In this document: piece after piece, positions 1 through 64,000 of the stretch
How positions within the stretch are numbered: the stretch's first letter is position 1
Layout of the letters: each line of letters opens with the position of its first letter
Source: Caecitellus pseudoparvulus
Taxonomy: Eukaryota > Protista > Bigyra: Bicosoecida
NCBI GenBank assembly: GCA_965644315.1
Contig: CBFFRQ010000081.1
Location: 186,001 to 250,000 of the forward strand
Direction: 5' to 3'
DNA length: 64,000 bases
Notes under the pieces: model-generated
Told to the model about the DNA's origin: nothing
What the model saw: the letters and a program-made list of their open reading frames with translations, nothing else
Databases searched by the model: none
Position numbers and translations under genes: made by a program

Positions 1-365
1 CTGTCCCCGACGGCGACGACGACGGCGTGCCAGAGCTGGATGGCGTGCCAGATGGACTGCCCGTCGGTGTGCCGCTCACACTGCTCGTGGGTGTACCCGA
101 CACTGTCCCCGACGGTGACGACGACGGCGTGCCAGAGCTGGATGGCGTGCCAGATGGACTGCCCGTCGGTGTGCCGCTCACACTACTCGTGGGTGTACCC
201 GACACTGTCCCCGACGGTGACGACGACGGCGTGCCAGAGCTGGATGGCGTGCCAGATGGACTGCCCGTCGGTGTGCCGCTCACACTGCTCGTGGGTGTAC
301 CCGACACTGTCCCCGACGGTGACGACGACGGCGTGCCAGAGCTGGATGGCGTGCCAGATGGACTG
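1..365. repeat. 102-bp coding tandem repeat (~3.5 units visible, 34-aa S/T/P/G unit on minus strand)
   Basis: ctgtccccgacgg recurs at 1, 103, 205 and 307; the units are nearly identical. Confidence 0.95.
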
Positions 366-556
366 GATGTTGGTGAGGTTGAGGCGGTGGCACTCAGCTA
401 TCGAAGGGATGGACTATGGTTTACAGAGGTGACTTCTTGAGTATACGTTGTGTGGCTTGATTTTGTAGTTTGCAGCTCGACACTGTTGTTTGGCCCAAGC
501 GTTCTCTTTTCGCCAAGGGCAGAAGCAGCTGCTACACATAGGGCTAAAAGGAACAT
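1..556 (-). CDS. Secreted/surface Ser/Thr/Pro-rich mucin-like protein (partial, runs off left edge)
   Basis: ATG at 556 gives signal-peptide-like MFLLALCVAAASALG. The same frame continues past an in-frame TAG (398-400) into LSATASTSPTSSPSGTPSSSGTPSSSPSGTVSGTPT... tandem repeats. An upstream exon is possible (tcttgtgcag acceptor near 568). Confidence 0.6.
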
Positions 557-1526
557 CAGCACTAGGCCTGCACAAGACGATAAGAATACGTGGTGATCGT
601 GTGTGACTCGGCAGCCCGTAACTGGGGGAAGGCAATGGCGCCTGAAGGATGGAGACGGCAAACCGGAAACACCGACGGCAGCGCAAGTTCTTGCAGCAGC
701 GCGCTCGGCTCATCGAGAATGCCACTGGCTGGGTTCCCTGCCACTGGGGCGTGGAGCCGGCACACGAAAGGATACCACAAGCAATATGTAAGGGATACAG
801 TGCACAGCAAGCTGCTGGGGGCGCAGGCACTCTCTTGGTCATCTGCCTCACTGCACGTGAAACCATTCACCCGCGCACACCATACACCGTCCACGTACCT
901 GTGCTTCTCACGCGCCGCCACCCTCCACGGTGGGCCTTCAGCAAAGTCGGCATCTCAATGATACCGATGGTGCAAGGGGGCCTCTTGGATCTGCCCAGGT
1001 GGACGGGGCGAGGTGGGCCGGAATCACACGCGAACCTCGGAGCCCCGCGAGGTTTGGCACGTTCCTCCTTGTCTGTCCTTGTGGCGCCCCTGGCGACCTA
1101 CGTGGTCCAGGGGGTGCCAAGCAGACAACCGCACATTCACTCCATAGCAGCTCGGCCCTTCAAGCCTGTAGTTGGTCAGTTTTGCCGCGAAGGCGCTCCT
1201 CGTCACGGGTGCGCCGAGCCCCCCCCTCCCACCCCAAGGAACGGCGGCGCCTCGCTTTGCGGCCTCCCGAGTGCGCTGGGGCACACTGTTGCACTTTGCG
1301 AAAAGCACTTCGAGCAGCACACCAAACTTACTCCAACCCGCGTTATTCTCAATGTTGCCCCAACCTCCGAGCTCGACCTCCTGTTACCTGTTTTCGGGCG
1401 CGGTACCCGGAGCGGAAGTTGGCGTGGCGAGGAACGATCTGACCTACGGTACTCCATTGTCGGCCTCCTGGGATCGGAATACAACCAGGAAAGTCAGTCC
1501 CCTCACCCTTATCAGAGTCCGCTATC

Positions 1527-2116
1527 ATGGCATTTATATTTAGTCTGATCGCTTTCGGGCTCCTTCCAGTGCGTGCTGGGCGTCGAGGCAAGCTCGCATA
1601 TTGCCACGTGACCTCCTCCCACACCTGCCTTTCAGCTGGCGGTGGCACTCTTTTTCCTCGTCTCACTACCATTACCAAGATTCATTAACAAGTGGATCAC
1701 CTGGTTCACCGACAAGGTGCTTTTTTTCAAGTGCGTGTGCCTTTGAAGGGACATGTGAAACGCCCACGAAACGTCCCCGAACTGGCTTCCCCCGCAGGCT
1801 TCATGCACTCGTTGTGACGCTGCCCTTCATCGGAATCGTCATTCTCATTTCGGGTGTGACGCTGGTGGTGGCTATGCTGGGGGCTGCAGCGAAAGCAGAA
1901 GCCGTGGCAACTGCAAAGGCTGCTGGTCAGACGCAAGTGTCACACAGTCCCCTTGCCTTGAAGTGGCGTGAGGAGAGAAATGCCTGGTTGGCTGGATTCA
2001 ATCTCTTTGCTTGGCTCGCACTGTGGGCCCACTGCTCAGCCGTATCAGCGCTGAACGGTGGCACCGTGGGGCGTGCACGCGGGCGTGGGGACCAGGGGCA
2101 CGCACATCAGGAGTGA
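1527..2116 (+). CDS. BAP29/BAP31-like ER membrane protein (3 exons)
   Basis: Introns 1569-1635 and 1731-1797 (both 67 nt, GTGCGT...CAG) give MAFIFSLIAFGLLPLAVALFFLVSLPLPRF...KWREERNAWLAGFNLFAWLAL. Three hydrophobic helices plus the LPLP and R-x-x-RN-x-x-x-x-GF motifs of the Bap31 N-terminal family. Confidence 0.65.
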
Positions 2117-2286
2117 ATGCAGACGACCCAGCTGTGATGAATTGCACCTTTGCACTGGGAAGCAAGGGCAGACCATGCGAGCCCCGCGCCTGGGCACCTC
2201 GGCTGGTGCTTTGTGGCCCGCCTGCCGACTTCTTCCCTGGGCAGCAAGTCGTGCGCTTGAAGGCGTGATGCTCAGGGTGGACGCAG

Positions 2287-3084
2287 CTACGCAGAGCTTG
2301 GTACAAAAAAGTCATCATCTGCTCCACCTTCCTCGTCCAGGGCCACGTATGCCGCGTGGATGTCCGAGTGGATGGCCGCAATGAGGGCATCTGTAGCAAT
2401 GGCGATAATTCAGGGCCGTGCCAAACTATTGAAGGACAAGCCTTGCCGAGCGGTCCACGTCACATACCAAGACTATCGAAGTTCATCTCTGGCCGCAGGT
2501 AGCCTGTCACAACCAGCTTCAGCTGCTTCCCGTAGAAGTCTTCCTCGAAGTGAGCAAGCAGGTGAGGCTCCTGTGCACGGCCGACAGAAAAAAGTAGCTT
2601 CCCCAGCAAAGTGTTAATGAAGCAGTACTAGCACAACTTACAACAGTCTTTGTCTTGTTGCCATAAAAGGGGTTCCTGCGCACAGTGAGAGGTCGATTGA
2701 TGCGGAAATTGAAGATAGACACGAGCATCCCCTCACGGACCACCCGATGGACATGACCATCTTGCAAGGCACTTCTCCGTCCACACTAGCCCATCCATAG
2801 TAGACACCAGGGTTGAGGCCGTCAAGCTCTGCACCGAGGGTCTCGACCGGCAAATTTGCCGTGGGCACTCCAAGCTCCTTGCTTCCTCGCCCGAACCCCT
2901 TCACAACCTCGCCCTGCAAGCGCACAGGTGCACCCAGCTGCTCCTTGGCCGCGTAATCTAACATTTTCACTTTAAGCGCTTGTTGGGTTGCGAGGCTGAG
3001 CCCCCTGCCTTTGCTTCCTGGCTCGGTAGCTTCCTCCTCGACGGACCCGGTTACGGGGGTCTCTCTGTAACTTGAGGCTGCCAT
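2287..3084 (-). CDS. RFK: Riboflavin kinase (4 exons)
   Basis: GFGRGSKELGVPTANL, GVYYGWA, MVMSIGWNPFY, EPHLLAHFEEDFYG and GYLRPEMNFDSLDALIAAI join after removing introns 2676-2740, 2571-2641 and 2391-2467. Stop TAG at 2287-2289. Confidence 0.95.
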
Positions 3085-3464
3085 GAGGGCAAAGGGAGGC
3101 CGGGCTGGGCTGCGCTCTTGCGTGGGTAAGTATCAGCCTTTCTCTGGAACGAGGCAGGCACTTGTGACGAGGAAGCCGGGGGTCTGCCTTGGCCCGCAGA
3201 GTCTCGAGGCAATCAAATCTGTCCGTCTGTACCAAGTGTTGATGTGGTCATCCGAATTGCCTTTTCCTCCAGTCCACAGGATCTACATCGCACTCCAACT
3301 GGTAGTGTTCGACCAGCCCTTGTCATGCTTTCCGTCACAGCTGCGCGCGTGGCGCCCCGCCGTGCGTGAATTACGGCGTTTCAGGCGCGAAACGTGCGCG
3401 GCACGCCCCCAACGCCACCCGCCGCACAGTGCTTGGGCAGCCAGTCCCCCGTGCCTTGACGCGC

Positions 3465-4180
3465 ATGAGGTCTTCAGCTTGCTCAGTTCCATACCAAGTC
3501 TCAAGTATGTGATCCGCTTGCCGCCCTCCTTGCCATTTGCCTGACCCTTTCCTCGCGTGTTTTGCTCAGCCAAGCACCAGCGCCAAGCAGCCAACGCAGT
3601 CAAGGGCCTTTCCGGGGCCGCTGCGGTCTGGTTTGCTGCCTCCTCCATTGTTTCCAATGAAGGGGGAGCTGCTGCTCCCACTCCCCCCCTGGCGGAGGCT
3701 GGGGGGCCTGCTTTGGCAGGAGGGGCAGCTGCAGAAACCGCGGCTCCGCCATCACCTACTGCAGTGGAAGACCCGGACATCAAGGCTGCCAAGGCTGCTG
3801 CCGAGGAGGCCATGAAGAAGGCATCTGCCGCCATGTTTAAGATCGCGTCTTCAGAGTACGCTGGCCAGCTGAGCGTCGGCGCCCTCGCGGGTTTCTGCTC
3901 TGGCTACGCGCTGAAGAAGGTCGGCAAAGTTGCTGCTTTCGTCGGCGGCCTGGCCTTCATCGGCTTCCAAGTTGCTCGCTACAACGGAGTCGTAAAGTCC
4001 CCTGACTGGAAGGCTGTGGACAAGCAGTTTGTGGCTGCACTGGATGCGAACGGAGACGGCAAGGTTGACATGGAAGACGTCAGCTTGCACTTGCAAAAGC
4101 TGCAGGCGTATCTCTCCGTTGGCCTGCCCTCGTCCACCGCATTCGGCATTGCCTTCATTTTGGGCTTGCGGTACGGTTGA
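3465..4180 (+). CDS. FUN14-family mitochondrial outer membrane protein with EF-hand-like loop
   Basis: QLSVGALAGFCSGYALKKVGKVAAFVGGLAFIGFQVARYNG...DWK...FGIAFILGL is the FUN14 pattern; DANGDGKVDMED loop. Start inferred from ATG 3465 plus a 65-nt intron 3505-3569 with a CTGAC branch site. Confidence 0.85.
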
Positions 4181-4316
4181 AGTGGTGCCACCCTTGCGAC
4201 CCGCTCGAGCCAAGCAGGACTTGCGCTGGGGCTTTGTGAAGGACGAGGTCCGCAGCAACGGAATGCACAGCGCATACAATTGTGTTCTTTTCACTTCACT
4301 TGCATTCTGGTACCCC

Positions 4317-6245
4317 TCAGCTGCGCGGGGGAAATACTACACGTTTCACTGGGTTTGTCATTGTCACTTCTTCACCCTCAGCGTCATCAAGTGTTCGCCC
4401 AGCGAGGTGCGATCTCGAAAGGGCATCATCACTTTGGGCATCCTGGGCGACAGGCTTGACTTGACGTGAGGAGTAAGCTTTCCAGACAACGAAAGCGATG
4501 AAGAGTGTCCCTGCAGTGGCAGCAGCAGCAATGCCGATGATCGACGAGGGTGGCAAGCTCTCAGGAGTGTCCTTCACAGAGGCAGAGTTGCCATTCTGCT
4601 CATCGTTCTCAGTGCTTGCCGTGACTTCTCCTGAGGCTATGGATCCTTCGAAAACGGTTCCCCACTGCCCAGTAAGGCTGTTCTCTGAGGCTGCAGTTGA
4701 CTTAAGCACACTTGTCATGCTCCCATCTTGCATGGAGCGGTCGACAGAGGATGCCAACTCCTGGGCCTGGCCAGCATCCGAAGCATCGATGGTCACGTTG
4801 GCTTGGAGTGCATCTGCCTCCAGGCTTCGGCGCAAGGCAGCTGCTGTGCGCCCACATGGACTGATGACTACAACTCTCACAGCATCGACACTCACACCAG
4901 CCAGCCGTGCCACGACTCGTGCAAGGAATGCTTCGAGCGCAGCCGTCGAGCTCACACCTTGGCACCTTACACCTTGGACCACAAGCTTGATCTTCACGGC
5001 AGCTACTCCTGGGGTCGGAGCAGGCACAGAAGTAGCAAATGCTGTCGGTGAAGCAGATGGAAGTGAGCTTCTAGACGGCGTACTGGATGCAGAGGCAGAG
5101 GGGGGCATTGTCGCTGATGGCGACAAAGTTGGAGTTTGCGTCGGAAAAGCTGACGCCGTCGCGTTGCTGCTCGGCCAAGGCGATGGCACAGCTGACGCGT
5201 TGCTGCTCGGCCAAGGCGATGGCACAGCTGACGCTGACGCGTTGCTGCTTGGCCAAGGCGATGGCACAGCTGACGCTGACGCGTTGCTGCTTGAGTTGAA
5301 AGGAGATGCTGAAGCCGACGCTGTCGCGTTGCTGCTCGGCCAGGCCGATGGTGAAGCCGACGCCGTTGCGTTGCTGCTCGAGTTGACAGGAGATGCTGGA
5401 GCCGACGCTGTCGCGCTGCTGCTCGGCCAGGCCGATGGTGAAGCCGACGCCGTTGCGTTGCTGCTTGAGTTGAAAGGAGATGCTGAAGCCGACGCTGTCG
5501 CGTTGCTGCTCGGCCAAGGCGATGGCACAGCTGACGCTGACGCGTTGCTGCTCGGCCAAGGCGATGGCACAGCTGACGCTGACGCGTTGCTGCTCGGCCA
5601 AGGCGATGGCACAGCTGACGCTGACGCGTTGCTGCTCGACCAGGCCGATGGTGAAGCCGACGCTGACGCGTTGCCGCTTGTGTTGAAAGGAGATGCTGAA
5701 GCCGACGCTGTCGCGCTGCTGCTCGGCCAGGCCGATGGTGAAGCCGACGCTGACGCGTTGCCGCTTGTGTTGAAAGGCGATGGTGAAGTCGACGCTGTCA
5801 TGCTGCTGCTCGGCCAGGCCGATGGTGAAGCCGACGCCGTTGCGTTGCTGCTCGAGTTGACAGGAGATGCTGAAGCCGACGCTGTCGCGCTGCTGCTCGA
5901 CCAGGCCGATGGTGAAGCCGACGCTGACGCGTTGCCGCTTGTGTTGAAAGGCGATGGTGAAGTCGACGCTGTCATGCTGCTGCTCGGCCAGGCCGATGGT
6001 GAAGCCGACGCTGACGCGTTGCCGCTTGTGTTGAAAGGCGATGGTGAAGTCGACGCTGTCATGCTGCTGCTCGGCCAGGCCGATGGTGAAGCCGACGCTG
6101 ACGCGTTGCCGCTTGTGTTGAAAGGCGTGAAGCTTGAGGATGGGGACTCTTGCGGTGTTGGTGAAATAGTGCTCGTGGGGCTCGGTGTCGTTGTCGGGGC
6201 TGCCCGAGAAACTGCAAGTAACACAGCCAAGAGCAACCCCAGCTC
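4317..6245 (-). CDS. Mucin-like type I membrane glycoprotein (S/A/P/N repeats, SEA-like module, single TM, short tail); 5' exon not located
   Basis: Hydrophobic N-terminus LLAVLLAVSRA, ~330 aa of NASASASPSAWPSS repeats, an alpha/beta module containing RRSL, TM IIGIAAAATAGTLFIAFVVW, and a tail ending MTNPVKRVVFPPRS. ttactttgcag acceptor near 6245. Confidence 0.8.
   Translation of the reverse strand, partial: ELGLLLAVLLAVSRAAPTTTPSPTSTISPTPQESPSSSFTPFNTSGNASASASPSAWPSSSMTASTSPSPFNTSGNASASASPSAWPSSSMTASTSPSPFNTSGNASASASPSAWSSSSATASASASPVNSSSNATASASPSAWPSSSMTASTSPSPFNTSGNASASASPSAWPSSSATASASASPFNTSGNASASASPSAWSSSNASASAVPSPWPSSNASASAVPSPWPSSNASASAVPSPWPSSNATASASASPFNSSSNATASASPSAWPSSSATASAPASPVNSSSNATASASPSAWPSSNATASASASPFNSSSNASASAVPSPWPSSNASASAVPSPWPSSNASAVPSPWPSSNATASAFPTQTPTLSPSATMPPSASASSTPSRSSLPSASPTAFATSVPAPTPGVAAVKIKLVVQGVRCQGVSSTAALEAFLARVVARLAGVSVDAVRVVVISPCGRTAAALRRSLEADALQANVTIDASDAGQAQELASSVDRSMQDGSMTSVLKSTAASENSLTGQWGTVFEGSIASGEVTASTENDEQNGNSASVKDTPESLPPSSIIGIAAAATAGTLFIAFVVWKAYSSRQVKPVAQDAQSDDALSRSHLAGRTLDDAEGEEVTMTNPVKRVVFPPRS
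5150..6125. repeat. Composite coding minisatellite (42-bp and 45-bp subunits, 87-bp higher-order unit)
   Basis: Alternating SASASPSAWPSSS(M/A)T, ASTSPSPFNTSGNA and SASAVPSPWPSSNA units, near-identical at DNA level. Confidence 0.9.
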
Positions 6246-7066
6246 TGCAAAGTAAAAGGAGTGGAAGAAGGGTGTGCAAGCGGACTTTAGGGTTGTTGAG
6301 CATGCCCTAGGGCTTGTGGCGAGCTGGCAGGCCTTCTGCTGACGAAGGCTGTGCGAGTTGCCTCACACCAGCCAAGGTGCACCACGCCAAACAGCCAAGC
6401 ACCACGCTATCCGAACAAGGATCCGATAGTAGGCATTCACAACACTTGTAGCATAAAGCACAAGGATCAAACAAAACTTCTGGATCGCTCTGCTTGCTTG
6501 GCGTGCGTACAAGGCCCGGAGGGCATGCGAGGCTGGTGCCATTGCGCAGCGCCACGCACCGCCCAATCGTCGACGGCAAGGGGAGCCTTGCGCAGGCTTT
6601 CGCGAGAAAGCCATGTTGAAAATGGAGGGTTTCAGACTGGCGAAGATGATGCACTCGCGGGTGGCAAAGTCTCAGGTCTCTGGTGGCTTGAAGAAGGTGT
6701 GCAAGGTTGCACTTGCTGACTGCGGTTCCGGGAAAGCTTGCCTGTCGACAAGCACAGTCAGGGAAGAGGTTCCCAGACACAGAGAGCTAAAATACAACAT
6801 GTCAGCCCGTACCACTTGTGATGTCAAGACGTGGGAGTGCTGAAATGTCTCGGGTTATCTCAACTGCAGTCCGGAAGTAGGTTGCAGTTTTCCGCTATAG
6901 CCGCAGACGATGGAGGGGGGGTGGAGGGGGGTCACGGTTACGTCTCTTTTTGCTCAGCGGCCTGCGAAAGAGTTGGGCGGGAGGCGGAGTGTCAGCTTCG
7001 CTTCATGCTTGCATTTGCACCACGTCTTCACAGAACGCAAGCAGCAACCAGAAGTTTCTTCAAGGC

Positions 7067-10000
7067 TTACTCGGCAGGCGATGCTGTCTCGTCCGTGCTC
7101 GCTGCTGCTGCTGGTTGTGCTGCTTCCGCTTCGCCAGAAGATGGTGCAGCGGCTTCAGTAGTGCCAGCTGCGCCTTCGGCAGCAGCTTCCATCCCTTCGG
7201 CCGCTGGGGTTGTTGACTCTTCGGCTGCCTTGGTGGGGTCAGGCACAGAGAACAACTCAATGTGCTGTGCAAGGTAAGCTTCTCCAGAAGAGAACACCCA
7301 GTTTGCTGCTTGGTCCACTTTGTACTCCGCCTGCTCCAGTGCATGTAGGACGAGCCCTGCAGGATAACTACCACCAAGCATGTCCATGAGGTTCGAAAAA
7401 GTTGCCAGTTTCTCAGCATCAGCATCAGCTGAGGTAGCACCACCGCCTTCACCTGCTGCCTCGCTCGCTGGCTCAGCGACGGCTCCATCTCCAGCTGGCT
7501 CCGCTGCAGGTGCCTCCTCATCACAAGGTGAAGGCCCCAGCTTGGCGAGCTCCACTTTCAAGTCTTCGTACTTCTTCGTAAGCTCGGGGAGGTGTGATGC
7601 GTTGGTGGAGTCAGCCCCTTCCGCGATCCAGCCCTCAATGAGGTTCATGATGTACTTGCGCTTCAGTCTGAAATGCTCCTTGACAGCCTCCTCGAATCCT
7701 TGGGGTGGGTTCCTCAGTTGATCCAGCATGGCCCACGTGACTGTGCCACGTCGGAGCTTCTCATACCCACCATTGTCTGCGTACCTTACGAGTTCGTCAC
7801 CCTCCTTCGTGCCGCGTTGCCGCTCGTACCCTGGCTCATTGTATGCCGGCTCGGGAACCAAGATCAGCGCCTGGATGCTGACGAGCACCTGCAGCAGAGT
7901 GGAAGTGTCCTTGTTCCACTCTTCAGCCCGGCTGCCTCCCGACCACGTGCCCAACAGACTCAGGCACACTTTGCCGTTTGCGTACAGGTTGGGGTTGAAG
8001 CGGAACGATCCTCCACCTGTCGTGATGATCTTGCAATGTGGTGGAGCGTTCGGGTAGTCGGCGTGGCAGTAAATATCAAAGACGAAGGCCCCCGAGTCGT
8101 ATGGGGTGTTGTCGGGGCCGAAGATCAGCGCCTGCATGATGTACGGGCGGCGCTTGTCGTGGCGCAGCAGCACCGTGGACTCCCAGCTCAGAGGCAAGTT
8201 CTTCTTCATGGAGCGCAACTCGGCCTTGCAGCGCTTGGTCGTGGTGGCCTTCATGCTGCTGGCCTCCGAAGTGATGGAGCTGGAGAAGACGGAGCGGAAG
8301 CCTGACTTCAGCGAAAACGCCTCCGTCCCAAACGCGTGCTTCTTCATAGTTTCGCAGTACAGCTCCTTGAGGGCTGCACTATCACCTCCTGCACTTCCGA
8401 AGGCGGCCTCTGACGGGCAAGCTTCACCAGCCCCGGTTGCCGCGGGCAAGGCAGCTGCAGCTTGACGAGCCTCGTGCGCCGCCACCGCATTTTGTACGAT
8501 GGCCGACGTCGCTGAGAGCAGTGACATGACATTCACGTTTATGCTGTCATCCTTCAGGCCTGATCCAACAAGCCGCACGTGCTCTGCAGGTGCCGAGACC
8601 GTGGTGGCGCTTGTGGAGCCTGCAGCTTTGTCAATGGCTGCTCGGGTTGCATCCAGGGCCTCTTGAAAGGCGGCCTGGGAGATCGGTTCAGCGGCATCAA
8701 ACACATTAGCTTTTAACGCTTCCCCTGCCTCCATTTCCAGGTAGTCTGAAGCTGTATCACCCTGCTCCTTCATCAACTCGTGCACGCTCTGCCCTTGATC
8801 CGGGAGAGGTCCGAGCAGGTGCACGAGCTGCTCGTTCTGCGCCAAGCAAACAATCATGCTGTACACAGTCGCGTAGAATCCCGCTGCTCCGAAGATGTCC
8901 ATCTCAGTCGTTCGCAGGTACGCTTGCAAGACTGGGAGCAAGCACGACTTCTCTAGGCGCATGCTCGTGTCTTCGGGTAGGAGCTGCCCAGCTTCTCGGC
9001 CCTTGCGGGGCGGTGACAGGAGTGCCTTCACAACCTGCAACAGCTGGATGGACTTGACCTGCCGCTCCAGGCGTCTTGCAGCCGCAGCCGCCAACTCCGA
9101 CTCTGAATGTGTGCCGGCAGCACCTTCATAGCCATACCCTGTGCCCTTTGCCCAGAATTCCCCGTCTCCGTCCTCTTCCTTGCGGCGTGCAGCAGCCTCA
9201 GCCTTCGCTTCACGTGCAGCGTGGCGAGCAGCCACGACAGCAGTGTCTTCGAATTGCTCAACCCAAGCTTCATCTCGGGGACCTGTCGCCTGGAGCTGCC
9301 CCAGGCGTACCAGCAGCAAGTCCAAGGTGCCAGAGGACACGGCCTGCTCCCGCAAGCCAGCTGGCTGCAGCACTGCACCGTTGAAAAGCGACTCAAGCGC
9401 AGGCAGCAGCGTCCCGCTGGGATCAGCACAGGCTGCCTCCGAGGGGGAGGGCATGCTCTGAACAGATGCCGCGCCCAGGGTCAGAGCGTGCAGCAGCAGC
9501 GCCATGCAGTCCACGTCTGCAACGACACAGGAAGAAAAGCCTGGCAGGCCCAGGAAAGACTCCAGGCTGCGGAGAAATGCCAGCCATGCATCGCGCTTGA
9601 TGTCCTGTGGCTTCGTGGGAGCTGCACCGCCTTGCTTGTCATCCCCAGCGCTCATTTCACCCTGCCAGTCCAGGGTGGCGATGCGTCCACGAATGAGGGC
9701 CACCAAGCGCGGTAGCCCACCCGCTGATGCAATCCATTGGAAAATGGGGCTGTTACCAACGGTGTGGAAGGGTGTTTCGATGGACACGTCTCCAACGGCC
9801 CCTGTTGGGGCAAGGTCTCGGGGCTGCACGATGGCCACGCTCGGGCCTGGAAGGTCGGGAGATTCTGAGCCGTCGCTCCATGCAATGCTGTAAGTCAAGG
9901 ATAACAGGTCTGATCCCAAGCCTTCAGCGGCACTCGCGTGCTGAGGTCCCCCCTTGCTCTCGCTTGCACCGCCGTCTGCTGCCATGGGTACTGCGATGGT

Positions 10001-13000
10001 GTCTCCGCTTGCCTGCAGCGCTGCAGCGGCGGTGAGCGTGGCGATATGCCCGATGGTGAGATGCGTGGGCACCTCCAGCAAGGCCTGGCCTCCCTCTTCG
10101 TCACCTGGCCGCGCTGGCAGGGACGCAAACACCCTGACACGCTTTGTCTCGATGTGCTCTGCTTGCAGCAAGTCTGCCACAGTGCTGGTTGTATGAACAG
10201 TGCGCACACCATTCGGCAGTAGCGGCGCAAGCCGGGCGACACCAACGAGCGTCGACTGGTGCCCCGGCGTACTCGCTGCCGAGGGAACGCTCAGAAGCAG
10301 TGACTCGCTGGCAATGGGTGCATCAAGCATCCCAGACGTTTGCGCGTGCCAGTCACGGGCTTGAGGCATGGCCTCCAACTCCACAGGGCCAAAAGTGAGC
10401 CGTGTGGGGTAGTACGTGCCAATCACGGGGTGGAGAGGCCCGACATCGGCGGGAAGATCAGAGCACAGCTCAATCTCGTCGCCACCTTCGCCACAGATGC
10501 TCAGTGTGCCAGCGTCCAGGTCGAGGGTCAGCTTGACTTGGAAGTTCTTGGACTTGAACAGTCCAGGAGGGAACTTGATCTTGTTCGAGCCGTCTGGGTA
10601 GTACAGAGTCTTGGATGCAGCTGAAACAATCCAGGCGTTGCTCAGTCCGTTGGGGGCGACTTGGCTAGACGACTGAGTCCCTGCGCCTGGCACTTGGCCG
10701 ACACCGAGGTACAGCTCGTGCTCCCTGTGGGCCACATCAACAGTCCAGGAATAGCGCCCTGAGCCGCTGAACCCAACAGAGGCAAACACCCAGCAGTAGT
10801 TGTAGTTGTTTGAGGAGAAGGACAGGTTGCTGTCCTCCAGCTTGACGTTGCCCAGCATGCTCTCTGGCATCAAGAATGCCTCAGAAAGGGCAGTCTCCAA
10901 AGCCTGTCGCACCTGCACCGCTTTCGTGTCTGCAGCGCTGTCAGGTGCTGCCTCGCGTACGAACGCTGCACCAACCGGGTCGCTCAGAGACACATGCACG
11001 ATGTCGCGCCCGGTGGCAGATTGAATCAGCAGCTGGTGGGCAAACGAGTTAAGCTCGGACAGAGTCTCCAGGGCTGTGAGCAACGTGCTGCCGACAATTT
11101 GTTGGTTCACTGCATGCTGGTTCACTGCCACCTCAAGTGTTTCCAACGCAGCTGTGTTCACAGCGTGAAGCGACCTGGAGGAAGCCTGGTGGGAGCCGGC
11201 AAGGCTGCTCGTGCTTATGTGCAGCAGGTTCGACATGAGCTGCGGCAGTACGTGCTGGCCAACATCCTCTTTGACTCTCAGGCTCCCCAGCATGGCGGTC
11301 TGCAACACTTCCAGCACGCGCACGAGGTTCAAGCTGGCGATGGAAGAGGCGTCCAACGTGGACAGCAGGGCAGGCACTGCCTCGACGAGGGAGCCAAGGC
11401 ACTTGCCTAGAATTGGGTCCTGTGGTGCCTTCGGGAAGGCACTCAAGAGGAAGCCAAGCTGCGAAAAGCCGGGGGCGACTTGGTCAATAGGCCGCCAGTC
11501 CATGCCGCTTGCCGGGAACAGAAGACCCTCAGCACTCTCTTGGAGTGGACCAATTCCTGGCAAAGCCTTGACTAGTATGGAGCCAGCCGAGCCGCGAAGG
11601 TCGGGACAGCTGACCAAGCTAAGGGCAACTTGCGAGCAAGACGTGACCAACGGGGAGGCAGCTGGCAGACGTCCTGCCACTTCCAGCAGCATGGCCGCGA
11701 AGTCCTCCGATGGAGGCGTCAGTCCAGGCAGTGCCGTCTCCAGCCTGACACTGCCGTTTCCAGAAACCAACTTGATTCCCAGAGCAAGGGCGCGCAAAAA
11801 CGCAGGCAGAGATGCCGGCGGGGACTCAGACACCAGTCCCTGACTTGCCCACGCCCACAGCATGTGCACAAGCTGGCCACTAAAGGACAGTGGCACGGCA
11901 GCAACAAGGTCTCGGGCCAGAGTTGCTGCTTGGGCAGGTGGCTCTGGCAAGGCCAGCACCTCTTGCAGCATTTCCTGCGCAAGGGAGGGTGCGTGCTGAG
12001 CCAGCAGCGAGACCACTGCTCGCGCCTGCTCGCCCAGAGAAGACTGACCCATGTGCGGCGCCAGGCCACGGGCGAGGGGCAGGACAGCGTCTCGGGAAGC
12101 ACACAGCGCGGCAGTGACCCCGGGGAAAGCCTGGCAAACTGCGTGGAAGAGGTTCAACGCCAAGCCAAAGGGTGCCAGAGTCGATGCTGGCGTCCCAACT
12201 GATGCCACACTCAGGGAAGCTCCCAACACCCCAACCTTGCGAAGCTGGTACACAGCACCTGGTTCACCCTGCAGCCTGACAGTCACGGCAGGGGCAGCAA
12301 TGGCCCCAGGCAAGCCAAGCGTGACAGTAACCATCTTGGCTGTCATGTGCAGTGACGAGGCGTCCGAGGCGGTGGACAGCGCAGCTGTCGCCTCAATGCC
12401 AGCCGCCTTGCCCTGGGTCCCCATGCGCTTAGCAACAGAGGCGGCAGTGGCGGCACGCATGGCCTCGCCAACCTCCATCAGGGCCACCGGGGTCATGTGG
12501 GTCTCACCCACCCTGGCTGCCTGGCCGACATCGGCAAACACCGTGTCAGGAACGCTTCCGCCATCGCCGCGGTCGAAGGACAGCTGTACTCTGGACACCA
12601 CCCGCGCTGAAGGGAAAGCCAGCGTGAAAGAAAATGCACCGTCGGCACCTGCGACCAGGAGAGCCTCGTCCGCCTCGACTTCCTCAGCGGGCTCGGGGAC
12701 TGGGCTTGGAGGGGGCGTCATCGCCCCCCCCATCTCTGCAAGCATGGCCATGACTGCGTCGGACTCAGCAACGGTCGCGCTGGCGCTGCCTGTGGATGTC
12801 CAGCTGGCCAGCTGGGGAGGCGCCGGCACGGACAGGGGTGGAGCGAGGGTCGCTCCTGGGCCCAGCTGCACAGGCCCAGACTCGAAAGCCACTGTGGCAA
12901 CTTCAGAGGCAAGGCCTTCCTCCAACTCGAACAAACAACCGTACTTGGTCATGGAGTCAGGGACAGCTCCGCTCCTGCGGTGGGCGGAAGCACCAGCAGA

Positions 13001-16000
13001 CCCAGCAACGGCTGCTGCCGCCTTTTGTCGCAGGCTGTGCACAAGCCTGTCCAGGCTCGCCTTGTTTCCTGAGCTCCGCAAGACGGTTGCCTCAGCGATG
13101 CACTCGACGGGTGCAGCTCCAGAGCTGGAGGGCTCGCCAAAGAGCTGCACGGTGGCAGCAGAGGCTTCGGCGAGGTCAGGGTCTCCGGAGCTCTGGGCGG
13201 CGCCTGCGAGGTGTGGGATGGAGGGGGCCAGCTCTGCAGCCACATCACCCGCCTCGTCTTCCGACCGTACAAGTCGTCGGCACACACAAGCGACGGGTGC
13301 AAGGGCCACTGACTCATCCAGAGCCAGCGTCGCGTCTCGCATGATGGAGAGCGCCAGGCGCAGCATGGACTTGCGCCCATACAGGTCACTGCCCACTTCC
13401 ACGGTGAGGAGGGCTAGCACTTGCCAGGCCAGGTCTCCCAGAGCTGAAGACTGAGGCCCCTCTTCCTCTGCCGGTGGCGCTTCCTTCATGCCAAGGGACC
13501 GAAGAGAAAGGGCAATGGCGGAGGTACCGTCATCGTCCAGGGAGTGGCCGCACAAGGCCAAGGCAGAGGGGACGGCAGGCACCGCGAGCCACTTAAGCAG
13601 CTGCAGCCCCAGCGGCTCTTCGCCTGCTTCTTCCGACAGCGCGATGGCAAAGTCGCTCACGAGCGCCTGGCAGGTGGCGCTGGACTCCAGCCATGTGGTG
13701 GCAAGTCTCGCAGCTCGTGAAGCAGCCTCCTGTGCGCTCACCTCACCGAGGGCGCCAGTCTCGACCCCTGTGCCGACAGTCGCCGACCCTTGCTTCTCCA
13801 CCAGCAGCTCAGTGATCAGCGCTCCTTGAGGGGTGCCTTCCTGCACGGTAGAGGCCCCGTGGACAAGCAGGGGCGCTAGAACGCGAGCTGGCAGATCGAA
13901 GGCAGGCATGGACATGCTAGCCCTCAGCAGTCGCAAAACGTCTGCGAAGAAGAGCAACGTGCTTGACTGGATGGCTGTCTGCCGGCGCAGGGTCAGGCTG
14001 AGAGTGGACAGCATGGAAATCATGGCTGCCGCGGAGGCGCCCTTGGCCGGGCAAGGCGAGCAGCGGTAAGCTTGGGTGAGGCTGTTGACAAGGGCGGAAA
14101 AGAGACCCCGGCTGCCGGACTCAGGGGCGCCTGGCCCTTGGCTGCTGACCACCTCCGGCAAGGTTGTGGCCAGCATTTGCAGCAGGCACAGCTGCAAGCT
14201 GGCGCTGGTGGCAGAGGAGAAGCCGAGAGCTGAAGCAGCATCCCCTCGCAGCAGCACTTTTCGGGTCAAAGCAGAGATGCTGTCCCGCACCAGGTGCACG
14301 ACTGTGGGTGGGGCTCGGAGCGCACCACGCAGCAGGGATGCCAGTGCCTGCCCAGCAGCCTGGCCACCCGAGCCGCCACCCGATGCGGCCAATGCCTCCA
14401 CGAGCGTAGCAGGGGTCGTGTACGCTCGAAGCAGGTCGCTGGCCAACGACCACACGCTGGCAGTGTTGACAGAGGCGAGCGGCGTGCGTCGCAGGATGGA
14501 CAACACAGCGCATGCAGTCTGGATGCTCATGCCCTCCGATACACTGTGCAGGGCCAGCGCCTGGGCAGCCCGGCGGTGCTGAGATGCAGGCGGCGTCAGG
14601 CTGTCGCCGCCGCTCACGATGGCCCCCACTGACATCTGTGGGCGCAGGGGTACGCTTGCCCCGGGAGCAGACGTGTGGCGAGCCAGGGTGGGCGGCATGG
14701 GTGGAGGGGCGCCCGCTGCAGCGGCAGCTGCAGCAGTGGCTTGCTTGCGTGCAGCTTGCGCCAATTTCACAGCTGAGCGCGCAGTGGACAGCGTGACGTG
14801 CAGCAGGTGCAGCACAAATGTCACGTGCTTGGGCACAGAAGGACGCTGCAGCACACCACACAGCAGCCCTTGCAGCGCAGCACGCGTGCTCTCGGCAGTC
14901 CTTCCTTCGCAAGCCCCTGACACAAGCTCCCGCATAGCCGAACGTGCAAAGGGGTCGGGGGCGTCAGCCACTGACGCCAGCAGGTCCCCAAGACACGCAT
15001 TGCTGGCCAGCGCGGCAGACACTTCCCGCTGCGGCAACAGCTTCAGGAGCTGCTGCAGCAAGTTGCATGCGCCCAGGAAGAGCGGCCTGTTGAGCGGCGA
15101 GGCATGTCGCTGCATCAGGCTCATGGCCAGACTGATGGCCGCTGTCGGGGACTGGAACGGCCCCAAGGCCAGCATGGAACCACCGCCCGAGGACGGCGTG
15201 GCGCCCATGGACTGCGCCCTGCTGAGAGCAACAGGCCCTGAGGGAGGCGGCAGCAAAGCGGTTTCCGAGTCCTCCTCGGAGGATGCGCCGACCCCTGTGC
15301 CCGAAGCAGCCACTGCGTCCACAGCCTCCACTGCCACCTGCAGCAGCTGCGACAGCAGCGTGCATGTCCACGAGGTCAGTCGGGTGTCGCCTGCCTTGTG
15401 AGCTCGCTGCAACACTCCGCCCAGCGCCGCTGGAAGGGGCAGGCCAAGGAACGCTTGCCGAAGGGCCCCCGCACTCGTGGAGGAGACACTGCTGAGCTGC
15501 TGCCGCAGCAAGGCCTTGGCGCACGTGAACAGTGCCTGCACAAACACGCGCTCGCCGGCAGGCATTGCCCCCGTGCCTCGGCCCAGGTGCGTCACCAGAG
15601 CATTCGCCACCCATTCGCCCATGCCGCCGTCGTGTGTGGAGCTGTCCGCACCAGCCTTGGCGGTGACAACTGCCGCAATCATGGCGCCGGCCGCGCGCCG
15701 AGACGCACGGGAAGGCGGCGTGGATGCGACAAATGCGCGCAGCATGCAAGTGATGTCTGCCGCTGACAAGCGACGCAGTGACGCAGTGACCCAGGAGGCT
15801 CGACCGCCTGCTCGGTGCAGGGCGCCCCACAGGCCCAGCAACACCTCAGAGTGCCACGCAACAGCCTCTGCAGCTGCGCTGGGGTCGTTCAAGGCGGCCA
15901 GGGCGGTGACATCCTCCACCGCCGCGACCCCTTCCGCCGAGCCGTCCTCGCCCAGGGACTGAGCACGCAGCCTCTGAGTGCGGAGGTAGGACAGGCGGGT

Positions 16001-19000
16001 GAGGGCGATGCTGAGGTCTGGGCCCGCTTCCTGCTGCAGGACCTTGCAGGCCTCAGCAACTGCCCGAGCGTGGGTGCGCAGGGGGTGGCTGAGAGGCACA
16101 GCATCGAAACCGTCCACTGGCAGCCACCCTTGTCCCCCCGTGGACACGGCGGCGGACGCGAACGCCTGCAGCGCAGAGGTCAGTGCACTGCGGGCAGCTC
16201 CAAAACGGGTGTACGCATCGGCCACTTCCCATTCAGCGGCTTTCTGGGCTTCGGCCAGCAAGGCGCCCTCGCGGGTCATGCCGTCAGCACTGACCGGCAC
16301 GTACTCCCCGTCGACACCGAACGGCACGAGGGAGATGTTGAAAGACCCCCGTACCATGGGCAGGTCCGAGGCCTGCACGCCGAGCGGTGCCTGCCCAGCA
16401 GGGGCGGGGAGCGCGCCAGCTGCGGCCCCGCCAAGGCCACCCTGCGACACTGGCATGCCGGCCTTGGCAGCTGCAGCCTCGATGGCAGACAGCTTCGCTT
16501 GCATGGCGGTGTGCTTTGGGTTCTTCAACTTCTTCGATAGCTTGCCCTTCTGCATGGATCCAGACACCTTACCACCGGGGCCTGACCCAAACATGGTGTG
16601 CATGGTCGGCGTGGGGGGGAGAGCAGACTTTGCGGCTTTCCACTTGGCCATCAGGCCAGCCTTCTGCAGACTCGGGTTCTTTTCCGCCTCAACAGCTTGA
16701 GACAGCAGCTTCATGGTCTCAGCTTTCGCTGCTTGTTCCATTTTCGCTGCCTCGGCCATCGCTGACTTCTTCTTCAACACCGTCAGCTTCGCTTGCAGTT
16801 CCTCCATCTTCCCACCCATCGCCTGCACCATCGACGAAACTGGCCCTGCTGCTGAGCCCGCAGATGCGTCGGGGGTCTCCTCATCGTCTGCTTCAAGCGC
16901 AGGGGCAGCAACTGTTGTGCGTTGGGCTGGCGCCTTTTCAAGCCGGTGAGCGACGGAGTACTCCACCAGCACGTAGCGCACGAGGGCGGGGCGCTCCACA
17001 CCGGAGCAGCCGTTTGACATGAGGACCCTGCCGGCAGCGGAGCCTGGCTGGTCAAAGCCATTCAGCACCGCCACATCCGACACGCCGACACGCTCGCTGC
17101 CTCCCTGCAAGCCTAGGTCCGTCGCTGGCAGCCCATGATGCTGCAGCCACAAGCCTGCCCCAGCGTTGCTCATGCTCTGCAGGCTACTCCCCGTCATGGC
17201 AGAAGGCCGCTGTAAAACGCGCGCATAGGTGCTCTTGGCGCTGCCAGCGGCGCCGGGGATGGCTAAGGTGCCCAGCGGGTGCCCAGCCGCGCCAGCCCGC
17301 GGAACCAGTTGCCCAGACTTGCCTGACGTGGTCATGCACTCTACCCGCATGATCTTGCATGCTGTGCCGTTGCTTGTCAGGAAACAGACGGGGTAGTACG
17401 CCTCGCCACTCTGCAGGGGCAACTTCTTGCACAACACGGCTGGCTTGCCCTTGCGTTTGCCGTCTTTGGTGCAGATCTGCCACAGCAAGCGCCCTTGCTC
17501 CAAGTCCACAGTCACAATGCCACTGCCGCCTGCAGGTGCAGGTGCCACCGCCTTGGTGGCCTTGCCCAGATGGCACTGCCCTGACCCCAAGCACACTGTG
17601 CGTGCAAAGTCGCTCTGGGAGAAGTCGTTCATGATCTTGCCCCAAGTCATGCCAGGGCGCCACCGCACAACGCCAACATACAGGTACATGTTCCCGTTGT
17701 TGATGTGCTTGGATCCTTGTGGCCCGTCCACCTTACTCACGCGGCCAAATTCGATCTCCCATTTTCCATCGGACATTGGACAGTCCACTGACGCGAAAGA
17801 CATGTTGGCCTGCGAACAGTACATGAGCGTGTTGTCCTGCAGCAGCTCCACGTTGCTGCTGAAGAAGGGAGGGGTGCTACCCTTCTTGGTCAGTTGGTCG
17901 CCCATTTGCCCCCACTCTGCGCGAGCACTGCTCAAGTCAGTCGACGCGCCAACTTCCACCGGGGGCTCCATGAAGCCGGTCACTTGCACGGTGCCACAGG
18001 CGTCGGCTCCAAGCTCTGCCAAGGCACTCAAGTTTACACCTCGCACGTGCACAGGCCTGCCCAGATCCAGCCACGTGCTGCGCACGTTCTTCCCGGGGGT
18101 GGACACGACGTTGGAGGCTTGGATGTTCAGAGAGCCCTGAGTCTGCGCTTTGCGCAACTTTTCCACAATTGGATCCGAGGCATCTCCCTTGGCAGCTGCC
18201 ACTGCGGCTGCGAGCTCATCCTTGCTCACGATGCCGTCCACACGTGCCAGGCCACTCACGCCAAGCACCTTGGGTGCAGCTTTAGTGGAGCCTTCGCCCG
18301 TGATGCCGAGGCACGGCACTGTAGAAGGGTCGACACTGCACCAAGGCGAGTTCAAGGGTCTGGCCAAGACGCCAAAGGCTGCAGCCAGCGTGGAGTGCTC
18401 CTTGAGGTACGGGTCCCCAACACCTGCAACCTCAGCCAGCTTCAGCAACATCTTCTGCACCCTGGCAGCAGCAGCCGCCGGGCGCAGAGACCTGCGCACA
18501 ATGACAGCCAGGGCTGGGATGGTGGCTCGGTGGGGTGGCAGCGGCTCCCCCAGCAGCAGGCGCTCCATGCTTGCCAGCGCCGTCTCCACGATTGCATCGT
18601 GCACGCCGTGCACTTGGGCTGGGCTGGCATCCAGGCCTCCGTTGGCTTCCACACCTGCGATGAGGCTGCACAGGAAGTGCATGGCTGCCGTGGTGCCAGA
18701 AATGGACGTGTTCTCCACGACGTTGGCCAACGTGAAGGCCGCCCAGTCGGCACCGGCCCAGGGTGCTGAAACGGCTGTCGTGCTCGGCGCTCCTGGTGAG
18801 CCGGGTGTGGCTCTCGCGGCGACTGCAGCAGCCATTTTCGGTTGCAGGGAGGTGGAGGCAAGCAGGATCTCAAAGGCCATCGCACGAGCTGAGTCCTCCA
18901 TGCCCCGTGCGTTGGTGCCGGGCAGTGCCAGAGCGTCCCACAGAGACTGCAGGAAATGGGGCGACGACAGGTGGGCTTGCTGCTTGGCCATGTACGCAAG

Positions 19001-22000
19001 GGCCTCTGCCGCAGAGAGGGTGGCAAGAATGGACAAGCCAGGTGCAGCGGAAGTGACCACTGCAGGGCTCTGCCGCCCCCCAAGACTCACGGTCACCGAG
19101 TCCAAACCTGAGATGTCAGGTGCCTGCAAGGCAGTGATGGTGACGGTGACGGTGCTGGTCGGGACAGGGTTCATGCGTGCACGCAGGCCGTTGACACTGC
19201 AGGGAGTGGGGGGCACCACTAGGGCGGCAGCAGAGGCAGACGACGTGGGCGCGGCGAGGGCCGTGGCTGCCCCGCTTGGGGCCGCCCCCTCTCGCACCAG
19301 GGTATCCAGTACCAACTGTTCCAGGTCGGGCGTGCTGGGAGGGGCGCCTTGCCCATACCCCGTGAGGAGGGGCTGGGCGCTGACCGTGACGGCAAAGGCA
19401 TTGGACTCCCCCATGGAGGGCGCGCGGGCCATCTCCCACTGCATGCTGCCCACGGCTGGCGCACCAGCTGGCAGGAGGAGGTCGCCTGCGTGGGCGGCAC
19501 CTTCGGCTGCAGCCCCGCCGCCCAGCGTCGCAGTGGGAGCCACCGGCACACCCGCCACACCGTGCAGCAGTGCGCCAGGGGGCAGTTGCAGAGGGCCCAA
19601 GCGCCGCAGCAGGGAGGTGGCAGTGTCGGTGAGGGGGAACCCATCCACGAGCAAGCCAGGGAATTGCAGGGCAAGGGCGGTTTCGCTGCTGCGACGGGAG
19701 GTGCTGGACTGCGCCGCCGTCAAGGCACAGCGCCATAGGCGCACATGCGAGATGCTGCCCTGCCACGTGCGCCCACTGCCGTCCCAGCCAATCAGCAGCC
19801 CCTGGCCAAAGGCCTGCGAAGGCTTGGTGGGCAGGTCTGCAGCGACGGAGGCCGCTGCCGACGCCGCCAGCTCCACTGCCACAGCTGCGTCGCCAGCCTG
19901 CTCAGCCAACTCCTGCGTCAGCGCTTCGCCGGCACCGTCGCTCAGCAGCGTCACTTGTTCGGTGCTCTGCAGTTCCACAGTTCCAGTTGTGGGCGGCGAG
20001 CCGGCGTCGGCATTCTGTGCGGTGTAGCTGCCGCGCAGCACACCGGGTGCCTCGTCGCCGGCATCGCCCTGAGCTTCGTCGCGCAGCTGGAGGACCTCGC
20101 TGGACCCATCGGGATGCTCGATGACCAGGGTGAGGGAGTCACTGCCCACGGCAGCCTTGCCAACAATGGCCTCCGGTGGCACCATACCCGAGGCTAGCGC
20201 ATCAGGGTGCATGGCTGCCAGAGCGTCGCGGTGCTCCGAGTCGACGACATATGCGACCAGGTCGGAGCCAGTGTGCGCGTTCGCCAGCACGATGTGCAGA
20301 CCTGCCGTGTCGGCACCGTCCACTGACACGGACGCGCGCCAGTGCCCAACGTACTTCTCGGCCCCAGTGGACTTGGCCCGGCCAGACAAGCCGCGTGGAG
20401 CAAAGCGGCGCACGCTGCCCAAGTTGACACTGTCCAGCTTTGTCGGCTCAGAGGTGGCTTGCCCGTCCACGGCCACGCGGATCTTCTTCTGCACGCCGCT
20501 CACCGTCATGGACACGTGGTGCCAGCGCTGGGGCTGCAGGGTGGCTGCACCACTCGTGCAGGGCGTGGCACACATGCGCATGTACCCTTTCCGGGTGCGC
20601 CCGTATACGACTGCCGTCACATGGCCGTCCCTGCCCGCCAGCAAGGCAAACTCTGGGTCCAGCATGCACGCTGCGTCCTCTCCAAGTGGCCGCGTCAGCG
20701 TCCCGCATGCGATGGGCAGCAGCTCGGGCGGGGAGGTGGGGGGCTCCCCAATGCCCACCGCAGCAGTGGCCAGGACGGTGTGCCGGTTGTACCGCAGGCG
20801 CACCTCGTACTGGCCCGTGGATGTCGGCATCATGTCAGCTGGAATGAAGGCCGTGCCGCCCGAAGCGGCTGCTCCGCTGATGTTCACGGAGGCGGTTGTG
20901 TCGCCTGGTGGTGAACCGGCAGGTGCTAGGACGAGGGAGAGTCGGGTTTTGGCATTCTTCCTCTTCACCCGGGCAGTTTGAGGGTAGGGCGTGAAGTGCA
21001 CTTGCAGCTCGGTGCTGGGCGGCAGCATACGCGGGGCCAGCAGCAAGAAAGCATCACCGTTTGGCCCACGCACACTGTACTCGGCAGGGCCGGAGGCGGC
21101 AGCGCCGCCGCCTGCGCCCTTGCGCTCTCCTCTGCGGTTGCGTCGAGAGCCACGTCCCCGTGTACGGCGGGGTTCGTCAGAGGCTGCTGCAGGGCTGGCA
21201 TCTGCGGCATCTGAGCGCGTGCCCACGCCCGCCTCCAAGGCGCCAGTGGCGCCCTCCTCGGCTTCGGCATCCACCCCTGCCTCGCGCCCGCCCAAGAGCC
21301 AGTCCGCACGCACGAACGCCTCCACGGAGAAATCCCGCGTCGACGGCAGTGGCACAGCGTACGAGAGGCCGGGAGTGTTCTGGCCGTCGAAAGCGGGAAC
21401 AATGGCGTCCTTGAGGCAGGGCATGCCAGTTGGCGTGACGCTGACGTCAGACACTGCCATGGGCTGCGCCAGGCCCAGCGTGAAGGACAGCGTGCGGAGG
21501 GGGGCGGCAGAGGTGCGCTTCGGTTGTGCAGTCGCAACAGGCACGAGGTTGCCGTCGGCATCGGCGACCACCTCGTCTGCAGACGTCGCGGCGGAGGCTT
21601 CCGCTGCAGACGTCGCCTCCACCATGGACAAGGACTTGGCTGAGATGATCTGGGCTGCAGCGTCGTCAGTGAGGCTCAAGCCTGCACGGGCAGCCTCACT
21701 GCCTGCCGTCCACAGCAGGGTGGACATCTTGGCGGCCAGCTCTCCCGAAGCTGACACGGTGCCGTCCACATACACATCTTGCGAGTCAGAGATAAAGCAC
21801 GACCCCGATTCAGGCTCGCGCAGCACAGAAAACTGCCCCCCCCGTTTCGGGTTGCGGGCAGTCAATGCGCTCAGGTGCTCCAGAGTCACAGGGGCGGGTG
21901 CATCCAGCTCAGAAGAGGAGGCCTCCGCCGAGTGAGGGTCCTCGGCACGTGCGACCTGCTCAGCGACGTCGGGGTGCACCAGCTCGCCGAAGTGCAGTGC

Positions 22001-25000
22001 ACTCGCCCCACTCGCCCCAGCCCCGCCGACGCTGGCTGCCAGCCCCACAATGGCCAGGCGCACAGCAGTGTGCTCCGCAGCTGGCGTGTGGGGAGAAAGG
22101 CATGGGTGTGCAGTGGCCAGCACTCTGCCTCGAGGGGCCGCTGAGCGCACCGCCCGAGACGCCGCGGTCGCAGCGAAGCAGCTCGCATCGCCGACGGCAG
22201 CTGCACCGGGCAACCCCGCGGCGACGGACGTGCCCACGGCAAAGCTGGTGAGCAGGAGGCCCTTGCTGGGGGCAGCTGAGGGAGACGCGTTCAGACACGT
22301 TGAGCCCAGGACCGCCCCGTCTTTTGCACTGACCGCCACGGCGTGGCACTTGGTTGAGGCCACGACGGCCACGGACAGGCCGTGCTGCGTGGGGGCTGGG
22401 CTGGCCAGCGCACTCACGCCGATGTGAGGCAGCCAGGCCCCAGCGTCTGGCGCAAGCTCAGACAGAGAGTGAGACCAGGCAGGCGTGGTTGTCAGGGCGC
22501 CCTGGGCCCAGTCCCACGCAAAACCAGCAACGGTGGTGGGCGTGAGCACTACAAGACAGGGGGAGCGGGGACTGCCACACCACGCGGCAGCGGTGGGCGT
22601 GCCGACCTCGCTGCCCAGCTGCACTGCACAGGCCAGCCGGGTGCCGGCAGGGGCGTGGACGATGGTGGCGTCTGTGGCGTCGCCTTCGGTGGCGGGGGAG
22701 GGCGTCAGCTGGGCGTCATCCCTCACGAACACCTGCAGCAACCCGGTGCCACGGCTGGCCGATGCTGACACTGCCACCACGCCCCGCGCGAAGTGGGGGT
22801 TCGGCAGCCAGGTGGGGGGTGAGGGCTTGGTCGCTGCAGCGGCGCTCTCGCTGGACGCCACGGCGGCCGCCACCAGGTCCGCCTCGCTCTGCCCGTGCAC
22901 CACCGCCAGGTGTTCCATGGGATACCGGTACCCCAGCCCCGACTCAGTGTCGCGCACGACAGCCGTTTCCGGGGCGGCGGGGTCCACGGACACGAACGTG
23001 ACGCTGTGGCCCTTGCGCGGCCCGATGATGACCCGGCAGGAGTGCCCTGGCAGGCTGGGGCGTGTCGGGGACAGCGCCTCCTCTGAGAGGAACTCCACCA
23101 TGCCCAGCGTGACCAGGGTCACATTCCCCGCCGGAATGTCCTCCGCCACCATGGAGTCGATGAAGCCCTCGGCGCCAGTGAAGGGGCCAGACACCACTTG
23201 CACTGCCAGCCCCGCGCACATCCACTTGTGCCACACGCCGCAGTCCAGCACGGTCGCTGAGCCGGAGCCTGGCTCGGCCGCGGCGGCGCCGGAGGTTGCC
23301 TTGCCGCCACCTGCCGCAGGCACCTCGGCGGCACTTGCGCTGCCCTCCTCCACACTCGCTGCAGCACCCTCAGGATTGGCCTCTCCAGAGCCCTCGGGAG
23401 CAGCCTCGCCGGTTGCCGCCGCCGGGTCGCCTGTGGGGAGGAGGGCCCAGCTGGACCCAGATGGTCGCACGCCCTGCCCCCGCGCTGCGAGCTCCCTGCA
23501 CGACACATCGCGGGTGTAGGTGTCGGCGAGAGTGCAGGCCAGGTCACAGGGGTCGCTGGCGTCGCCCACACGCGCACTGAGGCTGGGGTGCTGCGAGATG
23601 GCGCAGGACATGCCAGCTGCCAGCGGCAAGGGCAAGGTCGTCACCAGCGCCGCATCGCTGTCCGATAGCACAGCGGACCGCGCACCGTGGGCCTCAGGGG
23701 GAACCGTGCCAGCCACCTCACCGTGGGGTTGCAGGTCCATGGCTTCCTCTGGGCCGCTGACCAGGTCGCACGTGACGAGCGTCGCAGAGGTGCCGGCCGA
23801 CAGAGCCACTCCGTCCCCGTGCGAGTTGACAGAGGCGGGGAGTGGGCCGGGAATGGGGCACTGCCTCCGCAGCAGAGCCAGGCAGCGTGCCAGAGGCACG
23901 TTGTCCGCCGACGGCGCACCGCCAATGAAGTCTGCCACTGCGGCCGTGGCGTCGAACTCCGGGTCGAACGCGGCGACGACGCTGACGCCGCCGATGCTGC
24001 TGTCAGCCACGGCCACGTCCGCTGCGAAGATGTTGCGCAGCTGCAGGGCGGGCGTGTCCCCCCGCACACCCTCCTTGACGAGGGGCGCCTCCTCAGGGTG
24101 TCCGATGAAGTAGCCACAGGCGGCGAGGAGGCCGGCTCGGCGCCGCAGGGCAGTCTGCTCAGCCAGGGCGGCAGAAGCCCCCCCATACGCCTCTGCTGCC
24201 ATGCGCCGCTCTTCAAACGCGGACACCACGGCCTGCAAGGGGTGGGCTGGGGGTGCGCTGTCGGCGCCGGCGTCGGCGAAGATGAGGCCATCGAAGGCAG
24301 CGTCTGAGCTGGGGCCCTCCTGCAGCTGCGAGGGGTGCAAGTCCACCACGTGCAGCAGCTGCGCCAGGCGCACGTGCTCCTGTCGGAAACTCGCGTCAGA
24401 GAAGTCCTTCACGAGGGTGGCCACAGAAGCGGGCCGGTGCAGTGCCAGCACTGCCTCGGGAGCCAGAGACAGGTAGGCAGTGTTGGCCTGGGCCCACACC
24501 CATGCCATGGCGCGGCGACCAGGGCAGCTGGTGGTCTGCAGGGCTTCGTACAGCATCAACAGGGACGTGCTGGGGTCGGCGGTGGTGAACGCGCACCGCA
24601 CCACGCTGGAGTCGCCCTGGCTGCAGTTGAGGCCAGCCTGCAGCGAGGCTGCCAACTCCCCTGCCGGGCCCACTGTTGCGTCGGATGACAACTTCGCCAG
24701 AGCTGCCAAGAGGTCGGTGGCCTCGGCACGGCTCAGCACCAGCTCCTGCGTCGCCAGACTGCCTGACGCATCCACCACCGGCTGGGCAGGGAGTGCTGCG
24801 GCAGCGATGGACACAGCATCCTGCACAGAGCAAGGAGACGAGTGTGGGGGCTTCTGTGGCACTCACCATGGCCGGGGCAGGGCAGAGGAGGCAAAACCAC
24901 TCACGGAGTTTGGGGCAAGGGCGACGCCGCCATCGGCTCCAGCAACAACCACCGGGTCGTGCCCGGCTACCTTGGCCGCGTGCAGGCCGGGCAGCGCTGC

Positions 25001-25152
25001 AGTGGATGGAAGGAAGGCGCTGCTCTTGCCGTCGACGACAGAGACAGTCTGTTGGGCCGGGAAACAGGGAGTGTGTGCGCATGGAGCTGACCCACCACGC
25101 CAAGTGTGCACAGGCGTCGCACCGTCAGTCCTTGCGCGCCAAGCAGCAGCAT
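7067..25152 (-). CDS. Giant BIRC6/BRUCE-type E2(/E3) ubiquitin-conjugating enzyme, ~5,975 aa, with C-terminal UBA
   Basis: UBC domain GPDNTPYDSGAFVFDIYC...[20 protein letters not shown] (Cys codon 7964-7966). BIRC6-like FWAKGTGYG and SCLLPVLQAYLR segments upstream. Proposed exons 25152-25123, 25048-24905 and 24820-7067 (introns 74 and 84 nt). Confidence 0.85.
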
Positions 25153-25478
25153 TCGCTGCCGATCGCCATCGGCAGTGCTTGTTGCTTGATATGATAGGGG
25201 GGCTGCCACGACAGAGTGCGCGCCGAGGCCGGAAGGGAGCCTGTGCGAGGCTGTCGCCCGCAGCGCTGAGGAGGCACCTGCCATTCCGCAAGGGTGCTTT
25301 CCGCAACGCCGAACGCGAGCCTCACAGGTGCAGCCGGGGCACTGAGTGAAAGATGGGAGCACCCAGCAGCTGCACTTTATGCACCCAGAGCCAATGAACA
25401 GGTTTGGGAATGAATTGTACCAGAGCTGCGCCCGTGGTCTTCTCAGGGTCGCCGGGGCTGGCGCCTTGCTCGGCTGCC

Positions 25479-26333
25479 CTACACGAACTCAGTCTGCTTG
25501 CGTGCGCCCTTGAACGCCTTCTTGGCCGTGCGTACAAGGGCAGCTTGTTGCTTGCCGCCCTTGGCGCCCTTGGCCCTGTCTTGCCAAGTGGACTTGCGCA
25601 GCTTCAGGGGGCGCTGCCCCACCAGCTTGCCTTGCATCTCCCGCAGCGCCTTGGCGCCTTGCAGGGGGTCCAAGAACGACACGAAGCCATACCCAGCAGC
25701 CTTGCCGTCCTTCTTTCGGATGGCTTTTGCTTTGGCGAAGGAGGAGTACTTCGCAAACGCCGCCGCCAGGACTGCATCATCCACCTCGTTCCCCAGCTGC
25801 CCGCAGAAAATGCGAAAGTCGTTGTCTGGCCATTCTGCCAAGGAGGCATCCTCCCATACTTTGCCAGCTGCGACTCGCACAGTCTTGTTCACCGCTGGGC
25901 CTCTCTGCGCCTGTGGTGCGGGCGTGCTGCTCGGCCGTGCCCGGGAGGAGGCTTGGCCAGTGCCAGCAACGGCAGTGGCACGCGCAGCCATGGGGGTTGT
26001 GGAGGGCACACTCGGAGCCCTGCTCGCAGTGTATGTGGGCCTGCTGGAGTTGGCTGCTTGCGCTGGCCGGTACACTGGGTCAGCACGAGGGCGCTTGCGG
26101 CTTGGCTGAGCTGGAGCAAAAGCCGCAACTACGGGGGCTGCAGGCGCCGGTGCTGGAGCTGGGGGCGCCGCTGCAGCAGATGAAACATCGGCAGACTCGC
26201 CCCCATGCCGAGCTCGCTTGGCATCGGGGGGTTTCTGGGCTGCGTCATCGTCTTGAGGCTCTGCAGCAGCAGTGGAAGGCGCGGGCGCCAAGCCTTCGAT
26301 GGCTGCTGCAAAAGCCGCAAACTCGTCGTCCAT
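25479..26333 (-). CDS. RBM42: RNA-binding protein 42-like (single RRM, spliceosome-associated)
   Basis: RVAAGKVWEDASLAEWPDNDFRIFCGQLGNEV...GYGFVSF...ALREMQGKLVGQRPLKLRKSTW. Start taken at MDDEFAAF (26333). Confidence 0.9.
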   Translation of the reverse strand: MDDEFAAFAAAIEGLAPAPSTAAAEPQDDDAAQKPPDAKRARHGGESADVSSAAAAPPAPAPAPAAPVVAAFAPAQPSRKRPRADPVYRPAQAANSSRPTYTASRAPSVPSTTPMAARATAVAGTGQASSRARPSSTPAPQAQRGPAVNKTVRVAAGKVWEDASLAEWPDNDFRIFCGQLGNEVDDAVLAAAFAKYSSFAKAKAIRKKDGKAAGYGFVSFLDPLQGAKALREMQGKLVGQRPLKLRKSTWQDRAKGAKGGKQQAALVRTAKKAFKGARKQTEFV

Positions 26334-26436
26334 GGCAAGGCTCTCCTGACCACCGCAGCGTAGCAGGAGCCCTCCCCGCAGCCTGCGCGCTGTGTCTGTG
26401 CACGAGGCAAGTGCGGGGCGTTTTGAATTGACTCTT

Positions 26437-27665
26437 TCACCTGCTTTCAGGCCGACCAGTGAGGCCCATTCCGTGCCGCACGCCAACCATAGTCTGGCTC
26501 GCTACCTCGCTTGCCTTGCTCGCACCTTGCGCCAGCGCCGCTTCCACGGCCGTGTGGTCCCGCAACAGGGCCTCATATTCGCGCCGAATGGGCTCCACCA
26601 CTGCAATCACCGCCTCTGCGAGGTCATTCTTGAACACAAGAGAGTCCTTCGAGTCGTACTCAGCTGCCAGCTCAGCCGGGCTGCTGCCTGCAGGGTGCAC
26701 TGCGGAGAATATGCGGAGGAGATTGGCCCGCTCAGGGCGAGTGTCGGGGTCATACGTGACCCCTGGAAGGGCGTCTGTCTTGGCTTTGCGGAACTTGCGC
26801 CGGATGGTGTCGGGGTCATCTGTCATGTTGATGCGGCCGCTGTCCACGGGGTCAGACTTGGACATCTTCTCTGATGCGTTTCGAAGGCTCATAATGCGCT
26901 CAGATCCCTGCCCAGTCGGCAACACGGCCTTGGGGAGGGGGAAGGGCGGGGCCTGCCCGCCTGCCTCGCTGGCAAAGCGCGAGTTCCAGGTGATGGCAAT
27001 GTCTCGCGCCAACTCCAAATGCTGCCGCTGGTCGTCCCCTACAGGCACCTCGGTGGCCCCATACAGGAGAATGTCCGCAGCCTGCAGCACGGGGTACGAC
27101 AGCAGGCCCAATGATGCAGCGTTGCGGTGCTTGGCAGACTTTGACTTGAACTGCGTCATGCGTTGCAGCCACTGCAGCGGGGTGATGGCGGTAAAGTACC
27201 AACACAGCTCAGCGTGGTATGGAACCTGCGCAAGGGGGTGGCGTGGTACGGAAGGGGTGCTCCGGCATGTGTCGGACGCCACCTGCACTGTGGCATCCGT
27301 ACTGCTGACTGCCTGAACAGGGCACTGCGGCTTGGGTCGATGCCACACGCCAGCAACATCGCTGCCGAAGCACTGCGCTTAGAGGAGCGGGAAACCAACA
27401 TGCAGGGTATTGCCAGACTACGGGCCGCAAGGAGGCAGTCGAAGCGACTTGTCATCACGCACTGGGTCTGCTCGCGCAGCTGCTGTGGCTCATACGGCAC
27501 AGTCATGGCGTGCAGGTCCACCAGGGAGTAAAACGCGTGTGTGGTGGTGTCCCCTTGATTGGCAGCCCATTGCCGGAGTGCGCCCAGGTAGTTCCCAAGC
27601 GTAGGCATGCCTGTCGGCTGGATGCCTGACAAAATGCGCCGCTGGGCTGAAATGACGGAAGCCAT
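26437..27665 (-). CDS. WARS2: Tryptophanyl-tRNA synthetase, bacterial/mitochondrial type (3 exons)
   Basis: ILSGIQPTG-x-PTLGNYLGA, VDLHAMT, YPVLQAADILLY, VPVGDDQRQHLELARDIA, KMSKS. Introns 27373-27462 and 27226-27302. Confidence 0.93.
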
Positions 27666-28140
27666 GCCTTCCCTAACTAGCTAGCAGAGGGTGAAGTCTG
27701 TTAAGTGAGGAGCAATTTCCGCAGCTGCCCCTACGCGATGCCTACGAGCGTGTCAAGCACAGACTGGCATGCACCAACTGGACCCCCCATGTGTTGCATT
27801 GCGGTAGCACCCTGCGCACTGGTTGGTCTCGCTGAATTGTGCAGAAGGGCGAACAGTGCTCGCCCTGGACCTCGGCCAGCGCAACATTCGCCGCAATCGA
27901 GCAGACACAAGCCGCCTCCTTTGCCGCGTGCCAGATGCAGGGGGTGGGCAAATTCCCCCGGCCAGCGCACAAAACCGTTTTCAGACAGGGGTACGAGTGC
28001 CGCCCGCCACACTCGTCGCCCTTCCATGGACAGCTGAGAGCCCGCCGAACGACAGCGAACTTGTGTGTGCAGATCCCAGTTGCAGAGGCGAAGACTAGGA
28101 GAGCGCCCTGCCGCCTGCAGGCTGCAAGGGCCGAGCAAGC

Positions 28141-31100
28141 ATGGCTGCCCGGGGTGGAAGTGGAGAGGGGAGTGATTCACATGCCCCAGCGGCGCCCAAA
28201 CCTTCCGGCATTGCAAGCCGGCAACTGCTGTACCCTGGCAAGCGCCTGGTGGTGTTTCATGGACCTGTGCTGAAACGCAGCCGTGTGCTTCGCGTGTGGA
28301 ATAACCGGTACATGGTCCTCTGCCTGGACTGGCACAAAGGTTTCCTGCTGGAGTATTATCGCTGGGATGCCTCCAGTGCCTTGCCAGGCGATCAGAGAGG
28401 CATGGGCGGCAGTCACTGCTGGTCTGACACGCCGACGGCACAGCGGCGGCTGGATCCTCGCTGCCTGGGCGAGCGGCGGGGTGAGATCCGCCTCTCAGGG
28501 TACATGCGCGTGGAAGCCAGCGATGCCCGTGCCATGGCATGGAAGATCATAGATGACTCCAAGGTGTTTGAGGGCATCCGCCTCGCTGCTGAGCAGCAGG
28601 CGTGGCGTGATGCGTGGGTCCGTGTCTTGGGACGGGCAGTGGGGCAGCAGCCGCCGCTGGACTTGCTGGACCTGCCAGCGCCGCGCCAAGGCTCCACCGT
28701 CGTGCCCACTGTGGCCCCACGGGCGCACAAGACGCTGTCTCCGCCCCTGGCCCGCAGCAGGGCGGGGGAGCCAGAAGAAGACCGCACGCGGCGCCAAAGC
28801 CACAGCATGCTCGAGCGGTCAGCCTCACAGCGCTGGCATAGCAAGCCTGGATTCCTCTTCGTGCGCGTACTGCGTGGGCGGGCCATGGGGGCTTTGACCA
28901 GCCACCCCACGGCGGAGCCTTTCGTGGTTCTGTCCTGCGGCAAGTGGCGCCTGCGAAGCAGAGTGAGCCGCACGGGGGCATCACAGGCGCCCTCTTGGAG
29001 TGAAACGCTCGCCGTGCCCTGCTCAGGCAGCACGCAGCGCTTCATAACTCTGGAGGTGTGGGATCAGGACGCCAAGCGTAGCCCGGGGGAGGGCCCGAAG
29101 TTCCTTGGCCGAGCTGTGCTTGCACAAGCCCGGTTGAGCCGGCGCACGCAAGTGCTGTGGCTGCCCCTCGCCGGGCGGTCTGCCCGGGAGTCAGCCGGCG
29201 CGGAGTTCGGAGCAGTCACGCGAACACCCACTGAGGACCAGGCACATGCGCAAGGACCCCCCCTCCCCCAGCGCCCTGCTCTGCAAATTATGGCCTGGTG
29301 CACAGCGCAGCCGCAGCATTGGATGCAGGAAGTGTTCCGGAGCGTCAGCGCTCTGCCTGTCATGCGGCTTGGGTCAGCGTGGCCACTCTTTGGAGTTCGA
29401 ACACAGTTGCCAACCCTGCCGCTGACAGAAGCTGCGTATGTGTCAGGTCTGGTGCGCCGTGATCGCCTGGCAGGAGAGGATGGAGCCTTGGCTGGTGGGC
29501 TGGTGGGCGAGAGCGTGGAAGATGTAGCAACTGTCATTTTGCGGCCCTTCACTGATGCAAAGGGCGGTGTCTTTCCCGGCACCCTTATTCTAACAAACTT
29601 CCGAATTATGTTCATCCCTTCCACGGTCACGAGCGACACGATGAGGCAGGTTCGAGGCCTGCACTCGGCATACACTTCAGCGGCAGGGGTCGCTGTGGGG
29701 GGCGGTGGAGCGGCCCAGCCAGCCCTGCACGCCGTGCCCCGACCGCGGGCGGTTGGGCCGCCGCTGTCCTTTGGGGCGGACTCCCACCGCACCTTCGTCA
29801 CGGTTGATAACCGCTCTGGATTCCAAGACCATGGTGCCACCATGGCGTTTCAGATTCCCCTTGCGCTGATACGGCGCGTGGAGATGAAACACAACCGCGA
29901 ATTCGAGGGCGTGGAAGCCGATGCATCAGGACTCCCTGGCCCACACATGCAAGAGCATGCACTGTCCGCGGCCTTCAGCATGGGCTCGCCAGAGGAAGAA
30001 ATTTCGCTGGAATGGCAGTCAACCAGCGAGCACGGCTCCGCTCTTCGCAGGGGTGGCCGAGCTGCCAGCGCTGCTGCATCCCGGCCAAGCAGGCAGCATA
30101 CCACACCACACGCCTACATGGCGCGGCGTGGTAGTGACTCGGCCAGCGACTCATCCCATGGAAACTCAACAACCGCCCGCACAAAGCGACCCTCCGCCAT
30201 TCACGCACAGGCAATCGGGTCGGCGCGTGCCAGCGCGCCGGCACTGGTGTCTGTGGCCAGCAGCGATGACTTGACTCAAGGTAGTGGCGGTCACTCCCCC
30301 ACTCGGCAAGGGAGAGAGGAGGGAGGCGAAGGAGGTGCAGGCAGTAGCACGCTGGATGGCGTGGCATGGAGCCGTGCTGATACTGACCGATCAGCTGTTC
30401 GCGAGGCCTCAAGGCTTGGAGAACAGGCCGACTCCCTCGCCTTGGAAGTGACCACAGACGGCGGCACTGTCGGGCCCGGACGCAGCTCGCTGCTGCAGCC
30501 AGGAGCGGCGTCAGCACGTCATGTGCCGCAAGCTGCTGCCTCGCCGGTTGCACAGGCCGAAGTTCAGGACAGCCCTGATGCAGATGGCCCTTCCCATGTA
30601 TCAAGGGTGGAAAACGGCCCTCTTCCCACGTTGAAGTTAGTGTGTGACCACTTTTGCACACCTCGCTTCATCTTTCAGGGTGATGGCCCCGCCGCTGCCC
30701 ATGCCGGTGCCCTGCTCCCGGAAGCACTCATGCCTGACGCACGCCACCTCGCGAAACCGCAAGCTGTGTGCTCCCGCATTTTCCGCCGCCTGTCCTACGC
30801 ACAAGCAGTGGCTGTAGAGCATGAAGAGCTGTTGCAACAAGACGCGGTGCTGTCCCTCACTGCAAAGCAAGCTCGAGGTCCCAGCCTGTCCCTGCCCTGC
30901 AGTCCAGCTGCGGGTACAGCCAGCGTTGACGGCGCTGATGATGCCTTGCCAGACCTCTCAGGTGAACCTTTTACCGGTGTCAGCGCCGAGGGCAGCGGGC
31001 CGCTAGGCTCTCCTCCCTCATCCTGCAGGCAAGAGCGGCCTGTGCCCGATTTCGTCGTCGCGTCCTTGTCGAGCAACGTCTGGAACCCGAGCACGGAAGC

Positions 31101-34100
31101 CGCCAGGCAGTGTGTATCGCCGGCTTATTGGTCCATGACTGGGCTTAATAGCAAGTTCAAGCTCTGCGACTCGTACCCGCCGTTCCTTCTCGTTCCCGCG
31201 AGCCTGGACGCTTCCACTGTAAAGGGCTGTGCGGAGTTCCGGTCACGGGGCCGCCTCCCTGCCCTCACTTGGCACCATCCAGGCAATGGCGCAACCATTG
31301 TTCGCAGCGCGCAGCCCCTCGTTGGTTTGCGCGGGTCGCGGAGCCCAGATGATGAGGCGATGCTCGACGCTATCCGCCTGGCCTGCCCCCGCCCGAACAG
31401 TCGCCTGATCATCCTGGACGCCCGCCCCAAGCTGAATGCTCAGGCAAACGCAGTGCAGGGCAAAGGATTCGAAGCCTGTGGTCCAAAGGGTGCATATGCG
31501 AATGCCCGCATTGCATTCATGAACGTGGAGAACATTCACGTCATGCGCCGCTCGCTGGATGCCCTGCATGCCATGCTCAGCCGCGTGCCAGAGGCGGTCC
31601 TGACCAATGCCGCGGTATCCAGCACTGCTGGGACGTCCAGCGAGGCAGGTGTTCCACAGCAGTTGTCAAGCAGCATCCGAGCACACAGGACTGCAGCGAA
31701 GCCCCTAGCACAACAGGTCAGCGCCGCGGCGGCAGCTGGGAAGACTCGCACCGTATCCTCCGTGGCCGAATTGACAGCAGAGATGCAAATCGGCCACGAC
31801 GACAGCAGGCAAGTAGCCAGTGAGGGGCACTCTGAAGATGGATACTCGGATGACGTGTCTTCTCCAAGGACGCCCAGGGAAGACTCAAGCTCCAAGCAGG
31901 GTGAGGGCTCCAAACAAGGTTCTGGCTGGTGGAAGTGGGGACGGCACCGCAAACGAGGAGGCAGTGCAGGTGCCATGGGAACAGACTTTACGCCGAAAAG
32001 GTGCCACCGCGCTGGCTCAGACTCGTCTCTGGGGCGTGCTGCTCACCCTCCACTGCCCAAGGTGCACGTGGAGCCTGCCAGCTCTGCAGAGGATAGCTTT
32101 GCAGCCCCTGGCGCTGAGCATGCGCTCCATCCCCCACTGACAGCGCAGAAAGGAGAGGCTGGTGCATTAGGAGCAACAGCTTCGTCGACTCGAAGCCGTA
32201 CAGCCAGCTACGTCACGCTGGTGTACGATGTGGCGGCGCTGCGTCAAGCCGCAGAGCAGACCGCTACTGTGCCTGAGCAAGCTTCGGGAAGTGCAAACGT
32301 TGCGACATCCCCCTCAGCTCGAAAACGCAGCGCATCTGAGCACACGGCGAGAAGTGCGCTCTCCTCTGTGACTCGCTCAGTCTCTGATGCCCTTGCTGGG
32401 CGGGGATGGGGCGGAGCCTCGAAACCCCAACCAGACAGTCGTCCCGCAGCACCAAGCCCCCAAGCCTCCACGCGCACTGAGGGCTCCATTGGAACCGTGC
32501 GCTTTCGTTCTTCGTCAAAGGCGACTGGATACACGCAAGCGGTTCCGGCTTCCCTGCCGCCCTCGGCCACAAGCTCACCGCGCCTGGGACCCAACGGCGC
32601 AGCCTTGCTCAGGGGATTCCCGAGCGGTGCAGAACCAGCCCCGCCAAACCCTGACAGCATTTTGGGGTCCTCATCTAGCAGCGATGAGGAAGGAGATACG
32701 AGCCGTGGAGCGTTGCGCACTTTGCGGGCGGGCGACAGCGAGGGAGCTGCCAGCTCCTCCTTGCGGAGAAAGCAATCGATGTCACGCCGCTCCCGCAGCG
32801 ACGATGCGGCTGATGGAGACAGTTCAGAATCTGAGGTGGGAGGGGGTGGCAAACGGCTGATGCGAAAGCACGCGCGAAGAGCGACAATTTTCTCTGCACA
32901 GCAGGGAATCGGCATGCGCGGGCTGCTGCAGGCAGCGACGGCAGGGGCAAAGTCTCCGGCACTGCCACCGCAAGAAGGCAGTGCATTAGAAGATCAAGCG
33001 CCTCCGCGTGGCTCCCCTGGTGTCTCATTTGTGCCTGACTCGGCCCCTGCGATGCCTGACCTGGAACTTGGCGCCTGTGCTGCTCAGGACTCGGACCAAG
33101 GCAGCGGGCTTGACGGTGGCGAGGCGACCTTGCGGCGCAGCTCGTCGATGAGTGAGGCTCTTCCTTCTTCATCATGCGTTGTGCTTGGCCCTTCAGTGGC
33201 GTCCGGTAGGTCTGCAGCCCACCTGGGTGCCGGCGCCATCCAAGACCTGCGGGACGCAGCCACGGCGGCCATCTTGGCATACACAGGGCTGGGCTCCCAA
33301 GCCGGCAGCAGCCAAGGCTCACTCATTGAGAGCGAGGCAGGACGTCTGCTCAACCGCATGTCACCTGCTGCAAAGAGCATGGCTGAGGCGCTGTCCCCAG
33401 CTGCATTGGACGATGCCGCGGCAGTTGCAGCCGTGGGGGACGCCTGGAGCAGCAGCTTGTCTTCCCTTGCAGGCCGTGTGACTGTGTCACTGGGGCTACT
33501 GGGAAATGATGAGATGTGGCTGCACACCATGGAATCTTCCGGGTGGCTGCGGCACATTTCACTTGTTCTGGCTGCCAGCATTCGACTCGCTCGTCTCGTG
33601 GACGAGTGTGGGTATTCCGTGCTCGTCCATTGCTCTGACGGGTGGGACCGCACGACCCAAATTGTTTGCCTCGCGCAGATTCTCCTTGATCCCTACTATC
33701 GCACAATGGAGGGATTCGCCGTGCTGGTGGAGAAGGACTGGTGTGCCTTCGGGCACAAGCTGCAGGACCGGGGTGGGAGGGGCAGGGGGGGGCGAGGCAG
33801 CCAGGAGGTGTCCCCAGTCTTTCTGCAGTTTCTCGACGCTGTCCAGCAACTCGTGGTGCAGTCCCCTTCTGCCTTCGAGTTCTCACCCTCTTTCTTGTCT
33901 GCCATCGCCATTCACTCCTCGTCGGGCTGGTTTGGCACGCTGCAGTGGAACTCGCCACAGCAGCGCTTCCTCAGCAAGCTTGATGCTGCCCACAGCATTC
34001 TCGCCACGGGACCACAAGGGTACCCAGCACCAGGTACTGCTGAATATTGGTCTGCCATTGTTGACGCAGCAGACCAACTTCCGTGCTTGTGGCGACACCT

Positions 34101-34617
34101 GTGGCAGCACCGAGGCATGTTCATGAACCCAGCGTATTCCCCGGTGCACCCGGCAGTGCTGCGCCCCATGCCCATCCCTGAAGGCACGCACACAGTGTAC
34201 ACAAGTGGATCCCTGGCAAGCCAACAAGAAGGCCTGCGCAGGATCTGGCAGCGAGCGCAAGTCTTGCAGCCGCAACACTCCCCTCGAGCCCTGCACTTGT
34301 GGGGTGAGCACATGACACACTGGGGAGCTCGTGTACACGCTGCACTCTCCCTCGACGCACAGTGGGTCCTGCAGTCCCTGGCCTACGTGCCAGATGAGGA
34401 TGTGGAGGAGGGTGGGCAAGAAGCAACCTCTTTGTCTGGAAACGTAGCCCCTCCCACTCACACGTCCACCCACGACAAGGCTGGCTTGGGTGCTGCTGCA
34501 TTGCGGAAGAGCCAAGCTCCGATAAAGAGTGGGCAAGCCCAGCTTGTCAGGCGTATGGGTCGAAGCAGGAAAAGCATGAAACCTACGGGGCTCCAGGGGC
34601 TGCTTGTAAGGGAGTAG
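28141..34617 (+). CDS. Myotubularin-family phosphoinositide 3-phosphatase with N-terminal PH, C2 and GRAM-like domains (2158 aa, intronless)
   Basis: CDSYPPFLLVP, FRSRGRLPALTW, RSAQPLVG, DARPKLNA, ENIHVMRRS, intact VHCSDGWDRT, DPYYRTMEGF and EKDWCAFGHK. PH-like GPVLKRSRVLRVWNNRYMVL; C2-like LEVWDQD...FLGRA. Confidence 0.93.
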   Translation: MAARGGSGEGSDSHAPAAPKPSGIASRQLLYPGKRLVVFHGPVLKRSRVLRVWNNRYMVLCLDWHKGFLLEYYRWDASSALPGDQRGMGGSHCWSDTPTAQRRLDPRCLGERRGEIRLSGYMRVEASDARAMAWKIIDDSKVFEGIRLAAEQQAWRDAWVRVLGRAVGQQPPLDLLDLPAPRQGSTVVPTVAPRAHKTLSPPLARSRAGEPEEDRTRRQSHSMLERSASQRWHSKPGFLFVRVLRGRAMGALTSHPTAEPFVVLSCGKWRLRSRVSRTGASQAPSWSETLAVPCSGSTQRFITLEVWDQDAKRSPGEGPKFLGRAVLAQARLSRRTQVLWLPLAGRSARESAGAEFGAVTRTPTEDQAHAQGPPLPQRPALQIMAWCTAQPQHWMQEVFRSVSALPVMRLGSAWPLFGVRTQLPTLPLTEAAYVSGLVRRDRLAGEDGALAGGLVGESVEDVATVILRPFTDAKGGVFPGTLILTNFRIMFIPSTVTSDTMRQVRGLHSAYTSAAGVAVGGGGAAQPALHAVPRPRAVGPPLSFGADSHRTFVTVDNRSGFQDHGATMAFQIPLALIRRVEMKHNREFEGVEADASGLPGPHMQEHALSAAFSMGSPEEEISLEWQSTSEHGSALRRGGRAASAAASRPSRQHTTPHAYMARRGSDSASDSSHGNSTTARTKRPSAIHAQAIGSARASAPALVSVASSDDLTQGSGGHSPTRQGREEGGEGGAGSSTLDGVAWSRADTDRSAVREASRLGEQADSLALEVTTDGGTVGPGRSSLLQPGAASARHVPQAAASPVAQAEVQDSPDADGPSHVSRVENGPLPTLKLVCDHFCTPRFIFQGDGPAAAHAGALLPEALMPDARHLAKPQAVCSRIFRRLSYAQAVAVEHEELLQQDAVLSLTAKQARGPSLSLPCSPAAGTASVDGADDALPDLSGEPFTGVSAEGSGPLGSPPSSCRQERPVPDFVVASLSSNVWNPSTEAARQCVSPAYWSMTGLNSKFKLCDSYPPFLLVPASLDASTVKGCAEFRSRGRLPALTWHHPGNGATIVRSAQPLVGLRGSRSPDDEAMLDAIRLACPRPNSRLIILDARPKLNAQANAVQGKGFEACGPKGAYANARIAFMNVENIHVMRRSLDALHAMLSRVPEAVLTNAAVSSTAGTSSEAGVPQQLSSSIRAHRTAAKPLAQQVSAAAAAGKTRTVSSVAELTAEMQIGHDDSRQVASEGHSEDGYSDDVSSPRTPREDSSSKQGEGSKQGSGWWKWGRHRKRGGSAGAMGTDFTPKRCHRAGSDSSLGRAAHPPLPKVHVEPASSAEDSFAAPGAEHALHPPLTAQKGEAGALGATASSTRSRTASYVTLVYDVAALRQAAEQTATVPEQASGSANVATSPSARKRSASEHTARSALSSVTRSVSDALAGRGWGGASKPQPDSRPAAPSPQASTRTEGSIGTVRFRSSSKATGYTQAVPASLPPSATSSPRLGPNGAALLRGFPSGAEPAPPNPDSILGSSSSSDEEGDTSRGALRTLRAGDSEGAASSSLRRKQSMSRRSRSDDAADGDSSESEVGGGGKRLMRKHARRATIFSAQQGIGMRGLLQAATAGAKSPALPPQEGSALEDQAPPRGSPGVSFVPDSAPAMPDLELGACAAQDSDQGSGLDGGEATLRRSSSMSEALPSSSCVVLGPSVASGRSAAHLGAGAIQDLRDAATAAILAYTGLGSQAGSSQGSLIESEAGRLLNRMSPAAKSMAEALSPAALDDAAAVAAVGDAWSSSLSSLAGRVTVSLGLLGNDEMWLHTMESSGWLRHISLVLAASIRLARLVDECGYSVLVHCSDGWDRTTQIVCLAQILLDPYYRTMEGFAVLVEKDWCAFGHKLQDRGGRGRGGRGSQEVSPVFLQFLDAVQQLVVQSPSAFEFSPSFLSAIAIHSSSGWFGTLQWNSPQQRFLSKLDAAHSILATGPQGYPAPGTAEYWSAIVDAADQLPCLWRHLWQHRGMFMNPAYSPVHPAVLRPMPIPEGTHTVYTSGSLASQQEGLRRIWQRAQVLQPQHSPRALHLWGEHMTHWGARVHAALSLDAQWVLQSLAYVPDEDVEEGGQEATSLSGNVAPPTHTSTHDKAGLGAAALRKSQAPIKSGQAQLVRRMGRSRKSMKPTGLQGLLVRE

Positions 34618-34683
34618 CTGCTGCCTTCCCAGCAAGAGCTCTGCTCGGAACTGCCGATACCCGCACGGAAATGCACTGTGTGA

Positions 34684-37545
34684 TTACCAAGCTTCTTCCA
34701 GCACCTCTGCCTGGACGTTGGGCGGGACATCTGCATAATGGTGGAAGGCCATGCTGAAGGCACCATCCCCTGCAGTCAAGCTGCGCAAAATGGTGGAGTA
34801 CGTCACCATCTCTGCAACTGGGACAAGCGCCGAAATCTCAGGCTTTGCCACCATACCTCGCTCCGAAGTTGGGGTGTCTACACTCACAATGCTGCCACGG
34901 CGAGCACCAGTCAAGTCATTCAAGACGCTGCCAACATGGCGTTCGCTGGTTCGGATGTGCACTGCCATAATTGGCTCCATGAGGCAGCTTTCAGCTGCCG
35001 CAAGTGCCTGCTCCAGGGCAGTCGCAGTTGCAGCAGCAAGGGCGGCGGGGCTCGTGTTGGAGTTGACAAAGGTTCCCTCGGGGAGCCACTGCACCTCGAT
35101 TCCTTGCAGCGGTGCCCCGACGTTGGGTCCACGTTCGAACCACGCCCCGACCGCATTGTGCACAGCCTGGGCTTGGTCGGCTGACAGCAAGGCAGGAGAT
35201 GCACCCTTGCCTAGGGATGGAGGCGAGTCTGGATCACACTCCCAGGCCGTGAACGAACTCTCAGTACCCGGAAGCGCTACACCAGCGACATCGTCAAACC
35301 CTTGCGTTGAGAATGCGCAAGCCTGATCCTCGTCTTCATCCATCCGCCGCAGTCGAAGGGACACGACGGCAAATTGGGGCTTGTCCCCATGAGAGCGATC
35401 ATACAGGCACTGCGCTGCGCCACTACCAATAGCAGTTTCCCGGTACGCCACCATCATGCGCCCTGTCGCGACAGCGACCCCGTGCTCCCGCAGCAGGCGG
35501 TCGACAGCCACCTCCAGATGAAGCGCACCCATGCCAGACAGGAGCATTTGCCCTGTTGCATCTGAGGTAGACACGTGCAAGGAGGGGTCTTCCCTGACCA
35601 GCACTGCCAAAGCTTCTTCCAGGGCAGCCTGGTGTGACAGGCTCTCCGTTTCGAGGGCAAGTGTGAACACGGGTGCAGGCACATCCAGGCCTGGCAAGTG
35701 AAGTGGGTCTGGATCGCCTGCCAGCACCAGAGTGTCACCAGTGCTGGCGCCAGTGAGGCCCACTGCGGCGCCGATGTGGCCAGCTGGGACACAGCTCACT
35801 TCCCGGGTGTCGTCAGCGAACAGTTGCAAGAGCTTGGACGCGCGCTCTTTTCCACCACGAGAAGTGTTCAGCAGTTGGAACTTGTCGCTCCATGCTCCTG
35901 AGTATACACGGAAGTAGCTCAGCACGCCGCGCGTCGGGTGGCGGCCCACTTTGAATACAAAGGCACACAAAGGCGCGCTGGCGGAGTGTGGGACGGGCAC
36001 CATGCCATCACCCGCGGAGCTCTGCGCTCCTTGCTCAGCTCCCTTTCCCGACCTGCCTTTCTTGCCTTTGTCATTTCGCTTGCTGTGTCTTTTCTTTGCT
36101 CGCTTGCCTTGCGCAGACCCCACTGCACCAATGAACGCCAGCTCCGGGCGCCTGTCAAGGGGACTTGGAAGGTATGCGCCGACAGCGTCCAGCAAAGCTT
36201 GAACACCCTTGTCCTTATAGGCTGATCCCATGAGGAGTGGAAGAATTGGCTCGCTCTCAGACTCTTCCGCTCGCAGCACTGCACGCCGGACAGAGGCAGC
36301 AACACCCTCGGCCGTCAACCCACGGGCTTGTGTCGAGTGCATGCCTGCCAAAGGACCACAAGCGGCATCGGACTCCAAAAATTCCAACAGATGCTGACAT
36401 ATTTCGTCGTCTACCTCAGTCAGCGTGTCCAGCTGCGAAGGATCGGGGGGTGGGGGGTGTTTGGCACATGCTTTGCCGGGGTGCAATGCCTCCTGCACAC
36501 CAGCCCAATTGGTGCCATACATCACAGGACAGTGATTCGCCCAGTTGTGCGCGTAATATAGGCCGAGTATACTGCAGGAGATTGGCAATCCTCGCCAGTC
36601 CTGCCCTGAGTCGGCCACAAGTGCAGCGTCAGCTCGGCCTACTCACCAAATCCATTCGAGCACTGGACGCTCTCTCTCGAAGGTCGGAGGCAGGCTCAGG
36701 CAGCTGAAGATGTTCGAAAGCTGCCTCAGAGATAGGTGTCAGCATCACTGTTTCGCCATGCTCGCCACTGTTGGAAATGTAGGCCATGCTCAGGAGGTCG
36801 ATGACTCCAGCGAACGTCGGGCCGTCCCCCACAGGCCACTGCAGCAGCAGCGGGATGGCTCCCAACCGAGACCGCACTCCTGACACCGTGTGTGCCACAT
36901 CGCTTCCTTCCCTGTCCAGTTTGTTGATGAAGCCAATGGTGGGCACGCCGTACCTCCGTGCCTGGCCCCAGACAGTCTCCGTTTGAGCCTCCACACCTGC
37001 GACGCCGTCGAACAGAAGTACTGCCCCATCCAGCACCCGCAAGGACCGCTGCAAAAGGCGCGAAGGGAAATATGTTTTGCATGACCTCAAACTTGCGCTC
37101 TCAAGCCCGCACTCCGCACCTCCACCTCCACTGTAAAGTCCACATGGCCTGGCGTGTCGATGAGGTTCACGACGTGCTGGCCCCACTTGAAGGTGACGGC
37201 TGCTGACTGGATCGTGATGCCCCGCTCACGCTCCTGAGGCATGAAGTCAGTCACCGTGTCACCATCGTGCACCTCCCCCACTGAGTGTGTGGCCCCTGCG
37301 TAGAAAAGCATTCGCTCCGTTGTCGTCGTCTTGCCCGCATCAATGTGGGCCATGATGCCAATGTTTCGAATGGCTGAGAGGGCCGCATCTGTGGGAGCGA
37401 CGGTGGCACTCTTGGAACGCGTCGAACCCTTGAAACGCAAGCCCCATTCCGAGACAAGTGGCAGGCCCGGGCGGGGACGCTTGAAACTTGAGCCACGCTG
37501 CAAGCCCTCCACTGCGCGAGCCCGGCGAGCAGCAGCAAATGACAT
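34684..37545 (-). CDS. GFM2: Mitochondrial elongation factor G2 / ribosome-releasing factor 2 (3 exons)
   Basis: [70 protein letters not shown]. Arg/Ser-rich presequence from ATG 37545. Introns 37049-37119 and 36433-36646. Confidence 0.88.
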
Positions 37546-37879
37546 TGATGCCCAGGAACGGACGGTCAATGGAGCCACTAGGCATATTCTATCGTGTAAT
37601 GAGGGCTGATAGTGCAAGGCCCTTCCAAGCACACCCATCCCCGAGGAGCGGCCGGCAGCAATCATGCTGCAGGTTGGTTGAGCTAATTCCGCACCACACC
37701 TCACTCCTTCCCTGCCCCAAAAGGCAAGAGGAGAGCCTTCATGCGCACGCCGTGGGGGCATTCACTTGCTGGTAGCTGCTGGCAGTGTCGTTGTCCACTA
37801 TTGGTAGGTGTATAGTGCTGCTCACGGCTGGGTGTCGGGCACAGTGAAGTGGACGAGCAAGGATGAGGAGGGTGCGCTA

Positions 37880-39751
37880 TCATTCCCGTTGCGACGCTGC
37901 AGCTGTAAGCGGCGGGCCGGATAGCCGAAGGACAATGCCACTGGCACAACACGGGGTGGAAAGCTTGGGGTGGGAAGCGTCCTCGTCGAGAAGAGCTACA
38001 CCCGCCCGGCGCATGGCGGCAGCCAATGAGCACAGACGAACAGGATTCCACGCCACATCCACTTCGCACCGAGGCGCTGCGGCACCACGTCGGCGTCGAC
38101 CCTGCAGCCCTTTGCACACCAGTGCCACTGTGTCGGGGGGCAGGTGGTTGCCTGAAAGGCGAAGCTGCCTCAGGTGTGGGAAACGGCGCAGGCCGACAGG
38201 CAACGCCTCCAAGTCTGATTCTGTGACTCCCGTCCATGCCAAGTTCAAGAACTCTACTGCGCACTCGCCAGCTCCAACTGCCTCACACAAGGCAGCTACA
38301 TCAGGAGTACCTGGCAGAGCATTCATACTCAGATCAAGTCGCTCCAAGTGTTGCAGCACACGTCCCCAAGCGCGAGGCACGCCTGCGAAGGTTGCACTCG
38401 ACACAGAGGTGTTGCTGATGTCTAGTCTGAGCAGCGGGGTGCCCACGCGCTCGGCAAGGCCGCACACCAAAGCACTTATGCTGGCTGATCCAAGCGCATT
38501 GCCTCCGATGTTCAGCTCTTGTAGGCCTGGGATGTCTGCAATGCTGGACAACAAGGGGGCAGCAAGATCAGAGAACGAGTTGTTCCTGAGGTGTAATCGT
38601 TGCAGGCCCACTGCAGAACGCAACCCGGCACCGAGTTCAACCGCCGCTGCATCTGGAAGCGAGCAGTTGCTTGCCTTGAGTTCTCGTATACTCGTTGAGC
38701 GTGCAAGGACGGCAGCCAGCTGCACGCCTCCCTCACGTCCAAGTGGGTTGTGGTCGATGTCCAGGTGCTCCAGCCGAGGGCACGCATGAGTCAACTCCAC
38801 AAGAACCTGCATGCTCCTTTCTCCCAACGCGTTGCAGGCAAGGTTAAGACTTTGCAAGCTAGAGTGGCTGCCGCCCATGAGCCCGTCGGCTATCGCAGCC
38901 ATTCCGTCTGGACCAATGCAGCACCCCTTGAGGCTGACACGCTGCAAGCGGTTCAAGCCTGGCAGCGCAAGCCCAAGCTGAATCTGGCATTGCATACCAA
39001 GCCAGTTGTTGTCAAGTGATAGTCTGCTCACACCTGCAAATACAGGGTGCGTCAGCGCGTCCAGCGTCTTGGTGCATGTGTTTCCAAGCGCATTCTCAGA
39101 CAGGTCCAGCCCCGTCAGCTGACTCTGCCTGACACGGCGTCCTGACGCGGCAGAGAAGGTTGTCAGGACCTGTCCCAGAGCCTCGTCGCCAAGTAGTAGC
39201 CCACGGAGGTGCAAGGAAGTATTGGGGAGCACTGTCTCGAAGAGGCCGTCCCTTGCGGCTTGCAAGACAGACTGCTGGTGCTGCGGCATGCCTCGCTTCG
39301 CTGACTTCATGCGACAAATGGAGAGTGTCTTGACCACGCACGATCGGTCTGGAATGTCTAGTGCTAGTGGTGACTCCTGGCTATCAGTAATGAACGTGAT
39401 TTCTCTGCTGGTCGACCCGCCACCACAGAAGTTGGCAAATGCAGGGTTGCATAGACCATCCGCCAAGCTGCAACGAAGCCTGCCCAGCACGCGAGCATCA
39501 ACAATCTCTCGCCATTCGCTGCAAACAAGACGAAAAGTGGTGATGGCATGCAGGTACAAGTTCATCTCAGCCAGCACAGTGTACGGGAAGCGTGTTCGCA
39601 TGGTAGTGGAGCAGAGGTTGAAGGGTTGGCGTTGCAGCGAGCATTGGTCGACCGAGCCGACTGGAATCGCGCAGACACGCCGTGCAGCTTCAAACCGAGG
39701 ATGCAAAGGTTCAGTGTCGATGAGCTGCACCTTGGAGCTGTGGCACCCCAT
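37880..39751 (-). CDS. F-box-like / RNI-type leucine-rich repeat protein with N-terminal MGC acylation motif
   Basis: MGCHSSK start, FPYTVLAEMNLYL...FRLVCSEWREI (F-box-like), and repeated LxxLxLxxNxLG units (LTGLDLSENALG, LQSLNLACNALG, LEHLDIDHNPLG, LQELNIGGNALG). Confidence 0.75.
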   Translation of the reverse strand: MGCHSSKVQLIDTEPLHPRFEAARRVCAIPVGSVDQCSLQRQPFNLCSTTMRTRFPYTVLAEMNLYLHAITTFRLVCSEWREIVDARVLGRLRCSLADGLCNPAFANFCGGGSTSREITFITDSQESPLALDIPDRSCVVKTLSICRMKSAKRGMPQHQQSVLQAARDGLFETVLPNTSLHLRGLLLGDEALGQVLTTFSAASGRRVRQSQLTGLDLSENALGNTCTKTLDALTHPVFAGVSRLSLDNNWLGMQCQIQLGLALPGLNRLQRVSLKGCCIGPDGMAAIADGLMGGSHSSLQSLNLACNALGERSMQVLVELTHACPRLEHLDIDHNPLGREGGVQLAAVLARSTSIRELKASNCSLPDAAAVELGAGLRSAVGLQRLHLRNNSFSDLAAPLLSSIADIPGLQELNIGGNALGSASISALVCGLAERVGTPLLRLDISNTSVSSATFAGVPRAWGRVLQHLERLDLSMNALPGTPDVAALCEAVGAGECAVEFLNLAWTGVTESDLEALPVGLRRFPHLRQLRLSGNHLPPDTVALVCKGLQGRRRRGAAAPRCEVDVAWNPVRLCSLAAAMRRAGVALLDEDASHPKLSTPCCASGIVLRLSGPPLTAAASQRE

Positions 39752-40604
39752 TTTTTGGCAGTGCCTTGACTCGGTTTCGGTCGACCGTCGCGCGGCACCT
39801 CGCAGCGTGACCAACAGGATCTGCACGACTGGCCTAGAACAGAGCAAGAGAGATGGGCAATGAGCGGGAACAAACCACTGTGAAGTGCTCTGGGGGGCTT
39901 TTTCGTGAAGGTGGACAACTATTTTTTCTGCGGTAAAATTCTAACTGTCCCGCATGCGCTGATCCAGAGTGTGCGTTAAGCAGCAACCGCTGGGGAATGC
40001 GAAACTGGACGCAAGACCTCCTTGAGAATGAGTTCCTCCTCTAGGCTGATTCTGAGAGAGCTGCAACGCGACAGAAGGTCTACCTTGCGAGTGGGGCAAA
40101 GCACCGAAGTTGTACAGGAGGTCGGCAGCAGAGTAGAACCTCTTTGCTTTTTTGCGTCTGCAATTGTTTTCCTTAAGCCTGGTATTTCTGTCCTTTCATT
40201 CAACATGGTACGTGGGCGCTGAGATCACTTGGCAGTGGTGAAGGAAAATAGGGATGACAGGTCTCAAGCTCGAACTGCACAGCCTTCCTGGTTCTGCAGA
40301 CATCAACCAGGCACGTCTTTATTGTGAGTACTTCTTTTGAGAGTGACACTTTTAGGGCAATGACGGCATTTTCTACGCCAACTGTGCAAGCTGAGACACA
40401 GTACTCGGATCATTTTTGCATTGCTGCTCTGCAACTCGCTCTGATTTTGCTTGCAAGGTGGGGCGTAGGCATATCAGCGCCAGCCGAAGGCACTCCGTGT
40501 GTCTGTGCCCCAGGTTCACAAGGAGCTGCACACAGCACCTCATCTGACCGCTTGCTCTTGTTGACCTTAAAGGGAATCACCCCCTGGTTTGTGAACCCGG
40601 TGCC

Positions 40605-43600
40605 ATGGATCCCGGCGGGCCCAGGCTGAAGTGTGCACATGGCATCGGTGCAGTGTCAATTTCCGCAGACAACGAGCTGCTTTGGGTGGCTGGAAGGCAC
40701 AGTGCGTCGCGCTTGCCTTCGCGTCGGCGGCACGTACAACTTAATCTCCCACATACATACCCCACTGCGCAGTTCTGCAAGTCTTCCGCATCTTGCCGGA
40801 CACCTTTGAGGAGGTGAAGACGTTTCGCCTGACAAAGAGAAGGCCAACCTCGGACAGATCGTCCACGGATGTGAAATGCCACCCAAACTGGGGCCACCGG
40901 GACCTGGCAGCGACTGCTGCCGCAAGTGGAGCTGTTGTGCTGTGGAGTGTGGACCCCGGCAGCGGATCAGGGAAAATGCTGAGCGTCTCAACCGACAAGC
41001 ACCCGTTGCAGGCTACAAAGGTGGCCTGGCGAGGCGGCGCGCAGGCTCCGCACATCCTGGCGTCAGGGGGCAAGAAAGGCCTCGTCAAGATTTGGGATAC
41101 CCGGCACTTTGGCTCCGCCAGCATGAACATTTCCACCGTGCGGGAGGTACAAGACCTGCAGTTTGACCCGTACCGCGAGCATCAGCTGGTGGCCGGCACA
41201 GATGGCGGCCGTGTGATGGTGTTCGACTTGCGCATGCAGTCTAGGCAGGCCAGGTCAGAGTTCGAAGGGGGTCCCTCTCTCAGCAGCCGTGCTGTGAATG
41301 ACTTTTGTGCCCATAACGGTTCATTGTACTCGCTCGCGTGGCATCCATGCGTGCCGGGAGTCCTGGCCACCAGCGGTCGAGACTACCAAGTGAAAGTGTG
41401 GGGGATGTGGGGCCAGGCACAGTCTGAAGGCTCAGTCCACCTGAGCTGGGATGCTCTGACCCCAGAGGACACTGGATCTGGGCCTGGGCAGCCTCGTGCT
41501 GGGCGGGAGCCGCGTTTAGTTTCTTCGGTAAAGGTGAGCGTGCCGGTGTCGAGGGTGGCCTGGCGACCGGGCGTGCACCATCACTTGGCCACCTGCTACA
41601 ATGTGATTTCGCGCGTACATGTGTGGGACATCACCCGCCCGAAGCTGCCTGTTGGCCTCTTTGAGGCGGGCGGCAGTGTGGAGGATGTGCTATGGATGGG
41701 CCACCACTCATTCCCCAAGGGAGTGTCGCCCACGCCGGGTCTCAAAGCCGCCCGGGAGGCCGCCTTCCTTCACTTGCCCCCGAAGCCGGGTCTTCGTGTG
41801 CGAGATTCTCGCCCAGCCTTTCAGGCGGGTGTGGAGGAGGAACACAGAGGCACGGACAGTGAAGAGGAAGGCACCCAAGGGGGCTGGCTCTTGGGAGCGG
41901 GGCACAACACCATTGAGGACTACTCCCCAAGGGGTTCCCCAAGGCACGCAGCCTCTGCTCCGACCTCCCCATCCCATTCCCCCTTGCGCATGCCCGTCGC
42001 AGCTGGCTTGTTCGCCCACGAGTTCGAGAGCCGAGTTGGTGACGAAGGTCCGGAGGCAATAGAGGAGCGGCCGCACGTTCGCGGCAGGCCCCGACCAGGG
42101 CCACCCCAACCTCATGCTGCAGATCACAGGCCGCTGAATCAAGATGAGGACTGCAGGGAACAAGCAGGGGATGATGATGTGACATTCCAAGACGCCTGGC
42201 CAACGAGCATGGCTGCGCAACAGAGTAGGACTGCGACACTGGCACCTAGGCCCCTTTCGATGGGTGTCCAGGATTCAGAATCACGGCATGATGATCCACG
42301 TGCCTTGATGTATGGAGGGGCAGCTTCTGGCGCTCAGGTCATGCGCGGCATTCCTGACGTCGATCCTCCCGACAGGGGCGCTTATTCATTCGGGGTGCAG
42401 CTCATACGGGAGCGCTTGCCCCTGATTACAGCCTGCTCAGACGGCCATCTTCGCATGCACTTCGCAGCGTTTGCATACCAACCACATCAAGCAGTTTCGA
42501 CGTGTGCGCTTTCTCCTGGACCGCATGGTGTTGCATGGTTGGCGGAGCCACTGCACCGTGACTCAGCGTGGCCGCGACAGCCGCAACCTGATGTCTCTCG
42601 CCGCTTCCCACCGCCCGAGCCCGTGAAGCCCTTGAACGTTTTGACCACCATTCGGCTTCCTCCTTCCATGGGCATCCGTTCATGCCCAGGGGACTCTTCA
42701 AACTCGGTTTTCTCACAGCTCGCATCAGGGTACAAGATGCACGGGTATCACGGCAGCATCGTTATGCTCTGCTTGCACAACGCAGGAGTTGCTGAGTCTG
42801 CAGGAGTCCCTGACTTGCAGCACCTTTGGCTCGTCATTGCTGTGCTTTGCGTCGACCTTGGCCCGGCCGTGCCTCGCGCTGCCCTTGCTTGGCTGGAAGC
42901 GAATTCGGCTGCATTGCGAAGCATGTCCCCGAACCGCATGGCGCGTGGTGCTGAAGCAAAGCACACCGCAGCCCCTCAAACGCTTCCACTTGACGAAGCA
43001 CTGTTGTCGTTAGGCAACTCTTTGCATGACGTTGTCTCAGCTCTTGAAGCAGATCTTCAAGCTGAGGCTGGAGCAGCAACCCGAGCTAGCAGTCCACAGG
43101 CGGGGAGTGCTGAAAGGCCGGCACCAGCAACTGCACCTCCGACCCTTGCAGCACCAGCTGGGCCTTCTACCACGCGACTGTGGTTGCGTGACTTGCGCAG
43201 GGCATTCTTGCGGGAGGTGTTTGACTTCTTCTCCCTGCATGGGGAGTTGCAGACCTGCACAGTGATCGCGAGGGTGTTGCTCCACGACTTTGCTGCCTTC
43301 CAGACGGACCTTACGGCAAAGCAATCGCCTGTACTCATGACTGGTCTCCCTGACATTGGCGTGGGCTTGAAACGGCTCGGTTCATGGGAGGGCGCCTACA
43401 TTGACCTCCTTCACAGGCACCGGCTTTGGGGACCCGCTTCGACTGTGATGGCCCGATCCGTCAATCCTGGCATCAAAGGCATGAACATGACAGGCACTAG
43501 CGTGTCACTTTTGCGCTGCGGCCCTGATAAACGGCTGGAGCTGCCAAGCGCCTTGCTGCCAGAACTTGTCGCAAGGGCGAATGTCCACCCGGTGCTCCTC

Positions 43601-43996
43601 CCGGGCGCACCACCACGCCAAGCGGGACTGGGAAGTCATTCAGGATCATCTGCTGCGGTTCAAACGGAAGGTATAGTCCACATTGAGCAGTTGGGCTTCA
43701 GTGAGCTGGCCAAGAGAAACCCAAGGGCAGCCGCCGAGGTATGTGCCGTTTGCCATGAAGCTGTTTGGGGCCTCTTCATTCAGTGCCACTACTGCGGCAC
43801 GGGGGGCCACGCAACATGTCTGAAGCGCTGGTTCGAGCACAACACTCACAGCCCGGGGGGCGGGCACGCCTGCGTGCGAGGTGGCGGCCTACGCACGCTG
43901 CAGCTCGAGCCAAAGCCCAGGCCATCGACTCCGGCGGCAGGTTCCTCACGAGTCGAGCACACCTTTCATGGCTTCGAATGCCTGCTTGATGACTGA
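40605..43996 (+). CDS. WDR24: GATOR2/SEACAT subunit WDR24 (Sea2)-like WD40 protein with C-terminal RING-like zinc finger
   Basis: Intron 40702-40772 joins GAVSISADNELLWVAGRH to ILQVFRILPDTFEE...DVKCHP...LAATAAASGAVVLW. WD40 repeats, CLHNAGVA...LW, GELQTC, YIDLLHRHRLW, and CAVCHEAVWGLFIQCHYCGTGGH. Confidence 0.85.
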
Positions 43997-44705
43997 AATC
44001 CCATTAATGCGCTTTCTCCTCTTGAACTTGGGCATACGTCCGTGCGGCGGGGGAGTGGGCTGATGGTGCCAGGCGGTGCAGTGGGGCCGGCGCCGGTTGC
44101 CAAACTTCCACACAATGAAGGAAATGAACACGTGTTTAGTTGCATGATCCATGCTGGGTATGGTCCTTGGGTTTCTTGGGACGCTCACTCGGGTGGCCTG
44201 CATCAGTCGCAGCGCGATGCACAAGCAGTGGAAAGCGAAGAGCACAAGCGCAGACAGCTTCTTCGAGCAATTCATGTGATACACACGAGAGATTGGACTG
44301 TACCTGCTTAGGCTACTCATTGAAAGGTGGATATTCGCCCAGTTTCAGTGTGGCTTCGCTGCGCTGGGTGGACGGTCACAGGCACAGTGCAGCCCAGCTT
44401 CGTCTCGACTTCGAAGCTGTTTCGCCAGCTGAGGGGGCGAGCCGCCTGCGCCGTGCACAGCTACGATCCGGGCAGGCGCATCGAGGCTTCTACGTGCCAT
44501 GAAAAAAGGAACATCCTTATCCCATGCGATCAAGCTTGCCGTGTTGTTGGCCGTTGCATCAGAGGTACGGAAACCTTGCGAGGCGCGGCTTCTCCGGCTC
44601 GCTGACAGCTGAGCTGCGAACAGGCACGATCGCGGCTTGCTGGCCTCCTCTGACGAGCCAAAGGGAAGCAGTGCTCCAGCATGTGGTGCCATAGAGCCTG
44701 CATTC

Positions 44706-47700
44706 ATGTGGTATTGGCTGCCATGCGTGGTTCTGCAAACTTGTGTCGTTTGGCAAGCATTGCTGGCCAGCTCGCGGGCAGTGCACGCTTCCACTTGCTC
44801 CTCGAGCCGCAGACTGGTCCAGCGTCAGCAAGCAGCCCGCCAGCGGGATGGACCACTCACGCAAGCATGAAGTACAAGCTTCTTTCCCAGGGCATAACAT
44901 CCTGGTACAATGCGTCGGCTGCTTGTGCTGCAGAGGCGCCAGGCGCCACCCTGGCCGTCATCCCTGACAGCTCCACCGCCTCGGCTGTCTCCAGCCTCGT
45001 CGTCAGCAAGGCGTGGGTGGGCCTGACAGACATCCGCACTGGTACGTGCATGCAGAGGCCATGTAGTGTTCTGTGCCAGGCCTGGTTGGAGTCTGGGCTG
45101 GCTGTGCTGCCGCTCAACTGCACTGTGCTCTGTGCTTCGTGCCTGTCGCAGAGGACCGCCCCATGTGGGTTGACGGGACGAGCCCCTCTGGGCGAGGGTA
45201 CAGCAACTACGAGAGCGTGACGCCTGCCCTAGACACAGGCGCCTTCTGGGAGCGCACATCAGGGGAGTTCGAGGGGGACTGCTTCTACATGGACCCCACT
45301 GATTCGGACAGGTGGCACTACGCTCGTGAGTGACGACTGGGGCCGCTTCAGTGCTCCTGCCCCCAGCGATGCTGAAGCGACTTGGCTCACTCCCTGCACT
45401 GCACACTGCTTCACAGGCTGTGGAGATGCCTCTGCTGCATCGGCTGCTTTGTGCCAGGTGACGGTGACGGTGTGGGAGGTGCCAGGCTCGCCTGCCTTGC
45501 CCAAGCCCATCTGGAGCGCGGGAGGTGGCGCAGCAGACTGGTCCGCCGCACAGGCGGCCTGTGCGAGCGAGGGAGGGACACTGTGGACGCCCCACACGTC
45601 TGCGGAGGTGGCATGGGTGCGCACTGCCATGGGCTCAGGCGATCTGTGGACTGGGGCGTGGCGGGTGTCGGGCGACGGTGCGAGCTGGCGCGCTGACAGC
45701 GGCGCAGCACCCTTTGGGCGCAGTCTGTCACCGCCTGCATCGCCGTGGCACTGCCAGCGGTGCATGGGGCTGGTGGATGGGGGCGGGCTGGAGCCCATGC
45801 CTTGTGCTGCGTCCGCCGTGCCTGTGTGTGAGTCTCTGCGGGCGGGGACGGGGGATGTGCACGGCAAGTGTGCCCCTGGCTGGGTGTGGCTGCAGGACCA
45901 GCACATGTGTGCACGGTACGTGGCCAGTGGTGTGGCGTCCATGCAGCGCGCACTGCAGGCGTGCCACAGCGTGGAGGGCATGCTGCCGCCTGCTGACGAG
46001 GCCGGTGCGAGTGGGCTGTTCGGTGCGCTGCTGCGGCTTGGCGTGCTGCCTGCACACGACAGCGGGGCGCCAAAGGCGGTGTGGACGGCGGCAGCTCGAT
46101 TGGGCGGGGATGCAGGCTTTGTTTCATGGCACACTGGTGCCAGTGTGGCCACTGGGAGTCTGACGTTCGATGGCGCCGGGGATGTCGGTGCAGCGTACCT
46201 GCAAGTGTCCGCAGTGGATGGCAGCAGTGTGGAGGCGAGCAATGTGGGGGATGTGCCGGCGGGGGTGGTGTGTTTGCGGCCAGAGTACGAGGGGGAGGGC
46301 GGCATGCTTGCCTGTGCGCAGGGGTGGTGGCCGGTGCTGGGCCAGTGCTGGGCGCTGTCCAGTGACGTGCAGGCTGAGGCGCTGGAGGAGTGGGGGGCAA
46401 CCTTCGCACAGCCGCGGCGAGCCGACTTCTCTGGCTCTCTGGCCGACGCCCGGAAGGTGTGCCAGGCCTGGGGCGGCACAGACCTGGCCAACTTGAACTC
46501 GCCCTATGCAGCCCTGGCCCACCATGCCCTGACCACGGGCCGAGCCGAAGCTTTTGACTCAAGCAGTGCTGTGAATACGACGGCATGGTGGCTGGGTGTG
46601 GAGGATGACGGGGCCCAGTTTGTGTGGTCCAGCAACGGCTCAGCGTTGTCGGACGCACACCACCCAGCGCACTGCCCAGGCAGTTCATGTGGCTACAGCA
46701 GCAGTGGCGGGCTGGCAGCAGTGGCTGACGAGTGGCCTGTGTGGGTGCCGCTGCATGAAGACAGCCCTGCGTCCTTTGTGTGCAGCGTGGAGCCAGGCAA
46801 GGCGTGTGATGGCGTGTGGGCGTTCTGGAGGCAGGGCTGCATTGCCGCGACAGCCTCCGCTGCGAGCTGGAGCGACACGCTGGACGTATGTCTGGCCAAC
46901 GGCGCGACGCTGGCGACACCCACGACCCACGCCATGACTGTGGGGCTGTTGGACTTACTGCCAGCCAGCACAGAGTACTGGGTGGGTGTGGGGGAGGCGA
47001 GTGGGCCTCGCAGTGGTGTGGAGCTGCATGCAGGGCGGCACAGTGTGGAGGGCGTGCCGTTTGCATCTGGACACGTGGGAGATGTGCCTGTGCCAACATC
47101 CGGCCGACAGGGTGTGTTCGACACAGGAAGTGGGGATGTGACGTTGGCTGCCGGGGGCAATCGGAAGGGGCTGTGTTGGAGGCCAGCGGGGGTGGACTGG
47201 GCGGAGCTGCGGCCTGGCCAAGGAATGCTGGAGTACAGCTGTGAAAATGTCAATGACTACAACGTTTCAGGAACTTGTTTCGAGCATGTTGATCTGCTCA
47301 TGCATGTGGGGCCTGCTACACGCAAGTGTTTTGACCTCGGTGGAGCTCTTGCAACGATGAACACAGAAAGCTCATTTCGTGCGTTTGTGAACTTTGTTGT
47401 GTCTGAAGGAGGAATTGGTGCATTTTCACAAGATGACGCCTTGCTTGGACTCGTTCCGAGTGGTCGGGCCACCTCTGATGACCCTCTGACGTACACCTGG
47501 CTGTCTGGTGCAGCACCGTGGGTAGACAAATTCGACACGAACCAGCCAAGGAAAAACAAGGATACTACAGTCGCAGAAATCGGATCTGACCCGGCGAAAA
47601 TCGGACTGTGGGATGTGGAGGAGATCGGCGACAGGAACGGCGTTCTGTGCTCTGCTCCGGTCGTTGACCCATGCCCGGTCGGTTGGACACTCATTTCAAG

Positions 47701-50700
47701 CTGGCAAGGCCATGCAAGCGTTTTGCAAGCCCGGTGTTACAGGGCAGGACTGACACCGACAAACCATGCTTCTGCTTCAGCGACATGCTCGAGCTCAGAC
47801 TGGGGTGGGCACCTGTCCGCGACGTTGTGGAGTCCTCGATCTCTGGCGGAAGTGAGGCTTGTGTTGAACTGGGGTTGGGAACAAGCTGGGAGCACAAACA
47901 CTGACTGGTTCACGTCGCTGACGTTCAACAAGACTGAGGGTTCCGTGCACTACTATCAGCGAGCTGATGGCAGCTTGACAAGGACGGGCTCAAGTGATGC
48001 TGCACATGCTTTCAACACATTTGCGTCTGGTGAGCCAAACTATCCAGGCCTTTCGAGTGGGGAGTGTGTCCGGATGAGTGAGTATGAGCTGAAAGACATA
48101 AGCTGTGCGAATTCCTTCCACTTCTTGTGTGAGATGCCGGTACCAGGTCTGCGATCTGCCACGGACTGGTGGAGTACGCGGCTTGTCGAGCCCCGTGTAG
48201 ACACAGCAGGCATTGTGCCTGGCCCACCAAGTGAAAGCTGTGTTGCGTCGACCAGTCCAACTCCAACTGCAACAGCATCCAGCACGCCCAGCGGCACCGT
48301 GACCAGCACGCCCAGCAGCACCGTGACCAGCACGCCCAGTGGCACCGTGACCAGCATGCCCAGCGGCACTGTGACCAGCACGCCCAGCGGCACCGTGACC
48401 AGCACGCCCAGCGGCACCGTGACCAGCACGCCCAGCGGCACTGTGACCAGCACGCCCAGCGGCACTGTGACCAGCACGCCCAGCGGCACCGTGACCAGCA
48501 CGCCCAGCGGCACCGTGACCAGCACGCCCAGCGGCACCGTGACCAGCACGCCCAGCGGCACCGTGACCAGCACGCCCAGCGGCACCGTGACCAGCACGCC
48601 CAGCGGCACCGTGACCAGCACGCCCAGCGGCACCGTGACCAGCACGCCCAGCAGCACCGTGACCAGCACGCCCAGCGGCACCGTGACCAGCACGCCCAGC
48701 GGCACCGTGACCAGCACGCCCAGCAGCACCGTGACCAGCACGCCCAGCAGCACACCGAGCGCCTCTCAATCACGCTCGCCTTCGCCATCCAGCACCGCCT
48801 CTGCCCGTCCTTCGACCACCGCACTCCCTTCATCCTCCTCTCCCGCCACTCTCACATGGCTGTCTCCTGCCACACCCACACCTGTTCCTGGACTCCCCCC
48901 TCAAACCACACTCCTCCGCTCCAGGTCCACTTCCCAAGGGACTCAAGCAGGCACTGCCCTCAGCAGTGACACCATTGCCCTCAGCCGGACTGGCACAGCT
49001 GCGCCTGCCGTGACAGTGCAGTCCATCGTGTGCCCAGGCTTGGCCAGCCAGACAGCCTTGTGCTCCGCCCCGATTACGTGGGTCAAGGCAGCTGTGCAGG
49101 CCGCGGCACTTGGTGGAGGTGGCGGCACACAGTACTGGGACGTGTCACTGGTCGTCGATGGCGGCGATGGTGTGCCGTCCCCGCCTCAAGACAGCGCTGT
49201 GACAGTGTACGTGGTGGTCGATGTAGTGGCTGCCGGTGTCAGCATGGGCACTGGGGCTGTGCCGTTGACAGTGCGACCAGGCGGCGTGGCAGCGCCCAGC
49301 GCATCCCCGTTGGTGGTGCCCAGTGCATCGTCCAGCCCGGCGCCGACGCCATCAGGGGCTAGCACGCCTTTGCCGAGTCAGTCAGCAGGTGCGCCGCCAC
49401 GGCCCAGTGCATCCCGCTCGCCAGCCCCGCTGCCATACCTGCGGAGCACAGTGAGCGCTGTGCAGGTAGAGGCACAAGCTGGGCCAGCTGTGGCTCCGGT
49501 GACTCGCAGCATCCCTGTGCAGGCCCCTGCACACGTGACGTGGTCTGTGACGGTGGTCGGTCGTGGGGGTGGCGGGGCATGGGTGGGTCTGGCGGCAGTG
49601 ACTGCGCCGATCGGGTCAGGAGATCGGTCTGTGACGGTGGTGCTGTCCCCAAGCGGGCTGGCAGGTGGCACGTACCGAGGCGTGGTGTCGTTGGTGGCAC
49701 TATCATCCTCTGTGCCTGTGCTACCTGGTCGGCGCAGCGTGTCCGATGTGCCGGGCGTGTCAATCCCCATCACGTTGGTGGTGCAGGCGCCTCGGCTGAG
49801 TGTGGTGCCCGCTTCCTTGCACCAGACCCTGGCGCCGAGTGACGTGTCCACCGTGCAGGTGCTGGTGCGGAACACAGGCACAGCGCCGTTGACATGGTCA
49901 GTGAGTCTGCCTGAGGCACAGGCATGGGTGGGCTTGGTGGGGTCTGCGTCTGGTGTGACAGCGTCTGGCGGCGTGAGGGCCGTGACACTGCGCCTGAATG
50001 CGACGGCAGTGCCGCGCACTGGTCTGTACAGGTCGCAGCTGCACGTGTCCAGCAATGACGGGCGGCGTGGCGGTGCCCCCTTGATCATGCCTGTGGTGAT
50101 GCAGGTGACGGTGTTGGCTGTGTTGCCCAGCGAGGTGGGCATGCGGGTGGCTGGACTGGGGTGGGCGAGGCGGGGCGTGTTGTTGGTGAACCTGCTGCCC
50201 ACAGCTGTGCATGCTGAGTTGGAGCTGAGCAGCACAGGGAATAGTGCGTGGCAGGTGGGTGTGCCAGTGGACGGCGGGCTGGAGTTGGGAGCTCGGGGCG
50301 ACTCGGCCGTGGTGTCTGTGGACGCCCGGTACATGTGCGGTGGGGGCGAAGGTGGGGAGCTGCAGTGGGAGACGTTCACAGACTGGGCGTGTGCAGGAGC
50401 TCAGGGGGCGATGCCGCGGCATCTGCCACTTTGACGGTGCTGGGGCGCAGCGTGGCCGATCCCAGCAACCTGGCCGACGAGCAGAGCGTGCCGGTGAACA
50501 TGTCCTTGACGCCTGGCCCGCCTCTGGCGGCGGCATCCAGCGTCTTGCTGCCGTCACGGACTGGGCAGTCACTGGTCATCGCCGCCGATGCCAGTGTGGA
50601 GCGGCGCACACTGTACCTGGGCGTGTCTGATGCAGTGGGCAGGGGCAGTGTGTTGCGCAGCCTGCCTCTTGTGACATGCTTGAGCCAGCCTTGTCCAGTG

Positions 50701-53208
50701 GCGGTGAGCTTGGGGACAGGCCAAGGCGGCATGCTGTCCCTGGAGCTGCGCCCACTCAGTGTGGGCAGTGCTGCACTGCGGGTGCGCCTGGGTGGGTATG
50801 GCGTGCCGGGGCAGGGTGGGGACAGCGTCGTGTCAGTGGTGGTTGTGCCACCAGCTTGTGATGCAAGTCAGCGCCTGGCGCCAGGTGCCATGCGGTGCGA
50901 GTGTGCTGAGGGCTTCCAGACCCCAGCAGAGGGGACTGCGTCAGAGACTGGCCTGGCGTGCGAGGCGTGTGCACCTGGCACGGTGCGAGCTGGGACTGTG
51001 CTGGATGCTCCAGTGTGCCGGCAGTGTGCTGCAGGGACGTACGCTGGTCCAGATGGCCGAGTGTGCATCGAGTGCCCCGAGGAAGGCGCTGTGTGTGCGG
51101 GGGGGCAGCTGGTGCTGCAGGGTGGAGTATGGTGTGAGGAGTGTCTGCCACAGTCAGGTTTCTCTTCGGCTGCGCCGGCGTTGCTGGGCGGGTACCGGTC
51201 GCTGTACGGGTTGAGAGCGGGGGGTCGGGTGTTGGCTGCTGTGGCGGGATCTGGGCCTGGGCGCCCGACCTTGACGTCAGACAGTGCCATGTTGCCTTGT
51301 TCCCCTGCATCGGTGTGCCGCGCCAATGGCTCTGTGGTGCAGTGTGCGGAAGGGCACCGTGGGGCGATGTGTGGGGAGTGTGAGGCAGGGTGGCGGCGGG
51401 CTGGCCCTGACACGCCCTGCACAGCATGCCCGAGAGACGGCAGCGACGTTGCAGTGACAGTGCTGACGATGGTGATTGCGCTGGGGTTTGTGGTGTATCT
51501 GACGTTGAACCGGTCTGGGCAGGGTGTGAGCACGCCCCCTGCTGCGGTGTTCCGTGTCGTGTCGTCGTGGGCCCAGGTGGCAGCCCTGTTGAGTGCAGCG
51601 GGGCTGTCGCCGGCAAAGCCACTGGACGGGGTGCTGTCAGCGTTGGGTGTGGCGGTGAAGGGCTTTTCGACCTCGAGTCCCGCCGTGCAGTGTGGGCTGC
51701 GGTTGGGTTTCTACGAGGAGCTGTACGTGGCGCTGGCGCTGCCGGTGGTGTGTGTGCTGCTGCCTTGGGCCGGGTTGGCAGCGTCCAAGGTGTGGTCTAG
51801 GAAGGCCATCGGTGCCAGCGCCGCGGTAATGCCAGTTGTGCTTGAAGGTCACCCAGGAAGTGACAACACGCCTGAAATGGGCCCTGCGACAGAGACGCTG
51901 GACATCCCGCAACAGCCTGATGCAGCTGGGCTGGAGCCAAAGATTGCTCCGGCGATGAAAACTCGAGGAGGCATCCAACTCGCCCCTCTTTCAGCATCAC
52001 GCATGCAGGCCACGGCAGGAGCTGCTCTTCTCGTTCAACATGAGCGGTTGCAGGACTTGCCGCAAGCGCCCAGCACTTCGCTCTCTTCACCCTCTTCTCG
52101 TGCAGCTGAGCCATACGAGCACTCGATCCTCTCCACCAACCAAAGCTATTGTGCAAGTCCCGATAGTGCGTCGCGGTCACCCAAGCCTCTCCCAACCTCT
52201 TGGCCGGTTCAGAGAAGCCTGGCTACTGGCAGCATGCTACAGGAAGAGGCTCAGACCTCGACCACTGCTGAATCAGTTGCCACACGCTCATCTCTCATTT
52301 CTCTCTTCTTTGTGCACTTTGGTGTAGTCGAAACATTTTCCAGATTCATGCAAATCCTCCCACATCCTGTCTTCAACCTCTCCCTCTTCCGCCACAGCCT
52401 TGGCCACGGCTCCTTCGACGCCACCTACGGACCAGCTCGAGCCCTCGCAGGCCTTGGTCTGGTGTTCGTGGGGCTCGGCGCCCCCATCGGCGCCATGCTC
52501 TTCCTGCGCCTGAACAGGAGACGCCTGCATGTGCGGGCCTTCCAGCACGCTGCAGGCTTCCTGTACGAAGGGTACCGAGTGCAGGCTCGTGGCGCCTGCT
52601 GTGGTGGGTTCTGGTACTGGGAGCTGTTGATCACGCTGCAGAAGGTGCTGCTGTTGGCTTTGGCAGTGACGGTGCAGGCTCGTTTCGCTCGTGCGGCGGC
52701 AGTGTCAGGTGTGCTGTGCATTGGGCTGGTGCTGCACGTGGCGGCACAGCCATACACGTCGAGCTCGTTGAATGTGCTGTCGGTGGCGTCCCAGTCCAGT
52801 TTGTGGGTGGATTCGATGTTGGGGCTGATGGATTTCGAGCTGCGTGGGGAGTCAGGCCAGGAGCGGGCTGTGTCGGTCGTCAGTGTTGCCAGCACAATGC
52901 TTGCGGTGGGCTTCTTGGGTCTGGCGCTGCTGCTTACCCTGCGACTCGCTTTGGCCGGCGTGCTTTCTGCTGCTGAGCTGGCACACGAGTCCATGAAGAT
53001 CAAGGGGAGTCGCGGGCGCAGTAACTGGAGTCTTCTGCAGGAGGTGTGTCTCCGGGCGACTTGTGCCCAGCGGCTTCACCTCATTCGGGCCGGGTTCGGG
53101 CTTACGAGTCGCGACGGGTTGCACCGTCATGTGCGGCGTCGGTCAAGCGTGGTTGACTTAGCCAGCCCCATGCCTCGAAGAACTGATACCAAAACTCGGA
53201 GCAGTTGA
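44706..53208 (+). CDS. Giant surface receptor-like protein copy 1: signal peptide, 7 C-type lectin-like domains, S/T stalk, Ig-like and Cys-rich modules, multi-pass TRP/FLC-like TM region; 1-nt frameshift near 50399
   Basis: CTLD patterns (W..A..AC...GATLA, WVGL, EPN...ECV...FLCE) recur 7 times. Introns 45042-45151 and 45326-45416, plus a first intron ending 44812. CxxCxxG repeats, CAEGHRGAMCGEC, GFLYEGY...YWELLITLQK and QPY...LN motifs. ORFs 45326-50434 and 50248-53208 are joined by comparison with copy 2. Confidence 0.8.
48281..48753 (+). repeat. 24-bp coding minisatellite agcacgcccagcggcaccgtgacc (STPSGTVT) x19 plus a partial unit
   Basis: Directly visible near-perfect tandem array; 48281-48736 = 19 units. 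Confidence 0.97.
48751..51764 (+). repeat. Inverted-repeat block A, left arm (pairs with 60181-63192)
   Basis: Colinear near-identical DNA and protein (TPSASQSRSPSP...LPVVCVLLP) in both lectin genes; lengths 3014 vs 3012 bp. Confidence 0.95.
52387..52880 (+). repeat. Inverted-repeat block B, left arm (pairs with 58825-59318)
   Basis: FRHSLGHGSFDA...ESGQERAVSV is near-identical in both copies; 494 bp each. Confidence 0.95.
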
Positions 53209-53216
53209 CACTGGGC

Positions 53217-55162
53217 TCATGCTTTGGACTGAGAAGCTCGTCGAGGCCGCTTCGGCCGCGAGGCGACTGGTGCTGCAGCAGCGGCTGCGTGGTCACCTTC
53301 TCTGGCACGTTTTGACCTTTCCTGGGGTGCTGCACTGCCCGCTGGGGCAGCGCTGGAGCTTGCTGCGGCCATGCGAGCAATGATTGCCTGCTCAACAAGG
53401 TCATCCGTGCTTTTTTCAGGCATGAGGTACATGTCAGTGCGCGTGTCCTGCAGGCAATCTGCGACAGCGTCCTTGAGTGCGCTGGACACACCGCTTTTCG
53501 CCGCCGCTGCCGCACCCTCTTCAACGAGGACAAATTTCTTCAAGCTGGCTTGGAGGACAGGAGGCGGCAACAAGCTCATGCCTTTAGCTTTCTGCTCGTC
53601 CTCCTTTAGAGTGCCAGTCAGCAGCTCGCCGATGACATCGTGGATGTCTTGCATGCTCTGTGGCTCGAACGGCAGCGCAGCGCCTTCGTCCTCCTGCGCT
53701 GCTCCTTGCCTGTGCCGGCGCACTGAAGCCGCAACTCTCTTGCGATAGAACAGTAGCATGCTGTCAGGGTTCGCGACGTCATCTGTGAAGTCAGCTCCAA
53801 AGCGCTGGTTTCCAAGCGTCGGGAAGCCTGTGTGCTCCACTCTCATGCGGATGAGAGGCTTCCTCATGGAAGGAGGTGGGCGCATTTCCTCAGGGAGAGC
53901 ATCTAGGTTGCTTTGTGCTTGCTTAAGCAGGTTTGAGCCTTGCGCCATGAGGTACGCGCGCAGCTGAGCGGCCAAGTCCGGCGCGTGTGGGTCCACCTGC
54001 GAGCGAGGAGCTTCAGACAAGGCCAGGTCTGCGATGACCAGCGGCCTCACACACCGCAAAGCCAGGGACTCAGTCTTGAACTGCGTCCCTTGGACAGTCA
54101 ATAAAACTGCATGTTTCGCCAGTGCCTCGCCAGGAGACAGGCTGGTTGCCACTGTGGAGCCTGGTTGGCACACGCGGAAGCCTTTCTGCGAAACGCTGGG
54201 CTCTGGTTCTGGCCTTGAATCGTGCTCGTGCCCCCAGAGCACAAGGTCTATAAACCCTGGCAAGGCTGACTCTGGAATGCAGTTCTTCAGGCCACGCCCG
54301 CGGTTGTTGCGGTTCTGGTGCAGGGTCAGAACGTTGAACCACGTGGCATCCGGGGCAGCTCCTCCACCCGCCGCGGCCGTTGCAACCGGCCTTCGGAACA
54401 GTACCTGCTCCTTATGGAACAGGTGATTCAATGCCACGTCTTGCATAGCGCCGATGCCGTACAGGGCCACCCTTGTGCTACCTTTGCGCAGGAGCACAGG
54501 GTACAAGTCAACAGGCGGGGACAGCGCATCCACCTTGCCAAAATAGTTCACGAGGCCCGACAGTGCCAGCAGATCCAGCGCTGCAATGCCCGTCGTCATT
54601 TGGTCCCGGCCAGGTTCGTCGTGGTTGCCGTGGATGGAAAAGACTGGCAAGGCAATGTTCAGGTGTGGGTCCTCCCAATTCGGGCGCCGGAACCCACTGC
54701 CGCCAGCGCACAGAGTGCGACTGTGATCAGACAGTACCTGCATCGCCACAGGCTCATCGCCGAGGCAGTATGTGCGGAGCAGTTGCATGGTTCTGCAGCA
54801 TGCGCGGTCGAGGTGAGGGGCGTCGCGCTCTGAGCATTGCCGGTGCCACGCACTGTGCCAGCGTCTCCTGGCTTGGCCTCTGGTCATGGAACAGATCGCC
54901 ACACAGCAGCAGCATGTCAACTTGGCGATCTCTGGCAAGGCGCAGAACCTCCTCGAAGGCGATGAAGCTGTCCATCCTGCGCTCCTCGTCGCGCTCTTTG
55001 TACCCAAGGTGCACGTCTGTTGCAACCAAAATCCGCAACTCGTTGCTGCGCAAGGCGTTTGAGCAGCGGCTCTGCACGACGGGCTGCACGTCTCGATATG
55101 CGCTCGCCTCACTCTAACTCTTCATGGTCCGTGCTGCCCTCGGGGTGTTCAGGAGCGGCCAT
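53217..55162 (-). CDS. MRE11: Double-strand break repair nuclease MRE11 (3 exons, ~603 aa)
   Basis: RILVATDVHLGY, GDLFHD, PVFSIHGNHD, LHQNR, WGHEHD, QPGSTVATSLSPGE, RFGADF...VANP. Introns 55046-55118 and 54793-54853. Confidence 0.95.
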
Positions 55163-55566
55163 AGTCCAAGAACGGCGACAGACACAGCCTGCCGAGCAGA
55201 GCCGATTTGTGGCCTCCTCAGAGCAACTCTGGCAAATAATAGCACGTTTACCACGAGCTGGCGCAATGCTAAAGCACGGAAACCATTTTTCTGGTTATTG
55301 AATTATTTGTATGCGTCGTAAGATTTGGAGCCAGCTCTGATTGGGTTGCGTTGTCCATTGAAAGCTTGTGAAGTGCGCATCCAGACGGTCACTTGCAGAC
55401 TGAGGCCAGTTCAAGAATCATCCTGCGGGTGTACACAGGACCACAGGCCTTGTGCTGCGTATTCCACTCCTAGGTCGTCCTCTCCATTGCCACTTTCCGT
55501 CCCTCGCAGAGATCAGGGGATTTGCTCTCGTTCGGGTGTTTCAATTTCCGCAGCAAAGCCCGCACC

Positions 55567-56859
55567 ATGAGTTTTTTCGGCTTCGGGGGAGGCTCTAAAG
55601 CGGTAGAGCAGCCTAGTGGGCCACAGGCACCCAAACCAGTGTCAACACTTCATGAACTCGCCCAGACAGGCAGGTACCAGCAGTGGACGAAGCCAGACGG
55701 AGGCACTGTGCACGTGCTCGGTGTTACGCCGTGCTCCTCACTGAGTGCAGCAGAAGTTCGCCTGCTGGCCACCAGCATCAAGCCGGAGGCCGTGTATGTT
55801 GACATGCCCCCCGAGTATGTGAAAGACCTGCAATCTGAGATGTCCAAAACGCCCGACGGCCGCCCGCAGCTGCCAGGGCCCGAGTGGCCTGGCTTCTCCT
55901 TCCGCTGGGATCGGGGCTGGGCTGCAAGCATGACCGAGCACACCCAGCGCCTTCCCCGTGAGCTGGCCGTGCTGGCTGGCCTGGACTACTACGCGCCAGT
56001 TCGGGAGGCACTGCGGTACGTGGGGGCCAACCCCTCCACGCGGCTCATCACATATCCCTTCTCCGTCACACACAAGTATGATGACGCGTACGAGCCGCTG
56101 AGGTCAGTGGTCTCCTTGGAAGTTGACTTGGCCGCGCCGGCGGGGGAGTACTTTGGCACTACGTCCAACACCCTGCGCATCGTGCTGTACCCGAGCATGA
56201 GCAAAACACTCGCCTCCATCAACATCACCTTGCCCCCAGGAGAGTACTTCAACACGGACCAGCTGCGAGCTCTGCGTGCCGAGGCCCAGGCCACTGTGGA
56301 CGCAGCTGCAGCTGGCGTGCGTCCAGAGGAGTGGGACGGAACAACGCAGCTCATTGATGCGCTTCGCGAGATGCATGGACCCGACTTCAACCCAGCCAAC
56401 CCTCCAGACATGGCCTCCACAGTCCTCGTGAATTCTCTTGAGTACCACGTCAAGCAAGCACGCAGCGTCGCATTTGCAGTGCAAAGCGACCCAGGCCAGC
56501 ACGTCATGGCCGTGGTGGATGCTGCACGTGTCGCCTCGTACGGCGCAGAGTGGGAGGCGGCCACAGCGCCGGAGGCACTGTTTCCCGACCGCAAGTTCAC
56601 GACGCTGGCTGTCAAGTGGGGCTTGATCACGACGGTTATGGGGGGCGCAGGTGCACTGTACTGGAGAGCTGCCCGTTCGTGGCCCAAGACTGCTGTTGCT
56701 GCAACTGCACTCGCTGGAGTGTGGGGCGCGGGTGTGTACTGGGAAACCATGAACCAAGTCCCTATGGTGTGTGGCTCTAAGGTGCGACACGCACTTGCCC
56801 GACCAGTACAGCCAATTGGAGCCCACATCAAGCTTGACGGCAATGCCGGTGGCAAGTAA
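55567..56859 (+). CDS. Divergent TraB/PrgY (TRABD)-like protein with two C-terminal hydrophobic helices
   Basis: VHVLGVTPCSSLSAAEVRLLATSIKPEAVYVDM resembles the TraB N-terminal motif; HVMAVVDAARV resembles VVAVVGAGHV; C-terminal TM-like segments. Intronless 430-aa ORF. Confidence 0.55.
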   Translation: MSFFGFGGGSKAVEQPSGPQAPKPVSTLHELAQTGRYQQWTKPDGGTVHVLGVTPCSSLSAAEVRLLATSIKPEAVYVDMPPEYVKDLQSEMSKTPDGRPQLPGPEWPGFSFRWDRGWAASMTEHTQRLPRELAVLAGLDYYAPVREALRYVGANPSTRLITYPFSVTHKYDDAYEPLRSVVSLEVDLAAPAGEYFGTTSNTLRIVLYPSMSKTLASINITLPPGEYFNTDQLRALRAEAQATVDAAAAGVRPEEWDGTTQLIDALREMHGPDFNPANPPDMASTVLVNSLEYHVKQARSVAFAVQSDPGQHVMAVVDAARVASYGAEWEAATAPEALFPDRKFTTLAVKWGLITTVMGGAGALYWRAARSWPKTAVAATALAGVWGAGVYWETMNQVPMVCGSKVRHALARPVQPIGAHIKLDGNAGGK

Positions 56860-56979
56860 ATGCAGCACCAGCACCAGCCGCACTGGGATACCTTTCGAAG
56901 TGGTGCTCGATAGTCTGGCTCAAGGATTGGCCTGTACACCCAGCCGGGAGGAGCTCGTCTGCAGCGCATGAAAGTGCAT

Positions 56980-57960
56980 TTAGAATCCACTTTTCGGCAA
57001 GATGTCCCAGTTCGGCTGCCCGTCGATGCCGACAACCCACTGGGGGTCGCAGTGCTGGCCAGTCAATGAAGCAGCCAAGGCAGCCGCTCGCTCAGCTTCG
57101 ATTTCGGCACCAGTCCAGGGTGGGGGCGTGGCCCCGCTGCAAACGCTCTGTATGGCTGTCCACTCCCCCTCGCCCCCCCCCCCTGCTGTCGCTGCCAAGG
57201 AGGCCAGAGCAGGGTCCAGCTCAAACCCACCTGCCTTGGCCATGCCTTTCCCACCCAGTGCACTGTATGATGTTAAGGACCCAGTTCCAAGGCGCACCCA
57301 AACAGAGGGTCGCATGGGACCCTGTAAACCCACCCCCATGCTAGCGTCCTTGTCGGTGTCAGCCAGAGAAGGGGCCCACAAGCCGTACACTGCCCAGCGA
57401 GCAAGTCCGCATGCTGAGAACGCGATATGTGAGCCAAAGGTCGCCTGGTCCAAGGGGCCGTTTTCAAACCACTCCGCCTGCTGGAATGCCTCTGATGCAT
57501 CTGCTGTCGGCTCAGGCCACTGGGTGACGAGAATCATCAGTGGCGACGCGGGGGGCTGCTCGGCCGCTGCTTCTCGCAGCGAGCCAGTGCAGGCTACGCG
57601 TGCGGCAGCAGGGTGCATGTGCTTGAGAGGCTTTTTGAACGCCTCCATCAACAAAAATGGCGGCAGCGCTTGTGAGATCACGATGGGAAGGTCAGCTGCT
57701 GCCAGGTGTGTCTCCATGTCTCCCGGAACCTCCGCGCCATCGCCACCCATGCCTCCCTTTGCACCACTGGCTGAAGATGAATCTTGTTGCGTCGCATGTC
57801 TGGCTCCTTTTCCGCCAGCCTTTCGTGGCTTTTTCGGTGCTGGGGCAGCTGCACGAGGTTTGGCGGGTGCGGATTTTGTGCCTTGGGCCACTTTCCCTGC
57901 AGTGCGCTTTGATGACCGTGTTCGACGTGCTATGCTCTCAGAACCTTCTTCTGCTGCCAT
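56980..57960 (-). CDS. Hypothetical protein (326 aa) with Lys/Arg-rich N-terminus
   Basis: Long ORF from ATG 57960 following an AT-rich upstream region; no family recognised. Confidence 0.65.
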   Translation of the reverse strand: MAAEEGSESIARRTRSSKRTAGKVAQGTKSAPAKPRAAAPAPKKPRKAGGKGARHATQQDSSSASGAKGGMGGDGAEVPGDMETHLAAADLPIVISQALPPFLLMEAFKKPLKHMHPAAARVACTGSLREAAAEQPPASPLMILVTQWPEPTADASEAFQQAEWFENGPLDQATFGSHIAFSACGLARWAVYGLWAPSLADTDKDASMGVGLQGPMRPSVWVRLGTGSLTSYSALGGKGMAKAGGFELDPALASLAATAGGGGEGEWTAIQSVCSGATPPPWTGAEIEAERAAALAASLTGQHCDPQWVVGIDGQPNWDILPKSGF

Positions 57961-58355
57961 TTTATTCGAGTAAAGTTGCACTTTACACCCTCGAACCTTT
58001 TTAGTGTGCCTTGCTTGTGGTATTTACAGGACCGAAGGGAACGGTGCGGAAAACGGTTTCTCACCACCACCACGCCAATCTGTGCACGGGCGGTGGAGGC
58101 GAAGGAGCTCAAACTGCTGGAAGAATCAATGCAGTTTTGTGAAGTACACCCATAAATTAATGCTGAATTCAAGTTCATCGTTTGATTCATTCTAAATTGA
58201 CGATTTGGCCGGGCTTCCTTGGTTTGACTGGCGTGCTTCCCATCGAGCTCGGACAAGCAGAGACATGCTGAATTACAATGAATTATAAAATGCGATGACA
58301 TCCTAAGCATGACTAGCGGCTAACAAGCACGGCTAGCTCGCATCACGCACCTGCG

Positions 58356-61300
58356 TCAACGTGAGTGGTCTGCAGGGCGGAGCAGGTGCGCGCCGCCCAT
58401 GCTCTGGGACTGTTCCAAGCCATCAGACTGAGTGGGGTTCGGAGATGAAGGCGAGGGAGGGGACTGATACGACGCACTGCGCTGCGTCAACGAGCGATCG
58501 GAGCCCCCAACTGGGGTGTAGTGAAGTTTCTCACCGCCAAGTGCAGATGCGCTTGCAGGAATATTCATGCGAAGCGTGCGACTCAGCTTGCTCTGGCTTG
58601 TCACCCCAAGTGCAGCCCGAACAAGCATGACTCGCTGCCAGCACGTGGCCACAGCCCAAACGCGCTGCAAACTTTCACAGCGCCCTTCTCTTGCCCTCGG
58701 AGAGAGGCCTAGCGCCCCGTGAGCAATCGCCACAGCGTGCCAAAGCCCGCCGAAAAAGATGCTCACCCCCAAAGCAAGCGCAAGACACAAGAAGCCCACC
58801 ACGATCACCGTACTGGTGGCTTCCACGACTGACACAGCCCGCTCCTGGCCTGACTCCCCACGCAGCTCGAAATCCATCAACCCCAACATCGAATCCACCC
58901 ACAGACTGGACTGGGACGCCACCGACAGCACATTCAGCGAGCTCGACGTGTACGGCTGTGCCGCCACGTGCAGCACCAGCCCGATGCCCAACACACCTGA
59001 CACTGCCGCCGCACGAGCGAAACGAGCCTGCACCGTCACTGCCAAAGCCAACAGCAGCACCTTCTGCAGCGTGATCAACAGCTCCCAGTACCAGAACCCA
59101 CCACAGCAGGCGCCACGAGCCTGCACTCGGTACCCTTCGTACAGGAAGCCTGCAGCGTGCTGGAAGGCCCGCACATGCAGGCGCCGCCTGTTCAGGCGCA
59201 GGAAGAGCATAGCGCCGATGGGGGCGCCGAGCCCCACGAACACCAGACCAATGCCTGCGAGGGCTCGAGCAGGTCCGAAGGTGGCGTCGAAGGAGCCGTG
59301 GCCAAGGCTGTGGCGGAACACGGTGAACCCAAATATGGGTTCGGGAAAAGTGTCAAGGAACTTGATGAAGGACTCCACAACGCCAAAGTGGACGAAGAAC
59401 AGAGCAATGAGAGCTGTCCGGGTTGCATAAGCGGACAGCGGCAGAGCAACAGCTGGTGAGAATGTCGCTGCCTTGGACATCCAGCTGCGGGTTGGCCTGC
59501 CACGGGGCCCAATGTCCGTCCAAGTGCTGGACGTGTCACGGGCAGAGTGACGGTCACCTGTTCTGCTCGTGTCAATGGGCGGGGGGAGGAAATCCGATGC
59601 AGTGCGCGATCCACTGCAAACTGAAGAATCGTCAGACTCGTGTGCTCGCTCCGATATGTGTGACTGCAGCGCTTCTCCAGAGAAGTCGAGCGCCTCGGGA
59701 AAGGAAGGTGCTGCCCGACCTGAGGCAGGGGAGAGGTCGTAGTCCATGCTGAACTGCGCCAAGTCAAGCGAGGCTTCGACGCCTTGGGGCTCGCGACCAG
59801 GCAACTGCAGACTGTCAGCGGGAGTTGCGTGCTCTCCGTATGCCGGAGGAGCAGCAGCGGTGCCAAGGCTTGCTTCCGGCTGCACACTTCCTTGCGCTTT
59901 TAAGGGCGGGAGAGTCACACCGTTTCTCCGGTGCTGCTGAATGTCAGACAGTACAACTGCAACTGCTGGCGCTTCGTGTGGAGCGGGAGGTTGAACCTTC
60001 AGAGAGCGAACTTGAAGAGGCAGCTCTTGGCTTTCCCCAGATTCGTCAGATGGCAACCGCCCTGGCAAAATGCGTGCAGACGTTCGAAGCCGCCTGACGG
60101 ACGGCATTCGCGCCGCGACTGTCGCAGGACAGCATGTTCCAGCCACACCAGACGCCCGAACGGCCCACAGCAACGCGAAAGGTAGCAGCACACACACCAC
60201 CGGCAGCGCCAGAGCCACGTACAGCTCCTCGTAGAAACCCAACCGCAGCCCACACTGCACGGCGGGACTCGAGGTCGAAAAGCCCTTCACCGCCACACCC
60301 AACGCTGACAGCACCCCGTCCAACGGCTTTGCAGGCGACAGCCCCGCTGCACTCAACAGGGCTGCCACCTGGGCCCACGACGACACGACACGGAACACCG
60401 CAGCAGGGGGCGTACTCACACCCTGCCCAGACCGGTTCAATGTCAGATACACCACGAAACCCAGCGCAATCACCATCGTCAGCACTGTCACTGCAACGTC
60501 GCTGCCGTCTCTCGGGCATGCTGTGCAGGGCGTGTCAGGGCCAGCCCGCCGCCACCCTGCCTCACACTCCCCACACATCGCCCCACGGTGCCCTTCCGCA
60601 CACTGCACCACAGAGCCATTGGCACGGCACACCGATGCAGGGGAACAAGGCAACATGGCACTGTCTGACGTCAAGGTCGGGCGCCCAGGCCCAGATCCCG
60701 CCACAGCAGCCAACACCCGACCCCCCGCTCTCAACCCGTACAGCGACCGGTACCCGCCCAGCAACGCCGGCGCAGCCGAAGAGAAACCTGACTGTGGCAG
60801 ACACTCCTCACACCACACTCCACCCTGCAGCACCAGCTGCCCCCCCGCACACACAGCGCCTTCCTCCGGGCACTCGATGCACACTCGGCCATCTGGACCA
60901 GCGTACGTCCCTGCAGCACACTGCCGGCACACTGGAGCATCCAGCACAGTCCCAGCCCGCACTGTGCCAGGTGCACAGGCTTCGCACGCCAGGCCAGTCT
61001 CTGACGCAGTCCCCTCTGCTGGGGTCTGGAAGCCCTCAGCACACTCGCACTGCATGGCACCTGGCGCCAGGCGCTGACTTGCATCACAAGCTGGTGGCAC
61101 AACCACCACTGACACGACGCTGTCCCCACCCTGCCCTGGTACGCCATACCCGCCCAGGCGCACCCGCAGTGCAGCACTGCCTACACTGAGCGGACGCAGC
61201 TCCAGGGACAGCGTGCCGCCTTGGCCTGTCCCCAGGCTCACCGCCACTGGACAAGGCTGGCTCAAGCATGCCACAAGAGGCAGGCTGCGCAACATGCTGC

Positions 61301-64000
61301 CCCTGCCCACTGCATCAGACACGTCCAGGTACAGTGTGCGCCGCTCCACACTGGCATCGGCGGCGATGACCAGCGACTGCCCGGTTCGTGACGGCAGCAA
61401 GACGTTGGATGCCGCCGCCAGAGGCGGGCCAGGCGCCAAGGACATGTTCACGGGCACGCTCTGCTCGTCGGCCAGGCTGCTGGGATCGGCCACGCTGCGC
61501 CCCAGCACCGTCAAACTGGCGGATGTCGCAGCATCGGCCCCCGAACCCCCTGCACACGCCCAGTCTGCGAACGTCTCCCACTGCAGCTCCCCACCTTCGC
61601 CGCCGCACATGTACCGGGCGTCCACAGACACCACTGCCGAGTCGCCCCTTGCTCCCAACTCCAGCCCGCCGTCCACCGGCACACCCACCTGCCACGCACT
61701 ATTCCCTGTGCTGCTCAGCTCCAACTCAGCACGCACAGCTGTGGGCAGCAGGTTCACCAACAACACGCCCCGCCTCGCCCACCCCAGCCCAGCCACGCGC
61801 ATGTCCACCTCGCTGGGCAACACAGCCAACACCGTCACCTGCATCACCACAGGCACGATCAAGGGGGCACCGCCACGCCGCCCGTCATTGCTGGACACGT
61901 GCAGCTGCGACCTGTACAGACCAGTGCGCGGCACTGCCGTCGCATTCAGGCGCAGTGTCACAGCCCTCACGCCGCCAGACGCTGTCACACCAGACGCAGA
62001 CCCCACCAAGCCCACCCATGCCTGTGCATCGGGCAGACTCACTGACCATGTCAACGGCGCTGTGCCGGTGTTCCGCACCAGCACCTGCACAGTGGACACG
62101 TCAGTCGGCGCCAAGGTCTGGTGCAAGGAAGCGGGCACCACACTCAGCCGAGGCGCCTGCACCACCAACGTGATGGGGATTGACACGCCCGGCACATCGG
62201 ACACGCTGCGGCGACCAGGCAGCGCAGGCACAGAGGATGATAGCGCCACCAACGACACCACGCCTCGGTACGTGCCACCTGCCAGCCCGCCTGGGGACAG
62301 CACAACAGTCACGGACCGATCTCCTGAGCCGATCGGCGCAGTCACTGCCGCCAGACCCACCCATGCCCCGCCACCCCCACGACCGACCACCGTCACAGAC
62401 CACGTCACGTGTGCAGGGGCCTGCACAGGGATGCTGCGAGTCACAGGAGCCACGGCTGGCCCAGCTTGTGCCTCCACCTGCACAGCGCTCACTGTGCTGC
62501 GCAGGTATGGCAGCGGGGCTGGCGAACGGGATGCACTGGGCCGTGGCGGCGCACCTGCTGACTGACTTGGCAAAGGCGTGCTGGCCCCTGATGGCGTTGG
62601 CGCCGGGCTGGACGATGCACTGGGCACCACCAACGGGGATGTGCTGGGCGCTGCCACGCCGCCTGGTCGCACTGTCAACGGCACAGCCCCAGTGCCCATG
62701 TTGACACCGGCAGCCACCACATCGACCACCACGTACACTGTCACAGCGCTGCCTTGAGGTGGGGACGGCACACCATCGCCGCCATCGACGACCAGTGACA
62801 CGTCCCAGTACTGTGTGCCGCCACCTCCACCAAGTGCCGCGGCCTGCACAGCTGCCTTGACCCACGTGATCGGGGCGGAGCACAAGGCTGCTTGGCTGGC
62901 CAAGCCTGGGCACATGATGGACTGCACTGTCACGGTAGGTGCAGCTGTGCCAGCCCGGCTGAGGGCAATGGTGTCACTGCTGAGAATAGTGCCCGCACTT
63001 GCTCCTTGGGATGTGGACCTGGAGCGGAGGAATGTGGTTTGAGGGGGCAGTCCAGGGACAGGTGTGGGTGTGGCAGGAGACAGCCATGTGAGGGTGGGGG
63101 GAGAGGAGGATGAAGGTGAGGGGGTGGTCGAAGGAGGGGCAGAAGCAGTGCTGGATGGTGAAGGCGAGCGTGATTGAGAGGCACTCGGTGTGCCCGAGAT
63201 CGAACTGGTGGCACTGCCAGTCACCGTGGTGCTCGTGCTGGGTGTGGCGCTCACTGCTGCACTGCTGGTGGCTGTGCCTGAGGCCCCGCTTGTTGGAGTC
63301 CCACTGCTTGTGGAACTTTGCGAAGGTGAGCGCGAAGCCGACGGGGAGTGCGAGGAGGTGGTGGAAGGCGATCTCGAGCTTGTTATGGATGAAGAGGGGG
63401 TCGCGGATGAGGTCGCCGTCATGGAGGAAGTGGCCGACACGGATGCAGTTTGAGATGGCGTGCCCGTGCTCGTCATGGAAGGCGTACTGGTCGCTGAAGG
63501 CGATGGCGTGGACGTGGGTGAACTTGTTTGGGAAGAAGTGCTTGTTGCGGAGGAAGTAGGCGTGAACGTCGGCGTTTCACTCGACGAAGGAGTGGGAGTC
63601 ACAGACGAGGAGGCAGTTGCTGACGTGCTTGGCGAAGAGCCTGATGACAAACTTGCTGTCGGAGAGGCTGTTGAGCTTGCAGTCTGACTTGCTGTTGAAG
63701 TGGGTGTTGGCGACGAAGTTGGGGAAGAAGTCTCACTCGGTGACGGAGTGGACGTGGAAGTTGCCGTGGCCGAGACGGTGCCAGACACAGACGGCGTGGG
63801 CGACGCTGTCGGTGTTGGACTTGGAGATGGTATGCACGTGTCCACTCCTGCCGACAAAACGGGCTTGAACAAGTCCACTCGTGGCTCGATGAACTGCCCC
63901 CTTCTGAACGAGTCATCACTGCGCAGGCCAGGCACGGCCATCTCACAAATGTAGCGATGCAGGCTCGCACATGAAGTATCCTCCAAAAGACCATCCTTCA
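58356..64000 (-). CDS. Giant C-type lectin multi-pass receptor-like protein copy 2 (partial, 5' end beyond window; frame intact)
   Basis: Uninterrupted >1876-aa ORF: CTLD end (DTSCASLHRYICEM), S/T/P stalk, and the same Ig/Cys-rich/TM modules as copy 1. Confidence 0.9.
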   Translation of the reverse strand, partial: KDGLLEDTSCASLHRYICEMAVPGLRSDDSFRRGQFIEPRVDLFKPVLSAGVDTCIPSPSPTPTASPTPSVSGTVSATATSTSTPSPSETSSPTSSPTPTSTASQTASSTASPTASLSSGSSPSTSATASSSVTPTPSSSETPTFTPTSSATSTSSQTSSPTSTPSPSATSTPSMTSTGTPSQTASVSATSSMTATSSATPSSSITSSRSPSTTSSHSPSASRSPSQSSTSSGTPTSGASGTATSSAAVSATPSTSTTVTGSATSSISGTPSASQSRSPSPSSTASAPPSTTPSPSSSSPPTLTWLSPATPTPVPGLPPQTTFLRSRSTSQGASAGTILSSDTIALSRAGTAAPTVTVQSIMCPGLASQAALCSAPITWVKAAVQAAALGGGGGTQYWDVSLVVDGGDGVPSPPQGSAVTVYVVVDVVAAGVNMGTGAVPLTVRPGGVAAPSTSPLVVPSASSSPAPTPSGASTPLPSQSAGAPPRPSASRSPAPLPYLRSTVSAVQVEAQAGPAVAPVTRSIPVQAPAHVTWSVTVVGRGGGGAWVGLAAVTAPIGSGDRSVTVVLSPGGLAGGTYRGVVSLVALSSSVPALPGRRSVSDVPGVSIPITLVVQAPRLSVVPASLHQTLAPTDVSTVQVLVRNTGTAPLTWSVSLPDAQAWVGLVGSASGVTASGGVRAVTLRLNATAVPRTGLYRSQLHVSSNDGRRGGAPLIVPVVMQVTVLAVLPSEVDMRVAGLGWARRGVLLVNLLPTAVRAELELSSTGNSAWQVGVPVDGGLELGARGDSAVVSVDARYMCGGEGGELQWETFADWACAGGSGADAATSASLTVLGRSVADPSSLADEQSVPVNMSLAPGPPLAAASNVLLPSRTGQSLVIAADASVERRTLYLDVSDAVGRGSMLRSLPLVACLSQPCPVAVSLGTGQGGTLSLELRPLSVGSAALRVRLGGYGVPGQGGDSVVSVVVVPPACDASQRLAPGAMQCECAEGFQTPAEGTASETGLACEACAPGTVRAGTVLDAPVCRQCAAGTYAGPDGRVCIECPEEGAVCAGGQLVLQGGVWCEECLPQSGFSSAAPALLGGYRSLYGLRAGGRVLAAVAGSGPGRPTLTSDSAMLPCSPASVCRANGSVVQCAEGHRGAMCGECEAGWRRAGPDTPCTACPRDGSDVAVTVLTMVIALGFVVYLTLNRSGQGVSTPPAAVFRVVSSWAQVAALLSAAGLSPAKPLDGVLSALGVAVKGFSTSSPAVQCGLRLGFYEELYVALALPVVCVLLPFALLWAVRASGVAGTCCPATVAARMPSVRRLRTSARILPGRLPSDESGESQELPLQVRSLKVQPPAPHEAPAVAVVLSDIQQHRRNGVTLPPLKAQGSVQPEASLGTAAAPPAYGEHATPADSLQLPGREPQGVEASLDLAQFSMDYDLSPASGRAAPSFPEALDFSGEALQSHISERAHESDDSSVCSGSRTASDFLPPPIDTSRTGDRHSARDTSSTWTDIGPRGRPTRSWMSKAATFSPAVALPLSAYATRTALIALFFVHFGVVESFIKFLDTFPEPIFGFTVFRHSLGHGSFDATFGPARALAGIGLVFVGLGAPIGAMLFLRLNRRRLHVRAFQHAAGFLYEGYRVQARGACCGGFWYWELLITLQKVLLLALAVTVQARFARAAAVSGVLGIGLVLHVAAQPYTSSSLNVLSVASQSSLWVDSMLGLMDFELRGESGQERAVSVVEATSTVIVVGFLCLALALGVSIFFGGLWHAVAIAHGALGLSPRAREGRCESLQRVWAVATCWQRVMLVRAALGVTSQSKLSRTLRMNIPASASALGGEKLHYTPVGGSDRSLTQRSASYQSPPSPSSPNPTQSDGLEQSQSMGGAHLLRPADHSR
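58825..59318 (-). repeat. Inverted-repeat block B, right arm
   Basis: Reverse complement matches 52387-52880. Confidence 0.95.
60181..63192 (-). repeat. Inverted-repeat block A, right arm
   Basis: Reverse complement matches 48751-51764. Confidence 0.95.

Follow-up and report, generated by a model that had tools for sequence, protein, structure and literature searches.

The window analysed here, a stretch of 64,000 nucleotides (C81:186001-250000 of a 30.6-Mb, 215-contig assembly), contains two oppositely oriented paralogous genes for large membrane proteins of sugar-binding type with C-type-lectin-like domains (CTLDs), gene A and gene B, with an MRE11 homologue between them; feature positions are window positions unless a contig is given. 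Gene A was delimited from GT/AG sites and by comparison with its paralogs, and comprises a predicted signal exon, seven CTLD-like domains, an S/T stalk, an Ig-like beta region, a Cys-rich (DUF7630-like) region and a multi-pass membrane module. Its start is probably 44499 rather than 44706, as judged from a signal-peptide-like exon predicted there, and analogous hydrophobic exons with a phase-0 donor at their end are found in B and in a third gene, C (C81:32-41 kb). The exons and the two frames of gene A were analysed separately, not as one joined model. The open frame of gene B runs past the window to C81:252836 (2826 codons), its first exons lying near C81:253400. The features of the locus are as follows.

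44499..53208, plus strand: gene A, with three predicted introns and one frameshift in the assembly
44499..44564, plus strand: predicted exon 0, signal-peptide-like, private to A
44565..44812, plus strand: predicted intron 0, phase-0, GT...AG, private to A
44912..47217, plus strand: shared block N, second half of CTLD1 through CTLD5, with two introns inside
45042..45151, plus strand: predicted intron 1, within block N (A, B and C agree at 106-107 of 109 bases)
45326..45416, plus strand: predicted intron 2, within block N (A, B and C agree at 87-88 of 90 bases)
47218..48250, plus strand: private segment 1 of A, CTLD6, CTLD7 and linker (A versus B 21-42% aa identity, dS saturated)
48279..48753, plus strand: A-type stalk, a 24-bp tandem repeat of 19.8 copies with 97% matches
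48750..51766, plus strand: gene A's copy of shared block A (present six times in the assembly, the others 95-96% identical to A)
51767..52386, plus strand: private segment 2, the A-type large loop and next hydrophobic segment, 620 bp, single copy
52387..52880, plus strand: gene A's copy of shared block B, 494 bp, with the C-terminal membrane helices
52881..53208, plus strand: private segment 3, A's last membrane helix and tail
53217..55112, minus strand: MRE11 homologue between the inverted genes, used as single-copy control
58356..64000, minus strand: gene B, 3' two thirds
63194..64000, minus strand: B-type CTLD7 end, linker and irregular S/T stalk, common to copy C and absent from A
60179..63193, minus strand: shared block A in gene B
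59319..60178, minus strand: B-type loop, 860 bp, its first third unlike copies C, D and E and the remainder common to them
58825..59318, minus strand: shared block B in gene B
58356..58824, minus strand: B last helix, common to copies C-F, and B-private tail end

The mosaic formed by the two genes is confirmed and is larger than first described: three shared blocks (N, A and B), 96–97% identical, alternate with four private segments lying between and around them, gene A running from a private 5' end through block N, private CTLD6-7 with linker and stalk, block A, a private loop and block B to a private last helix and tail. Block N, whose partner in gene B lies beyond the window end, is 96.4% identical between A and B and 96.9% between A and C. 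Block A, put at 3.0 kb of near-identity in the preliminary description, is recovered by self-BLAST as an inverted match of 48750-51766 to 63193-60179, with 96.06% identity over 3019 columns and 113 mismatches. A second inverted match (52278-52935 to 59427-58772, 89%) has block B, 52387-52880 against 59318-58825, as its near-identical core, and the near-identity claimed for its 494 bp is matched by 98% aa identity and a pS of 0.09. The loops differ as claimed, at 620 and 860 bp by the present boundaries against 622 and 862 bp before, and the differing tails are saturated in dS; the stalks are likewise unrelated, that of A being the 24-bp repeat and that of B irregular. For the diverged last CTLD and linker, both quoted peptides are present, but the divergent extracellular part is larger and takes in CTLD6, CTLD7, linker and stalk (47218-48749). 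The first CTLD of A (44813-44900) is without both N-terminal hairpin cysteines present in B and C, the half-domain in question being different in each of the three genes.

The CTLD profile PF00059 is matched at 57.6-59.9 bits against a cut-off of 22.6, and seven CTLD-like units can be recognised. In a structure model of CTLD6-7, the confident part, CTLD7, matches CEL-I, langerin and DC-SIGN with E about 1e-6; the CTLD6 part of the same model is of low confidence. Of the EPN/QPD and WND-type motifs typical of Ca2+-dependent sugar-binding C-type lectins, an EPN is present at about 48032 in CTLD7 of A only, with no WND there. The Ig-like beta region has a weak PF22544 match, in an old paralog, G, only, and the Cys-rich region scores below the DUF7630 cut-off. 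The membrane module is multi-helix and split by the large loop, its AlphaFold model having a pLDDT of 33. Atlas groups the C-terminal part with eukaryotic Ephrin_rec_like/DUF7630/PF06011 proteins at 0.95; a PF06011 profile search gave no match for A or B themselves, and weaker paralogs in the genome, found with the A/B membrane region, pass the PF06011 cut-off. Protist proteins of this kind (TRP, fungal Pkd2/Flc-like) share with A and B a Cys-rich region followed by a split multi-helix membrane module, whereas A and B add the seven-CTLD head and a mucin-like stalk and do not match PF06011 directly. Judged from these domains, the protein would most likely be a cell-surface adhesion or sensing protein, its CTLD array carried on the mucin-like stalk, with the Cys-rich region and a TRP/PF06011-like membrane module serving as tether. 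Genome-wide there are at least 56 PF00059 matches, most of them in open frames of 2000-8000 codons, indicating many giant lectin-domain genes.

A count of family members across the genome, as proposed earlier, places block A in six copies in the assembly, these being A, B and C together with D, E and F on contigs C115, C150 and C148. Copies C-F have common downstream DNA near telomere-type arrays, and the contig ends carry a 6-bp tandem array that translates into NP and TL repeats, the pattern expected of a CCCTAA-type telomere. Copies D-F are each cut off within the stalk by a contig break, and the matches listed include no fourth N-terminal half; these three may represent other haplotypes of C or else paralogs that have been collapsed. 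A rough measure, the depth in other samples, suggests a family copy number of about 3-4, the depth of the blocks being 3-5 times single-copy depth. The old paralog G (C69:1422736-1430190) has the same architecture as A and B, with 31-48% aa identity in the block regions. Among the matches listed, the strong CTLD6-7 matches are A, B, C and G only, each in a long open frame, and within the assembly the A/B/C subfamily has three CTLD6-7 types, all of them carried by full genes. Among the copies, the loop's first third occurs in at least three types, and copy F has A-type stalk repeats inside a B-type stalk. Copy F also carries private diverged patches inside the shared blocks, at about 51120-51330 and 52225-52490 in A coordinates (52-87% identity in block A), possibly a relic of another old paralog type. 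The subtelomeric segments on C115, C150, C148 and C81:1-37000 are 91-96% alike over several kb to 18 kb, and three contigs stop exactly in the receptor stalk. Word searches for homologues with A's C-terminal half and with an alignment of CTLD6-7 found nothing within the length window used, no sister-species orthologues were found, and a metagenome scan with the block A end gave no confirmed relative.

The shared blocks appear to be homogenised by interlocus gene conversion, which the sequence comparisons support well through non-uniform dS, homogenised introns, recombination among the six copies, GC enrichment and the recovery of junctions in other samples. Between A and B, dS is 0.125 in block N (where distances to B and C range over 0.08-0.13), 0.06-0.12 in block A and 0.096 in block B, giving 0.06-0.13 for the blocks, whereas it is saturated or about 2+ in CTLD6, CTLD7, linker, stalk, loop and tail; dS is therefore not uniform along the gene, in keeping with the abrupt alternation of near-identical and diverged segments first reported. 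The corresponding pS is 0.057-0.115 in the blocks and 0.69-0.81 outside, so that 88-94% of synonymous sites in the blocks are conserved, as had been noted qualitatively, and among A, B and C the two introns predicted in block N share 97-98% of their bases. Since introns and synonymous sites are homogenised as well, protein-level selection alone cannot explain the shared blocks, a point on which the preliminary description proves right. In per-segment protein trees built with FastTree, the distance of A from B-F is no more than about 0.05 substitutions per site in the blocks and about 1-2.4 in CTLD6-7 and tail, the latter comparable to that of G.

Signs of exchange are also found inside the blocks. 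Across the six copies of block A, 131 informative sites show 24 different splits with 49% incompatible pairs and a PHI-type p=0.0002, although recurrent mutation can also raise site incompatibility, and D and E have a substitution-free common run over 49120-50139. Because D-F may be haplotypes of C, part of this six-copy signal may be allelic, a problem avoided by restricting the test to A, B and C; odd-one-out sites are then clustered in both large blocks (p=0.003 and 0.005). A six-copy GENECONV-like run test was inflated by the private diverged patch of F, and the PHI-type and A/B/C-only tests were relied on instead. The GC content of fourfold sites is 0.70 in the shared blocks versus 0.50 in A's private segments (p=2e-11), with similar values in B and C, while it is flat in G (0.60 vs 0.60) and spans 0.50-0.68 in neighbouring genes; no excess of GC is seen in the introns of the blocks (0.61-0.63 vs 0.61, from a small sample). 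GC enrichment is an expected outcome of GC-biased conversion, and the excess at fourfold sites fits such a process (cf. PMC4180150). With dS, introns, segment trees, the PHI-type test, GC and the bridged loop and tail junctions in agreement, the earlier proposal that conversion homogenises a shared chassis is supported.

The complementary proposal, of diversification in the ligand-binding and cytoplasmic parts, is not supported in the form in which it was put. The homogenised block N takes in CTLD2-5 and most of CTLD1, which are constant, dN in the private segments (0.3-1.2) is below the saturated dS, and between samples the loop differs by about 2% and the tail by 0.6%. Among ten variants listed in the A loop between samples, six are replacement and four silent, which is too few to judge. 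On the sequence comparisons, the private segments are best described as paralog-specific old divergence with no detectable positive selection. CTLD7 has 38% aa identity to G and the blocks 32-34%, so that weak constraint alone does not explain the escape of CTLD7 from homogenisation. Between B and C, moreover, two indel-free islands of 56 and 40 codons occur in CTLD6, with 52% and 45% nucleotide identity and only 28-36% identity at third positions, set in flanks of 93-100% identity. These islands and the constraint on CTLD7 hint at some room for selection. The borders between private and shared parts are sharp and lie inside exons and domains; exon shuffling was rejected as their source, the borders not being at introns. 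No common recombination motif was seen on inspection by eye of six segment borders. In a genome-wide search with CTLD6-7 and block N, the strong matches listed were A, B, C and G only, with no silent cassette archive among them, and the idea of hypervariable cassettes was rejected on this ground and on the near-fixation of the private parts between samples.

Window DNA also occurs in marine metagenomes. Three other samples, X3, X5 and X7, represented by short unphased contigs, each depart from the window at single-copy sites and would seem to come from other strains. X5 and X7, from two studies, each contain one 685-bp contig that covers 51732-52416 and spans both loop junctions, and contigs of X3, X5 and X7 pass from block B through A's tail into MRE11, so that at 51766, 52387 and 52880 individual contigs from other samples run across the junction. 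A collapse artefact, a concern that had been raised over the identical blocks, is therefore rejected for the loop and tail junctions. The paralogous blocks are about 4% different as against 1.1-1.2% between samples over the single-copy spacer; 13-14 of the 685 bases of the A loop contig differ between samples, and the A tail has two differences in about 330 bp to another sample. The 1-nt frameshift of gene A near 50395-50399 in the assembly is not seen in three other samples, where X5 and X3 contigs and an X7 loose end have one extra G, and is therefore an assembly error or private to the strain; the X3 contig is also without a base at 50404, in a run with many 1-base deletions, one of them inside MRE11. 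A metatranscriptome run contains pieces on blocks A and B, one of which exits into B-type flank, which suggests that the family is expressed, the pieces not being specific to A.

Genes A and B are quite probably an ancient pair of paralogs in partial concerted evolution. The segments between the blocks and the two ends of the gene are as diverged as the old non-exchanging paralog G. The locus is a clear example of a known process and not a new diversity-generating system. Homology-dependent ectopic repair, that is, interlocus gene conversion, would keep rewriting the blocks, with the 8-kb inverted arrangement and the extra subtelomeric copies helping conversion, and segments that had once drifted beyond a pairing threshold would have dropped out and would now diverge independently. 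Conversion is known to end once substitutions or large indels disrupt pairing (PMC3924837). In gene A, all four private segments include or adjoin either an end of the gene or a stretch prone to indels (the 5' end, the stalk repeat, the loop and the tail), a pattern suggesting that the loss of pairing was nucleated at these places and spread from them; the indel-free islands of CTLD6 between B and C are unexplained by this idea. The outcome would be a few fixed receptor isoforms rather than a hypervariable repertoire.

Several other readings account for part of these data. The same conversion could be at work with the private segments held apart by selection, CTLD6-7 setting ligand specificity and loop and tail setting signalling in the manner of paired receptors or of opsin-type divergence peaks, a possibility that deserves serious but subordinate weight and that is compatible with partial concerted evolution for some segments. 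The CTLD6 islands would fit it, as would the sharp borders within exons and domains, the persistence of A-type loop and tail in several samples, and the motif position in CTLD7, which reads EPN in A, APE in B and APT in C; a peak of divergence amid conversion is moreover a recognised sign of selection (PMC3924837). However, dN is below dS everywhere, the saturated third positions of the islands show age and not adaptive change, and A's private segments are long (0.3-1.5 kb) and adjoin indel-prone stretches. It is improbable that A is a one-time chimera of a recent B-like duplicate and an old paralog, formed without continuing conversion: the similar dS of about 0.1 in all three blocks would follow from such an event, yet six crossovers would be needed, A is private at both ends and in its upstream DNA, and the patchwork inside the blocks and the GC excess point to repeated, long-running exchange.

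An active diversity-generating system, whether by shuffling of cassettes or by inversion of the MRE11 spacer swapping receptor halves to give many variants, is a very remote prospect. The inverted orientation and 3 kb of 96% identity would permit inversion, and the mixed stalk of copy F could be read in the same way, but there are no spare cassettes, the strong CTLD6-7 matches listed all lying in the long frames of A, B, C and G, no boundary motif in common was seen by eye, other samples have the same A loop and the same tail-MRE11 linkage with no inversion joints listed, and allelic divergence is low. Least credible of all is an artefact of assembly collapse or polishing, an explanation largely refuted for the loop and tail junctions; three of the six copies do end at contig breaks in the stalk, and A's frameshift looks like an error, but the 113 differing sites in 3 kb amount to about four times the between-sample spacer difference of 1.1-1.2%, and the junctions concerned are bridged in other studies.

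Partial concerted evolution of A and B can be set beside several known systems. In trypanosome VSG, Borrelia vls and chicken Ig, programmed conversion diversifies a variable part from a silent archive; these systems resemble A and B in the alternation of constant and variable segments and the involvement of conversion, whereas in A and B conversion homogenises the constant part, an archive was not found and the private parts are nearly fixed. Several paired leukocyte receptors have C-type-lectin-like domains. In the merohomogenization of paired leukocyte receptors (KLRC/NKG2, KLRI, KLRB, Ly49, PIR; PMC3210942), paralogs have homogenised ligand-binding parts and different signalling parts, much as A and B share CTLD2-5 and differ in loop and tail; in A and B, however, homogenisation extends to the membrane module and leaves out two CTLDs, so that it is not restricted mainly to ligand-binding domains, and their multi-pass architecture with seven CTLDs is unrelated. 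Closest in kind is partial concerted evolution with divergence peaks (Fawcett and Innan 2011, PMC3924837; Tigriopus GOT1 paralogs, PMC3728101), in which low-divergence tracts including introns alternate with high-divergence islands and chimeric haplotypes occur. The islands of A and B differ from those systems in being long, fully saturated and sharply bounded within single exons, and in belonging to a small family of giant membrane proteins from a protist.

As a natural case of partial concerted evolution in a little-studied protist lineage the locus is sharp, with G as an internal non-exchanging control and a GC signature that tracks tract borders within single exons. A broader proposal, to be regarded as doubtful, is that in a free-living marine protist a limited number of surface receptors are maintained on a chassis homogenised by conversion, selection protecting the stalk-proximal CTLD6-7 (including the B/C islands) and the cytoplasmic segments. 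If true, this would be a unicellular analogue of paired immune receptors, and the islands would map specificity-determining surfaces for the recognition of prey, virus or partner; if the CTLD6 islands in particular are kept by selection, they indicate which residues determine the ligand specificity of a surface receptor in a protist. Few molecular data exist on how free-living protists recognise their prey, as has been said for phagocytosis genes (PMC7852580).

The surroundings of the pair offer some further observations. The MRE11 gene, whose best named matches are in oomycetes and other stramenopiles at about 40% identity, making a marine stramenopile the likely source of the DNA, encodes a double-strand-break repair protein and sits within the inverted pair, which may be coincidence; its nearest relative, at 48% identity, has different neighbours, so that this search for a synteny outgroup returned none. 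Upstream of gene A, 40793-43996 encodes a protein with WD40 repeats and a C-terminal RING-like domain, WDR24/SEA2-like by its domain layout. The minus strand at 7067-24862 holds a 5931-codon open frame with a weak Laminin_G_3 match in the part scanned, and coding tandem repeats lie at 5147-6127 and 1-365 (42/87-bp and 102-bp periods, respectively). Elsewhere in the assembly, long CTLD or membrane-module genes form further pairs that are clustered or in opposite orientation, at C32:706673(+)/752111(-), C40:294766(-)/306724(+) and C68:554954-567987.
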